Source: Planctomycetales bacterium (lineage in GTDB: Bacteria > 4484-113 > JAFGCY01). Taken from it: DNA of 32,000 bases. The notes under the pieces are model-generated. The model made no database searches. It had not been told where the DNA came from and was given only the letters and a program-made list of their open reading frames with translations. The stretch lies in assembly GCA_022646745.1 (NCBI GenBank), contig CP060262.1, positions 1,470,001 through 1,502,000 on the forward strand. The letters are read 5' to 3'. This document shows, piece by piece, positions 1 through 32,000 of the stretch. The position numbers and the translations under genes were made by a program. How positions within the stretch are numbered: the stretch's first letter is position 1; every line of letters begins with the position of its first letter.

Positions 1-984
1 AGCTGGGTGGTGATCCCGTTTGGCGTGGCGGCGGTCGACGGGCAGATCATCTACTACATGATCCAGGACCTGAACGTCGGCCTGCTTCTGATCATCGCCG
101 ACTTCGCGATGTTCCTCGTGGCCGTGATCATGTCCGGCTACGCCTCCAACAACAAATATGCACTGGTCGGCGCAATGCGCGAGGCCGCCATGCTGCTGAC
201 CTACGAGATCCCGATGCTGATGAGCCTCCTGTGCGTTGCCATCTTCGCCGGTTCGCTGAACCTGACGGAGATCGTGCAGCGCCAGACGATGACCTGGGGC
301 ATCCTGCCGCTGTTCCCGGCCTTCATCATCTACTTCGTCGTCAGCCTGGCTGAGACCAACCGCCCGCCGTTTGACCTGCCGGAAGCGCAGAACGAGCTTT
401 TGGGAGGTTACCTCGTGGAGTACAGCGGGATGCGCTTCGCGCTGTTCTACGTCGCCGAGTATTCGAACGTGTTCATCGTCAGCGCGATCATGACCGTCTG
501 CTTCTTCGGCGGCTGGAAGGGCCCGATGTTCCTCGGCCCCGACGGGCTGTGGCTGACGAGCCTGTTCTGGTTCCTGCTGAAGACCTATGCCGTGTGCTTC
601 TTCTTCATCTGGGCGCGTTCCACGATGCCGCGCATCCGCGTGGACCAGATCATGTTCTTCTCCTGGAAGTTCCTGCTGCCGGCCAGCGTGGTCGTGATGG
701 CGGCCACGGCGCTCGGCGTCGTCAACCGCCATCCCTGGTTCAGCGCGAACCAGATCGCAGTGTCAGACGTTGACGTGACCGCTCTGCAGCGCGTCACCCA
801 GTTCCAGACATTGACAACGGCCGAGGCACTGGCGGTGATGACAGTCCCCGAGAAGGCCTTCTTCTGGGGCTACAACGTGCTGTGCCTGTTCTTCGGACTG
901 TTCATCCTGATGATGGCCTGGCGCATCCTGTTCGTGGCGCGCCGCCATCCGCAGCCCCGCCGGGAGGTGAGCTGGACCGGATGA
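1..984 (+). CDS. nuoH: NADH-quinone oxidoreductase subunit H (NuoH/Nqo8), 5' end truncated by the window edge. It has a ~85-aa C-terminal extension containing one extra predicted TM helix.
   Basis: The NuoH signature LAETNRPPFDLPEAQNELLGGYLVEYSGMRFALFYVAEY is present, followed by PRIRVDQIMFFSWKFLLP near the canonical C-terminus. The frame is open from base 1. Stop is TGA 982-984. After about nt 724 the protein continues with a hydrophilic linker and the hydrophobic stretch FFWGYNVLCLFFGLFILMMAWRILFV. Confidence 0.93.
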   Translation, partial: SWVVIPFGVAAVDGQIIYYMIQDLNVGLLLIIADFAMFLVAVIMSGYASNNKYALVGAMREAAMLLTYEIPMLMSLLCVAIFAGSLNLTEIVQRQTMTWGILPLFPAFIIYFVVSLAETNRPPFDLPEAQNELLGGYLVEYSGMRFALFYVAEYSNVFIVSAIMTVCFFGGWKGPMFLGPDGLWLTSLFWFLLKTYAVCFFFIWARSTMPRIRVDQIMFFSWKFLLPASVVVMAATALGVVNRHPWFSANQIAVSDVDVTALQRVTQFQTLTTAEALAVMTVPEKAFFWGYNVLCLFFGLFILMMAWRILFVARRHPQPRREVSWTG

Positions 985-1451
985 GGATGCTGTCAACGAG
1001 CCAGAACCTGCTGCACATCCTCGGTGAGCTGCTGCTCGTGGCCGCCGGGGCCTGGGGCCTGTACCTGCGCATCGTGCTCGGCATCGCGCCGGTGCTGACG
1101 ACGCAGTGGTTCGGTCCGCTGGCCCTGCTGGCGATCGGCCTGCTGCTGGCCGTGCTGCCGCTCACCCCGGCCCGCAATGCGGCCTGGATCAACCCCTGGT
1201 TCAGGCAGCGTCCGGGAGTCGCTTCACTGCTGTGGAGCTTCGCGGCCTGCGGCTGCCTGTATTCGCTGTGGCTGCAGTACGAGCTGCAGTTCACACTCAG
1301 GCCAGTGCTGCTCTTGGCGCCAGGCTTCCTTTACTGGTTCGTGGTGACGGCGCCGGGGCACCATGCCCAGCTGCGCAACATTGCCGCAGCCGGGGCGCAG
1401 GAGGCAGTTGCCAGCGAAGGACAGTCGGTGGAGGAGGTGCAGCGTGCCTGA
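981..1451 (+). CDS. Hypothetical polytopic membrane protein (~156 aa, ~4 predicted TM helices) inside the nuo operon.
   Basis: ATG 981 overlaps the nuoH stop (ATGA). A GGGAGGTGA Shine-Dalgarno lies ~10 nt upstream. GC3 codon bias is strong, like the flanking nuo genes. Hydrophobic segments include LLHILGELLLVAAGAWGLYLRIVLGIAPVL, LALLAIGLLLAVLPL, LLWSFAACGCLYSLWL and VLLLAPGFLYWFVV. I recognise no family motif. Confidence 0.7.
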   Translation: MRMLSTSQNLLHILGELLLVAAGAWGLYLRIVLGIAPVLTTQWFGPLALLAIGLLLAVLPLTPARNAAWINPWFRQRPGVASLLWSFAACGCLYSLWLQYELQFTLRPVLLLAPGFLYWFVVTAPGHHAQLRNIAAAGAQEAVASEGQSVEEVQRA

Positions 1452-2439
1452 CGGGCATGACCTGACAATCCACCATCCGCTGCCGAAGCGCTGGTTCGGC
1501 TACACCGCGATGGACTGGTTCAAGTTCTACGGCTTCATCGCCGTGTCCTGGTTCACGCTGGTGTTCGTCTACACGAAGTACGGCGCACTGTTTGATGACT
1601 ATGCCTCCAAGCAGCCCACCGAGCAGTACTCGCTGATGTGGTTCACCGCCAGCGGCCTGCTGCTGGCCCTGCCTGCGATCCTCGGCTTCTTCTGGTGGGC
1701 CTCCGGCGCGCTTGTGAAGTACAGCCGCTGGATGCTGCGCGACTTCACACTCTGGCGCCTGCTGCTGTTCGTGATCATCCTGTTCTTCTTCATCGTCGAG
1801 TTTGACCCGCTGGACCGGATCCACCCGAAGATGAGCGTGAAGGGCATCGCCGACACGCCGAACCTGACGCTGCTGCTGAGCGGCGAGGGCTTCGCGATCT
1901 GGCGCGAGACCGGCAGCCTCCCGGTGTTCAAGTTCCAGCTCGGCTATTTCCTGCTCTGGGCGCTGTTCTGGTTCCTGGTGTTCGTGCTCAACCTGAGTTA
2001 CCTGGCAACGGGATTCAGCCAGTTCTGGTTCTTCAGCAACCGCGTGCACCGCTACGGCACTTCAGTGCTGACGGGCTTCCGCGAAACCGCCCGGCTGGCG
2101 ACGAACGAGCCCTTCACCGAGGACTACCCGCGCAGCCGGCCGAAGCTGCCCGCGGCCTACCGCGGCGTGCCGCTGCTGAACGTTGATTCACTGAGCGAGG
2201 AGGAGGCCCTGCGCATCATCGCCGCCGATGGCAGCGGTGCGATCGCGCAGGCTCCCGGGCAGCCGACGGTGCTGTTCGTGGACCTCGGACGCTATGACCA
2301 TGACCCGGCGCTTGGCGAACTGAAGCGCGCGGACGGCACCGCGCTCGTCGTGTTCGAGGAGCGCTGGGCGATGCCGGTTGCCAATCGCGAGGCACTGGTG
2401 CTGCCGCTCAGGCGGCCACGCGGGGAGGTGCGGGACTGA
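1444..2439 (+). CDS. Hypothetical membrane protein (~331 aa) in the nuo operon, with an N-terminal ~4-5 TM region and a ~120-aa hydrophilic C-terminal domain. It has no Cys-rich Fe-S motifs.
   Basis: GTG 1444 is in frame with track ORF 1363..2439, is preceded by GGAGGAGGTG and overlaps the orfA stop (GTGCCTGA). An alternative start is ATG 1510. Its stop TGA 2437-2439 overlaps the nuoJ ATG. Hydrophobic segments include FKFYGFIAVSWFTLVFVY, LMWFTASGLLLALPAILGFFWW, LWRLLLFVIILFFFIV and LGYFLLWALFWFLVFVLNL. Confidence 0.7.
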   Translation: MPDGHDLTIHHPLPKRWFGYTAMDWFKFYGFIAVSWFTLVFVYTKYGALFDDYASKQPTEQYSLMWFTASGLLLALPAILGFFWWASGALVKYSRWMLRDFTLWRLLLFVIILFFFIVEFDPLDRIHPKMSVKGIADTPNLTLLLSGEGFAIWRETGSLPVFKFQLGYFLLWALFWFLVFVLNLSYLATGFSQFWFFSNRVHRYGTSVLTGFRETARLATNEPFTEDYPRSRPKLPAAYRGVPLLNVDSLSEEEALRIIAADGSGAIAQAPGQPTVLFVDLGRYDHDPALGELKRADGTALVVFEERWAMPVANREALVLPLRRPRGEVRD

Positions 2440-3485
2440 TGGAAACCAGCCTGCCCGCCGGACTGCTGCTGCTGCGCAACGTGGCCCTGCTGGCCGCGCT
2501 GCTGGCCGCCGCCGGCCTGCTCGTCAGCCGGCTGGACGGCATCTTCCGCCAGCTGCTGGCAACGGCCGGGATCGCCGTGCTCATCGCACTGCTGGCCGCC
2601 CCGCTGGCGGCTATCGGCGGCAAGCTCAGCTGGGCGGAAGCCTGGCAGCTGGACGCGCGCATCCTGGTGACGGCCAGCATGCTCGCCGGCTTCTACCTGC
2701 TTAACCTGCTGCTGTTCAACCGCCTGCCGGCGGAAGCGGGCCTGCTGCGAACATCTGCCAGCGCATGCCTGGCCGTATTCGTGATCAGCTCCCTGCTGTT
2801 CCAGCCGCTGGTTGTCAACCTGTCCAACATGCTGATCATCGGGCTGGTCGGCGGCACGATCGCCTGCGTGCAGCTTTCGCTGCACCGCTTCCATGACCAC
2901 CGGCGCCTGCTGGCAATCCTCGCGGTCGTCGGCTTCATCGCCTTCTTCTGGGGCATGCTGGCACTCAGCGTACCGGCGCTCAGGCTGCTGAATTTCTTCT
3001 TCTGGCTGTTCACCGCAGGCGTTGTCGGCGGCGGAATCGGCTGTGTGACGATGCGCAATGTGTTCCACAGTGCGCTGATGCTGATCCTCTCGCTGTTCGG
3101 CGTGGCCGGCTACTTCATCCTGCTCAACGCTGAATTCCTCGCGATGGTGCAGGTGATCATCTACATCGGCGGCATCATGGTGCTGTTCCTGTTCGGCATC
3201 ATGGTCAGCCAGAACATCATCGGCACCGAACTGAAGCAGAACACTGACCTGAGCCCCTGGGCAGCGCTCTTGTGCACGATGCTGTTCGGCTTCATGGCAC
3301 TCGTCGGGATGTTCATGCAGTTCCCGCAGAACACCGAGTTCCCGCCCAGCGCGGCCGTGCTGACAAGCAATACCCAGGCCATCGGCTGGTCGCTGATGGC
3401 AACGTACACACTTCCCTTCGAAGTGGCCAGCGTGCTCCTGCTCATGGCGATGCTCGGCGCGATCATCCTGGTGAGGAAGGACTGA
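2439..3485 (+). CDS. nuoJ: NADH-quinone oxidoreductase subunit J (NuoJ/Nqo10) with a ~185-aa polytopic N-terminal extension.
   Basis: The C-terminal ~160 aa are canonical NuoJ: NVFHSALMLILSLFGVAGYFILLNAEFLAMVQVIIYIGGIMVLFLFGIMV ... LPFEVASVLLLMAMLGAIIL. The preceding ~185 aa are Leu/Ala-rich with ~5-6 hydrophobic segments. A GGGGAGGTG SD lies upstream, and ATG 2439 overlaps the upstream stop. Confidence 0.88.
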   Translation: METSLPAGLLLLRNVALLAALLAAAGLLVSRLDGIFRQLLATAGIAVLIALLAAPLAAIGGKLSWAEAWQLDARILVTASMLAGFYLLNLLLFNRLPAEAGLLRTSASACLAVFVISSLLFQPLVVNLSNMLIIGLVGGTIACVQLSLHRFHDHRRLLAILAVVGFIAFFWGMLALSVPALRLLNFFFWLFTAGVVGGGIGCVTMRNVFHSALMLILSLFGVAGYFILLNAEFLAMVQVIIYIGGIMVLFLFGIMVSQNIIGTELKQNTDLSPWAALLCTMLFGFMALVGMFMQFPQNTEFPPSAAVLTSNTQAIGWSLMATYTLPFEVASVLLLMAMLGAIILVRKD

Positions 3486-3970
3486 TGTTACTGCTGCTGC
3501 TGCAACAGTCCGAGGGTGGCTCGCTGGCGAGCGAGGGCCTGGCGCCGATCATCCAGGCGATCGAGTTCGCCTCGCGCCAGTGGTTCGCCTCCAGCGGAGA
3601 CACCCCGATGGTGTGGTTCACCAACGTGGACTACCACCAGTACTTCGTGCTCAGCGCGTTCATCTTCTGCCTTGGGCTGTACGGCGTGATCGCGCGGCGC
3701 AATGCGATCGGGATGCTGCTGGCGCTGGAGCTGATGCTGAACGCCGTCAACATCAACATGAGCGCGTTCAACTTCTACTACGGACCGAAATCCACCCTGG
3801 CCTCGTTCACCGCGGAGGAATCCGTGATGACGAACATGGGCCAGGTATTCTCGATATTCACGATCATCGTTGCCGCGGCCGAGGCCGCGGTCGGACTGGC
3901 GATCATCATCGCCTTCTACCGCATGAAGAAGAGCATCATGCTTGATGATGCCAACCTGATGAAGGACTGA
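3485..3970 (+). CDS. nuoK: NADH-quinone oxidoreductase subunit K (NuoK/Nqo11) with a ~45-aa N-terminal extension and a short loop insertion.
   Basis: ATG 3485 overlaps the nuoJ stop (TGATG) and is preceded by GAGGAAGG. NuoK core motifs are present, with both conserved membrane Glu residues: GMLLALELMLNAVNI and IIVAAAEAAVGLAIIIAFYR. The track ORF 3272..3970 shares this frame, but its first 71 codons overlap nuoJ. Confidence 0.88.
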   Translation: MLLLLLQQSEGGSLASEGLAPIIQAIEFASRQWFASSGDTPMVWFTNVDYHQYFVLSAFIFCLGLYGVIARRNAIGMLLALELMLNAVNINMSAFNFYYGPKSTLASFTAEESVMTNMGQVFSIFTIIVAAAEAAVGLAIIIAFYRMKKSIMLDDANLMKD

Positions 3971-4005
3971 CGACTTGCAGATGACGACGACACAGCAGGA
4001 GGTGG

Positions 4006-6168
4006 GTGGTGCCTGAGATGCAGGGACTGCTGCCGCTGATTGCGCTTCTGCCGCTGCTGGCGGCGGGTGCGGGCCTGCTCATGCGCCGTGTGCCGGCCGT
4101 CGTCACTGCCCTACTCGGCGTGCTGTCGCTTGTGGCCAGCGCCGGGATGGCGCTCGCCGTCAACTCAACGCTGGATGCGGAGACCGGCCGCGCGGTCTGG
4201 CTGGTCAACTGGATCAGCGGCTACACCACGGAGATCCGCGCCTTCCCGCCGATCCCGCTGGCCCTGCGCGCGGACTACACCCAGGTGCTGTTCATCCTGA
4301 CTACCTGTCTGATCGGCGTGGCGGTGCTGCTGTATGCGATACGCGAGCGGCGCGCTGACCCGAAGGCCGCGCAGTTCCATGCACTGCTGACATTCTTCTG
4401 TGGCTCAATGCTTTTATTCCTCGTCAGCGACACTTTGATCCTGCTGTACATCGCCTGGGAAATGATGGGCCTCGCCGGCTACCTGCTGATCCGCCACAAG
4501 GGCACGCCGGAGGCCAACCGCGCCGCGCGCCAGGCATTCTGGACGACGCGCGCCACGGACTTCGGCCTGCTGTTCGCGATCTTCATCTTCATGTTCGGCT
4601 TCGGCCGCTTCGGTGTGCACATGGTGCAGCTCAGCCAGGTCAGCATCGGCTGGGTGGCGCAGCATGTGCCGGACCAGCTGTCCGCCGTGAACTGGATGAT
4701 CGTGGCCGGACTATTGGTGCTGCTGGCCGTGCTCGGCAAGGCAGCGCTCCTGCCGCTGTCATTCTGGCTGCCGGATGCGATGGTCGCCCCGGCGCCGGTC
4801 AGTGCGCTCTTGCACAGTGCCACGCTTGTAGCTGCCGGACCGCTGCTGGCCAGCGACCTGCTGTTCGGGCGCACCGTCGTACCGGTACAGGCGGACAGTG
4901 GCAACCCCGGCTGGTACGTGGCTCCGCTCGCATTGGCGGTGATGCTCGGCGGGCTGACGATGCTCGTGGGCTCGATCGTGGCCTGCTGCCAGAAGCAGCC
5001 GAAGAAGCTGCTGGCCTGGAGCACGGTCAGCCAGCTCGGCCTGTGCGTGATGGGCAGCGGAGCATTGGCAATGGAGGCCGCCCGCTTCCAGCTGCTGGCA
5101 CATGCCTGGTTCAAGGCCGCTCTGTTCCTTGCGGTCGGCATCGTGGTGGCCCGCTGGCATGAGGCACAGGCAACACATACTGACGACGAACCAAGCTTTG
5201 ACGACCTGAAGCAGTCCCCGGCCAGCGGCCAGCTGTTCTGGCTGGCCCTGTTACCGGCCGCACTGAGCCTGGCAGGTGTGATCGGGCTGGCGGGCTACTT
5301 CGGTAAGGACCAGATACTGTCAGCGCTGCTGTCACGCGCCGGGCAGGACTACGGTGGCAACGCACTGGCAACCACGATGCCCGCCATGCCGGGCTACTGG
5401 CAGGCCGGGGCACTGCTGCTGATCGCATCGATTCCCTTTACCGCAGCCTACTGTGCGCGCCTGCTGAGCGGGCTGATGCCTTCCCCCGGCAAGGAAGCTG
5501 CCAATGGCCTGGCGGAGCAGCAGTCCGCAGGCAATGGCTGGGCCGGACCGACTGTGATCTCCATCCTGCTGGCGCTGCTTGGCAGCATCGGCATCGCCGC
5601 CTTCTGGCCGTCCTACCGCGCCTACTTCGAGGGCCGGCTGCATGACCTGGCCTGGGCTGGCAACTTCGAACCGCTGGCCGCCGGCCTCTCGGTCGTGCTG
5701 GTGCTGGCCGGCGCAGTGCTTGGATTCATCTCCGCCTCGGAGCGCGGGCTGGCCAGCCCGACTCCATTGCTGACTAGCGTGACCGGATTCTTCCGCGAGG
5801 GGCTTTACTTGAAGCTCTTCTTCACCGGTCTCGTCGGTGGCTTCGGCGAGTTCCTCGCCATCCTGGCAGGCATTTCAGACATTCGCCTGATCGACTGGCT
5901 GTCAACGCGCATCGGGCGTGGTGGCCGCGGGCTGGCCAACGCCAGCGCCTGGCTGGACCTGCATTTCGTCGACGGCATCCGCTGGTGGTGCTGCGAGATC
6001 TGGTGGATCATCAAGCGGCTGCACGGCCGCTACTGGCAGAACGGGCAGATCCAGAACTACATGTTCGTGCTGCTGCTGGGTGCCGTGCTGATGTGCATCG
6101 TCGTCTCCTTCCCGCTCAACGAGACACTGCGGCGCATCATTCAGAGCTTCCTCGGGAGGTACGAGTAG
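4006..6168 (+). CDS. nuoL: NADH-quinone oxidoreductase subunit L (NuoL/Nqo12), an antiporter-like subunit with a C-terminal lateral-helix region.
   Basis: Motifs: YIAWEMMGLAGYLLI, LGKAALLPLSFWLPDAMVAPAPVSALLHSATLVAAG, HAWFKAALFLAVG and YFGKDQIL. The C-terminal region reads DGIRWW...QNGQIQNYMFVLLLGAVLM. AGGAGG lies upstream of GTG 4006. An alternative start is ATG 4018. Confidence 0.93.
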   Translation: MVPEMQGLLPLIALLPLLAAGAGLLMRRVPAVVTALLGVLSLVASAGMALAVNSTLDAETGRAVWLVNWISGYTTEIRAFPPIPLALRADYTQVLFILTTCLIGVAVLLYAIRERRADPKAAQFHALLTFFCGSMLLFLVSDTLILLYIAWEMMGLAGYLLIRHKGTPEANRAARQAFWTTRATDFGLLFAIFIFMFGFGRFGVHMVQLSQVSIGWVAQHVPDQLSAVNWMIVAGLLVLLAVLGKAALLPLSFWLPDAMVAPAPVSALLHSATLVAAGPLLASDLLFGRTVVPVQADSGNPGWYVAPLALAVMLGGLTMLVGSIVACCQKQPKKLLAWSTVSQLGLCVMGSGALAMEAARFQLLAHAWFKAALFLAVGIVVARWHEAQATHTDDEPSFDDLKQSPASGQLFWLALLPAALSLAGVIGLAGYFGKDQILSALLSRAGQDYGGNALATTMPAMPGYWQAGALLLIASIPFTAAYCARLLSGLMPSPGKEAANGLAEQQSAGNGWAGPTVISILLALLGSIGIAAFWPSYRAYFEGRLHDLAWAGNFEPLAAGLSVVLVLAGAVLGFISASERGLASPTPLLTSVTGFFREGLYLKLFFTGLVGGFGEFLAILAGISDIRLIDWLSTRIGRGGRGLANASAWLDLHFVDGIRWWCCEIWWIIKRLHGRYWQNGQIQNYMFVLLLGAVLMCIVVSFPLNETLRRIIQSFLGRYE

Positions 6169-7869
6169 TTGGACCAGACGCAGAGTTTCATAGGCTTCAT
6201 CTCGTGGATCAGCAACCCCATCACCCAGATGATGCTGGCCCCGCTGGTCGGCTGCCTGCTGGTCTGCCTGATCCCGAAGAAGAAGATCCTGCCAATCAAG
6301 ATCGTGGCCCTCGTGTTCTCGCTGCTCAGCCTGCTGTTTGCGGTGCTGCTGCTGACCGGGATGCCTGAAGGCGCCACCAGCTGGCGGCCCTACGCCGGAT
6401 ACACGGATACCTCGCAGAATGTGCAGGACCTGAAGCCGCTCGGGCAGTACACGCCCTTCCAGGCTGAGTTCCCCGGCTTCCAGTACCGTCAGGACATCGA
6501 GTGGATGGCGATCAAGATCGGCGAGAGCCGCAGCTTCAGCGTGCACTACGACGTCGGCATCGACGGCCTGTCACTGCCACTGGTGCTGATGACCTGTGCG
6601 CTGTTGCCACTGATCATCATCTGGGGCTGGTACCGCACGGAGCGGGTGAAGGAATTCCTCGCGCTGACCCTGTTCATGCAGGTCGGCCTGATCGGTTCCT
6701 TCGTCGCTCTGGACTTCGTACTGCTCTACCTGTTCTGGGAATGGATGCTGATCCCGATGTACGTGCTGATCGGCGGCTGGGGCAAGGACCGCGAGAAGGC
6801 GGCGCGCGCCGCGATCCGCTTCTTCGTCTACACGATGGCCGGCTCCGTGTTCATGCTGATGTCGCTCATCATCTGCAAGGTGATCAGCGCCGGCGTGTAC
6901 AGCTTCCAGATCCCGAACCTGGCAACCTTCCTGCTGAACGAGGGCTACACCGACGTCGTGCCCTGGCTGAGGATGTGGATCTTCCTTGGCTTCCTTGTGG
7001 CCTTCGCCGTCAAGGCACCGCTGTTCCCGCTGCACACATGGCTGCCGCCGGCCCATACCCAGGCCCCGGCCGAGATGTCAGTGATCCTTGCGGCGGTGAT
7101 GCTCAAGAGCGGGACATACGCCTTCCTGCGCGTGCTGTACTGGGCGCTGCCGGACCAGGGCTATGCAATCGGCCCGGTGGTTGCCACGCTGGCGGTCGTC
7201 GGCATAGTCTGGGGCGCGGCGGTCACGCTGGTGCAGACCGACATCAAGCGCATGATCGCCTACAGCTCGATCAGCCACATGGGCTTCATCATCCTCGGCT
7301 GCAGCGCCATGAATCCGCTGGCAACGACCGGCGCAATCTACCACATGGTGGGCCACGGCGTGATCATCACCACGCTGTTCTTGCTGGCGGACAGCATCGA
7401 GCGGCGTTACGGCACGCGCAATGTGCATGAGATCGCAGGGCTCGGATCAGCGGCCCCGCTGCTGGCGGGCATGCTTTCACTGGCGGCCTTCGCCGGCATG
7501 GGCTTCCCCGCGCTGGCCGGCTTCTGGGGTGAGCTGTACAGCCTGATGGGCGCGTTCGAGAACGGGCCGGGCTGGCAGACTGTGCTGGTTGGCAGCATCG
7601 ACGGCAGCCTGCTCCTGCAGATCCTCGCCGCGGTGGCGGTGATCGGCGTGCTGACAAGCGCGGTGTACATGATCAGCCTGCTGCAGCGCACCCTGCCCGG
7701 TGATGCGCCGGAGTCGGCAAAGGGCCACGTGCCGCTGCGCGAGGCCATCGTGCTGTTGCCACTCGGGGTAGCGATCATCTTCCTCGGCGTCTACCCGAAC
7801 TGGCTGATGCATATGTCAGCGGGCTATTCGGCGATGCTGGATTCGATCCACTCCGCCGGGATCTACTGA
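6169..7869 (+). CDS. nuoM: NADH-quinone oxidoreductase subunit M (NuoM/Nqo13), an antiporter-like subunit.
   Basis: Motifs: LYLFWEWMLIPMYVLIGGWG, FAVKAPLFPLHTWLPPAHTQAPAEMSVILAAVMLKSGTYAFLR and AGFWGE. TTG 6169 directly follows the nuoL stop, with GGGAGGT ~9 nt upstream. An alternative start is ATG 6229. Stop is TGA 7867-7869. Confidence 0.92.
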   Translation: MDQTQSFIGFISWISNPITQMMLAPLVGCLLVCLIPKKKILPIKIVALVFSLLSLLFAVLLLTGMPEGATSWRPYAGYTDTSQNVQDLKPLGQYTPFQAEFPGFQYRQDIEWMAIKIGESRSFSVHYDVGIDGLSLPLVLMTCALLPLIIIWGWYRTERVKEFLALTLFMQVGLIGSFVALDFVLLYLFWEWMLIPMYVLIGGWGKDREKAARAAIRFFVYTMAGSVFMLMSLIICKVISAGVYSFQIPNLATFLLNEGYTDVVPWLRMWIFLGFLVAFAVKAPLFPLHTWLPPAHTQAPAEMSVILAAVMLKSGTYAFLRVLYWALPDQGYAIGPVVATLAVVGIVWGAAVTLVQTDIKRMIAYSSISHMGFIILGCSAMNPLATTGAIYHMVGHGVIITTLFLLADSIERRYGTRNVHEIAGLGSAAPLLAGMLSLAAFAGMGFPALAGFWGELYSLMGAFENGPGWQTVLVGSIDGSLLLQILAAVAVIGVLTSAVYMISLLQRTLPGDAPESAKGHVPLREAIVLLPLGVAIIFLGVYPNWLMHMSAGYSAMLDSIHSAGIY

Positions 7870-8528
7870 TCCGCCTGCGCTGATTCCGCTGCGGGCTTCT
7901 TCTTCCCGCTGCCGACGCGGCTTTCCGTGCCGTCGAGGATGCGGCGGATGTTGCTGCGGTGCGTCCAGACCACGAGCAGGGCCACCGGGATGCCAAACGC
8001 CATATAGGGCCTGAGCGCCGGCACCGCCACTGCGAGGATGCCCACGCTCAGTGCCGCGAGGATGCTGCCGACACTCACCATGCGTGTTGTTGCCAGCGCG
8101 AGCAGGAACACGCCGAGCGGCGCCAGCACCCATAGCTGGTAGAGCGCGATCAGCACGCCGAGGCTGGTGGCGACGCCCTTGCCGCCCCTGAACTTCAGCC
8201 AGGGGGTGAAGGTATGCCCAAGGATCGCGGCCAGGCCGGTGATCAGCAGCAGCCAGGCGCGGCCGCTGATGGTCAGCCCCGGCGGGTTGACCGTGTCCAT
8301 CAGGCGCCCAGCGAGTAAAACGGGCAGCAGGCCCTTGGCCACGTCCAGCAGCAGCACGGTGAGGCCAGCCTTCCAGCCCATCACGCGCCAGACATTGGTC
8401 ATGCCGATGTTGCCGCTGCCATGTTTGCGGATGTCCATGCCCCCAAGCCGCGCAACGAGCCAGCCGAAGGGCAGGGATCCGCTCAGGAACCCGGCGAGCG
8501 CCAGCACTGTCAAGTAATATAGGGGCAC
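7863..8528 (-). CDS. plsY: Glycerol-3-phosphate acyltransferase PlsY.
   Basis: Motifs: GSGNIGMTNVWR, GHTFTPWLKFRGGKGVATSLG and WTHRSNIRRILDGTE. I place the start at GTG 8528, at the onset of the PlsY-like sequence (VPLYYLTVLALAGF). The longer track ORF, running to 8705, overlaps the PP2C gene and is Ala/Ser/Gly-rich. A TATACT hexamer lies 6 nt upstream of this GTG. Confidence 0.88.
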   Translation of the reverse strand: MPLYYLTVLALAGFLSGSLPFGWLVARLGGMDIRKHGSGNIGMTNVWRVMGWKAGLTVLLLDVAKGLLPVLLAGRLMDTVNPPGLTISGRAWLLLITGLAAILGHTFTPWLKFRGGKGVATSLGVLIALYQLWVLAPLGVFLLALATTRMVSVGSILAALSVGILAVAVPALRPYMAFGIPVALLVVWTHRSNIRRILDGTESRVGSGKKKPAAESAQADQ

Positions 8529-8534
8529 GCGGGA

Positions 8535-8542
8535 AGTATACT
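8535..8542. promoter_or_regulatory. Palindromic AGTATACT giving a TATACT -10-like hexamer on both strands between divergent plsY and the PP2C gene.
   Basis: On the minus strand, TATACT is followed by 6 nt and then the plsY GTG 8528. On the plus strand, TATACT (8537-8542) lies upstream of the PP2C ATGs at 8575 and 8581, with GGAG at 8568-8571. Confidence 0.4.
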
Positions 8543-8574
8543 CCGTGTGGCTGGCCGCTTGCGGCCCGGAGCAG

Positions 8575-10176
8575 ATGCAGATGTCTTGGAACCCGTTCAG
8601 GCGCAGGGATGATGAGGAGCCGGCCCAGGAGCCCGCTGCACATGATGCCGCGGCTGCCGCTCCGTCCATGCCTGCCGATGACGACCCGACTGACCCGCTG
8701 ATCAATGTCGCAAGCTACCGCGAGGAAAGCGAGACCATCCAGCGCTGGGACGGCATGCGCCTCGATCGCGTCAGCATCGGGGCCGGGGACGGCGCTGGTG
8801 GATTCCTCAAGCTGGTTCTGGAGCAGGGCGGGGCGGTCGCAGACGCATTGCCGGGAATCCTGCTGGAAGGCGGTGCACTGTTCGGCCTGCGCGACCTGCT
8901 GGCTGACGACAGGTCCGTACTCAGCGCAGCGATTGAGCCGGTGGATGTCAGTTTCCGCGAATTCTCCGCGGGCATCGAGTCCGGCCAGTTGCGCGTCCGC
9001 GTACTGGACATCCTCGTTGCGATGCATGACCTGGCGACCGGCTTCGCACGCTGCGAAGCAGGTGGGCTCGGCTGGCGACTCAATGCCGACGCACTGGGTT
9101 TCTGCCGCAGGCTGGACACTGCACCGGCAGGCTGGCAACTGCGCTTCTCGGGCTTCGGCGAACTGCAGCCGGGTGAGCCGGCTGATGCATCGGAGATCGT
9201 CACCCTGCTCCGGCCGCTGGTTGACAGTTTGCTGTCAGAACCGAAACTGCTGCCCGCCGGAAGCATCGCCACTGGACTGGACAGGCTGCTGGACGGCCTG
9301 CAGAACAATGACGGCCTGAGCCTCAGCAAGCTGGCAACGGAGATCCAGCGCAGCCTGCACCAGCTGCAGCTTGCCGGACATGCCACCACTGACAACGGCA
9401 TGCGCCGCCAGCACAACGAGGACGCCTGGCTGATGCTGGAGATGCGCCAGCACAGTGCGATCGGCAGTTCACTGTGCATTGCCGCGGTGGCGGACGGGAT
9501 GGGCGGGCATGAAAGCGGCGAGATCGCCAGTTCGCTCGCGCTGTCCATGCTGCGCCAGCAGCTGCAGACCGCCCTGACGGCTCCCAGCACCCGGCCGCAG
9601 GACACCGGTGTGCTGGCAATGCAGCTGGCAACGATCATCCCCGGCATCAACCGCGCGCTGATCGAGCGCTCGGCGATCGACCAGGCACTGACCGGCATGG
9701 GCACCACGCTGTGCGGCTTCGCGATGCTCGGCTCCGGCAGCACGCTCAGCAGCGACACGGCTGCGGGCTCAGCGGTGTTCAATGTCGGTGACAGCCGCTG
9801 CTACCTGGTCACGGCACGGTCACTGATACGGATCACCCGCGACCACAGCTTCGTGCAGGAACTGGTTGACAACGGTAGTGTAGACCCGGATGAGGCCTTC
9901 GACCATCCGCGCAAGAACGTGATCACACGCTGCCTCGGTGGCGACGGGCTGGAGATCCAGGCGGACATCTACAGCTTCCGGCCCGGGCCCTGCGAACGCC
10001 TGCTGGTCTGCAGCGATGGCCTGAGTGATGCGCTGCGTGACAGTGAGATCTCCGCCGTGCTGGCCGCCAATGCCCAAGCCGGCCTGGCGGTCACCGCCCA
10101 GGCACTGGTGGATGCCGCCAATGCGGCTGGCGGGCCTGACAACATCACGGTGCTGCTGCTGGACTGCCGGCTCTAG
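8575..10176 (+). CDS. PP2C-family Ser/Thr protein phosphatase with a ~270-aa N-terminal domain of unknown function.
   Basis: The C-terminal half carries PP2C/Stp motifs: NEDAWLM, VADGMGGHESGEIAS, GMGTTLCG, FNVGDSRCYLV, ITRDHSFVQELV, VITRCLG, LLVCSDGLSDAL and GGPDNITVLLLD. The start is ambiguous among GTG 8545, ATG 8575 and ATG 8581. GGAG at 8568-8571 favours 8575 or 8581. Confidence 0.88.
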   Translation: MQMSWNPFRRRDDEEPAQEPAAHDAAAAAPSMPADDDPTDPLINVASYREESETIQRWDGMRLDRVSIGAGDGAGGFLKLVLEQGGAVADALPGILLEGGALFGLRDLLADDRSVLSAAIEPVDVSFREFSAGIESGQLRVRVLDILVAMHDLATGFARCEAGGLGWRLNADALGFCRRLDTAPAGWQLRFSGFGELQPGEPADASEIVTLLRPLVDSLLSEPKLLPAGSIATGLDRLLDGLQNNDGLSLSKLATEIQRSLHQLQLAGHATTDNGMRRQHNEDAWLMLEMRQHSAIGSSLCIAAVADGMGGHESGEIASSLALSMLRQQLQTALTAPSTRPQDTGVLAMQLATIIPGINRALIERSAIDQALTGMGTTLCGFAMLGSGSTLSSDTAAGSAVFNVGDSRCYLVTARSLIRITRDHSFVQELVDNGSVDPDEAFDHPRKNVITRCLGGDGLEIQADIYSFRPGPCERLLVCSDGLSDALRDSEISAVLAANAQAGLAVTAQALVDAANAAGGPDNITVLLLDCRL

Positions 10177-11840
10177 CTGGCGAACACCGCGATCCGCGCA
10201 GCCGAGGGGTCGCTGACATAGAGGTAGCCCGTGGCCGGGTCATAGGCCAGGCCGGTCGGGCCCTGTGCCCCGAACTCCACATTCAGCTGGCCGTCACTGC
10301 CGAACTGGAAGCTGTACTCGCCGCTGCTGTCAAACACGCTTACGCGTCCCAGCGATGGCTCGCTGACGAACAGGCGGCCGGTCACATCAGCCACAACATC
10401 CCATGGCGCAGTGAGTGTTCCGTTGCCAGCAGGGCGGGCCAGTTCAGCGGAAGCCGCGAATTCATTGTCGAGCAGCAGCACACGGTCATTGCCAGTATCG
10501 GCCAGCGCCATGCTGCCATCGGGCAGCAGCAGCAGGCCGGATGGCCCGGACAGCACCAGCTGTGCATCAAGCGGGTCCAGCGGGCTGTCAAGGTAGACGC
10601 CGAGCGGGGTGAAGGTCGAAAGCAGGTTGCGTCCGCCGTCCAGCGCCACGATCCGCTCACCGTCGCAGCAGATGCCGCTGAGCAGCCCGAATTCACCGGG
10701 GCCGCTGCCAGCGGAGCCGAACTTGGAGCGGAACTGCAGTGCGCTGTTCAGGCGGAACACCTGGCTGTAGCCATTGTCACAGAGGTACACTTCGCCAGTG
10801 CCGGGGTCGATTGCCAGCGCAGCCGGCTCACGCATTGCGGCACTGCCCAGTTTGTCAATCCGGTGCAGCAGGCGGCCGTCCTCGTCGAAGGCCAGCAGGG
10901 CCGGATCAGCTTCGTCGCAGACCAGCAGGCGCCGGTTCTCAGCATCAAACAGCAGGCTGCCCGGTGCATCAAGTTGCGGGCTCGTGATCTGGCGCAGCAG
11001 GTCGAAGTCCACCGCCTGGCTGGCCAGCACTGCTGACAACCCACTCTCGATGCCGTTGTCACGCAGGGCAGTGACAGCATACTCGTATGACCCAGCAGCC
11101 GGCAGGATGTCCGTATGGCTGCCGGCCTGCAGCAGTTCCTCATTGAGCTTGCTGAAGGAATCCTCTCCAGCCGCACGGCGGTACAGGTTGAAGCCCGTTG
11201 CACCTGACACGCTGTCCCATTCGAGGCGGCGCAACTGTGTGGAAGCGGCGCTCAGCCGGGGTGCCGGAGGTGCCGCCAGCGGGTACTCCACCGGCAGCGG
11301 GCTATACAGCGCATAGCGCCCGAAGTTAGTGATGCTGAAGGAGAGGGACAGGCCATCCTCCGCCAGGCTGGCGGACAGGCCGGCCTGTTCGTAGCGCTGG
11401 CTGGACTCATTCCAGGACTGCACATCGAGGGGTGTTGCCAGTGGCCAGGCACTGGACAGCAATAGTTCGATCTCAATGCTGCCATCCAGTTCGACAGGGA
11501 TGAACCGGCCCTGCACGGCTGAGGTCGTGGCATTGCCGTCATCCGGAGTTGCCACCGGCGGGGCGGGCATGCTGCCGCTGATCTCGAAGGAGATTGCCAG
11601 GCTGCGGCCCTCCACTCCCGGCAGGCCGCGGTCACCTTCGCTGCGGTCGCGCAGCGCGATCTCGACATCGTCAGCCAGGGTGCCAGGCTGGATGATCGCC
11701 GTGATCCGTCCACCGTCACTCTCAAGCCTGGTGACGGTCTGCTCCTGCGGGCTGAATTGCACATAGCGTGCGCCGCCACCGCAGGCAGCCAGCACAGATG
11801 CCAGGGCCGCCAGCGCGGCCCACAGGCTCAATCCCCTCAT
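10173..11840 (-). CDS. Lipoprotein with a central fibronectin-III-like domain and a C-terminal NHL-repeat beta-propeller.
   Basis: The signal peptide has a canonical lipobox (LASVLAAC-GGG). The FN3-like segment reads RLEWDSVSGATGFNLYRR...YEYAVTALRDNG. There are repeated NHL-like blades (VYLCDNGYSQVFRL, LFVSEPSLGRVSVFDSSG, LYVSDPSAARIAVF). A GGAGGG SD lies immediately after the fliL stop, 6 nt before ATG 11840. Confidence 0.8.
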   Translation of the reverse strand: MRGLSLWAALAALASVLAACGGGARYVQFSPQEQTVTRLESDGGRITAIIQPGTLADDVEIALRDRSEGDRGLPGVEGRSLAISFEISGSMPAPPVATPDDGNATTSAVQGRFIPVELDGSIEIELLLSSAWPLATPLDVQSWNESSQRYEQAGLSASLAEDGLSLSFSITNFGRYALYSPLPVEYPLAAPPAPRLSAASTQLRRLEWDSVSGATGFNLYRRAAGEDSFSKLNEELLQAGSHTDILPAAGSYEYAVTALRDNGIESGLSAVLASQAVDFDLLRQITSPQLDAPGSLLFDAENRRLLVCDEADPALLAFDEDGRLLHRIDKLGSAAMREPAALAIDPGTGEVYLCDNGYSQVFRLNSALQFRSKFGSAGSGPGEFGLLSGICCDGERIVALDGGRNLLSTFTPLGVYLDSPLDPLDAQLVLSGPSGLLLLPDGSMALADTGNDRVLLLDNEFAASAELARPAGNGTLTAPWDVVADVTGRLFVSEPSLGRVSVFDSSGEYSFQFGSDGQLNVEFGAQGPTGLAYDPATGYLYVSDPSAARIAVFAS

Positions 11841-11851
11841 CGCAGGCCCTC

Positions 11852-12757
11852 CTATGAACTGACGATGTTGGGCAGCAGCACCTCGGTCACGCGGCCGTAC
11901 TGCTCGCCGATGATGTCATTGATCTTGATGCGGATGTTGTCCTTGAACAGGTCCTTGCCGCTCGGGCGGATGAAGTCGTCGGACACCGTGCGGGCGATCT
12001 CGTCGATGATCATGTCGCGGATGCGCGACTCATTCTCCATCAGGCGGATCTCCATGATCGAGCGCGGCTTCTCGGGCAGCTCAGGCATCTCCGGCGGCGG
12101 GGCTTCCTTCGGGGCGCCGTGCATCGCAGGCACGACCTCCACCCCGTCCGTGCTGCCGCCGGCAGCGTTGACGACCTCCGTGGCTCCGTCAGCCGGCGCA
12201 GTGTGCTCCTCCAGGCCTTCCTCCGGTGGCAGCGAGGCATGTCCGCCCTTGCCTCCGTCCTTCGGGTTGCCTTCCTCGTCAAGCCCGAGCTGGTAGTTGC
12301 GGTAGAGCTGCACGCCGCTGTCGTACTTCTCCATCATCGCCTCGTAGACCTCCCACTCGTGGCGGTCATACAGGCTGTCAACCTCGAGGATCACGTTCAT
12401 CTGAACGAACTCATTGTCAGCGGTGTTCGTCTTGAACTCGCCGAGCTCGTACAGCACGCCCTCTGCCGGGACCACGAAGTTGTCAGGGGAGTCGCCATGC
12501 TCAGCATGCCCGTCGTCGGCATGCGCCGCGTCCTCCTCGCCCGGCACGGCCAGGGTGCCGCTGTCCTCGAGCTTCGACTTCAGCCCGTTGAGCTGCATGA
12601 ACAGCAGGGCGCTGAATGCGATGGCCGCCACCGCGACCGCCAGCGAGGCTATCATCATCAGCGGTGGCTTCCCGCCGCCACCGGCGGCCTTGCGGACCTT
12701 CTTCGCAGGCTTGCCCTCCTGCACCTCATCAACATCAATTGCCTGATTGTCAGCCAT
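11852..12757 (-). CDS. fliL: Flagellar basal-body-associated protein FliL, with a long acidic/Gly/Pro-rich internal insertion.
   Basis: The topology is a short basic N-terminus plus a single TM (PPLMMIASLAVAVAAIAFSALLF). FliL-like blocks are VLYELGEFKTNT, FVQMNVILEV and ESRIRDMIIDEI...LFKDNIRIKINDIIG...VTEVLLPNIV. It is adjacent to motAB. A GAGAGGG SD lies upstream of ATG 12757. Confidence 0.75.
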   Translation of the reverse strand: MADNQAIDVDEVQEGKPAKKVRKAAGGGGKPPLMMIASLAVAVAAIAFSALLFMQLNGLKSKLEDSGTLAVPGEEDAAHADDGHAEHGDSPDNFVVPAEGVLYELGEFKTNTADNEFVQMNVILEVDSLYDRHEWEVYEAMMEKYDSGVQLYRNYQLGLDEEGNPKDGGKGGHASLPPEEGLEEHTAPADGATEVVNAAGGSTDGVEVVPAMHGAPKEAPPPEMPELPEKPRSIMEIRLMENESRIRDMIIDEIARTVSDDFIRPSGKDLFKDNIRIKINDIIGEQYGRVTEVLLPNIVSS

Positions 12758-12825
12758 ACAAAATGCCCTCTCTTCCGGGGTTCAACTCAACAGTATCTAT
12801 AACCTGCAGTTTTCGAACATGTGTC

Positions 12826-13137
12826 CTATTTCGGTCCCGCTTTATAACCGTGGAATTCCTTCAGCGTGTCGTGGTCGAGGATGTACACGCGGTTCTCGCT
12901 CCTGATCCGGTTGCGGTACTTCGGCGTGTTCGGCCAGTACAGTTGCCGGCTGCTGTCAGCAACATAACGGTAGTCGTCAATCGTAGTGTGCCCGGTGCTG
13001 GCAACGTCCATGAAATTCTGGCCAAACCCGGTGCCTTCCCCAGCTGGGCAGCCCCAGGCCAGCAGCGCGACCAGGCAGACCGGCAGCAGCATGATGGCCA
13101 GCCTGAACCAGGTCCTGCCGTACCATGCCTCAGCCAT
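12826..13137 (-). CDS. Small exported protein or possible lipoprotein (~104 aa) of unknown function, between motB and fliL.
   Basis: ATG 13137 lies 1 nt after the motB stop (13139-13141). The N-terminal hydrophobic signal is WFRLAIMLLPVCLVALLAWGC, with a non-canonical lipobox-like LAWGC. The mature part is hydrophilic. The longer track ORF, running to 13224, overlaps motB. Confidence 0.6.
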   Translation of the reverse strand: MAEAWYGRTWFRLAIMLLPVCLVALLAWGCPAGEGTGFGQNFMDVASTGHTTIDDYRYVADSSRQLYWPNTPKYRNRIRSENRVYILDHDTLKEFHGYKAGPK

Positions 13138-13138
13138 C

Positions 13139-14071
13139 TCAGTGCCCCGCCCCCAGCTCGTGCACCGGTATCCCCGGGCTGGGCTGTGGTCCGACAAGCG
13201 GCCCGGACGGCTCCTCCGCGGCATCCACTTCCGGCTCGTTGTAGCCCCGCAGGATCACGATCTCCACCCGGCGGTTCGCGGCCCGGCCGTGCACGCTGTC
13301 ATTGCCCTGCAGCGGATGGGTGTCAGCATAGCCGGCCACACTGACCTTGTCCCGCGGCAGGCCGTTGGCGATCAGGAGCCTGGCAACGCTGGCTGCTCGT
13401 GCGGCGGACAGTTCCCAGTTGCTCGGGTAGCGCGCGCTGGCAATCGGCCGGTCATCCGTGTGGCCCAGCACCTCGACGGAATTCGGCAGGCGGTTCAGTT
13501 CGGCACCCAGTGCGGCCAGCACCTCACGGAAACCGGGCTTCATGTCGGCGCTGCCGCTGTCGAACATCAGCTGGTCGTCAAGGAATGTCAGCACGATTCC
13601 CCGCTCGGTGAAGCGCATGCTGACACGCTCATCGTGGCCGAACTCCTGCATGATCTGCTCACCCTGCTGGCGGGCCTCGTTGTCAAGGATGTCACGCAGC
13701 TTCTCCAGCAGTCCCTCATCCCCGTTCTCGCCCTCCATGATGCGGCGGAAGCGGAAGATCTGGATCGGGGTCTGGTGCTCCGGGAACAGGATCGAGGGCG
13801 ACTCTCCGCCACTGATCGTGCCGATGTCAATCGGTGTCGTACTGGCGTCCTCCCCGATGCTCACCTCGGGATCGAGCGATGTGCTCTTGCGGTTGGCACC
13901 CATGCCGTTCGTCATGCTCTCCGCCAGGGCCTTGAACTTCTCCATCTCGATGTTCGACATCGAGAACAGGATGATGAACACGACGGTGAGCAGCGTGATC
14001 ATGTCTGCATAGCTGATCAGCCAGCGCTCATCGCCGCCTTCATTGCCTTGTGGTGCCTGTGGTATGTACAC
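13139..14071 (-). CDS. motB: Flagellar stator protein MotB (OmpA-like peptidoglycan-binding C-terminus).
   Basis: The N-terminal region WLISYADMITLLTVVFIILF contains the conserved channel Asp. The OmpA-like C-terminus reads VEVLGHTDDRPI...SNWELSAARAASVARLL...VAGYADTHPL...NRRVEIVIL. GTG 14071 is preceded by GAGGAG at 6-nt spacing. Confidence 0.9.
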   Translation of the reverse strand: MYIPQAPQGNEGGDERWLISYADMITLLTVVFIILFSMSNIEMEKFKALAESMTNGMGANRKSTSLDPEVSIGEDASTTPIDIGTISGGESPSILFPEHQTPIQIFRFRRIMEGENGDEGLLEKLRDILDNEARQQGEQIMQEFGHDERVSMRFTERGIVLTFLDDQLMFDSGSADMKPGFREVLAALGAELNRLPNSVEVLGHTDDRPIASARYPSNWELSAARAASVARLLIANGLPRDKVSVAGYADTHPLQGNDSVHGRAANRRVEIVILRGYNEPEVDAAEEPSGPLVGPQPSPGIPVHELGAGH

Positions 14072-14097
14072 GTATCACTCCTCGCGTGCTTTCCCCG

Positions 14098-14898
14098 TCA
14101 GCCTTCCTGCTTGACGTGGGAACGCTCCTTGGGCGGCAGGAATGCCGCCAGCTTCTCCTGCACGATGCGCGGGTTGTCACCGGCCTGGATTGAGAGGATG
14201 CCCTCCACCATGATCTCGCGCACGAGCACCTCCTCCTTGCTGGCGTTCTTCAGCTTGGAGGCCCAGGGCAGGAACAGTGCATTGGCACTGCCCACACCGT
14301 AGAGCGTGGCGATGAAGGCCGCTGCCACCATTGGCCCCAGGGAGCCCGGATCTGACAGGTTTGACAGCACGAGCACGAGGCCCATCACCGTTCCCACGAT
14401 CCCGAAGGTCGGGGTGAAGCCCGCCATAGTCTCAAGGTAGGCCGCGCCGACATGGTGGCGCTCCTCCACGAACTTGATGTCCGTGTGCAGGATGTCCTTC
14501 ACCAGCTCGGTGTCGTTGCCGTCGATCACGAGCTGCAGCCCGTTGCGCAGGAAGGGATCCGTTTCGTTGTTGGCATCCTCCTCCAGCACCAGCAGGCCTT
14601 CGCGGCGCACCTTCTCGGAGAATTCCACGAACTTCTTGATCACCGGGATCGGGTCAACCTTGGGGCGCATGAAGCACTGCATGATCACCTTCCAGAGGTT
14701 GATCGAGGTCGCCAGCGGAAAGGCCACCATTGTCGCCCCGCCGGCCCCGCCGAACACGATGCAGGCAGCGCTGATCGCCATCAGCTGCGTCGGTGTCCCG
14801 CCCTCGATCGAGAAGCCTGCAAACACTCCGCCGAAGCAGATCAGTACTCCTACAAGGCTTGCAATATCCATTGCCGTGAGCCATCCCGTGGATTCCAC
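14098..14898 (-). CDS. motA: Flagellar stator protein MotA.
   Basis: It is a 4-TM protein of MotA length. Motifs: MDIASLVGVLICFGGVFAGF and AAAFIATLYGVGSANALFLPWASKLK. It lies directly upstream of motB. GTG 14898 has GGGAGG 4 nt upstream. An alternative start is ATG 14871. Confidence 0.9.
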   Translation of the reverse strand: MESTGWLTAMDIASLVGVLICFGGVFAGFSIEGGTPTQLMAISAACIVFGGAGGATMVAFPLATSINLWKVIMQCFMRPKVDPIPVIKKFVEFSEKVRREGLLVLEEDANNETDPFLRNGLQLVIDGNDTELVKDILHTDIKFVEERHHVGAAYLETMAGFTPTFGIVGTVMGLVLVLSNLSDPGSLGPMVAAAFIATLYGVGSANALFLPWASKLKNASKEEVLVREIMVEGILSIQAGDNPRIVQEKLAAFLPPKERSHVKQEG

Positions 14899-14934
14899 GA
14901 CGCCTCCCGGCAGCCGGCTCGAGCTGCCCGATGG

Positions 14935-14942
14935 ACTATACT
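14935..14942. promoter_or_regulatory. Overlapping divergent -10-like hexamers: TATACT (+, 14937-14942) for the 36-aa ORF and TATAGT (-, 14935-14940) for motA.
   Basis: The + hexamer is 6 nt from ATG 14949. The - hexamer is 36 nt from the motA GTG 14898, which has a GGGAGG SD. A CTGACG -35-like hexamer lies 16 nt upstream on the minus strand. Confidence 0.4.
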
Positions 14943-14948
14943 GATCGG

Positions 14949-15059
14949 ATGCGGATCGTCAGGAATACCCTGCTCTACATCCTGATCGCGGTCGTGGTTG
15001 CTGGGATATTTAACGGCTGCTGGTACGTGTTCTTCAGCAACTGGCGCCACTTGCTCTGA
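14949..15059 (+). CDS. Candidate 36-aa single-TM small membrane peptide. It is not in the ORF track because it is below the size cutoff.
   Basis: Hand translation gives MRIVRNTLLYILIAVVVAGIFNGCWYVFFSNWRHLL followed by TGA 15057-15059. Third codon positions are G/C-rich, like real genes here. A TATACT hexamer (14937-14942) lies exactly 6 nt upstream of the ATG. The same geometry is seen at plsY, deoC and mscS. There is no SD. Confidence 0.45.
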   Translation: MRIVRNTLLYILIAVVVAGIFNGCWYVFFSNWRHLL

Positions 15060-15148
15060 TTAGATGCATATTTGACCGGCGCTGGCCTCTGCGCGCATTC
15101 CCGTGCCGGATTGCTCCGGCGCAGTGCTTAACCAGGAATTGACAACGG

Positions 15149-17581
15149 TCAGTTCTGCTGGCGCAGGATCGCCGCGTGGTCGATCTTCAGCGGCTCAGCC
15201 AGCGGAGGTGTCTCAGGCATCTCCGTGCCATCCGGAACCGGCTGGCGCTGCGGGCCATCTTTCCACAACGGGCGCACCTGTTCAATGCTTCCGAACAGGT
15301 CACGCATCGCGTAGTAGATCGGCTTGATGCGGCCGTGGTACCTGATGTCCTCGACACCCCACTCGTCCCAGGTGTAGATCCCGCTCTTGCTGGTCAGGAT
15401 GCGGTTCCAGCCGTCGAACTGTGAGCTGAGGATGCTGTTGGGGTCCTCCGCATCATAGACATCCATCCCCGGCCAGACCGCGAGCGCATCACCGCGCGCG
15501 CTGGACATTGCCAGTCCCACGCCGATGCCGTCTGTCACGACGCTGGAATTCTTCGAGGGTTCATCGATGTCACTCTGAAGCACACGGCGCTGGTGCGGGC
15601 CGACGAATCCAAGCAGGATCCAGGGCATGCGGATCTCCACCACCTTGCTGTCGGGGTCGGAGTTCCAGATCGCCTGCTGGGTATAGCGTGGCTGGCCCTC
15701 GATCAGGGTGCCACGCGGCAGCGGGTTGAGCTTGAAGGACTGGGACGGGAAGAATGTCCCGTCGCGCCCGAGACGGTAGATGTTGGTTTCCACCCAGGGC
15801 TCGAACCAGCTCCAGCGGTTCTCCTCCATCTGCAGGTAGTGCGGCTTGGCCTCACCGAGCGAGATGGACTTTGATACCTCATCATTGAAGGGCCGCCAGA
15901 AGCGCCAGGTCTCGGTCTGGTACATATAGGCCTGGCCACTCTTGATCTGCACGACGGTCTCCAGGCCGCTGTCACTGAGGAACTTCAGCGGGCCGGGCCA
16001 GGCGAAGTTGCCTCCGAGGCGGTCAAGTACGTCGTAGCCGATGCTCAGCTCCGTCTTGTTGAAATCCCAGTCGTCAAAGTTGTCCAGCCTGATCCGCAGG
16101 TGGAACCAGCCTTCGTCGTGCATTGCCTTGACGCTGGTGATCACCGGAGCGTTGTCAGCGACGGCCACGGAATCGCCAGGCAGGATGCTGACATCCTCCC
16201 ATTCAGCGTCATTGCCGCTGAGCGTGTTGTTCGGTGCGCCCTCGCCGGGCAGTAGGGCAATCATGCCGTAGTTCTCCTCCGGGTCATACTGGTTGTACCA
16301 GAGCCGGCGGTCATCCCAGGGATCGTAGAAATCGGCCCAGATCCAGGTCTTCTTGAACCACTCATCAATCCAGGCGAACACGATCGCACCGGCGCAGCCG
16401 CTGTCCCAGATGTCATAGGTCAGCCGCTCCATGCCGTCAATCACCTCTTCCTCCGAGTGGCCGCCATGGTGCAGGCCCTGCTTCTGCTTGTGCGCCGGCA
16501 TCGGGCCATTAGGCAGTCCATACTCGGCGACCAGCAGCGGCATCGTGCCGTAATGCTCCTTCAGGTGGGTCAGGTAGCCGTAGTAGTTGCTGATCCCGAA
16601 GCGGTCCTTGCACAGGCTGTATTCGACCTCGTTGTCGAAGAAGTCCGGCCAGTACGGATAGATATGGTAAGAGGCATATACGCCGGCCTTGAAGTCAGGC
16701 GAGACGGTGAAGTCCTTAACGGTCATCTGGATCGTGTCACTGCTGAAGATGTCCACGCGGCCCTCATTCTCGGCCGAGTTGACGGACAGCTTGCTCTCGC
16801 TGACATGCTCCATCGGGTCAGTCACCGGCCATGAGCTGTAGGTGATCGGGTGCTGCTTGTTGTACTGGTCCATTTCATAGGACACGGCGTAGTCGCACAT
16901 CTTGGCCAGCCAGCAATCGATCGGCTGCTTGTCGATCGCGCTGATGTAGCGGCCCTTGTATTCACGGCGGTTGGTCAGCTCATGGAAGCGCTCAATGTCA
17001 TCCGGCTCCCACTCACGACCCCACAGCCAGGCCAGCAGCCAGGGGGACACATCTGCGTCATAGCGGCCGCCCGTCCAGCCCGGCCTGTCATCAAAGTTCG
17101 CATTTCCATAGACCAGGTCTACTGCATGACGCGAGTTGAGCTCAACTTCATCGTTGAACTTCTGGCCCCAGAAATCGTAGTCGGGGTCGGTCGGCGGCGT
17201 GACCCAGCAGCCCTGGATCAGGTAGATGATCTGGTCCGGGTAGGTGGTGTTGTGGTACCGCAACGCGCGGTAAACCTCGGGCGGAAGGATGGTGTAGAGG
17301 CGGATCACGTTGCAGTTCATGTCCGCCAGCTTCTTCAGCCAGTCACGAAAGAGCTGCTCGTCGTGTGGGAACTCACTGGGGTGCTTGCCGGGAAGTGCGG
17401 CAGACAGGCTCATGCCCTTCACGAAGATCGGTTTGTAGCTTCCATCCGGCTGGCGGATCTCGAGGAAGTTCTCGCCGGCACGAGTTGGCACGTCAGGAGC
17501 GGCCTGAGATTCAGTCGCAGCAAGCATGCAAATTGTCAACGCAATTGCGACAAGTTTCAAGTTCCGGGTTGTGAGAGACAC
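15149..17581 (-). CDS. Secreted large glycoside-hydrolase-like protein (~810 aa), with an N-terminal clan GH-A-type TIM-barrel and C-terminal beta-rich domains.
   Basis: GTG 17581 is preceded by GGAGGAG and opens a signal peptide (LKLVAIALTICMLAATESQA-AP). TIM-barrel hydrolase hallmarks are CNVIRLYTILPPEVY, LWGREWEP (an NE-like acid/base position) and PLLVAEYGLP (a nucleophile-like EYG). The first 33 codons of the track ORF, from ATG 17680, lie in AT-rich sequence and are probably non-coding. Confidence 0.65.
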   Translation of the reverse strand: MSLTTRNLKLVAIALTICMLAATESQAAPDVPTRAGENFLEIRQPDGSYKPIFVKGMSLSAALPGKHPSEFPHDEQLFRDWLKKLADMNCNVIRLYTILPPEVYRALRYHNTTYPDQIIYLIQGCWVTPPTDPDYDFWGQKFNDEVELNSRHAVDLVYGNANFDDRPGWTGGRYDADVSPWLLAWLWGREWEPDDIERFHELTNRREYKGRYISAIDKQPIDCWLAKMCDYAVSYEMDQYNKQHPITYSSWPVTDPMEHVSESKLSVNSAENEGRVDIFSSDTIQMTVKDFTVSPDFKAGVYASYHIYPYWPDFFDNEVEYSLCKDRFGISNYYGYLTHLKEHYGTMPLLVAEYGLPNGPMPAHKQKQGLHHGGHSEEEVIDGMERLTYDIWDSGCAGAIVFAWIDEWFKKTWIWADFYDPWDDRRLWYNQYDPEENYGMIALLPGEGAPNNTLSGNDAEWEDVSILPGDSVAVADNAPVITSVKAMHDEGWFHLRIRLDNFDDWDFNKTELSIGYDVLDRLGGNFAWPGPLKFLSDSGLETVVQIKSGQAYMYQTETWRFWRPFNDEVSKSISLGEAKPHYLQMEENRWSWFEPWVETNIYRLGRDGTFFPSQSFKLNPLPRGTLIEGQPRYTQQAIWNSDPDSKVVEIRMPWILLGFVGPHQRRVLQSDIDEPSKNSSVVTDGIGVGLAMSSARGDALAVWPGMDVYDAEDPNSILSSQFDGWNRILTSKSGIYTWDEWGVEDIRYHGRIKPIYYAMRDLFGSIEQVRPLWKDGPQRQPVPDGTEMPETPPLAEPLKIDHAAILRQQN

Positions 17582-17812
17582 GTGCTCCTCCGCGCAGCAG
17601 AGTATTGCCAGAATGATAAACCATGTATTAACAAGGTGCTTGCACTTAGTGTTGACAGTCAGGGAAAACTGACTGTTCATATTGTCACAAGTTAAACTTT
17701 AGTTAAACTAAGATTACATTATGTACAATCAAATCGTTTCACATATAAATATGTGTGTGGTAGAATCAGTCGCTCAAATCAGGGCACATACTATCGAAAG
17801 GTGATTTTGGGA
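17582..17812. promoter_or_regulatory. AT-rich divergent control region between the GH-like gene and the receiver/HEAT/synthase operon.
   Basis: GC drops sharply here. An extended -10 TGgTAGAAT lies at 17758-17766 on the + strand. Other elements are the tandem 9-mers at 17690-17709, the inverted repeat ACAGTCAG-N6-CTGACTGT at 17655-17676, the inverted repeat CACATAT-AA-ATATGTG at ~17740-17755, and TTGACA at 17652-17657. Confidence 0.5.
17690..17709. repeat. Perfect tandem direct repeat AGTTAAACT-TT-AGTTAAACT with an 11-bp period. Each unit is itself a 4-1-4 mini-palindrome.
   Basis: Read directly from the sequence. AGTT and AACT are reverse complements. The spacing equals about one helical turn, as expected for a dimer-of-dimers operator. 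Confidence 0.6.
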
Positions 17813-18226
17813 ATGGATTCTACCCCAGTCTCCAACCCGAAGATCCTTGTCGTACTCGAGGATGACAGTCTGTTCGGCATTCTGTCATACAAGCTGGAAC
17901 GGCAGGGCTTCAGGGTCAGTCGGGCCGTTGACGGCATTGAAGCGCTCGACCAGATGGAGCGGGAAACCTTTGACCTGTTGTTGATAGATATCCTCATCCA
18001 GAAACTGGATGGATTTCAAGTGATGAGGGAGATCCAGCAGCGCGAGAAGGTCAACGAACCCGGGGCGATGATCGTGATCAGCGCCCGGGAGGATGAGGAT
18101 GACATTCTCAATGCGTTCCGGCTGGGATGCGTTGATTACGTCACCATCCCGTTCAGCATCAACGTGCTGATTGCGAGACTGTACAACGCCCTGAAGCATG
18201 TCAGAGGTACTGCACAGGCAGGCTGA
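17813..18226 (+). CDS. Stand-alone CheY-like receiver domain protein (137 aa) lacking the conserved Lys.
   Basis: Receiver hallmarks are ILVVLEDD, the acceptor-position FDLLLIDILIQKLDG and MIVISAR. The KPF position reads TIPF (Ile codon 18146-18148). ATG 17813 has AAAGGTGA ~9 nt upstream. There is no output domain. Confidence 0.8.
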   Translation: MDSTPVSNPKILVVLEDDSLFGILSYKLERQGFRVSRAVDGIEALDQMERETFDLLLIDILIQKLDGFQVMREIQQREKVNEPGAMIVISAREDEDDILNAFRLGCVDYVTIPFSINVLIARLYNALKHVRGTAQAG

Positions 18227-18294
18227 CGTACTAATGTTGGAGTGACGGGCGGGGCATCGCCCGGAAATAGAAAGGATCGGAGCGGGGTTAACCA

Positions 18295-19434
18295 ATGTTT
18301 GCTGACAGCGTGCAATATCTGGTTGCGGGAATTTTCCTCAACTCAGCGCTGCTGTTCCTGATCATCGTCGTTCAGCGGATGATGTCGGCCAGCCACAACA
18401 CATGGGCCAGCAACCGCCGCGCCGAGCTCCTGCCCGTGTTCGCCCGTTACCTGAGCGGTGACAGCTCCATTGAGGAAATGATCTCCAGCATCGGCAACCA
18501 TGTCGACCTCGCTGAGGAAATGATCCTCGGGATGCTGCGCCAGCTGACCGGATCGGAACGCAAGAAGCTCCTGACCCTCGCTGACCGCCTGAAACTGCTC
18601 AACCGCACCGCCCGCCGTCTCAATAACTGGGACTGGCGCATCCGGGACATCGCCGCGATGCAGCTCGGTATCTACGGACTGAAGGAAACGGTGCCGATCC
18701 TCTCAAACAACCTGCGTGACAAGCGGATGGAAGTGCGCTTCACCGCCGCCCGCAGTATGGGAATGATCGGTACGCCGGAGGCCGGCACAGCTCTTTTGAG
18801 CATCCTCAACCGGCCCGAACTGATGGAAACCACCCGCCTGGTGGAAATCGTGCAGAAGATGCGCGGCCAGGCCATTGTCCCCCTCAGGCAGATGCTGGAG
18901 CACCAGGACTTCGCCCTCGAGTCCAAGCTGATGGCGATTGACCTGGTCGGAGACCTGCAGGAGTACCGGCTGGTTGACCAGCTGCACGAGGTGCTGCGTT
19001 CCTCTCATAAGGAAAAGGTGATTCGCACCATCAAGTCGATGGGCAAGATCGCCTCACCGCGCAGCATCCCCGAATTCCTGCGGCTCTCCAAGGACCGCTC
19101 CTGGGAGATCCGGGCCCAGGCCGTCAAGGCGCTGGGCACCATGCAGGTCAAGGACGGGTTGCCGATCCTGCGCGATGCGCTGTCCGACCCGAGCTACTGG
19201 GTGCGCCGCAACGCAGCCCAGTCGCTGGCGGCCTATGGACGCAGCGGTGGTGAGATCCTGCACCAGGCCCGGCGGGATGATGATGACTTCGCCAGGGATG
19301 TGGCCAACTACCAGCTCGAGAAATCAAACGGCAATCTCAGTCGCTTCTTCCAGGCTGACCAGCTGGAATCCGCAGCTTCCCCGCGCCGCGAGCGGGAGCT
19401 GCCGGGAAGCCGGGATACGGAGGGTGACAACTGA
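18295..19434 (+). CDS. Membrane-anchored HEAT-repeat (PBS-lyase-HEAT-like) protein.
   Basis: It has an N-terminal TM (YLVAGIFLNSALLFLIIVV). HEAT-like units recur, for example RIRDIAAMQLGIYGLKETVPIL, MEVRFTAARSMGMIGTPEAGTALL, SWEIRAQAVKALGTMQVKDGLPIL and YWVRRNAAQSLAAYG. Its stop TGA 19432-19434 overlaps the ATG of the downstream synthase. Confidence 0.75.
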   Translation: MFADSVQYLVAGIFLNSALLFLIIVVQRMMSASHNTWASNRRAELLPVFARYLSGDSSIEEMISSIGNHVDLAEEMILGMLRQLTGSERKKLLTLADRLKLLNRTARRLNNWDWRIRDIAAMQLGIYGLKETVPILSNNLRDKRMEVRFTAARSMGMIGTPEAGTALLSILNRPELMETTRLVEIVQKMRGQAIVPLRQMLEHQDFALESKLMAIDLVGDLQEYRLVDQLHEVLRSSHKEKVIRTIKSMGKIASPRSIPEFLRLSKDRSWEIRAQAVKALGTMQVKDGLPILRDALSDPSYWVRRNAAQSLAAYGRSGGEILHQARRDDDDFARDVANYQLEKSNGNLSRFFQADQLESAASPRRERELPGSRDTEGDN

Positions 19435-20873
19435 TGTTTGGCTATGATCTTGATAACAGCTATGCGATCATCGTTATCCTCTGGCTTTCAGGCTTTTTCA
19501 TCCTGTACACCCTCGGCCTGATCATTTCGTACATCGCATTCTTCCTGATCGGCATCATGAACCTCGGCCGCTACCGCCACTATGTGAATGTGGTGGACCT
19601 GCACGCCCTGTTCAAGACATCGCTGACCAAGCCCGTGAGCATCCTCTGTCCCGCCTACAACGAGGAGAAGGTGATCATGGAGTCGGTACGATCGCTGTTG
19701 ACACTGCATTACCCGCAGTTCGAGGTGATCGTGGTCAATGACGGCTCGAAGGACAACACCATGCAGGTGCTGATCGAGGCCTTCGACCTCGTTCCGGTGA
19801 GCAAGATCTACCAGCGCAAGATCGAGACCGAGCCGGTCAAGGCGATCTACGAAAGCCGCATGCACCCGAACCTTGTGGTGGTGGACAAGCCCAACGGCGG
19901 CAAGAGCAGCGCGCTCAATGTGGGCATCAACGTCAGCCAGTACCCTTACTTCTGCACGCTGGATGCCGATTCGATCCTTGACTCGGACGCCCTGCTGAAG
20001 ACGATGCGCCCCTTCATTGAGCATCCGGACACGATGATCGCCGTCGGCGGCGTGATCCGCGTGGCTAACAACTGCGTGGTGGACTACGGCCGAGTAAAGG
20101 AAGTGAACATCGCCACCAACTGGCTGGCGCTGGCACAGACGGTCGAGTACCTGATGACCTTCCTTTCCAGCCGCATCGCCTTTGCCCAGATGGGCGTGGT
20201 GCTGCTGATCTCCGGTGCCTTCGGGATGTTCCACAAGGAATCCGTGATTGAGGTCGGTGGATACCGCGAAGATACCATTGGTGAGGACATGGAGCTGGTG
20301 GTGCGCCTCAACCGCATCTTCAAGAAGAAGAACCAGGAATTCAAGATGTTCTTCAACCCGGACCCGGTCTGCTGGACCGAGGTGCCGGAGGACATGAAGA
20401 GCCTGGCCGGCCAACGCCGCCGCTGGCAGAAGGGCCTGGTGGACAGCCTGCGCTACAACGGCGAAATGATGTTCAACCCGCGCTTCGGCGCACTCGGCAT
20501 GTTCGGCATGCCCTATTACCTTATATTCGAGATGCTGGGCTGCATCGTCGAGCTGTTCGGCTATGTGCTGATCGTGATCTTCTGGTGGGCCGGTGTGCTC
20601 TCGCTGGAATGGATGCTGATGTTCATCCTGCTGAGCATGTCGCTGGGCTTCATGTTCACCGTGATCACGGTGCTCGTGGAGGAGCTCAGCTTCCACCGCT
20701 ACCAGCGGACATCCGACCTGTTCAAGCTGCTCTGGGGCGGCTTCCTGTACAACTTCGGCTTCCGCCAGATCAATGCGATCTGGCGACTGCAGGCCATGCT
20801 TGAATACCTCGGCGGCTTCCGCAAGCTGTGGGGGGCGATCCGGCGCGGTGGATTCCGCACCGCGGGATCCTGA
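19434..20873 (+). CDS. Processive family-2 glycosyltransferase (PgaC/IcaA/NodC-type membrane-embedded polysaccharide synthase).
   Basis: Motifs: ILCPAYNEEKVI...VIVVNDGSKDNT, GGKSSALN, LDADSILD, GEDMELVVRL and QRRRWQKG (Q-x-x-R-W). TM helices flank the domain at both the N- and C-terminus. The 479-aa length leaves no room for a PilZ domain. A GGAGGGTGA SD lies upstream. Confidence 0.88.
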   Translation: MFGYDLDNSYAIIVILWLSGFFILYTLGLIISYIAFFLIGIMNLGRYRHYVNVVDLHALFKTSLTKPVSILCPAYNEEKVIMESVRSLLTLHYPQFEVIVVNDGSKDNTMQVLIEAFDLVPVSKIYQRKIETEPVKAIYESRMHPNLVVVDKPNGGKSSALNVGINVSQYPYFCTLDADSILDSDALLKTMRPFIEHPDTMIAVGGVIRVANNCVVDYGRVKEVNIATNWLALAQTVEYLMTFLSSRIAFAQMGVVLLISGAFGMFHKESVIEVGGYREDTIGEDMELVVRLNRIFKKKNQEFKMFFNPDPVCWTEVPEDMKSLAGQRRRWQKGLVDSLRYNGEMMFNPRFGALGMFGMPYYLIFEMLGCIVELFGYVLIVIFWWAGVLSLEWMLMFILLSMSLGFMFTVITVLVEELSFHRYQRTSDLFKLLWGGFLYNFGFRQINAIWRLQAMLEYLGGFRKLWGAIRRGGFRTAGS

Positions 20874-20896
20874 TCCACGGGAGCAAGTGACTGGAT

Positions 20897-22393
20897 ATGA
20901 GTGACCTGATCAAGGGAGACAATCTGGAGGAGCAGCAGCCGGGTGGAACGGCCACTGCCACGCTCGTGCCGCCACCGGACCGCAAGGCCCGGCACCGGCG
21001 CGAGGCTGAAGGCATTGGCAAGCCGCGCAAGAAGCCCTTCCTGGTGGCCTTCGTCACCAGCCGGCGCCTGCATACGATCCTGATCCTGGCGCTGATCATC
21101 TACCTCTGCGTACTGATCCCGCACCTGTTCTGGGAGCGGACGCCGGACATCCCGCTCAAGATGATGATCGTGGACAAGACGGTGCCTTTCCAGGACTACC
21201 GTGAGCATCGCGGCCTGTTCTGGCTGCTGACCAACAACAAGTTCATTGACCCGACCAAGCAGACGGACAACCGCTTCTATGCGGAGGACCTGGACTACAC
21301 GGGCTTCTACCCGCCGCCGGATGACAGGATCCTCGCGACTCCTGAGCAGGAAAACGCGATGTTCTCGGAGGAGTTCAACCCGAACTTCGTCGGGCCGGTG
21401 CCAAGCAGCAGCAATCCCACGGAGGATGCCCGCCTCAAGAATGATGTGCATTGGCGCTTCGATTACATCGACTCCGCCGATCTCGCTGATCGTGACCTGC
21501 TGTACATCTGTGACAGCTATGGCGTATACAGCGCTGACTACTGGCAGTTCCGCAGCGATTACTGGGGCGACAACATCGCACATACGATTTACTCCCCGAA
21601 GATCTACGGAGGCATGAAACCTGAGGAGATCACCGCAATCGAGGGCTTCCTCGACCAGGGTGGACGCACCATCTGCGCTGAATTCAATACCCTGGCATCC
21701 CCGACGGATGAGGAACTGCGGGACCGGCTGGAGGAGATCTTCGGGGTGGACTGGACCCACTGGATCGGTCGTTACTTCGTGGACTTCGGCGATGTCACTG
21801 ATGTGCCCTGGTGGCTGTTTGAGTTGTACAAGCAGAAGCACGGCAAGGACTGGGACCTGACAGGATCAGGTTACCTGCTCTGCAAGGATGGCGAGGACGA
21901 ATTCTTCGTGCTGACGGACGCGGAGGACGTGGCTCCGGGCGGCATGCTGTTCGTGCCCCGTACCGACTACATGGAACTGGACGTGATGCAGGGCAGCCGC
22001 CCGAGCACCTTCACCTACTGGTTTGACGTCGTGACCGTGCGCCCGGATCCCTCCGTCGAGATCCTCGCGGACTTCGAGTTCAAGCTGACGGACAGCGGCA
22101 AGGACAAGATGCGCCGCCACGACCTGCCGCTGGTGATCCCGGCCATCGTGCGCAAGCAGACCCATTACAACAGCTACTACATGGCTGGTGAGATGACGGA
22201 GTTCGGCAAGGCGATGGGCCCGGCGGACACCAAGCTGACCCTGCAGATCAACCGCAGCTTCTACGGCCGCGAGGTGCAGGGTTCGACCGGTTTCCCGTTC
22301 TGGCACAGTTCCTACCCGGTGGTGACCAACATCCTGCGCAAGGAAGCCGACCTGATCTCACCGATCAAGGTGCCGGTCTATCCCTTCCGCTGA
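20897..22393 (+). CDS. Single-pass membrane protein of unknown function (498 aa), with a basic cytoplasmic N-terminus and a large extracytoplasmic domain.
   Basis: It starts 23 nt after the synthase stop, on the same strand. It has one hydrophobic segment (LHTILILALIIYLCVLIPHLF) followed by ~420 aa rich in aromatic and acidic residues. I recognise no motif. Coding-type codon bias is seen throughout. Confidence 0.7.
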   Translation: MSDLIKGDNLEEQQPGGTATATLVPPPDRKARHRREAEGIGKPRKKPFLVAFVTSRRLHTILILALIIYLCVLIPHLFWERTPDIPLKMMIVDKTVPFQDYREHRGLFWLLTNNKFIDPTKQTDNRFYAEDLDYTGFYPPPDDRILATPEQENAMFSEEFNPNFVGPVPSSSNPTEDARLKNDVHWRFDYIDSADLADRDLLYICDSYGVYSADYWQFRSDYWGDNIAHTIYSPKIYGGMKPEEITAIEGFLDQGGRTICAEFNTLASPTDEELRDRLEEIFGVDWTHWIGRYFVDFGDVTDVPWWLFELYKQKHGKDWDLTGSGYLLCKDGEDEFFVLTDAEDVAPGGMLFVPRTDYMELDVMQGSRPSTFTYWFDVVTVRPDPSVEILADFEFKLTDSGKDKMRRHDLPLVIPAIVRKQTHYNSYYMAGEMTEFGKAMGPADTKLTLQINRSFYGREVQGSTGFPFWHSSYPVVTNILRKEADLISPIKVPVYPFR

Positions 22394-22427
22394 ACGGAAT
22401 TAGCTCCGAGTCCATCCATATTTGAAG

Positions 22428-22453
22428 CGCGGACGGGTGTCCGCGGGTAGAAT
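22428..22453 (+). promoter_or_regulatory. GC hairpin CGCGGAC-GGGT-GTCCGCG (22428-22445) followed by GGTAGAATC (-10-like TAGAAT at 22448-22453), upstream of the deacetylase gene.
   Basis: Read directly from the sequence. There is no U-tract after the hairpin. The same GGTAGAATC 9-mer occurs at 17759-17767, upstream of the receiver gene. Confidence 0.35.
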
Positions 22454-22471
22454 CTCCAGCCGACAACGCCT

Positions 22472-23575
22472 ATGAGACAGACACTTTCCCTGTTATTGCT
22501 GATGTTCCTGCTGGGTGGCACAGCCCTGGCCCAAGGAGACATCATCGTGATCCCGCATAAGGACCAGCTTCCCCAGGCCGACGAGCGCTGGAGGCCGAAG
22601 CCGGAAATCTGCCGCTGGTACAACGGCGCGGAAGGAGCTGTCAGCCTGACCTTTGATGACGGCTCACTGGACCACTGGGAGCGGGGCATGCCGCTGTGGG
22701 ATAAGTACGGCTGGAAGGTCACGCTGGGCATCGTCTCCACCACCATCGTCAAGCGCAAGGGCTGGAAGGAACAGCTGCAGCAGGCCTTTGACGATGGCCA
22801 TGAGATTGCCAACCATTCAAAGACCCACCTCAACATGGCGGAAAGCAGCGAGGAAGTGGTGCGTGATGAGATCGGCACCTGCCATAAGTTCCTCATTGAC
22901 AACATCGAGGGCCTGGACCAGGTGGATACCCTGATCTACCCATATGAGCAGTACCACTACGGCAATTTCCACACCGCTGCCGAGTTCGGATACATGTTCG
23001 CCCGCAGCGGCCCGCAGGAGCGGGAGGACATCGCCCAGCGCAACTGCTCCGCCAACCCGCCGCTGATGCACCTCTACAGCTGGGCCAACCAGGACATCCT
23101 GCCGATGTGGATGTGGAACAGCACGACGGACCTTGCCATCAGCAAGCAGGGCTGGATGATCGAGCAGTGCCACGGCATCGGTGAGGCGGGCGAGCCCGGT
23201 GTGGGCTGGAGCCCGCGCCCCTATGACGACTTCGTCGAGCACTACGAGTACCTGGCATCCTTCGGGGACCGGGTCTGGGTGGCCCCGATCAGGAATGTGG
23301 CCCGCTACATGCTGGAGAGCCGGCAGTTCACGATGGAGCTTGTCGATTTCGATAAGGACTACATGATTGCGAAGATCAGCCAGCTGCCGGATTACCAGAA
23401 TTACTGGGACGTGATCTCCGTGCAGTGCGCCGTCCCGGCTGACTGGGAGCAGGCCGAGGTGCTGGCCGACGGCAAGCCGGTCAGCTCCGTGCGCCGCAGC
23501 GGCGACATGCTGATTGCCAACATCCCGACCGGCACCACTGAAGTCGTGATGCGCAAGCTCAACCAGAAGCAATGA
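22472..23575 (+). CDS. Secreted polysaccharide deacetylase (carbohydrate esterase family 4-like).
   Basis: The signal peptide is LLLLMFLLGGTALAQG. CE4 motif 1 is LTFDDGSLD and motif 2 is HEIANHSKTH. It sits next to the GT2 synthase locus. Confidence 0.8.
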   Translation: MRQTLSLLLLMFLLGGTALAQGDIIVIPHKDQLPQADERWRPKPEICRWYNGAEGAVSLTFDDGSLDHWERGMPLWDKYGWKVTLGIVSTTIVKRKGWKEQLQQAFDDGHEIANHSKTHLNMAESSEEVVRDEIGTCHKFLIDNIEGLDQVDTLIYPYEQYHYGNFHTAAEFGYMFARSGPQEREDIAQRNCSANPPLMHLYSWANQDILPMWMWNSTTDLAISKQGWMIEQCHGIGEAGEPGVGWSPRPYDDFVEHYEYLASFGDRVWVAPIRNVARYMLESRQFTMELVDFDKDYMIAKISQLPDYQNYWDVISVQCAVPADWEQAEVLADGKPVSSVRRSGDMLIANIPTGTTEVVMRKLNQKQ

Positions 23576-24612
23576 GGACCCTGCTCGCCAGCCTGATCCT
23601 GATCGCCTGCCTGAACGGTGGCAGGGCGCTGGCTGCCAACAGCACACCAGACCCCAACCGGCTGGTGGGCTGCTACATCTCGATGGGCTGCTGGAACCTG
23701 CTGCAGGTGAATGAACAGTTCAGCGAGCTGTCCGACAGCGGTGTCAATTTCGTGATTGACTACGCGCTGCAGTGGCCGGAAGGCCCGGCTGACCGTGACA
23801 ACTTCGATGCCTACATGGCGATTGCCAGGCGCGAGGGGATCAGCATCGGCTACAGCCTGTTCAATGCCCTCGAAGGTGCCACCCCGCGCACATCCTCCGT
23901 GCAGGTTGCCAGGGCGCTGGCCGAGGTGGAGGCCCTGCGCAACGAGGAGCAGATCGGGGCCTGGTACGTGCATGATGAGATCCTGCCGATGCTCAGCGGG
24001 GTGGACGGCACGGAGAAGTACAGCCTGTCGCTTGGGCAGATGCGCGACCTGTACCAGAGCATCCGCCGCATCGACCCCGACCGGCCGCAGATCTGCGTCT
24101 GGAACCAGCTCCCGGACCGCCATGAGATGAACCGGCGCTTTGACAGCCGCAACTATCCGCACGGCACCCCGGACTACCTGCAGCATGATGAGCAGTTCGA
24201 GCAGAGCATGCGCAGCATGATCCGCGACTGCTGCGACTGGGTGATGGTGGACTGCTACCCCGTCGGTGCCCACTGGCTGGATGATGGCCACAGCATCGAG
24301 GCGATCAGCTACGAGGTGGACGCACTTGTCCGCCGTGCCAATGAGCTGCGCCGCCCCTCGCAGCCGCTGATCCTCGTGTTCCAGAGCTTCGACTGGCGGA
24401 TGTACGGCAAGGGCAGCAATTCAGCCAGCTTCCCGAGCCTGGAGCAGATGCGGGCGATGGTGCAGGCCGGCTTCAATGCCGGTGCTGACAACGTGCTGGC
24501 CTACTCCTGGTTTGACCTCGTGCGCAAGGTGGACGGGCGCAGCCCGGCGGGGCAGCAGCGCTGCCTGGCGGACCTCAAGCAGATCCTGGCGGAGCTCGGG
24601 TCACGCCACTGA
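23572..24612 (+). CDS. Secreted or lipid-anchored TIM-barrel glycoside-hydrolase-like protein (346 aa).
   Basis: ATG 23572 overlaps the deacetylase stop (ATGA). The signal peptide has a possible lipobox (LILIAC) or an ALA-AN cleavage site. The alternating beta/alpha pattern includes AWYVHDEI (an acid/base-like DE) and LILVFQSFDW. The family assignment is uncertain. Confidence 0.55.
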   Translation: MRTLLASLILIACLNGGRALAANSTPDPNRLVGCYISMGCWNLLQVNEQFSELSDSGVNFVIDYALQWPEGPADRDNFDAYMAIARREGISIGYSLFNALEGATPRTSSVQVARALAEVEALRNEEQIGAWYVHDEILPMLSGVDGTEKYSLSLGQMRDLYQSIRRIDPDRPQICVWNQLPDRHEMNRRFDSRNYPHGTPDYLQHDEQFEQSMRSMIRDCCDWVMVDCYPVGAHWLDDGHSIEAISYEVDALVRRANELRRPSQPLILVFQSFDWRMYGKGSNSASFPSLEQMRAMVQAGFNAGADNVLAYSWFDLVRKVDGRSPAGQQRCLADLKQILAELGSRH

Positions 24613-24621
24613 AGCTGCGGC

Positions 24622-24630
24622 TGTCATAAT
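24622..24630 (+). promoter_or_regulatory. Extended -10-like element TGtCATAAT upstream of the TPR-esterase gene.
   Basis: It lies 22 nt upstream of ATG 24653, with GGGGAG/GGAGG in between. Confidence 0.3.
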
Positions 24631-24652
24631 GCTCCATGGGGGAGTGGAGGAA

Positions 24653-25807
24653 ATGAAGATGATCCACCGGATTGCCATGCTGGCGCTGCTTGCCGCCCTG
24701 CTGTCACTGTCAGAGGCGCATGCGCAGTGGGAATACCTGAGCCCGGACGAGATTGACCCGCTGGCCGGGGACGCGCTCACCGTTCTGGACAACGACCGGG
24801 CCAGTTATGTGCTGATGGGCCTGCAGTATGAGGACCAGGGCGAACTGGAACAGGCTGCGGCCTGCTACATCGCGGCCCTGCAGTCAGATGCCACGAACTT
24901 CGAGGTGCTGCTGCGCCTGGCGGGCTGCTATGGCCAGCTCGGGCGGGCCAGCCTGGCCTCTGATGCACTGCGCCTCGCCCAGCAGGCCGGCCTGCGCAAC
25001 ATCAGCGCCCGGATTGGTGACCCGCGTTTTGACAACGTCCGGGATGACTACAGCTTCCGGATGGCGGCTGATGTGCTGCGCGGCCGCGAGCTGCGCTACC
25101 GCGAACAGATGGGGGATACCATGCTGGTGCCGATGGGCAGCATGGGCAGCGTGCGCTACTTCCTGCCGGATGACTTTGACAGCGAACTGGAATATACCCT
25201 CGTGGTGATGCTGCACGGGGCAACGGGCACACCGGAGAACATCGCGGCCTGGCGGCAGCAGATGCCGCACAGGAACTTCATCATGGCGGCCCCGGCGGCG
25301 GCCTATCCGGTATTCAGCGACCACCAGGATTCCCGTATCTGGTGGCCTGGCGCCATCGGTGACGAGCTGCGCATGCAGTACCTCGAGCAGAATGCGGAAT
25401 ACGTCGGCAATGTGGTTGCCAGGATGCGGGAGGATTTCCGCATCGGCCCGGTGGTGCTGGCCGGCTTCAGCCAGGGCGGGATGCTGGCGAGCTACTGTGC
25501 CCTGACCCGCAGCGGGCAGTATGACGCGCTGGCCTGCTTCAGCACAACGCTTGCGGTGGATGACGAACTGCCGCGCCGTGAGCTGGACTTCCCGGTGTTC
25601 TCCGGCCATGGCCTGCGCGACAGCGCAGTGCTGCCGGCTGAAAGCGAGATGCTGGCTGACTTCCTCGAGGAACAGGGCTGCCCGTTGACCCGCTTCAGCT
25701 TTGATGGCGGCCATGAGATCAGCGTGCAGGAGCTGGAGGCTTTCTGTGACTGGCTGGATGCGCTTGGACCGGCCGGCGGGAACACCGCAGGCATGGGCAA
25801 TGTCTGA
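24653..25807 (+). CDS. Secreted TPR-repeat protein fused to an alpha/beta-hydrolase (carboxylesterase/phospholipase-type) domain.
   Basis: The signal peptide is IAMLALLAALLSLSEAHA. The TPR-like segment is LQYEDQGELEQAAACYIAALQSDATNFEVLLRLAGCYGQLG. Hydrolase motifs are VVMLHGATGTPEN, the nucleophile elbow GFSQGG, then GHGLRDS and DGGHEI. GGGGAG/GGAGG lies upstream. An alternative start is ATG 24659. Confidence 0.72.
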   Translation: MKMIHRIAMLALLAALLSLSEAHAQWEYLSPDEIDPLAGDALTVLDNDRASYVLMGLQYEDQGELEQAAACYIAALQSDATNFEVLLRLAGCYGQLGRASLASDALRLAQQAGLRNISARIGDPRFDNVRDDYSFRMAADVLRGRELRYREQMGDTMLVPMGSMGSVRYFLPDDFDSELEYTLVVMLHGATGTPENIAAWRQQMPHRNFIMAAPAAAYPVFSDHQDSRIWWPGAIGDELRMQYLEQNAEYVGNVVARMREDFRIGPVVLAGFSQGGMLASYCALTRSGQYDALACFSTTLAVDDELPRRELDFPVFSGHGLRDSAVLPAESEMLADFLEEQGCPLTRFSFDGGHEISVQELEAFCDWLDALGPAGGNTAGMGNV

Positions 25808-25853
25808 ATAGTGTCACGGAATTCCAGCGGATTCCGGGATAGAATCAAACAGG

Positions 25854-26315
25854 ATGCGAAGCCTCTACCTGATAGCTGCGATAGTCTCCACGGCATTCGT
25901 GCTGGTCAATGGACCGCGCCTGCCCTGGATTGACGCCGCCGACACAGTGGTGATCTTCAAGGGCTTCAACCACGGCATCATCGGCTTCAGCTACATGTGC
26001 AGCTGGGCACTCGTGCTCGGCGGGATCTACCAGCTGCTGCTGGGCGTGGTCTACTGGGACATGGATACGAGCGACCATGAACGCTGGCAGTTCACGCTGG
26101 AAAGCAGCGGCACCAGCCGCTTCCTCGCAATCGCCGGCGTCGTCTGCCTGATCCTGGGCGGGATGTGGCTGTACTTCACCTTCAGCAATGACTTCCACCG
26201 CTGGCCGGCCGGGGTGATGAGCAGCGTCGCTGCCATATTCACCTGCCTGCTGTACTGGATGGCCTTCCCGCTGATGGAGCAGGTGGGCATGGACCGCGAG
26301 GAGATCGGAGTCTAG
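25854..26315 (+). CDS. Hypothetical 4-TM membrane protein (153 aa).
   Basis: It has four hydrophobic segments and coding-type GC3 bias. A TAGAAT hexamer (25840-25845) lies 8 nt upstream of the ATG. I recognise no family motif. Confidence 0.6.
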   Translation: MRSLYLIAAIVSTAFVLVNGPRLPWIDAADTVVIFKGFNHGIIGFSYMCSWALVLGGIYQLLLGVVYWDMDTSDHERWQFTLESSGTSRFLAIAGVVCLILGGMWLYFTFSNDFHRWPAGVMSSVAAIFTCLLYWMAFPLMEQVGMDREEIGV

Positions 26316-26983
26316 GAAGCGAGGATCTCCTCCGCGCTGCTGGTGCCGATGATGTCCGCACCGGCCTCCACCATGCGAACCGCATCCTCCCGGCTGCGCA
26401 CACCGCCGCTGCATTTCACGAGCCTGTCCTCGCCCAGCTCCCGGCGGATCAGCTCCACATGCTCCAGCTTCGTGGCATCGCGGCCGTAGCCCGTGCTGGT
26501 CTTGACGCAGTCCACCGGTGCATCGCGCAGCACATGCACCACTTCAGTGATGCGGGCATCATCGAGGATCGGGGTTTCGATGATCACCTTCAGCATGCGT
26601 TGCTGGCGGCGGCAGAGTGTGCCGAGCTTTCCGGCCTCGGCAGCCAGCTTCGCCATGTTGCCATTCACGAGGGCGAACAGGTCCAGCACCACGTCGAACT
26701 CGTCGATGCCCTGCTCCATCAGCTCCTCGATGGCGAAGTACTTGCAGCTGGCGCTTTCCATACCGAGCGGGTAGGCCACCACCGTTGACACCCTGAGCTG
26801 CGGGTTGTGCTTCTTGACGGTGCCGGCCAGCAGCGGGGGGACACACAGGCTGCGCAGCTGGAGGTGGATTGCCAAATCAACCTGCGCACGCAGGGACTCC
26901 ACCGTGGCAGCGGGGTCAGCCTTGAGGAAGGCCTGGTCAAGCCGCGTGTGCAGCTGGGCATCGGCGGGCGGTCGCAGGAACAT
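26312..26983 (-). CDS. deoC: Deoxyribose-phosphate aldolase (DeoC family).
   Basis: Motifs: LKVIIET, CVKTSTGYG (Schiff-base Lys) and VKCSGGVRS. I place the start at ATG 26983, where the DeoC-like sequence begins. The longer track ORF, running to 27169, overlaps mscS. A TACAAT hexamer lies 6 nt upstream of this ATG. Confidence 0.82.
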   Translation of the reverse strand: MFLRPPADAQLHTRLDQAFLKADPAATVESLRAQVDLAIHLQLRSLCVPPLLAGTVKKHNPQLRVSTVVAYPLGMESASCKYFAIEELMEQGIDEFDVVLDLFALVNGNMAKLAAEAGKLGTLCRRQQRMLKVIIETPILDDARITEVVHVLRDAPVDCVKTSTGYGRDATKLEHVELIRRELGEDRLVKCSGGVRSREDAVRMVEAGADIIGTSSAEEILAS

Positions 26984-26989
26984 GTTGAC

Positions 26990-27032
26990 ATTGTAGTGCA
27001 GTCCGGATGCGGCATGCCGCCAGTTGTATAAT
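26990..27032. promoter_or_regulatory. Back-to-back -10 hexamers in the 55-bp deoC/mscS divergent gap: TACAAT (-, 26990-26995) and TATAAT (+, 27027-27032).
   Basis: Each hexamer lies exactly 6 nt upstream of its ATG (26983 and 27039). Neither gene has an SD. Confidence 0.45.
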
Positions 27033-27038
27033 GGCGCG

Positions 27039-28406
27039 ATGATGATCTGGCTGCAGCAGGACGCGGGCACGGATGGACAGGCAACGGAGGGCGGCGCCCC
27101 CAAAGGCAGGTCGCTCCTGCATGTGCTGGATGCGGAAAGCACGCGCACTGAGTCGCGGGAGAAAGCCAACGCCCTGATCGAGCGCGTGCTCAGCCCGCAG
27201 GTGCGCCAGGCCTATGACCAGCTCAACAGCCAGACGGTGTTCGGCCTGAATGCCTTCGGGCTGGTGGCCGCAATCTTCTTCCTGCTGCTGGCCTACCTGG
27301 TCAGCCGTGTGGTGCGCCTCGTGATGGACCGCTACCTGAAGCCATTCGTGGAGCAGACCACCACCAAGTATGACGACCAGGTCGTGCGCGCCCTGCGCCG
27401 CCAGGTCAGCACCTTCGTGATGATCTGGGGCCTGTTCCTGGCCTTCACATTCCTGGACCTGCCGGGCCGCGCGAACGGCATCATCTGGTCCATCCTGACA
27501 ACCTGGCTGATCATCAACATCGGCCTGATCCTGTACCGCGGGCTGGAGATCACGCTGAGCTGGCTCGGGCAGCTCCGGCGCGAGGACAGCAGCAGCGCGC
27601 TGGACAGCCAGTTCATCCCGATGATCCGCGATGCCGGCAAGGTGATCCTGATCACCCTCGTCGTGCTGACCTGCGTGCAGAGCTGGGGCGGCGACATCAC
27701 CGCCGTGCTGACCGGCGTCGGCATCGGCGGCCTGGCGCTGGCCTTCGCGGCGCAGGACACCGTTGCCAACGTGTTCGGCAGCTTCATGATCTTCATGGAC
27801 CGCCCCTTCAAGCGCGGTGACTGGATCGTGATGGCCGGGGTGGAGGGTGACGTGGAGGAAATCGGCATCCGCTCCACGCGCATCCGCTGCTTCGACAAGA
27901 CCGTTGTCAGCGTGCCGAACAAGATCGTCACCAACGAGAACATCCAGAACTTCAGCGCCCGTGACCAGCGGCGCATCAACATGGACATCGGCATCACCTA
28001 CGATTCCAGCCCGGACCAGGTGCGCGCCGCGGTGGCCGGCATCCGCCGGATCCTCAGCGAGCACCCGGACATCGACCAGTCCAGCTACATCGTGCGCTTC
28101 TCGGACTTCGGCGCCAGTGCGCTGAACATCCTCGTCTACTGCTTCACGAAGACCGCCGTCTGGAGCGACTACCTCGTGATCCGCGAGGACCTGAACCTGC
28201 GCATCATGGACCTGTTCGAGGAGATCGGGGTGGAATTCGCCTTCCCGAGCCAGAGCGTCTACCTGCACAACATGACGGATGGCAGATCCGGCAAACGGCT
28301 GGCGCCGGAAGGAAAGCGGGAGCGCAAGCATCCACTGCCATCCACTCCGCTTGAGAAGCGCAGCCGCGCCGAGAACGAGACGGGGATGGATGCCGGCGAA
28401 GGCTAG
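27039..28406 (+). CDS. Mechanosensitive ion channel, MscS family.
   Basis: The MscS core is VGIGGLALAFAAQDTVANVFGSFMIFMDRPFKRGDWIVMAGVEGDVEEIGIRSTRIRCFDKTVVSVPN, preceded by several TM helices. A perfect TATAAT (27027-27032) lies 6 nt upstream of ATG 27039. The track start TTG 27024 would place that hexamer inside the codons. Confidence 0.88.
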   Translation: MMIWLQQDAGTDGQATEGGAPKGRSLLHVLDAESTRTESREKANALIERVLSPQVRQAYDQLNSQTVFGLNAFGLVAAIFFLLLAYLVSRVVRLVMDRYLKPFVEQTTTKYDDQVVRALRRQVSTFVMIWGLFLAFTFLDLPGRANGIIWSILTTWLIINIGLILYRGLEITLSWLGQLRREDSSSALDSQFIPMIRDAGKVILITLVVLTCVQSWGGDITAVLTGVGIGGLALAFAAQDTVANVFGSFMIFMDRPFKRGDWIVMAGVEGDVEEIGIRSTRIRCFDKTVVSVPNKIVTNENIQNFSARDQRRINMDIGITYDSSPDQVRAAVAGIRRILSEHPDIDQSSYIVRFSDFGASALNILVYCFTKTAVWSDYLVIREDLNLRIMDLFEEIGVEFAFPSQSVYLHNMTDGRSGKRLAPEGKRERKHPLPSTPLEKRSRAENETGMDAGEG

Positions 28407-28421
28407 GCCGGCAGGCCGTTG

Positions 28422-29669
28422 TCAGCGGCTGCTGCGCAGGGCCTCGATCGGGTCGAGCCGCGAGGCCTGCCAGGCCGGGTAGTAGCCGAAGAACACGCCG
28501 GTGCCGACGGTCACCGCAAAGGCGATGAAGATGATCAGCGGCGAGATAACCGGGTCCGGCACCTGGGCATCCTCCGGCATGTTGGCAAGGATCTTCGCGC
28601 CCATCCAGGCGGCCCCGAGCCCGATCAGCCCGCCGCTGAAGCTGATCAGTACCGCTTCCGCAAGGAACTGGCGCAGGATGTCCTCGCGCTTGGCCCCGAG
28701 TGCCTTGCGCAGGCCGATCTCGGCGGTACGCTGGTGCACCGTGACGAGCATGATGTTCATCACGCCGACGCCGCCGATCAGCAGCGAGAGGAAGCCGATC
28801 ACCGCGAGGAACTGGCCGAAGCTGTCGGCGGTGGCCTCACGCTGGCTGCGCAGTTCCTCGGAGTACATCACGCGGATCGGCTTGTCCCACCAGCCGCGGA
28901 TCTCGCTCTCGTCGGGCTTCTCGATGCGCGGGTGGCGCAGGTACATCAGCTCCTCGATCTGCTGCGCCGCCAGTTTCACATGCTTGCTGCTAACGGCGCT
29001 GGCAACGATCTCGCCGAGCCCGCGCTGGTTGATGAAGGTGCGGTCGGTGAAGGTCAGGTAGGGCATGAAGGCCGTCGGTTCGGCGCGGCGGCCTTCCTCG
29101 TAGTCAATCGTGCCGACGATGCGGAAGCGCCGGCCGGCAATGTCAATGAACTGCCCGAGCGCCGGGGCGCCGAAGAACAGCTCCTTCTGCATCGTGGTGT
29201 TGATGATGCAGACGCGTTCGCGCAGCACGTTCTCCTCAGCGCCGAATGGTACGCCGGTGACCAGTTCCTCGCCGAGGATGTCGAAGTAGTCCGGGCCGAC
29301 ACCGAGCACCTCGACCTCCTCCAGCTCGTATGAGCCAAGGCGGACGGTCGTGCTCGTGTCAACGGAGGGCTCGGCGCGCGAGACGGCACCGCAGTCCTTC
29401 AGGATCGCATCCAGGTCGCCGGGTGTCAGGCGCTCACGCTCCGACATCCAGTTGCCACGGCCCCAGCGCCCGCGGATGTTGACGCGGATCTCATTGGCTC
29501 CCCAGTCCTCATAGCGTGCCAGCAGCTCAGCCTTCTGCCCGGCACCGTAGGCCAAGAGCAGCACCACTGTGCCGACCCCGACCACCACGCCAAGCACGGT
29601 CAGCAGGCTGCGGTTCCACCTCGCGGAGATGGACTTGACGCAGGCCAGCATGATCTCGATGGATGACAT
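28422..29669 (-). CDS. ABC-transporter permease, FtsX/MacB/LolCE type (N-terminal TM, periplasmic domain, C-terminal FtsX 3-TM module).
   Basis: The FtsX-domain signature is GGVGVMNIMLVTVHQRTAEIGLRKALGAKREDILRQFLAEA. The overall architecture matches its upstream paralog. There is no ATPase domain. Confidence 0.85.
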   Translation of the reverse strand: MSSIEIMLACVKSISARWNRSLLTVLGVVVGVGTVVLLLAYGAGQKAELLARYEDWGANEIRVNIRGRWGRGNWMSERERLTPGDLDAILKDCGAVSRAEPSVDTSTTVRLGSYELEEVEVLGVGPDYFDILGEELVTGVPFGAEENVLRERVCIINTTMQKELFFGAPALGQFIDIAGRRFRIVGTIDYEEGRRAEPTAFMPYLTFTDRTFINQRGLGEIVASAVSSKHVKLAAQQIEELMYLRHPRIEKPDESEIRGWWDKPIRVMYSEELRSQREATADSFGQFLAVIGFLSLLIGGVGVMNIMLVTVHQRTAEIGLRKALGAKREDILRQFLAEAVLISFSGGLIGLGAAWMGAKILANMPEDAQVPDPVISPLIIFIAFAVTVGTGVFFGYYPAWQASRLDPIEALRSSR

Positions 29670-29672
29670 GGC

Positions 29673-30890
29673 TTACTCGTAGGAGAGGGACTCGATCGGG
29701 TCCGTGGAGGATGCGAGCACGGCGGGCCAGGTGCCGGCTGCCAGTGCGATCACGAGTGAGACGAGGATCGCACCGACCATCAGGCTCTGGCTGAGCAGCG
29801 GGTCGGGTACGTTGGCATCGTCAGGCAGGGCCGCCATCTTGGCGCAGGCCACAATGGCAACACCGAGCCCGATCGCCCCGCCGCTGAGGCAGACGATCAG
29901 TGACTCGCTGAGGAACTGCCCGATGATCACAGGCCGGGTGGCGCCGAGCGCCTTGCGCAGGCCGATCTCCAGCGTGCGCTCCTCGACCGCGACGAGCATG
30001 ATGTTCATCACCCCGACCGCGCCGATCGTCAGGCACAGCAGGCCGATCACCAGCAGGAAGCGCGACATCGAGTTGGCAGCGGCGGTGCGGCGCTTCAGCC
30101 AGTCGTTGAACATCCAGATGTTGAGCGGGCTCCAGCGCTCGTTCTTGGCGAGCACGATCTCCGGGTGGCGGGCCTCGAGCACTTCCGTCACCCGGGTCTT
30201 CGCGAACTCAAGGTACTTCTCGTCCTTCACCTCGATGTCGATGTTTACCATCGGGTCCATCGTCGGGAACTCCACCAGTGCGGTGTAAGGCGGCACCAGC
30301 ACCTCGTCATTGCTGCCCCCGTGGCGGCCCTCGTCGCGGCGCGCCATCACGCCGATCACCTCGAAGGGCTTGCCCTGGATCAGCAGCTGCTGGCCGATCG
30401 GGTCGAGGTTCATGAACAGCTCATCCTTCACGTTGGCACCGATCACCACCTGCTGCTGCATCGAGAGGTTGTCATTCTGGCTGAAGTAGCGGCCGGATGA
30501 CAGCTCGAAGGTGCGCGCCTTGAAGTACTCGGGCTCCACGGCGGTCAGGGTCACGCCGCTCTTGGCGGCGCCATTGAGCTCCAGGTCGACATTGGCGAAG
30601 AACAGTGTGGCGGCGGCCACCTGCAGCACGGGGATCTCCCTGCGCAGTGCCGCGGCGTCGTCAATCGTCAGGCCGAGGCTTGTGTCGCGGTTCTCAAGTG
30701 ACACTGACATTGACTTGGTGCCAAAGCCGCTGAACTGGTCAAGCAGCTGCTTGGTGTTGCCGGCGCTGTAGGCGATCAAGGTCACGACGCAGCCCACGCC
30801 GACGGCGATGCCGAGTGTGGTGAGCATCGAGCGCAGCAGGTTGGCGCGCACGCCGCGCACTGCCATGCGTATGACTTCGAAGATGATCAT
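29673..30890 (-). CDS. ABC-transporter permease, FtsX/MacB/LolCE type, a paralog of the downstream gene.
   Basis: Motif: GAVGVMNIMLVAVEERTLEIGLRKALGATRPVIIGQFLSES. It has the same domain order as 28422..29669. Its stop lies 3 nt before the next start. Confidence 0.85.
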   Translation of the reverse strand: MIIFEVIRMAVRGVRANLLRSMLTTLGIAVGVGCVVTLIAYSAGNTKQLLDQFSGFGTKSMSVSLENRDTSLGLTIDDAAALRREIPVLQVAAATLFFANVDLELNGAAKSGVTLTAVEPEYFKARTFELSSGRYFSQNDNLSMQQQVVIGANVKDELFMNLDPIGQQLLIQGKPFEVIGVMARRDEGRHGGSNDEVLVPPYTALVEFPTMDPMVNIDIEVKDEKYLEFAKTRVTEVLEARHPEIVLAKNERWSPLNIWMFNDWLKRRTAAANSMSRFLLVIGLLCLTIGAVGVMNIMLVAVEERTLEIGLRKALGATRPVIIGQFLSESLIVCLSGGAIGLGVAIVACAKMAALPDDANVPDPLLSQSLMVGAILVSLVIALAAGTWPAVLASSTDPIESLSYE

Positions 30891-30999
30891 GCCTACCCAG
30901 ACCGGCCCGCCGGCAGGGGATCTGCGGTCCGTCCCTGCCTCTCATTAATGATATCCCAGTCGGGCCTGATTGTTTCAAAGCGCAGCGGGGGCCGCGAAA

Positions 31000-31734
31000 T
31001 CAGCGGGCCATGTCCAGCTGGTCCATTGTCCGCTCCAGCAATGCCTCCAGTTCAGCGGTCATCAGCTGCTGGCGCTTGATCTCCGGGAGCAGCAGAGCGC
31101 GCACTTCGCGTGCATTTGCGGAAGTACGGATGCTCAGGAGAAGTTTCTCCACATGCCGTGGCTGGGCCTCCTGTCGCAGCAGGCGGTACATCACGCTCAG
31201 GCGCACCCACTGGAACAGCTCATTGTCGTGCTCGTCGCGATAGAGCAGGAACTGCTCGTAGGCCCGTGAAATGGTTTCGATGTCATTGTGCCTGAAGGCG
31301 AAGTTCGAAGCGAAATACCATTGCTCCGTATGCATCTCATGGAAGTCCAGGTCTGAGAACAGGCAGCGGAACTCACTGATCTGCAGGGGCTCAAGCTTCA
31401 TGTTGTCCGCGATGATGCGCAACTGAAGGTAGTAACGGCGGCGGGTCAGGTCGCTTTCCGGGCCATGGGTCCGCCGCAGCAGCCTCTCCCGGGCAAGCGG
31501 GTACTCCAGCTCAGCCTTGCCCGCTTCGCGAAATGCCACATGTCGCAGGAATCCAAGGTATGACACCACCATGTCAATTGCGTCCGCCATGTCCCGGTCC
31601 ATCTCTTCAGCGGAGATGATCGCAAGCGCACGCGCATGCAATTCATTGAATCGATTCACATCAAGCTGGTTGAGGGCTTCCGCCATTGGATCCATCAGAT
31701 CCACATACCATTGGGCCCTGGAATAGCTAAGCAT
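31000..31734 (-). CDS. Hypothetical all-helical cytoplasmic protein (~244 aa).
   Basis: It is a long ORF with coding-type bias, no TM segments and no motif I recognise. The start is either ATG 31734 or TTG 31752, and neither has a clear SD. Confidence 0.55.
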   Translation of the reverse strand: MLSYSRAQWYVDLMDPMAEALNQLDVNRFNELHARALAIISAEEMDRDMADAIDMVVSYLGFLRHVAFREAGKAELEYPLARERLLRRTHGPESDLTRRRYYLQLRIIADNMKLEPLQISEFRCLFSDLDFHEMHTEQWYFASNFAFRHNDIETISRAYEQFLLYRDEHDNELFQWVRLSVMYRLLRQEAQPRHVEKLLLSIRTSANAREVRALLLPEIKRQQLMTAELEALLERTMDQLDMAR

Positions 31735-31903
31735 TTTCTTCAAGCCTGACAAGCAGGTCGCATCAGCACCACGGCATATTGCATGCCTGTTAGCGATAAA
31801 AGCTCCGAAGCGGAGTTACACGGTCCAATAGACCATACCAGCGCCGGGCAGATTACATTCTCAATATGAGGATTAATTCCCGGTTTGCAGAAAGGCAAAA
31901 ATT

Positions 31904-31966
31904 AAATGTTGGAAAAATCAACATTTGGAATGCGTGTAATTACGCATTAGGTTTCATCCCTAGAAT
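31904..31966 (+). promoter_or_regulatory. Two adjacent inverted repeats, AAATGTTG-N7-CAACATTT (31904-31926) and AATGCGT-N6-ACGCATT (31929-31948), followed by TAGAAT (31961-31966), in an AT-rich intergenic region.
   Basis: Read directly from the sequence. The region 31753-32000 is much more AT-rich than the rest of the window and contains no supported ORF. Confidence 0.4.
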
Positions 31967-32000
31967 TTCCGGTAATAATGACTGATGTGATGCAAAGACA

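Follow-up and report, generated by a model that had tools for sequence, protein, structure and literature searches.

An operon for a derivative of 11-subunit complex I with no Fe-S or quinone ligands and a putative ion-translocating membrane arm

The window, a 32,000-nucleotide stretch of contig CP060262.1 of a Planctomycetales bacterium, contained the seven distal genes of an 11-gene operon (whole order nuoA-B-C-D-H-orfA-nuoI*-J-K-L-M, orfB being nuoI*), which encodes a derivative of the 11-subunit complex I type. Judged from the aligned sequences, its peripheral stub (NuoB, NuoC, NuoD and a membrane-anchored NuoI) had lost all twelve Fe-S cysteine ligands together with the His and Tyr for quinone binding and protonation, so that electron carriage and quinone reduction would be impossible. 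The predicted ion-translocating apparatus was conserved residue for residue, in the E-channel (NuoA/H/J/K) and the TM5-6 coupling loop of NuoH as well as in both antiporter-like subunits and the lateral helix. Purifying selection acted on all eleven genes. The best reading, which we favor with moderate confidence, is a redox-independent, gradient-driven ion translocator that would resemble an Mrp antiporter and be assembled like complex I.

Operon layout and boundaries

The seven operon genes in the window were all located on the plus strand, and the subunits were identified with Pfam and NCBIfam:

1..984, plus strand: nuoH (3' part); Pfam NADHdh, E 2.8e-78
981..1451, plus strand: orfA; 156 aa, four predicted membrane helices, no Pfam/NCBIfam match
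1444..2439, plus strand: orfB (nuoI*); 331 aa, zero cysteines, NuoI homologue by profile and Foldseek
2439..3485, plus strand: nuoJ; 348 aa, Pfam Oxidored_q3, E 3.4e-38 at aa 199-344
3485..3970, plus strand: nuoK; 161 aa, Pfam Oxidored_q2, E 8.2e-25
4009..6168, plus strand: nuoL; 719 aa, NCBIfam NuoL, E 7.5e-75
6169..7869, plus strand: nuoM; 566 aa, TIGR01972 NDH_I_M, 450 bits (cut-off 263.8)
7863..8705, minus strand: plsY, convergent; Pfam G3P_acyltransf, E 7.3e-53; 3' boundary of the operon

Both databases agreed with the initial annotation on NuoH, NuoJ, NuoK, NuoL and NuoM. The genes were joined by an ATGA (nuoH/orfA), an 8-nt overlap (orfA/orfB) and 1-nt overlaps (orfB/nuoJ and nuoJ/nuoK), and nuoL and nuoM were adjacent. 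The stop codons, read directly (TGA at 7867-7869 for nuoM, 7863-7865 on the minus strand for plsY), corroborated the previously claimed overlap of nuoM with convergent plsY, the two genes meeting tail to tail over 7 nt; the end of the operon after nuoM, also claimed before, recurred in 14 of the 14 clade operons examined. The genes downstream of the operon differed in loci L006 and L007.

The upstream part was available from the metagenome contig L001, which matched window positions 1-5832 exactly and added 6.5 kb with nuoA, nuoB, nuoC, nuoD and the start of nuoH, giving the order nuoA-nuoB-(variable insert)-nuoC-nuoD-nuoH-orfA-orfB-nuoJ-nuoK-nuoL-nuoM. The full-length nuoH comprised 591 codons (L001:5704-7479), starting 792 nt upstream of the window with 325 3' codons inside it. 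A canonical nuoI and nuoN just upstream had been named as evidence that would contradict a non-canonical gene content; these 6.5 kb contained neither of them, nor nuoEFG.

No nuoN followed nuoM in any of the 14 clade operons, including one with intact ligands, and no third antiporter-like gene was present in the operon, in the flanks (up to 10 kb per locus) or in the 24 kb of the window beyond plsY's end of the operon. Among the scanned window ORFs of at least 180 aa there were no further Proton_antipo_M or Fer4 proteins. NuoM, scoring 450 bits with TIGR01972 against 143 bits with the NuoN model TIGR01770, was the second and last antiporter-like subunit in the operon; six of the seven membrane core subunits typical for complex I (A, H, J, K, L, M, N) were present, with no N at the locus.

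Redox and quinone ligands of the peripheral stub

Alignment of NuoB to Nqo6 of T. thermophilus showed that all four N2 cysteine ligands characteristic of complex I were replaced (D, Y, G, D): the N2 positions read GLDYATLE, GAGAISG and PGDPPRPE, and the whole protein had no cysteine. The loss was common to nine of nine locus copies and to all 48 clusters of the family (a tiny one with some 48 clusters at 90% identity, every one of them from uncultured bacteria), and the next 72 homologues were all CCCC. The replacement residues D, Y and D were invariant in the family.

NuoD had lost both the His and the Tyr of the quinone head-group site (His38 and Tyr87 in T. thermophilus numbering): the canonical QHPAAHGV was changed to QHPSLPSP, and DY to EW. 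These AAH-GV/DY replacements were invariant in 8-9 family members, while the canonical residues were intact in L016, L019 and L020. NuoD also carried an invariant SGHR[WH]H.. motif, in which extra His residues flank the His that neighbors N2 in canonical enzymes.

The third stub protein without ligands, the orfB product, begins with a membrane domain of four helices, to which a NuoI-derived domain is fused. It had no Pfam, NCBIfam or Fer4 match; in a profile comparison with the PDB, NuoI/NdhI/23-kDa chains made up five of the eight matches, at a YP..K..P..FRG motif. Its AF2 model (pLDDT 80.7, four membrane helices) had NuoI homologues as the top five Foldseek hits (best E 1.5e-3, probability 1.00). 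An exhaustive profile search retrieved TM-fused NuoI proteins with intact Fe-S motifs (E 4e-24 to 1e-12), and rare sister proteins of orfB retained both CxxCxxCxxxCP motifs. In orfB itself neither of these two motifs, the sites of clusters N6a and N6b in complex I, was left, and all eight Fe-S cysteines were lost in a residue-by-residue alignment. By profile, Foldseek and alignment, orfB is the NuoI of this operon, anchored in the membrane and with all eight cysteines gone, and no foreign subunit; the suggestion of a supernumerary membrane subunit in the initial annotation had to be abandoned for it. The related statement that no ferredoxin-type nuoI lies between nuoH and nuoJ held for the Fe-S motifs, the slot itself being occupied by a degenerate nuoI after one extra gene.

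With no Fe-S or quinone-binding ligands left, the alignments would rule out an oxidoreductase function, and electrons in complex I have no path to the Q site without N6a, N6b and N2. The opposite view, expressed in the initial annotation, is that of a respiratory oxidoreductase with supernumerary membrane subunits, which would use either unrecognized cofactor sites or NuoB, NuoI and NuoN encoded in trans. The subunit set and the best PDB matches are those of a bona fide complex I, and the full-length lateral helix of NuoL (see below) would suit a NuoN encoded elsewhere; however, NuoB and NuoI* have no cysteine whatsoever, the quinone His and Tyr are replaced, and the purifying selection on the operon's own nuoB, nuoD and nuoI* indicates that these are in use and not substituted, which makes such an enzyme very improbable.

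Membrane arm, relatives and selection

The key Glu, Lys and His residues of NuoA, NuoH, NuoJ, NuoK, NuoL and NuoM were invariant across ten related operons, and the charged residues of both the E-channel and the antiporter-like subunits, invariant at ten loci, aligned with solved structures. The charged motifs of NuoK, NuoL and NuoM noticed before aligned to these structures as well, so that the impression of a working arm was reinforced: by its sequence, the membrane arm has every residue expected for ion translocation.

In NuoH, comparison with the PDB placed TM1 at aa 47-87 and the core at aa 227-502. Directly behind TM1, the position where the quinone entrance is framed, there was an insertion of ~140 aa with about four helices, and a C-terminal extension of ~85 aa included one more predicted helix; by hydropathy, about 13-14 hydrophobic segments were present compared to the canonical 8. 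The TM5-6 loop AETNRPPFDLPEA.NELLGGYLVEYSG was invariant in the family. The canonical domain of NuoJ occupied aa ~186-348, preceded by ~185 aa with about 5-6 helices (about 10 hydrophobic segments compared to the canonical 5); this N-terminal part was sub-lineage-specific, NuoJ having only 227-281 aa in L006 and L007, and the TM3 motif IIYIGGIMVLF was invariant. NuoK kept both membrane Glu in the invariant LELMLNAVN and AAAEAAVGLA motifs; its N-terminal extension of ~50 aa was shared with L006, L007 and L016 (NuoK of 151-169 aa) and had no transmembrane helix predicted by hydropathy. The additional TM helices proposed in the initial annotation were thus retained for NuoH, orfA (four), orfB (four) and NuoJ, but not for the NuoK extension.

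NuoL had conserved TM5 Glu, TM7 Lys, TM8 His, TM11 His/Lys and TM12 Lys, and in NuoM the TM5 Glu, TM7 Lys, TM8 Lys, TM11 His and TM12 Glu were invariant. The predicted structure of NuoL (AF2, pLDDT 84.9) contained both the lateral helix (601-675, 75 residues) and its TM16 anchor (681-717) typical for complex I; the helix was full length, though with a modest pLDDT of its own (57-66). The top 50 Foldseek matches of the model were all NuoL/ND5/NdhF, including full-length matches to NuoL chains.

The eleven genes recurred with unrelated flanks in L006-L013, and in L014 and L015 without detectable orfA. The H-orfA-orfB-J arrangement, whose conservation the initial annotation had left to be checked, was thus found in L006-L013, and orfA was conserved with the motifs GE..G..WGL and PL.P in L006, L007 and L009-L013. 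This gene was the least constrained of the operon (dN/dS 0.19-0.59), and the sister operons L016 and L017 lacked it; the place between nuoH and orfB was taken by an MNT/HEPN-like pair in L014 and by a different four-helix ORF in L015.

The sister operon L016 (GCA_900174565.1) had the order A-B-C-D-H-I-J-K-L-M, without nuoN, and was placed with the cofactor-free family, apart from canonical operons, at 100% bootstrap support. It shared with this family the TM-fused NuoI (a type also represented by the NuoI proteins P0171, P0175-P0177 and P0182), the extended NuoK, the long NuoL and the NuoH C-terminal helix, and differed by having neither orfA nor the NuoH post-TM1 insertion. In L016, NuoB still had its four cysteines, NuoI both of its CxxCxxCxxxCP motifs, and NuoD the His and the Tyr. 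Since this operon retains every ligand while having the TM-fused NuoI and extended NuoK and, like the family, no nuoN, the ligand loss is derived. L017 represented a second cofactor-free lineage, with no His cluster and with other replacement residues. Our literature search found no description of the cofactor-free family, nor, as far as found, of the ligand-intact type of L016.

The dN/dS values were 0-0.19 against L008, the closest relative, and at most 0.59 against L009 and L010, with NuoB and NuoD among the most constrained genes of the operon (NuoD about 0.1). Decay of a paralogue of a canonical nuo operon toward a pseudogene, an alternative raised in the initial annotation, could account for the loss of catalytic residues and nuoN and for the insertions between nuoB and nuoC. 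It is nevertheless hardly credible, with dN/dS far below 1, fixed replacement residues, invariant coupling residues and eleven intact ORFs in ten or more genomes at 44-98% orfB identity. Loss of catalytic ligands in a preserved fold is also the typical pattern of a pseudoenzyme, and no partner or substrate was evident, which would fit a non-catalytic pseudo-complex with a structural or regulatory role, such as a proton-motive-force sensor, a regulated leak or a scaffold, with no vectorial transport of its own. This is unlikely: the proton-path Glu, Lys and His are absolutely invariant down to 44% orfB identity, which is hard to explain without ion movement, and eleven genes would make a costly scaffold.

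Candidate function and known systems

The proteins of the proposed ion translocator would assemble as in complex I, and an ion gradient would drive translocation without redox reactions, with Mrp-like cation/proton antiport as the most plausible reaction. The cofactor-free Q-module may be retained as a cap and gate of the E-channel, and the former quinone entrance may have been remodelled by the added helices of the NuoH insertion, orfA and the NuoI membrane domain. We infer antiport only from what was kept and what was lost.

Mrp antiporters are made of NuoL/M/K homologues, and deactive mammalian complex I was reportedly found by Roberts and Hirst in 2012 to catalyze Na+/H+ antiport. The Mrp system (Mnh/Pha/Sha) is redox-independent, its MrpA, MrpD and MrpC being homologues of NuoL, NuoM and NuoK with the same Lys/Glu chains, and the secondary NCBIfam matches of NuoL, NuoM and NuoK were to the Mrp A/D/C models. 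The absence of the Mrp-specific subunits speaks against the antiporter reading: from the full MrpA-G set only MrpA/D/C-like proteins were present, with no MrpB/E/F/G homologues among the operon genes and no Pfam MNHE, MrpF or PhaG match for orfA and orfB. In contrast to Mrp, the present complex retains NuoA, NuoH, NuoJ and a four-protein cytoplasmic stub.

In comparison with the 11-subunit complex I (Nuo11 or NDH-1 type, NuoABCDHIJKLMN without NuoEFG), homologues of A, B, C, D, H, I, J, K, L and M were present in canonical order with true complex I chains as best PDB matches (NuoB 5.9e-38, NuoH 2e-62, NuoM 2.6e-72), and NuoA, NuoJ, all membrane-arm charged residues and the lateral helix were shared. 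The differences comprised the missing N2/N6a/N6b cysteines, quinone His/Tyr and nuoN on the one hand, and the TM-fused NuoI, NuoH insertion and C-terminal helix, orfA and extended NuoK on the other. The pump count (NuoL/M/N type) also varies within an otherwise canonical operon in the '2M' complexes, which, as Chadwick et al. reportedly described in 2018, have an additional pump and a longer lateral helix in NuoL; the present operon is one pump gene short, yet the predicted lateral helix is not shortened (75 residues), and the two-pump arm suggested in the initial annotation is a candidate only. The Ehr complexes are complex I relatives whose NuoD-like subunit is without the ancestral catalytic ligands (PMC6349859, PMC4758237), a loss likewise found in the present NuoD. 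However, Ehr was derived from group 4 [NiFe] hydrogenases, hydrogenases are without NuoA and NuoJ (PMC3144371), and redox activity with Fe-S subunits is assumed for Ehr (PMC6349859), whereas the present complex has no Fe-S site left. Hydrogenase descent was not indicated: NuoA and NuoJ were present, and NuoD matched complex I 49-kDa subunits (E ~1e-83 to 5.5e-83) far ahead of MbhL (4.7e-44) and HycE (2.3e-31).

NuoB, NuoC and NuoD were strongly constrained, and new His, Asp and Tyr residues were fixed around the former N2 pocket, which is not what a plain antiporter would suggest. The constraint on the stub together with the newly fixed residues hints that the stub itself has a role. A tentative extension is that the complex-I-like assembly, stub included, runs on ion gradients alone, with the N2 pocket rebuilt into an Asp/Tyr/Asp and His-cluster site that might bind metal or relay protons and so perform or gate a new non-redox function. 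More doubtful is a gradient-driven conformational machine, in which protons flowing via the E-channel and NuoL/M would power some step other than redox chemistry, located in what was once the quinone tunnel or the N2 pocket. A hydrophobic molecule might be bound, released or extracted there, or the new His/Asp/Tyr (possibly metal) site might be catalytic. The strong constraint on NuoB and NuoD would be consistent with it, as would the fixed, non-random replacements (D, Y and D in NuoB, SGHR[WH]H.. in NuoD), the invariant NuoH coupling loop, and the four-helix NuoH insertion placed exactly behind TM1, where orfA is added too. However, no candidate substrate, partner enzyme or conserved neighbor gene was found, and since the replacements in L017 differ and the His cluster is missing there, the two lineages show no evident new active site in common.

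The central question of complex I is by what means the quinone site sets in motion proton pumps that lie as far as 200 Å from it. In the present operon the coupling apparatus (NuoH loop, E-channel, two pumps and lateral helix) has stayed under selection with every redox centre removed. If the complex assembles and moves ions, it would offer a natural minimal system for coupling without electron transfer, point to a structural or gating role of the Q-module independent of redox chemistry, and represent a living evolutionary bridge from complex I to Mrp-type antiporters. An apparently undescribed clade of complex I relatives combines a membrane-anchored NuoI with a nuoN-less operon, and one operon of this clade keeps all cofactor ligands. 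Automatic annotation labels some proteins of the family as 'NADH-quinone oxidoreductase subunit B/L', and such labels would wrongly assign a respiratory complex I to these uncultured bacteria.

The operon in the window and its upstream part

Seven closely packed genes occupied window positions 1–7869 on the + strand, as identified with Pfam and NCBIfam:

Genes of the operon inside the window
up to 984, +, nuoH, truncated by the window start (Pfam/NCBIfam match)
981–1451, +, orfA, between nuoH and nuoJ (no Pfam/NCBIfam match)
1444–2439, +, orfB, between nuoH and nuoJ (no Pfam/NCBIfam match)
2439–3485, +, nuoJ (Pfam/NCBIfam match)
3485–3970, +, nuoK (Pfam/NCBIfam match)
4009–6168, +, nuoL (Pfam/NCBIfam match)
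6169–7869, +, nuoM (TIGR01972 450 bits, against 143 bits with the NuoN model)

The stops of nuoM (7867–7869) and of the convergent plsY (7863–7865) lie in a 7-nt overlap, and no other antiporter-like or ferredoxin-type protein was present among the scanned window ORFs of at least 180 aa, so that the gene content proposed in the initial annotation (H-orfA-orfB-J-K-L-M, ending at plsY) was borne out. The promoter and terminator scan of window 1–9000 gave no signal above chance.

The metagenome contig L001, retrieved by exact-protein look-up with NuoJ, ended with 5832 bases identical to window 1–5832 and therefore provided the 6.5 kb absent upstream. This 5' part of the operon consisted of nuoA, nuoB, an insert of ~1.9 kb, nuoC, nuoD and a 591-codon nuoH reaching into the window. 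Neither nuoE/F/G nor a separate nuoI or nuoN was present in these 6.5 kb, which speaks against the possibility, raised initially, of a canonical nuoI and nuoN just upstream. The insert between nuoB and nuoC (L001:2131–3987) included an ORF without Pfam match (2150/2405–2947) and, in opposite orientation, a TfoX_N-like gene (3439–3804), while in L008–L010 it was 4–5 kb long with other ORFs (L008:1923–6025; L010:856–6004). Such a variable insert parting nuoA-nuoB from nuoC-nuoM was limited to the closest relatives: in the more distant L006, L007 and L012–L015, nuoB and nuoC were separated by a few hundred bases at most.

Other features of the window
8545–10176, +, 543-aa protein with a PP2C phosphatase domain only at aa ~287–501, the N-terminal ~290 aa being without family match
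10173–11840, -, NHL/beta-propeller protein
11852–12757, -, FliL-like protein
12986–14302, +, ORF without family match
14098–14898, -, MotA/ExbB-type proton channel
15149–17680, -, 843-aa ORF without Pfam match
18295–23575, +, in a row: HEAT-repeat protein, family-2 glycosyltransferase, 498-aa ORF and polysaccharide deacetylase (putative exopolysaccharide locus)
28422–30890, -, two MacB/FtsX-type permeases in tandem

The NHL, FliL-like, unassigned and MotA/ExbB-type genes at 10173–14898 make up a further system near the operon that uses the proton-motive force. The G+C content was 53% at 17001–18000, adjoining the 843-aa ORF, against ~62–66% elsewhere; it was 54% in the final kilobase (31001–32000).

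Redox centres of NuoB and NuoD and the identity of orfB

Comparison of NuoB with Nqo6 of T. thermophilus showed replacement of all four cysteines of the Fe-S cluster N2 (GLACCAIE by GLDYATLE, GACASSGG by GAGAISGA and PGCPPRPE by PGDPPRPE), the protein being entirely free of Cys. NuoD, whose best alignment was with mitochondrial 49-kDa subunits (E 5.5e-83), had lost the quinone-ligating His and Tyr (QHPAAHGVLR to QHPSLPSPLE and RLDYVS to RCEWLA). These replacements were invariant among all examined members of the family, i.e., the cofactor-free operons of the order nuoA-B-C-D-H-(orfA)-orfB-J-K-L-M. Among 5.8 billion proteins searched, each of the 48 nearest NuoB clusters lacked two or more N2 cysteines, while the next 72 homologues were CCCC without exception; two of the CCCC proteins, P0096 and P0109, were checked and located in ordinary 14-gene nuo operons. 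One of the 48 clusters, P0084 (from a 503-bp contig), kept the CC pair, with the third and fourth N2 positions taken by Gly and Asp, and may represent an evolutionary intermediate.

The initial view that nuoI is missing between nuoH and nuoJ has to be revised: orfB, located there, is NuoI, on which profile, fold, exhaustive search and alignment concur. The profile of its C-terminal domain gave eight weak matches in the PDB, five of them NuoI/NdhI/23-kDa chains that all aligned with orfB at the N-terminal NuoI motif '..P.T..YP..K..LP..FRG'. In the AlphaFold model (pLDDT 80.7), four long helices precede an alpha/beta domain, and the five best Foldseek matches of the model were NuoI homologues (7zm7_I, 8iuf_S8, 5lc5_I and 7tgh_S8 with probability 1.00–0.97, and 6u8y_N). 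The exhaustive profile search among 1.84 billion representatives recovered only 27 proteins, of which five (P0171, P0175, P0176, P0177 and P0182; E 4e-24 to 1e-12) combined the same membrane domain in one protein with a NuoI that retains both CxxCxxCxxxCP motifs; P0180 was intermediate. In the alignment, the first motif corresponded to A..I.AAD.SGA and the second to D..PAL..L...DG in orfB, which has no cysteines in the window genome. Profile, fold and exhaustive search also ruled out orfB as a foreign supernumerary subunit. Since the ligands of N6a, N6b, N2 and quinone are all missing, the established structure of complex I argues strongly that electron transfer is excluded.

Distribution and evolutionary setting

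The same gene order recurred in other contigs and MAGs (L006–L013; only partly visible in L009 and L011, which are truncated) among unrelated flanking genes, with orfB identity among related loci down to 44%. The sequence records carry the names UBP7 HKST-UBA01/03, bacterium AC1.30, Zod_Metabat.1143, SJ870 and uncultured Planctomycetales, and contigs of this kind came from activated sludge and sediment. No flanking or accessory gene outside the operon was common to the sub-clades; the operon is a self-contained unit. In L014 and L015 orfA was not detectable: its slot between nuoH and orfB held two small ORFs in L014 (9196–10004), resembling an MNT-HEPN-like (nucleotidyltransferase/HEPN) toxin-antitoxin pair from motifs judged by eye, and a different four-helix ORF in L015 (9219–10004).

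The operon of P0171 (L016; GCA_900174565.1, FWPU01004758.1, 5808–15933) had the order A-B-C-D-H-I(TM-fused)-J-K-L-M without nuoN, orfA and nuoEFG. None of the cysteines of NuoB and NuoI had been lost there, nor had His and Tyr of NuoD, and this complex I operon seems to constitute a separate type not yet described. The operon of P0180 (L017) shared this layout; its NuoB was devoid of Cys, with replacements unlike those of the family (E, D, G, S), its NuoD had His changed to Trp and Tyr to Ile, and its NuoI was half-degenerate. The neighbour-joining tree (1069 concatenated columns) united the family with L016 and L017, apart from two canonical operons, at 100% bootstrap support; within this cluster, the branching order of L016 vs L017 was divided 57% vs 43%. 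Together, gene content and tree indicate that, at first, the operon lost nuoN and NuoI gained its membrane anchor, and that cofactor loss is derived; the latter may have occurred twice, separately in the family and in L017.

The membrane arm and its possible function

The presence of the key charged membrane-arm residues, noted initially in the window, was extended to ten loci, with NuoH, NuoL and NuoM aligned to the functional residues of solved structures:

Ion-path motifs identical in the loci compared
NuoA: FDVD (10/10 loci)
NuoH: AETNRPPFDLPEA.NELLGGYLVEYSG and R...PRIR.DQ (10/10 loci)
NuoJ: IIYIGGIMVLF (10/10 loci)
NuoK: both Glu residues (10/10 loci)
NuoL: TM5 Glu, TM7 Lys, TM8 His, TM11 His/Lys, TM12 Lys (10/10 loci)
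NuoM: TM5 Glu, TM7 Lys, TM8 Lys, TM11 His, TM12 Glu (10/10 loci)

The dN/dS ratios against the nearest relative L008 were 0–0.19 across all eleven genes (nuoB 0, nuoD 0.11, orfB 0.07, orfA 0.19) and below 0.6 against L009 and L010. These values and the conserved coupling residues rule out the decaying paralogue considered in the initial annotation.

The predicted additional membrane helices were borne out by hydropathy in NuoH, orfA and NuoJ and by the AlphaFold model in orfB, while the NuoK N-terminal extension (~50 aa) had no predicted transmembrane segment. NuoH had a ~140-aa insertion of about four helices straight after TM1, the place at which the quinone entrance of complex I is framed, and a C-terminal extension containing a single helix; orfA contributed four helices, NuoI (orfB) gained a four-helix membrane domain, and the approximately five extra NuoJ helices were restricted to the sub-lineage of the window genome. 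No Pfam or NCBIfam match identified orfA with a fragment of MrpE/F/G or NuoN. The NuoL model (pLDDT 84.9) matched full-length NuoL chains and included a lateral helix of 75 residues (601–675) and TM16 (681–717), so the 'ruler' is not shortened despite one missing pump gene. The place of NuoN may be taken by the additional helices, or else nuoN lies elsewhere in the genome; judged from operon content, a 'two-pump arm' is probable.

The favoured reading, to which we give a modest preference, is a redox-independent ion translocator, in which the ion-conducting and conformational-coupling machine would be kept complete with its electron-driven trigger gone. It would perform gradient-driven secondary transport, in the simplest form an Mrp-like cation/proton antiport, with the cofactor-free stub (NuoB/C/D and membrane-anchored NuoI) serving as cap and gate of the E-channel (the NuoA/H/J/K ion path). 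A less likely alternative is a new function seated in the stub, as suggested by the very strong constraint on NuoB and NuoD, the fixed Asp/Tyr/Asp of NuoB and the fixed extra His residues of NuoD (SGHRWHHGW); the latter flank the canonical His in G-A-R-M-H, which adjoins N2 in canonical enzymes.

The nearest concept to such a translocator operon is represented by the Ehr complexes, which are treated as redox enzymes (PMC6349859) and are of hydrogenase descent, in contrast to the operon described here; hydrogenases lack NuoA and NuoJ (PMC3144371). An Ehr/hydrogenase-related complex was ruled out, since NuoD is far closer to true complex I and both NuoA and NuoJ are present. In open-access PMC and bioRxiv, no account was found of relatives of complex I that lack Fe-S clusters, of any that lack nuoN, or of a NuoI fused to a membrane domain, nor anything on UBP7 bioenergetics. 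The cofactor-free operon could reveal much about coupling in complex I.

Follow-up and report, generated by a model that had tools for sequence, protein, structure and literature searches.

The orfB gene, which lies between nuoH and nuoJ in a nuo operon of the uncultured candidate phylum UBP7, is by its sequence an orthologue of NuoI, which joins an N-terminal anchor of four TM helices to a C-terminal NuoI domain in which all eight cluster-ligating cysteines have been replaced. As read from its genes, the operon has lost each of the Fe–S and quinone ligands that were examined in NuoB, NuoD, and NuoI. We consider it rather probable that orfB is the NuoI of a derived complex-I-like assembly that would be redox-dead while still translocating ions, probably in an antiport-like manner. 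The window, i.e., the whole stretch of 32,000 nucleotides that was analysed, opens within nuoH and has the following features.

7–984, plus strand: nuoH, the C-terminal 325 aa, cut by the window start; Pfam NADHdh, E 2.8e-78, aa 1–234.
981–984, plus strand: nuoH/orfA junction, ATGA; the nuoH stop overlaps the orfA start.
981–1451, plus strand: orfA, 156 aa, approximately 4 TM helices; candidate clade-specific accessory subunit.
1444–1451, plus strand: orfA/orfB junction, GTGCCTGA; the GTG start of orfB lies 8 nt within orfA.
1444–2439, plus strand: orfB (NuoI*), 331 aa; TM-anchored, cysteine-free NuoI orthologue.
1444–2040, plus strand: N-terminal 4-TM domain of orfB, aa 1–~199.
1804–1866, plus strand: conserved orfB loop motif DPLDxIHPxMSxKG(L/I)AxxPNL, aa 121–141.
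2053–2166, plus strand: NuoI N-terminal signature YGTSVLTGFRETARLATNEPFTEDYPRSRPKLPAAYRG, aa 204–241 (hhalign, HMMER).
2194–2346, plus strand: degenerate ferredoxin core of orfB, 0 Cys (MAFFT, AF2, Foldseek).
2437–2441, plus strand: orfB/nuoJ junction, TGATG; the orfB stop overlaps the nuoJ start.
2439–3485, plus strand: nuoJ, 348 aa; Pfam Oxidored_q3 over aa 199–344 only.
3485–3970, plus strand: nuoK, 161 aa, N-terminally extended; Pfam Oxidored_q2.
4006–6168, plus strand: nuoL, 720 aa; NCBIfam NuoL.
6169–7869, plus strand: nuoM, 566 aa, closing the operon; TIGR01972 NDH_I_M, 450 bits vs a cutoff of 264.
7863–8705, minus strand: plsY, convergent, downstream of nuoM; Pfam G3P_acyltransf.

The order of the operon is nuoA-B-C-D-H-orfA-I*-J-K-L-M, where I* stands for orfB; in this lineage, nuoA-B and nuoC are 4 kb apart, separated by three unrelated genes. 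Inspection of the sequence placed orfA (981–1451) and orfB (1444–2439) between nuoH and nuoJ. An earlier note on this DNA had described the two as translationally coupled genes, stitched into the nuo operon by overlapping stop and start codons and preceded by Shine–Dalgarno (SD) boxes. The description held, and the two genes belong to one co-transcribed unit with nuo: ATGA, GTGCCTGA, and TGATG were all found, and purine-rich SD-like boxes (gggaggtg, ggaggagg, and ggggaggtg) were seen upstream of the orfA, orfB, and nuoJ starts. The same overlapping-codon coupling is present at the nuoJ/nuoK junction (3485), and SD-like boxes precede the starts of nuoL (4006) and nuoM (6169).

Both orfA and orfB are genuine genes under purifying selection and not chance ORFs, since they have homologues, their overlaps recur, and their dN/dS values between two UBP7 species are 0.50 and 0.29, respectively. 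The 40 homologues of orfB, all of them, like every homologue sequence used here, from uncultured MAGs, are 320–384 aa long, 43–98% identical, and alike at the N-terminus. The gene coordinates and start contexts showed the overlaps between nuoH, orfA, orfB, and nuoJ also in the relative L001, whose orfB is 50% identical. In the same comparison of two species, the dN/dS values were 0.15 for NuoB, 0.16 for NuoD, and 0.23 for NuoM.

The orfB protein of the window did not match any Pfam or NCBIfam family by itself, and its link to NuoI emerged only when the C-terminal domains of 28 relatives, rather than the protein directly, were scanned. The NuoI models TIGR01971 and NF004540 matched 14 (best E 9e-4) and 12 (best E 1e-4) of these 28 domains, and 12 of the 14 families matched were NuoI, HycF, FpoI, or HyfH. 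It should be noted that orfB lies below all curated NuoI HMM cutoffs and that the relatives reach only E values of 1e-4 to 0.07; the direct sequence support is sub-threshold for each single model and strong only collectively and via intermediates. The profile search of the PDB with full-length orfB was suggestive and not decisive, giving matches at E ~1 only. Of nine weak PDB profile matches, six were NuoI-family chains aligned at one shared motif. This motif, PxTxxYPxxxxxLPxxYRG, is retained in orfB at aa 204–241, where the HMMER alignments place the NDUFS8, NdhI, and NuoI chains, and hhalign put it in register with E. coli NuoI (residues 24–58 on 24–58, 37% identity). The soluble C-terminal domain of orfB, in which the earlier note recognised no motif, thus has the canonical N-terminal motif of NuoI at its start.

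The predicted structure of orfB was compared with the PDB using Foldseek. The four best matches were 7z0s_F (HycF, E 7e-3), 8ibd_I (E 1e-2), 6khi_I (NdhI), and 6u8y_N (MbsN), with E values of 7e-3 to 1.5, probabilities of 1.00, 1.00, 0.91, and 0.47, and 101–141 aligned columns; the chain identities were checked for all but 8ibd_I, chain I of mouse complex I, which we take to be NDUFS8. NuoI-family subunits being the best matches speaks against an unrelated protein. In the AF2 model, the core has the order beta-alpha-beta-beta-alpha-beta, and as the TM-scores are modest (0.35–0.37 on the target), the support for its being a ferredoxin-like NuoI fold is moderate.

The MAFFT alignment with the intact relatives and E. 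coli NuoI showed that both N6a/N6b CxxCxxCxxxCP motifs are replaced: SEEEALRIIAADGSGAI (aa 251–267) stands in orfB where CxxCxxCxxxCPxxAI would be, and VDLGRYDHDPALGELKRADGTAL (aa 279–301) stands at the place of the second cysteine motif. As had been remarked earlier, neither orfA nor orfB has a CxxCxxCxxxCP motif and orfB is almost free of cysteine; the counts are 0 for orfB and 2 for orfA. An exhaustive HMMER search found five proteins (P0060, P0064, P0065, P0068, and P0071) that share the TM domain of orfB (E values from 6e-24 to 1e-12; 6e-24 to 6e-16 for P0060, P0064, and P0065) but have it joined to a NuoI domain with two intact CxxCxxCxxxCP motifs. P0064 matched the TYKY/NuoI chains at E 7e-25, and P0066 is a half-degenerate intermediate between the intact and the cysteine-free NuoI. 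In all related loci, the genes of the orfB family, including the intact-Cys relatives, lie between nuoH and nuoJ. We assign orfB to NuoI because of the NCBIfam matches of its relatives, the Foldseek matches, the kept motif, and the intact and half-degenerate intermediates. Of the earlier view that orfA and orfB are unknown, lineage-specific proteins occupying the nuoI slot, the lineage specificity is confirmed and the rest stands for orfA, which has no detectable relatives outside the clade, and falls for orfB.

The AF2 model of orfB has an overall pLDDT of 82.9. Its N-terminal domain, where pLDDT is mostly >80, comprises the helices 22–46, 58–93, 95–120, and 166–219, and the topology analysis gave TM helices at aa 22–46, 58–93, 95–120, and 166–~190; the soluble C-terminal domain starts at approximately aa 200. 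The conserved extramembrane loop at aa 121–165 is predicted to be periplasmic by the positive-inside rule. Foldseek did not find a PDB fold match for the 4-TM domain.

The nuoB and nuoD genes are located upstream of the window and were read in the near-identical locus L002/L005. The alignment of NuoB with Nqo6 (2fug_6) shows the changes CC to DY, C to G, and C to D, i.e., all four N2 cysteines are gone, and the loss is the same in six loci. NuoD in L002 has HPSLPSPLEL instead of HPAAHGVLRL and SRCEW with EW for DY, so that the quinone-binding His and Tyr are also missing. The C-terminal end of this NuoD is the NuoD-type DIMIGEVDK, and its similarity is highest to the complex I 49-kDa subunit (E 3e-84 vs 4e-44 for MbhL and 5e-32 for HycE). 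None of these NuoB and NuoD residues is lost in the intact relatives L015 and L016, and NuoI of L013 has exactly four cysteines, the set expected to ligate one cluster. The ligand losses in NuoB and NuoD change what the whole machine likely is.

The membrane arm is retained. The charged E-channel and antiporter residues checked in NuoH, NuoJ, NuoK, NuoL, and NuoM are conserved except for one Glu of NuoH. In this protein, 11 of the 13 E. coli residues checked are conserved, E218 is Q or S, and E36 is unaligned. Y59 of NuoJ, E36 and E72 of NuoK, E144, D178, K229, H254, H338, K342, K399, and D400 of NuoL, and E144, K234, K265, H322, H348, and E407 of NuoM are all kept, and H334 of NuoL is Q in the window lineage and H in L001. 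Several subunits are enlarged. The full-length NuoH, 591 aa in L002/L005, has a C-terminal extension of ~90 aa with one extra TM helix, common to L013, L015, and L016, and in the UBP7 lineage a hydrophobic insertion of ~150 aa in the TM1–2 loop, which by analogy with solved complex I structures would line the quinone cavity. NuoJ has a hydrophobic N-terminal extension of ~190 aa specific to the window sublineage (NuoJ is 227 aa long in L001 and 167–172 aa in L013, L015, and L016). The TM15–TM16 segment of NuoL is ~27 aa longer than that of E. coli, and a duplicated FDLWV(I/V)DxLVN unit is clear in this segment in the relatives L015 and L016; the lengthened lateral-helix region hints that more membrane mass than L and M is present. 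No nuoN was found in the operon, and L and M were the only antiporter-like subunits within ±10 kb in 10 loci. No N-module genes (NuoEFG) were found in the operon.

We suggest the following explanation. NuoI would have gained its 4-TM anchor in an ancestor shared with the phylum-4484-113-type relatives, and in the UBP7 lineage it would then have lost all eight Fe–S cysteines, while in parallel NuoB lost the four N2 ligands, NuoD its His and Tyr, and the NuoH loop gained the ~150-aa insertion. The sister lineages may preserve the steps of this series, from intact ligands through a one-cluster NuoI beside a Cys-less NuoB to no ligands at all. Given the losses in NuoB, NuoD, and NuoI and the insertion in NuoH, the B/C/D/I* stub would be a cofactor-free structural cap that transfers no electrons to quinone. 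Since the membrane-arm residues are kept and the subunits are under purifying selection, we infer that the proteins assemble, hold no cofactor, and move ions without redox drive, most likely as a secondary cation/proton exchanger in the mode of Mrp or of deactive complex I. The chances are about even that UBP7 possesses a naturally cofactor-free, L-shaped complex I, in which the N6a/N6b/N2/quinone path has been erased and the membrane arm has been kept and enlarged by the TM-anchored NuoI, orfA, the NuoH insertion, and the NuoJ extension.

Other explanations were weighed against this one. That orfA and orfB are novel subunits, assembly factors, or a regulatory module unrelated to NuoI in a working NADH or ferredoxin:quinone oxidoreductase would fit with the silence of Pfam and NCBIfam on both window proteins and with the clade-restricted orfA, but the ties of orfB to NuoI refute it for orfB, and the N2 ligands of NuoB and the His and Tyr of NuoD needed by such an enzyme are gone too, which makes it very unlikely. 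The idea of a non-functional, decaying complex I that is being lost, with orfA and orfB as its degenerating remnants, we regard as extremely unlikely. The joint loss of motifs in NuoB, NuoD, and NuoI could be read so, as could a toxin-antitoxin-like pair inserted between nuoH and orfB in L010; however, none of the 11 ORFs of the operon is broken, all are translationally coupled, seven GTDB species with orfB 44–98% identical to that of the window have the same architecture, and nearly all ion-translocation residues are retained. In addition, domains were gained as well as lost, and among the five genes tested, the Cys-less NuoB is one of those under the strongest constraint (dN/dS 0.15; 65–69% identity among the compared UBP7-type lineages). 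The pseudogene or relic idea was rejected on dN/dS and conservation.

It is unlikely, in our estimate, that the former quinone/N2 pocket now serves sensing or some new non-redox chemistry coupled to the PMF, with orfA and the new TM domains in a new site, by analogy with CO2 hydration by the cyanobacterial NDH-1MS or DAB complexes. The replacement residues are themselves conserved in UBP7 (GLDYATLE in NuoB, SRCEW in NuoD, and DPLDxIHP in the orfB loop), suggesting a new constraint and not drift, and the reuse of complex-I-like scaffolds for vectorial CO2 hydration is reported in a preprint (bioRxiv 10.64898/2026.08.03.742399), yet no carbonic-anhydrase-like, Cup-like, or other catalytic gene was found in or consistently beside the operon and no metal-binding motif was identified. 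Quite unlikely is a complex that is redox-active in a non-canonical way, either by docking Cys-bearing NuoB/NuoI paralogues or another input module or by binding a non-Fe–S cofactor in the stub. The nuo genes are already split, the missing nuoN implies that other parts may lie elsewhere, and the four-Cys NuoI of L013 shows that members of the clade can retain part of the cofactors. On the other side, the conservation of the Cys-less NuoB, NuoD, and NuoI* and their co-translation with the membrane subunits mark them as the assembling partners, the loss of N2 and of the quinone His and Tyr together with the NuoH insertion would remove the terminal electron-transfer step for any donor, and no redox gene is conserved beside the operon across the loci.

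Among known systems, the NuoI/Nqo9/NDUFS8 (TYKY)/NdhI family, the connecting subunit with two [4Fe-4S] clusters, resembles orfB in the gene position between nuoH and nuoJ, in the N-terminal helix with the PxTxxYPxExxxLxxRFRG-type motif, and in the beta-alpha-beta-beta-alpha-beta core, and the intact intermediates show direct descent. It differs in that orfB has none of the eight ligating cysteines and carries a 4-TM domain of ~200 aa unmatched by the solved NuoI chains. The 11-subunit enzymes without NuoEFG, i.e., the cyanobacterial NDH-1, Campylobacter, and Desulfitobacterium types (PMC3144371, PMC11238625), likewise have no N-module and share with the UBP7 operon a core whose genes run A, B, C, D, H, I, J, K, L, M. 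However, they keep N2, N6a/b, the quinone site, and NuoN, while the UBP7 operon is without the Fe–S and quinone ligands, has no nuoN at the locus, and has added membrane domains and orfA.

The Ehr (energy-converting hydrogenase-related) complexes (PMC6349859, citing Marreiros et al. 2013) also belong to the complex I/group-4 hydrogenase superfamily, have lost the catalytic-site ligands, and are of unknown function. They are hydrogenase-like and still presumed to be redox enzymes, whereas the UBP7 small subunit has lost its cluster; membership in Ehr was rejected, as NuoD is far closer to the complex I 49-kDa subunit than to MbhL or HycE. Mrp antiporters share the NuoL/MrpA, NuoM/MrpD, NuoK/MrpC-like, and NuoJ-like parts and have no redox cofactors, but they have MrpB/E/F/G, which are absent from the operon, and no homologues of NuoA/B/C/D/H/I, while the UBP7 operon keeps NuoA–D and NuoH, with a full peripheral stub that would be cofactor-less. 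No Pfam match of orfA or orfB to the Mrp small-subunit families was found. Mrp-like cation/proton exchange is probably the function, although the absence of MrpB/E/F/G weakens the case for an Mrp-like ion path. Deactive mammalian complex I performs redox-independent Na+/H+ antiport (PMC3464577), a membrane domain exchanging ions disconnected from redox chemistry, as proposed here. That state is reversible and cofactor-loaded, whereas the disconnection in UBP7 would be permanent and genetically fixed. In the literature, we found no description of an Fe–S-free or NuoI-less complex I.

The central question of complex I is how proton pumps far away are driven by the chemistry of the quinone site, and further questions concern the membrane arm working alone and its relation to the Mrp antiporters. 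If our explanation is true, a complex I that evolution maintains without Fe–S and quinone ligands while its E-channel and antiporter modules stay intact would serve as a natural uncoupled specimen, a former redox pump that now translocates ions independently of redox chemistry, and its structure and ion transport would reveal what the peripheral stub contributes mechanically without electron flow. The graded series in the sister lineages would give the order in which the redox machine was dismantled. Annotators would score such operons as "complex I lacking NuoI/NuoN", and respiratory NADH or ferredoxin:quinone activity might be ascribed to UBP7 organisms in error.

The orfA protein is a new 4-TM protein and a candidate for an optional accessory subunit. 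It is optional because it is missing from L010, L011, L013, L015, and L016, two related lineages doing without it. Its homologues, nine close and three distant ones taken from the loci, always lie between nuoH and orfB, and it evolves faster than orfB. No Pfam or NCBIfam family was assigned to orfA and no relatives outside the clade were detected; the Pfam matches of its relatives to DsbB (0.012, 2 of 11) and VKOR (0.17) are noise and not homology. We also considered orfA and the TM domain of orfB, with ~8 TM helices in total, as a split NuoN, and rejected it, as there was no Proton_antipo_M signal in Pfam and no antiporter-like subunit among the fold matches of orfB. The AF2 model of orfA was unusable (pLDDT 52). 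The role of orfA we infer purely: it may be a small membrane subunit that was acquired later and is translated together with NuoH and NuoI*, and its most likely place is against the new TM domains, close to where NuoH, NuoI*, and NuoJ meet. The invariant residues of orfA include G15, E16, W25, P60, P63, and R75, and E16 falls in the first predicted helix (aa 6–32).

The two genes between nuoH and nuoJ are translationally coupled to their neighbours in a nuo operon, which occupies the beginning of the window as follows.

7-984, 3' part of nuoH (Pfam NADHdh, E 3e-78), the gene being cut by the window start
981-1451, orfA, 156 aa
1444-2439, orfB, 331 aa
2439-3485, nuoJ
3485-3970, nuoK
4006-6168, nuoL
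6169-7869, nuoM, followed by the convergent plsY

The stop and start codons are joined as ATGA at 981, GTGCCTGA at 1444 and TGATG at 2437-2441, and a GGAGG-like box lies upstream of each of these starts, so that all three overlapping junctions with their Shine-Dalgarno boxes described in the earlier note were found in the sequence. The gene overlaps were found again in L001, a more distant UBP7-type locus whose orfB is just 50% identical to that of the window. The homologues of orfB (n = 40, 43-98% identity) conserve both its length and its N-terminus, and the dN/dS ratios calculated between two species were 0.29 for orfB and 0.50 for orfA. As indicated by the homologues, the recurring overlaps and the dN/dS ratios, orfA and orfB are real genes.

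All sequences used here come from uncultured MAGs. The window shares 94% DNA identity with contig JAGRNR010000009.1 ("MAG: bacterium isolate UBP7 HKST-UBA01"), and orfB is present in seven species genomes of a GTDB-based collection, several of which are labelled UBP7 and two "uncultured Planctomycetales". All loci that extend far enough have the order nuoA-B-C-D-H-(orfA)-orfB-J-K-L-M. No nuoE/F/G, recognisable nuoI or nuoN was found within 10 kb of the operon in the loci examined; nuoN and canonical paralogues may be located elsewhere in the genomes.

Inspection of the sequences bore out that the CxxCxxCxxxCP motif of NuoI is absent from both proteins, as had been noticed earlier; orfB contains no cysteine at all and orfA two. 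The Pfam and NCBIfam scans of the window's orfA and orfB gave no match for either. Meanwhile, the alignment of 39 members of the orfB family revealed a strongly conserved block, RxHRYGxSVLTGFRETxxxxxxxPVTxxYPxxxxxLPxxFRGVPxLN. When 28 C-terminal domains of this family were each scanned separately against 18,950 NCBIfam models, 14 of them matched TIGR01971 NuoI (best E 9e-4) and 12 matched NF004540 NuoI (best E 1e-4), the domain of the window's own orfB remaining below detection; 12 of the 14 families matched were NuoI, HycF, FpoI or HyfH.

In the AlphaFold2 model (mean pLDDT 82.9), orfB has four TM helices with a small insert outside the membrane, predicted to be periplasmic, and in addition a long helix and a domain of the beta-alpha-beta-beta-alpha-beta type. 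The fold search with a predicted structure that the earlier note had proposed gave NuoI-family chains as the best matches in the PDB: the four best Foldseek hits were 7z0s_F (E 7e-3), 8ibd_I (E 1e-2), 6khi_I and 6u8y_N, and Yarrowia NUIM stood lower in the list. The identities of 7z0s_F (formate hydrogenlyase subunit 6), 6khi_I (NdhI) and 6u8y_N (MBS subunit I) were confirmed, while 8ibd_I, chain I of mouse complex I, is presumably NDUFS8. In the hhalign comparison, residues 24-58 of the orfB C-terminal profile aligned with residues 24-58 of E. coli NuoI at 37% identity, and six of the nine weak PDB profile matches were to NuoI-family chains, which aligned at this motif.

The decisive test for the identity of orfB is provided by intermediates that combine its TM domain with an intact NuoI. 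An exhaustive HMMER search covering 1.84 billion representative proteins returned just 27 relatives. In five of them (P0060, P0064, P0065, P0068 and P0071), the part that matches the TM domain and linker of orfB at E values of 6e-24 to 1e-12 is followed by a canonical NuoI domain in which both CxxCxxCxxxCP motifs are present; the match of P0064 to TYKY/NuoI chains has an E value of 7e-25. The database name of one intact relative is simply "NADH-quinone oxidoreductase subunit I", and that of another is "hypothetical protein [Planctomycetales bacterium 4484_113]". The genes of the intact-NuoI relatives likewise lie between nuoH and nuoJ, in operons of the order nuoA-B-C-D-H-I-J-K-L-M without orfA. 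In the joint alignment, motif I reads SEEEALRIIAADGSGAI in the window's orfB versus C(I/V)xCxxCExxCPDRLI in the relatives, and motif II reads VDLGRYDHDPALGELKRADGTAL versus (L/I)DxxRCxFCGLCEDxCPTxA(V/I). Since the NCBIfam matches, Foldseek, the profile alignments, the intermediates and the gene position agree, we regard it as nearly certain that orfB is the NuoI orthologue, hereafter NuoI*. The earlier note had taken it for an unknown protein other than NuoI, which these comparisons contradict, and its view of orfA and orfB as unrelated new subunits is very improbable.

The four-helix anchor of orfB is novel and older than the loss of the clusters, all eight ligands of which are now gone. By the positive-inside rule and the model, orfB is predicted to have its N-terminus inside, four TM helices and a C-terminal domain in the cytoplasm, where NuoI is located as well. 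The loop that connects TM3 to TM4, extramembrane and predicted to be periplasmic, carries the near-invariant motif DPLDxIHPxMSxKGLAPAPNL (aa 121-141, window 1804-1866). The DP(L/F)(D/N) core of this motif also occurs in the intact-NuoI relatives and is therefore older than the Fe-S loss.

The loss of redox ligands extends to NuoB and NuoD. The NuoB of the operon (150 aa, positions 1470-1922 of L002, a locus near-identical to the window) is homologous to Nqo6 of T. thermophilus (E 6e-38) and has no cysteine, showing GLDYATLE for GLACCAIEM, GAGAISG for GACASSG and PGDPPRPE for PGCPPRPE; these replacements are identical in six of six loci examined. In NuoD, GPQHPSLPSPLEL was found versus GPQHPAAHGVLRL, and SRCEW versus DRLDY; according to known structures of complex I, the altered positions are those of the His and Tyr at the quinone headgroup. 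The NuoB cysteines and both NuoD residues are kept in L015 and L016, whose NuoI is intact. In L013, NuoB (6440-6916) lacks all four N2-ligand cysteines and NuoD lacks the His and Tyr. The orfB-related protein of this locus, P0066 (10001-11065), is half-degenerate: its exactly four cysteines are the CP cysteine of motif I and the CxxCxxC of motif II. In 2x[4Fe-4S] ferredoxins, such a combination from the two motifs is the ligand set of a single cluster. Judging from these residues, L013 possibly represents a one-cluster intermediate or an independent loss. It is highly probable that the encoded NuoB, NuoD and NuoI* are unable to carry the canonical electron path.

For the analysis of the membrane arm, NuoH, J, K, L and M from one close and one distant genome were compared with the E. 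coli sequences (NC_000913.3), and nearly all functional charged residues checked were conserved in both. NuoL keeps E144, D178, K229, H254, H338, K342, K399 and D400 (H334 is Q in the window lineage and H in L001), NuoM keeps E144, K234, K265, H322, H348 and E407, NuoK keeps E36 and E72, and NuoJ keeps Y59. NuoH keeps D63, E71, R148, E157, E216, E220, E228, E241, R293, D295 and K303; its E218 is replaced by Q/S and its E36 was unaligned.

Several segments have been added to this arm. The UBP7 NuoH, 572-591 aa long (L002:7766-9541 and L001:7856-9574, upstream of the window start), has a hydrophobic insertion of ~150 aa with several predicted TM helices, located in the TM1-2 loop immediately behind its RxGP. 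The insertion occurs in the UBP7 lineage only, and L013, L015 and L016 lack it. Throughout the clade, NuoH is extended at its C-terminus by ~90 aa, which include one TM helix (window ~710-984). NuoJ has a hydrophobic N-terminal extension of ~190 aa (window 2439-3010), which is confined to the window lineage and gave no family match; the protein is 348 aa long in the window, 227 aa in L001 and 167-172 aa in L013, L015 and L016. The TM15-TM16 segment of NuoL, in the C-terminal part of the protein (window 5700-6168), is ~27 aa longer than in E. coli, and in L015 (nuoL at 12066-14291) and L016 an FDLWV(I/V)DxLVN unit is clearly duplicated within it. It resembles the lateral-helix extension that "2M" complex I reportedly has, and its length suggests that the lateral helix may span more membrane mass than L+M, or more than NuoM alone.

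We propose that a stub of NuoB, NuoC, NuoD and NuoI* would assemble on NuoH as a cofactor-free cap, that no electrons would pass to quinone and that the membrane arm would work without redox drive. Together, orfA, the orfB TM domain, the NuoH insertion and the NuoJ and NuoK extensions would add ~15-20 TM helices, probably clustered at the heel of the complex. The most economical activity would be secondary cation/proton exchange, which we propose because of two precedents. Mrp antiporters are made of the same L/M/K/J-type modules. In mammals, deactive complex I, with its membrane and redox domains disconnected from each other, behaves like a Na+/H+ antiporter (PMC3464577). As the specific activity of the complex, antiport is put forward tentatively.

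The remaining explanations were considered less probable. The former pocket might have been repurposed for a new chemistry coupled to the PMF, which seems unlikely, and redox activity through partners encoded elsewhere appears somewhat less likely still. That the operon is a decaying relic is the least credible reading, since among the five genes tested the cysteine-less NuoB and NuoD showed the strongest constraint (dN/dS 0.15 and 0.16, respectively), with 58-69% identity between the UBP7-type lineages compared; these values argue strongly against decay.

The nearest known systems are canonical NuoI, the 11-subunit complex-I-like enzymes, Ehr complexes and Mrp antiporters. The window operon differs from the first two in the redox features that define each of them. 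A hydrogenase-like (Ehr) identity was ruled out by the NuoD similarity, and that of an Mrp operon was also rejected. Full-text searches of the literature yielded no account of a complex I devoid of every Fe-S ligand, nor of a NuoI with a TM anchor.

The orfA protein (~150 aa, ~4 TM helices) evolves faster than the neighbouring genes and has nine close and three distant homologues; G15, W25, P60, P63 and R75 are among its invariant residues, as is E16, which lies in the first predicted helix. The orfA HMM matched the window type, L006/L007, L001, L008 and L009, and gave no match in L010, L011, L013, L015 or L016. As its AlphaFold2 model was of low confidence (pLDDT 52) and its Pfam scan gave noise only, orfA is an accessory protein that is specific to the clade and truly uncharacterised. 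The orfA slot is taken up in L011 by an unrelated hydrophobic ORF of 230 aa, L009 has an extra 199-aa ORF, and small genes for membrane proteins seem to be gained and lost at the nuoH-nuoI junction. In L010 (9214-10004), two small overlapping nucleotidyltransferase/HEPN-like ORFs stand between nuoH and orfB in place of orfA; by eye, their motifs GSxxRGExxxxSDLDLLV and RNxxxH look like those of an MNT-HepT type toxin-antitoxin pair.

It should be noted that in the window lineage (L002:1922-6050, also L005 and L007) nuoA-B is located ~4 kb from nuoC-M, with three to four unrelated genes between them. In L002, these are a 180-aa ORF and, on the opposite strand, a TfoX_N-like gene, a PAS/HisKA/HATPase/receiver hybrid histidine kinase and a 91-aa ORF; the gap is absent from L001. 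The nuo operon is followed by genes for an NHL/beta-propeller protein and a FliL-domain protein in the window (10173-14898) as well as in the intact-NuoI locus L016 (18603-20931), and this shared gene order suggests a relationship between the two lineages. MotA (14098-14898) lies beside these genes in the window. Several long ORFs have no Pfam family at E<=0.001, namely 12986-14302 (+, 438 aa), 15149-17680 (-, 843 aa), 20897-22393 (+, 498 aa) and 23572-24612 (+, 346 aa), the last two of which share a stretch with a family-2 glycosyltransferase, a polysaccharide deacetylase and a HEAT-repeat protein.

Follow-up and report, generated by a model that had tools for sequence, protein, structure and literature searches.

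The eight genes between positions 15149 and 25807 of the window (the whole stretch of 32,000 nucleotides that was analysed) raise the question of whether they encode a polysaccharide secretion system without a described counterpart, as a first-pass annotation had proposed, and if so how it is run and what it makes. Going by sequence and predicted structure, we put at about 0.7 the probability that the locus is an uncharacterised synthase-dependent polysaccharide secretion system working by the mechanism proposed below. All eight genes and their domains were found where that annotation had placed them, with open reading frame coordinates matching exactly. Its synthase-dependent character is borne out by intact GT2 motifs and a co-conserved core, and full-text literature searches gave no description of the gene set, in line with the system having been called undescribed.

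Gene products and control region

The synthase (19434–20873, + strand), assigned through Pfam GT2 families, is a processive GT2 polysaccharide synthase embedded in the membrane and distantly PgaC/IcaA-like, with transmembrane (TM) segments at its N- and C-termini flanking the catalytic domain. DAD, GEDMEL and QRRRW are present as first reported (LDADS with D177 and D179, residues 283–288 and residues 327–331, respectively), and loss of these motifs on alignment, which the first-pass annotation had named as a point against its proposal, was not found: DxD, GED and QRxRW are invariant in 22 family members and E. coli PgaC. Alignment also reveals two insertions specific to the synthase's own family.

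Two genes precede it on the same strand. The stand-alone receiver (REC; 17753/17813–18226, 137 aa from the ATG at 17813; Pfam Response_reg, 68 bits), described earlier as degenerate, still has its acidic pocket, a phospho-acceptor Asp (in LLLID) and, at the Ser/Thr position, Ser; what stands of that description is the replacement of the conserved Lys (K109 of CheY) by Ile, in TIPF, a substitution limited to the source lineage, and the domain appears only mildly degenerate. The membrane-anchored HEAT-repeat protein (18295–19434; HEAT_2, 110 bits) has one N-terminal TM segment, residues 5–32, followed by positively charged residues, with the repeats predicted on the cytoplasmic side, and its stop codon shares 1 nt with the synthase start. 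Past the synthase comes the bitopic 498-residue protein U498 (20897–22393, + strand), in which a cytoplasmic basic tail leads into one TM segment (about residues 55–81) and a large extracytoplasmic domain. The HEAT protein's TM segment with the positive residues behind it and the basic N-tail of U498 ahead of its own are consistent with the topology that the proposed system calls for.

U498 gave no match to Pfam, NCBIfam or PDB sequences, and neither did the 843-residue GH843; both core periplasmic proteins thus lack a Pfam family and any structurally solved homologue. The AF2 model of U498 (pLDDT 87.8) returned weak ThuA-like/GATase1-like matches in Foldseek and nothing else (TM-score ≤0.44). 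Its relatives number 506 in GTDB species representatives. Across 70 sequences H104, D206, E262, N264 and R292 never vary, nor do several Trp/Tyr, and the family keeps 15 invariant residues despite about 30% identity. The extracytoplasmic domain represents a novel family, and we propose that U498 partners the synthase on the outer side of the membrane. GH843 (15149–17680, − strand) is a secreted, glycoside-hydrolase-like protein with a clan GH-A (β/α)8 fold and C-terminal β-sandwich domains. The GH-A fold of its AF2 model (pLDDT 87) and its signal peptide agree with the earlier description of a secreted GH-A-like protein on the divergent strand, although the length of 810 aa then given is obtained from an alternative GTG start at 17581, the full open reading frame encoding 843 aa. 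E223, directly after strand β4, and E386, in strand β7, are invariant in 56 homologues.

The remaining three genes, all on the + strand, encode secreted proteins with signal peptides. The CE4 deacetylase or esterase (22472–23575; Polysacc_deac_1, 62.7 bits), which has an extra C-terminal domain, shows TFDD and HSKTH. Its stop codon is overlapped by the start (ATGA) of U346 (23572–24612), a 346-residue clan GH-A-like TIM barrel that has no Pfam match and was recognised through a GH158 profile match; its WYVHDE aligns with the GH-A 'NE' acid/base motif (GH158 'GNE', GH42 'NNE'). The TPR-esterase (24476/24653–25807; TPR_11 and Abhydrolase_2, 52.5 bits) joins TPR repeats to a carboxylesterase-type α/β-hydrolase, with MKMIHRIAMLALLAALLSLSEAHA as its signal peptide and GFSQGG at the elbow, and matches PDB carboxylesterases at E 1e-9. 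A 153-aa hydrophobic protein (25854–26315, + strand), whose gene is preceded by GATAGAATC, is possibly the last of the locus; it has no Pfam match, and in the sister locus L001 a gene for a protein of 153 aa is likewise placed 3' of the esterase.

Between the GH843 gene and the receiver operon lies an AT-rich divergent control region (17681–17812), as the first-pass annotation had it, with 33% GC against 63% in the window. A promoter scan placed in it, at 17738–17766, a σ70-like site with an extended −10 for the receiver operon (TTCACA-17-TGgTAGAAT; 10/12 plus the TG extension); this site is conserved in the sister genome, where TGGTAGAATC is kept. GRTAGAATC occurs four times in the window, with 0.14 copies expected. 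LolCE-like genes make the organism look diderm. For an outer-membrane export step the source locus has no porin gene of its own, and genes for an outer-membrane porin or a secretin are missing from its surroundings too. Kinase genes are likewise not encoded near the locus.

Conservation of the core across genomes

We compared 82 loci of other genomes, anchored on U498 homologues. The same GT2 subfamily is present in 67 of the 82, the HEAT gene lies immediately 5' of the synthase gene in 57 of these 67, and a receiver-containing gene is found upstream of HEAT in 48 loci. A GH843 homologue adjoins the U498 family or is fused to it in 59/82 loci; U498::GH843 fusions occur in 43 loci, namely Priestia megaterium (a 1082-aa protein) and 42 others, and a GT2::U498 fusion in one (P0079). 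This core order is shared by Bacillota, Bacteroidota, Acidobacteriota, Myxococcota and Planctomycetota-labelled MAGs, and since it recurs across phyla the arrangement is not chance. Independent gene calls and Pfam annotation concur on the co-conservation, which, with the fusions, argues for a conserved core of receiver, HEAT protein, GT2, U498 and GH843. The neighbourhood comparison that the first-pass annotation had suggested thus found the core genes together in related and distant genomes alike. Its picture of the + strand operon as the unit holds for receiver, HEAT, GT2 and U498 but not for the CE4, U346 and TPR-esterase genes, which are lineage-specific, while the divergently transcribed GH843 is a core component.

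CE4 is found neither in the sister genome nor in the other 81 loci compared; outside the source genome it occurs in the near-identical genome L004 alone, which is not in these counts. U346 is rare (46 cluster representatives at E ≤1e-3 among 1.8 billion proteins), with homologues in L001 and L006/L089, and the TPR-esterase has a homologue in L001; in a Gemmatimonadetes locus a TPR-GH843 gene adjoins an esterase gene. Both core periplasmic families also extend beyond the system: U498 homologues without any GT2 nearby, in Sericytochromatia, some Acidobacteriota and archaea, indicate that the family is not exclusively a synthase partner, and the more than 1374 GH843 homologues, many with a TPR fusion, include some without a neighbouring GT2 or at other genome sites.

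As to regulation, a Pfam and motif search found no PilZ, GGDEF/I-site or MshEN in the locus, as claimed. The related claim that a recognisable c-di-GMP receptor is lacking holds, for these known modules, in the source locus but may fail family-wide: many orthologous operons of Bacillaceae open with an Hpt-REC-GGDEF-REC gene, and among the 25 loci examined the encoded proteins carry an exact GG[DE]EF, such as GGEEF, in 20 and RxxD in 21. An unrecognised c-di-GMP receptor in the system is possible. The suggestion that regulation runs through the receiver and HEAT pair fits the synteny of this pair with the synthase across phyla, but that synteny is its whole basis; its counterpoints are the missing Lys of the receiver in the window and the absence of a nearby kinase gene. 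The P. megaterium operon is followed by a gene for a hybrid histidine kinase.

Candidate polymers and competing readings

The PNAG- or chitin-like, partially deacetylated polymer first proposed is a weak call, because even the sister genome lacks CE4, and both GH-A proteins resemble the endo-β-1,3-glucanase families GH157, GH158 and GH17. We modestly favour a HexNAc-based polymer. That the locus is a divergent Pga/Ica-type PNAG or chitin-like system, its GlcNAc homopolymer partly de-N-acetylated by CE4, is a less likely alternative. TIGR03937 (PgaC_IcaA) is the best NCBIfam model for the synthase, which scores well below it with NodC (38) and CelA (35), but the equivalog cut-off, at 422 bits, is three times the 141.8 reached. 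The synthase shares 24% identity with E. coli PgaC across 372 residues and has weak Chitin_synth_2 matches in Pfam, whereas PgaA and PgaD homologues are absent and the PgaB match is marginal (E 0.005). Its family profile aligns with the Chlorella-virus hyaluronan synthase over its full length (profile 12–419, residues 40–433) and, while covering the BcsA core as well, matches the former better. The intact TFDD and HSxxH of CE4 and the Asp of U346, at the place where GH-A enzymes normally have the 2-OH-contacting Asn, would also suit such a polymer, but the weak PDB matches of CE4 comprise acetyl-xylan esterases beside peptidoglycan/chitin deacetylases, O-acetyl esterases thus being among its closest solved relatives, its gene is confined as described above, and GH843 and U346 are both nearest to β-1,3-glucanase families.

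A β-glucan (for instance β-1,3-linked or mixed, possibly O-acetylated) with CE4 and the esterase as O-deacetylases is a reading that we regard as rather unlikely. The GH843 model matches a GH157 endo-β-1,3-glucanase best (E 4.5e-14), followed by GH2 and GH17, the latter a laminarinase, and the top PDB match of the U346 profile is GH158, also an endo-β-1,3-glucanase family (E 2.5e-10); acetyl-xylan esterases head the PDB matches of CE4, and the locus holds a carboxylesterase-type hydrolase gene. Fold likeness within clan GH-A does not set specificity, however, the TM-scores of the GH843 matches being low (0.31–0.48), and cellulose synthase is more distant from the GT2 than HexNAc synthases are.

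Improbable, in our view, is a periplasmic or envelope-attached glycan (OPG-like or wall-associated) in place of an exported matrix polymer. It would account for the absence of porin and secretin genes, for the signal peptide and periplasmic location of every tailoring enzyme and for the Bacillaceae GH domain being tethered to the membrane via U498, but the Niabella operon encodes a TPR plus YaiO-type outer-membrane barrel, GH843 is joined to TPR in Acidobacteriota and Gemmatimonadota in the manner of export scaffolds, and the GGDEF and hybrid histidine kinase link of Bacillaceae is typical of biofilm matrix control. That these are unrelated neighbours forming no functional system, as internal promoter-like GRTAGAATC elements (suggesting more than one transcription unit) and accessory genes differing among genomes might hint, is contradicted by a core order held in at least five phyla, by two kinds of gene fusion and by overlapping stop and start codons, and we consider it very remote.

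Proposed mechanism and known systems

In the synthase-dependent secretion system that we favour, GT2 would polymerise a UDP-sugar and pass the chain through a transmembrane channel of its own, as its intact motifs and membership of the BcsA/HAS/PgaC superfamily suggest. The HEAT protein would bind GT2 at the cytoplasmic face and relay the state of the receiver, phosphorylated or otherwise switched, turning synthesis on or off; strict synteny and translational coupling point to this relay. In Bacillaceae, the receiver is the C-terminal domain of the Hpt-REC-GGDEF-REC protein. Judging from the GT2::U498 and U498::GH843 fusions, U498 would sit at the channel exit on the outer face and recruit GH843, which would trim or process the nascent chain, as BcsZ, PgaB-C, PelA and PslG do in known systems. 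In the UBP7-like lineage of the source genome, CE4, the second GH-A enzyme U346 and the TPR-esterase would tailor the polymer in the periplasm, probably by removing acetyl or acyl groups.

The accessory set was said to be unlike known layouts, and indeed none of its proteins is detectably homologous to PgaA/B/D, BcsB/C/E/G/Z or NfrA/YbcH of E. coli. With Pga/Ica the system shares a membrane GT2 of the same broad subfamily, PgaC being the nearest characterised relative, a periplasmic CE4 (in the source genome) and a glycoside-hydrolase activity tied to the machinery, here predicted. It differs in the two family-specific insertions and sub-cut-off score of its GT2 and in its partners, namely REC, HEAT, U498 and the GH-A enzyme, CE4 being non-conserved; a small PgaD-type partner, PgaA porin and PgaB-type CE4-GH153 protein are absent from the source locus (the comparison covered PgaA/B/D). 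Bcs likewise combines a processive GT2 having its own channel with a single-TM periplasmic partner (BcsB, cf. U498), a dedicated periplasmic glycosidase (BcsZ, cf. GH843) and, in some versions, TPR scaffolding. However, the present GT2 has no PilZ domain, U498 is non-homologous to BcsB and anchored N-terminally, whereas the membrane anchor of BcsB is C-terminal, and GH843 belongs to clan GH-A, BcsZ to GH8.

B. subtilis YdaJKLMN and Listeria PssA-E/PssZ, c-di-GMP-dependent synthase systems of Gram-positive bacteria, resemble the system in joining GT2, large extracytoplasmic proteins of undescribed function, a glycosidase and a GGDEF protein in one operon, and a GGDEF protein gene also starts the Bacillaceae versions. 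In Yda and Pss, the GGDEF protein is an I-site receptor, degenerate and bound to the membrane; the Bacillaceae protein is a soluble Hpt-REC-GGDEF-REC with an exact GG[DE]EF in 20 of the 25 cases, and the HEAT protein is an addition of the present system. NfrB/NfrA/YbcH, built on a c-di-GMP-activated GT2, offers a synthase, a TPR-containing outer-membrane partner and a similarly small accessory set, but an MshEN motif or domain is absent here, GT2 similarity to NfrB is negligible (E 0.003) and homology to NfrA/YbcH does not go beyond TPR repeats. Hyaluronan synthase, chitin synthase and NodC are stand-alone GT2s that polymerise HexNAc; the GT2 family profile matches the viral hyaluronan synthase in full length, and the synthase itself has weak Chitin_synth_2 and NodC matches. 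Those enzymes, however, function with neither a REC-HEAT module nor periplasmic partners of their own. The type of synthase is known, whereas its partner and control proteins have no described function, and the same core is found in hundreds of bacterial species, the laboratory-tractable P. megaterium among them.

Gene organization of the locus and its surroundings

The locus comprises eight open reading frames between positions 15149 and 25807, and these were found exactly as the first-pass annotation had described them. The gene of an 843-aa protein, GH843 (15149–17680, − strand), is transcribed divergently from seven + strand genes encoding a receiver (17753–18226; Response_reg, 68 bits), a membrane HEAT-repeat protein (18295–19434; HEAT_2, 110 bits), the putative polysaccharide synthase GT2 (19434–20873; Pfam and NCBIfam GT2 models), the 498-aa protein U498 (20897–22393), the deacetylase/esterase CE4 (22472–23575; Polysacc_deac_1, 62.7 bits), the 346-aa protein U346 (23572–24612) and an esterase (24476–25807; TPR_11 and Abhydrolase_2), the named domains being Pfam matches. 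GH843, U498 and U346 are without Pfam or NCBIfam match. The receiver gene most likely starts at ATG 17813. A promoter-like site with an extended −10 stands before this codon; the extended −10, TGGTAGAATC, is kept in the sister genome. For the esterase, ATG 24653 is the most likely start and yields a signal peptide.

The divergent intergenic region has a GC content of 33%, against 63% for the window. A direct repeat in this region, two copies of AGTTAAACT, was dropped as an operator candidate, the sister genome being without it. Four copies of the 9-mer GRTAGAATC stand in the window, where 0.14 would be expected (17759–17767, 17816–17824 on the − strand, 22446–22454 and 25838–25846). The three on the + strand closely precede the receiver and CE4 genes and a 153-aa ORF and look like a recurring extended −10 box; the remaining copy, in the opposite orientation, lies over the receiver's ATG and makes up an inverted repeat with the first. 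The 153-aa ORF (25854–26315, + strand) follows the esterase gene and encodes a hydrophobic protein without Pfam match; as position and length are the same in the sister genome, this protein may contribute a further membrane subunit to the locus. That genome (locus L001) holds an extra 781-aa gene without Pfam match (14252–16597, − strand) between the 153-aa ORF and DeoC, which is missing from the window.

The flanks of the locus are ordinary chromosome, with nuo genes, a PP2C phosphatase, an NHL-repeat protein and fliL-motB-motA upstream and DeoC, MscS and LolCE-like genes downstream. The fliL, motB and motA genes (11852–14898, − strand) directly adjoin the GH843 gene, as they do in the sister genome (L001, 1014–4021), an adjacency that may be coincidental synteny or a link between motility and matrix. 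Among the nuo genes, the NuoJ-like domain covers residues 199–344 of 348 in ORF 2439–3485 (+ strand) and the NuoK-like domain residues 124–231 of 232 in ORF 3272–3970 (+ strand), in both cases the C-terminal part only; the starts of these ORFs are probably over-extended, the alternative being unusual N-terminal extensions. The source of the window, or a near-identical relative of it, is an uncultured bacterium listed by GTDB as UBP7 (MAG HKST-UBA01); some NCBI records give Planctomycetales.

A conserved core and its lineage-specific additions

A word-indexed protein search returned 102 homologues of U498, none of them with a Pfam domain, and a pattern scan over one genome per GTDB species returned 506 relatives. 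The best 80 of these 506, with 10-kb flanks, were combined with three other loci, and the eight window proteins were run against this set by tblastn and phmmer; the near-identical genome L004 was excluded from the counts, leaving 82 loci. The same GT2 subfamily is present at 67 of the 82 loci, and at 57 of these 67 a HEAT homologue lies directly 5′ of GT2, with a receiver-containing ORF upstream of HEAT at 48 loci. GH843 homologues occur at 59 of the 82 loci; at 43 loci the U498 and GH843 parts are found in a single ORF of ∼1080 aa, a fusion that was checked in Priestia megaterium (1082 aa). One of the 102 U498 homologues, P0079 (829 aa), is fused to a GT2. Independent gene calls with precomputed Pfam matches were used to check the module in several lineages, and it was seen in the sister MAG, in Niabella drilacis (Bacteroidota), in Lentibacillus saliphilus, in an Acidobacteriota MAG whose GH843 carries N-terminal TPRs, on the GT2::U498-fusion contig and in two more distant MAGs. 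The HEAT protein gave 18 matches in the word-indexed search, with no fusions among them.

The remaining genes travel less far. CE4 is present only in the near-identical relative L004 and is missing from the sister genome, where the remaining genes are 70–90% identical to those of the window; U346 and the esterase are restricted to close relatives. Taken together, the locus counts and this limited spread argue for a core of receiver, HEAT protein, GT2 and U498, usually with GH843, the rest being lineage-specific decoration. The conserved unit differs from the one drawn at first pass: the core genes are co-conserved across lineages, CE4, U346 and the esterase are not.

That the U498 family serves strictly as a synthase partner was rejected, as 15 of the 82 loci, some of them on short contigs, are without a GT2 match. 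The Sericytochromatia, Acidobacteria and archaeal U498 loci that were examined have unrelated neighbours: in MAGs of Sericytochromatia, Acidobacteria, Thermococci and Methanomicrobia (L043, L014, L067 and L044) U498 stands alone with no GT2 nearby, next to genes for MMPL, PLP enzyme, PAP2, peptidase S9 and transporter proteins. Its occurrence alone beside unrelated genes points to a role of the family beyond the synthase system. GH843 homologues, too, are found away from any GT2. In a Gemmatimonadetes MAG (L084, 8990–12700) the neighbours of a TPR-GH843 gene are an esterase, a TPR protein and a two-component system, and GT2 is absent from the surrounding 10 kb. Most of the distantly related GH843 homologues have TPR repeats at the N-terminus.

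The Niabella drilacis version (L002, FMZO01000017.1, 5224–11176) has two genes inserted between GT2 and U498, one for a Sulfatase-family protein, from the Pfam family to which E. coli BcsG also belongs, and one for a protein with TPRs and a YaiO outer-membrane barrel. Upstream lie a gene for an 864-aa protein with Glyco_hydro_2_C and GT2 domain matches and an ABC transporter. Unlike the Niabella version with its TPR-YaiO barrel, the window locus encodes no outer-membrane porin.

Synthase, proposed partner proteins and possible polymer

In Pfam, GT2 is matched by Glycos_transf_2 and Glyco_tranf_2_3 and weakly by Chitin_synth_2. Among the NCBIfam models PgaC_IcaA (TIGR03937) fits it best, with 141.8 bits, which is below the equivalog cut-off of 422.3; identity to E. 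coli PgaC is 24% across 372 residues. The catalytic motifs reported at first pass hold on alignment: DxD (D177, D179), GED (E284, D285) and QRxRW (Q327, R328, R330, W331) are invariant in 22 sequences, namely 21 family members and E. coli PgaC. Relative to PgaC the family has two insertions, and it ends in a conserved C-terminal WGxMxRKG tail. Hydropathy places hydrophobic segments at residues 6–47, 241–266 and 361–418, with transmembrane clusters at the N- and C-terminal ends. Positions 12–419 of the family profile align to residues 40–433 of the Chlorella-virus hyaluronan synthase over the whole length, and the profile also matches the BcsA core. The motifs and these similarities identify GT2 as a predicted processive, membrane-embedded synthase of the BcsA/HAS/PgaC superfamily that is not a PgaC/IcaA equivalog.

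Known exopolysaccharide systems were compared with the locus feature by feature, and the mismatch with Pga, Bcs and Nfr noted at first pass was borne out, every defining accessory feature that was tested failing. For Pga and Ica, GT2 is below the equivalog cut-off; phmmer and family profiles link no locus protein to E. coli PgaD (E ≥ 0.18), CE4 aligns to PgaB with E 0.005 at 5.4 bits, and the match to PgaA consists of TPR repeats only. For Bcs, the synthase here is without PilZ and reaches only 13 bits against BcsA, U498 against BcsB gives E > 1, and GH843 against BcsZ (GH8) gives E 0.07; for Nfr, the MshEN motif was not found and GT2 scores 6.2 bits against NfrB. Apart from TPR repeats, U498, GH843, the receiver, the HEAT protein and U346 have no homology to E. 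coli PgaA/B/D, BcsB/C/E/G/Z or NfrA/YbcH. With respect to the accessory proteins of B. subtilis YdaJKLMN (YdaK, YdaL, YdaN) and Listeria Pss (PssD, PssE), the lack of Pfam matches on U498 and GH843 argues only against homology to families that Pfam covers. The zetaproteobacterial sfz cluster (PMC8250860) was considered as a described counterpart and is unrelated. A full-text literature search, with most subscription-journal papers outside its reach, found no description of a receiver-HEAT-GT2 module. As read from the genes, the locus follows the logic of synthase-dependent systems: a GT2 that brings its own channel is joined by a periplasmic partner with one membrane pass and by a glycosidase dedicated to the system, together with TPR scaffolds and esterases for tailoring.

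The two core proteins U498 and GH843 lack a Pfam family and a homologue of solved structure, and we found no literature on them. U498 has a single transmembrane segment (residues 55–81, hydropathy), and its structure model (pLDDT 87.8) consists of an N-terminal helix with the transmembrane segment, an α/β domain, a β-rich domain and a C-terminal helix. Sequence and profile searches of the PDB gave no match, and Foldseek gave weak ThuA-like/GATase1-like matches with TM-scores of at most 0.44, on which no function was assigned. Fifteen residues (H104, D206, Y208, G209, G238, G239, E262, N264, P269, W289, R292, P304, W306, W375 and Y428) are invariant in 70 sequences at ∼30% identity, which points to a defined, putative active or binding site.

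For GH843, a sequence search against the PDB returned nothing useful and the family profile was swamped by TPR matches, because many homologues carry N-terminal TPRs, so that of the PDB comparisons the fold search alone was informative. The family has more than 1374 matches and is often TPR-fused in Gemmatimonadota and Acidobacteriota. An AlphaFold2 model built from 40 homologues (mean pLDDT 87) has as its best Foldseek match a GH157 endo-β-1,3-glucanase (E 4.5e-14); GH2 glucuronidases and galactosidases and a GH17 laminarinase rank next, and the probability against GH157, GH2 and GH17 is 1.00. E223, just past model strand 215–220, and E386, within strand 382–387, are invariant in 56 sequences, the Bacillaceae fusions included, and in the model they occupy the putative acid/base and nucleophile positions of clan GH-A. 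With its modelled (β/α)8 barrel, a Glu after β4 and a Glu on β7, GH843 is a predicted enzyme of this clan.

Hydropathy gives GH843, CE4, U346 and the esterase signal-peptide-like N-termini. CE4 is a predicted member of the CE4 carbohydrate esterases on its domain (Pfam cut-off 23.1 bits) and on its Asp-Asp and His-x-x-x-His motifs, TFDD and HSKTH; its nearest solved relatives are acetyl-xylan esterases mixed with peptidoglycan or chitin deacetylases, all of them weak matches. The esterase is of the carboxylesterase type. U346 is of a rare family, for which 1.8 billion proteins yielded 46 cluster representatives; the family profile matches GH158 (E 2.5e-10). Its WYVHDE motif (D135-E136) aligns to the GH-A "NE" acid/base motif, and in the expected nucleophile region the invariant Q271 is the sole conserved polar residue. 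Recent paralogy of the two GH-A-like proteins was rejected, as hhalign showed no relation between U346 and the GH843 family.

A PNAG- or chitin-like polymer had been suggested from GT2 and CE4. This call has become weak: GT2 leans to HexNAc synthases, GH843 and U346 lean to β-1,3-glucanase families, and CE4 is not conserved. On these conflicting leanings and the narrow spread of CE4 we refrain from naming the polymer, with a HexNAc polymer modestly favoured.

Receiver, HEAT protein and proposed control of the synthase

Pfam and motif searches detected no PilZ, GGDEF/I-site or MshEN module in the locus proteins, and PilZ, I-site with GGDEF-like, MshEN and BldD-type c-di-GMP motifs are absent from all eight. 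The receiver, which had been called degenerate, is so only in part: the conserved Lys is replaced by Ile112, but the acidic pocket (E16, D17, D18), the phospho-acceptor D59 and S90 are intact. The Lys is kept in 73 of 81 related receiver domains, the change to Ile being confined to the window and the sister genome. The HEAT protein has one N-terminal transmembrane segment (hydropathy) followed by basic residues, for which reason its repeats should face the cytoplasm, and the start of GT2 overlaps with the stop codon of the HEAT gene. From their synteny, receiver and HEAT protein are the proposed cytoplasmic switch of the synthase.

The constant feature across lineages is a receiver domain immediately 5′ of HEAT. 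Outside the Bacillaceae this is a receiver alone or a REC-REC protein. The Bacillaceae gene before HEAT usually encodes a protein of ∼540 aa with the order Hpt-REC-GGDEF-REC, the C-terminal receiver of which is the best match to that of the window; among 25 such proteins examined (503–553 aa), exact GG[DE]EF is present in 20 and RxxD in 21. In P. megaterium (L048, NZ_CP058255.1, around 4.456–4.478 Mb) this gene, with GGEEF and RxxD, lies at 5927–7543 of the locus, and a HAMP-GAF-PAS hybrid histidine kinase (13598–16471) follows the operon. Similar genes occur at about 25 Bacillaceae loci, the orthologous operons beginning with Hpt-REC-GGDEF-REC. Together, this protein and the P. megaterium kinase would imply a dedicated phosphorelay and local c-di-GMP synthesis for this synthase. 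In Bacilli c-di-GMP is probably also involved, via a receptor not yet recognised. The first-pass statement that the system is without a recognisable c-di-GMP receptor stands for the proteins of the window and may hold only for this lineage. Its overall interpretation as an exopolysaccharide system is supported in part, with a different core and a weaker polymer call.

One joint reading, to which we give a probability of roughly 0.3, is that receiver and HEAT protein form a new post-translational switch of the synthase, that U498 is a new co-polymerase or modifying enzyme and that the product is a polymer so far undescribed. In such a switch the membrane-tethered HEAT solenoid would dock on GT2 and read the phosphorylatable receiver, doing the job of c-di-GMP–PilZ or PgaD in known systems. 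In Bacillaceae, whose receiver shares a protein with a diguanylate cyclase, HEAT or the GT2 tail would be an unrecognised c-di-GMP receptor. U498, with a fold that has no close structural relatives and with its 15 invariant residues, would link the synthase to the GH-A glycosidase as a periplasmic co-polymerase or modifying enzyme of a new class.

Synthase-dependent exopolysaccharide systems, such as those for cellulose, PNAG, alginate and Pel, have a central place in the biology of biofilms, and to our knowledge only a handful of their architectures are known. The present system looks real, undescribed and widespread: counted by U498 relatives, the conserved module is reported in at least 506 species-level genomes of several phyla, with a control module of receiver and HEAT-repeat protein unlike the usual c-di-GMP receptors. 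Its presence in P. megaterium and in many Neobacillus and Metabacillus isolates brings it into tractable organisms beyond an uncultured MAG. Should the regulatory model be true, the module would provide a second, phosphorylation-based gating of a processive synthase, and might reveal a new c-di-GMP receptor in Bacilli.
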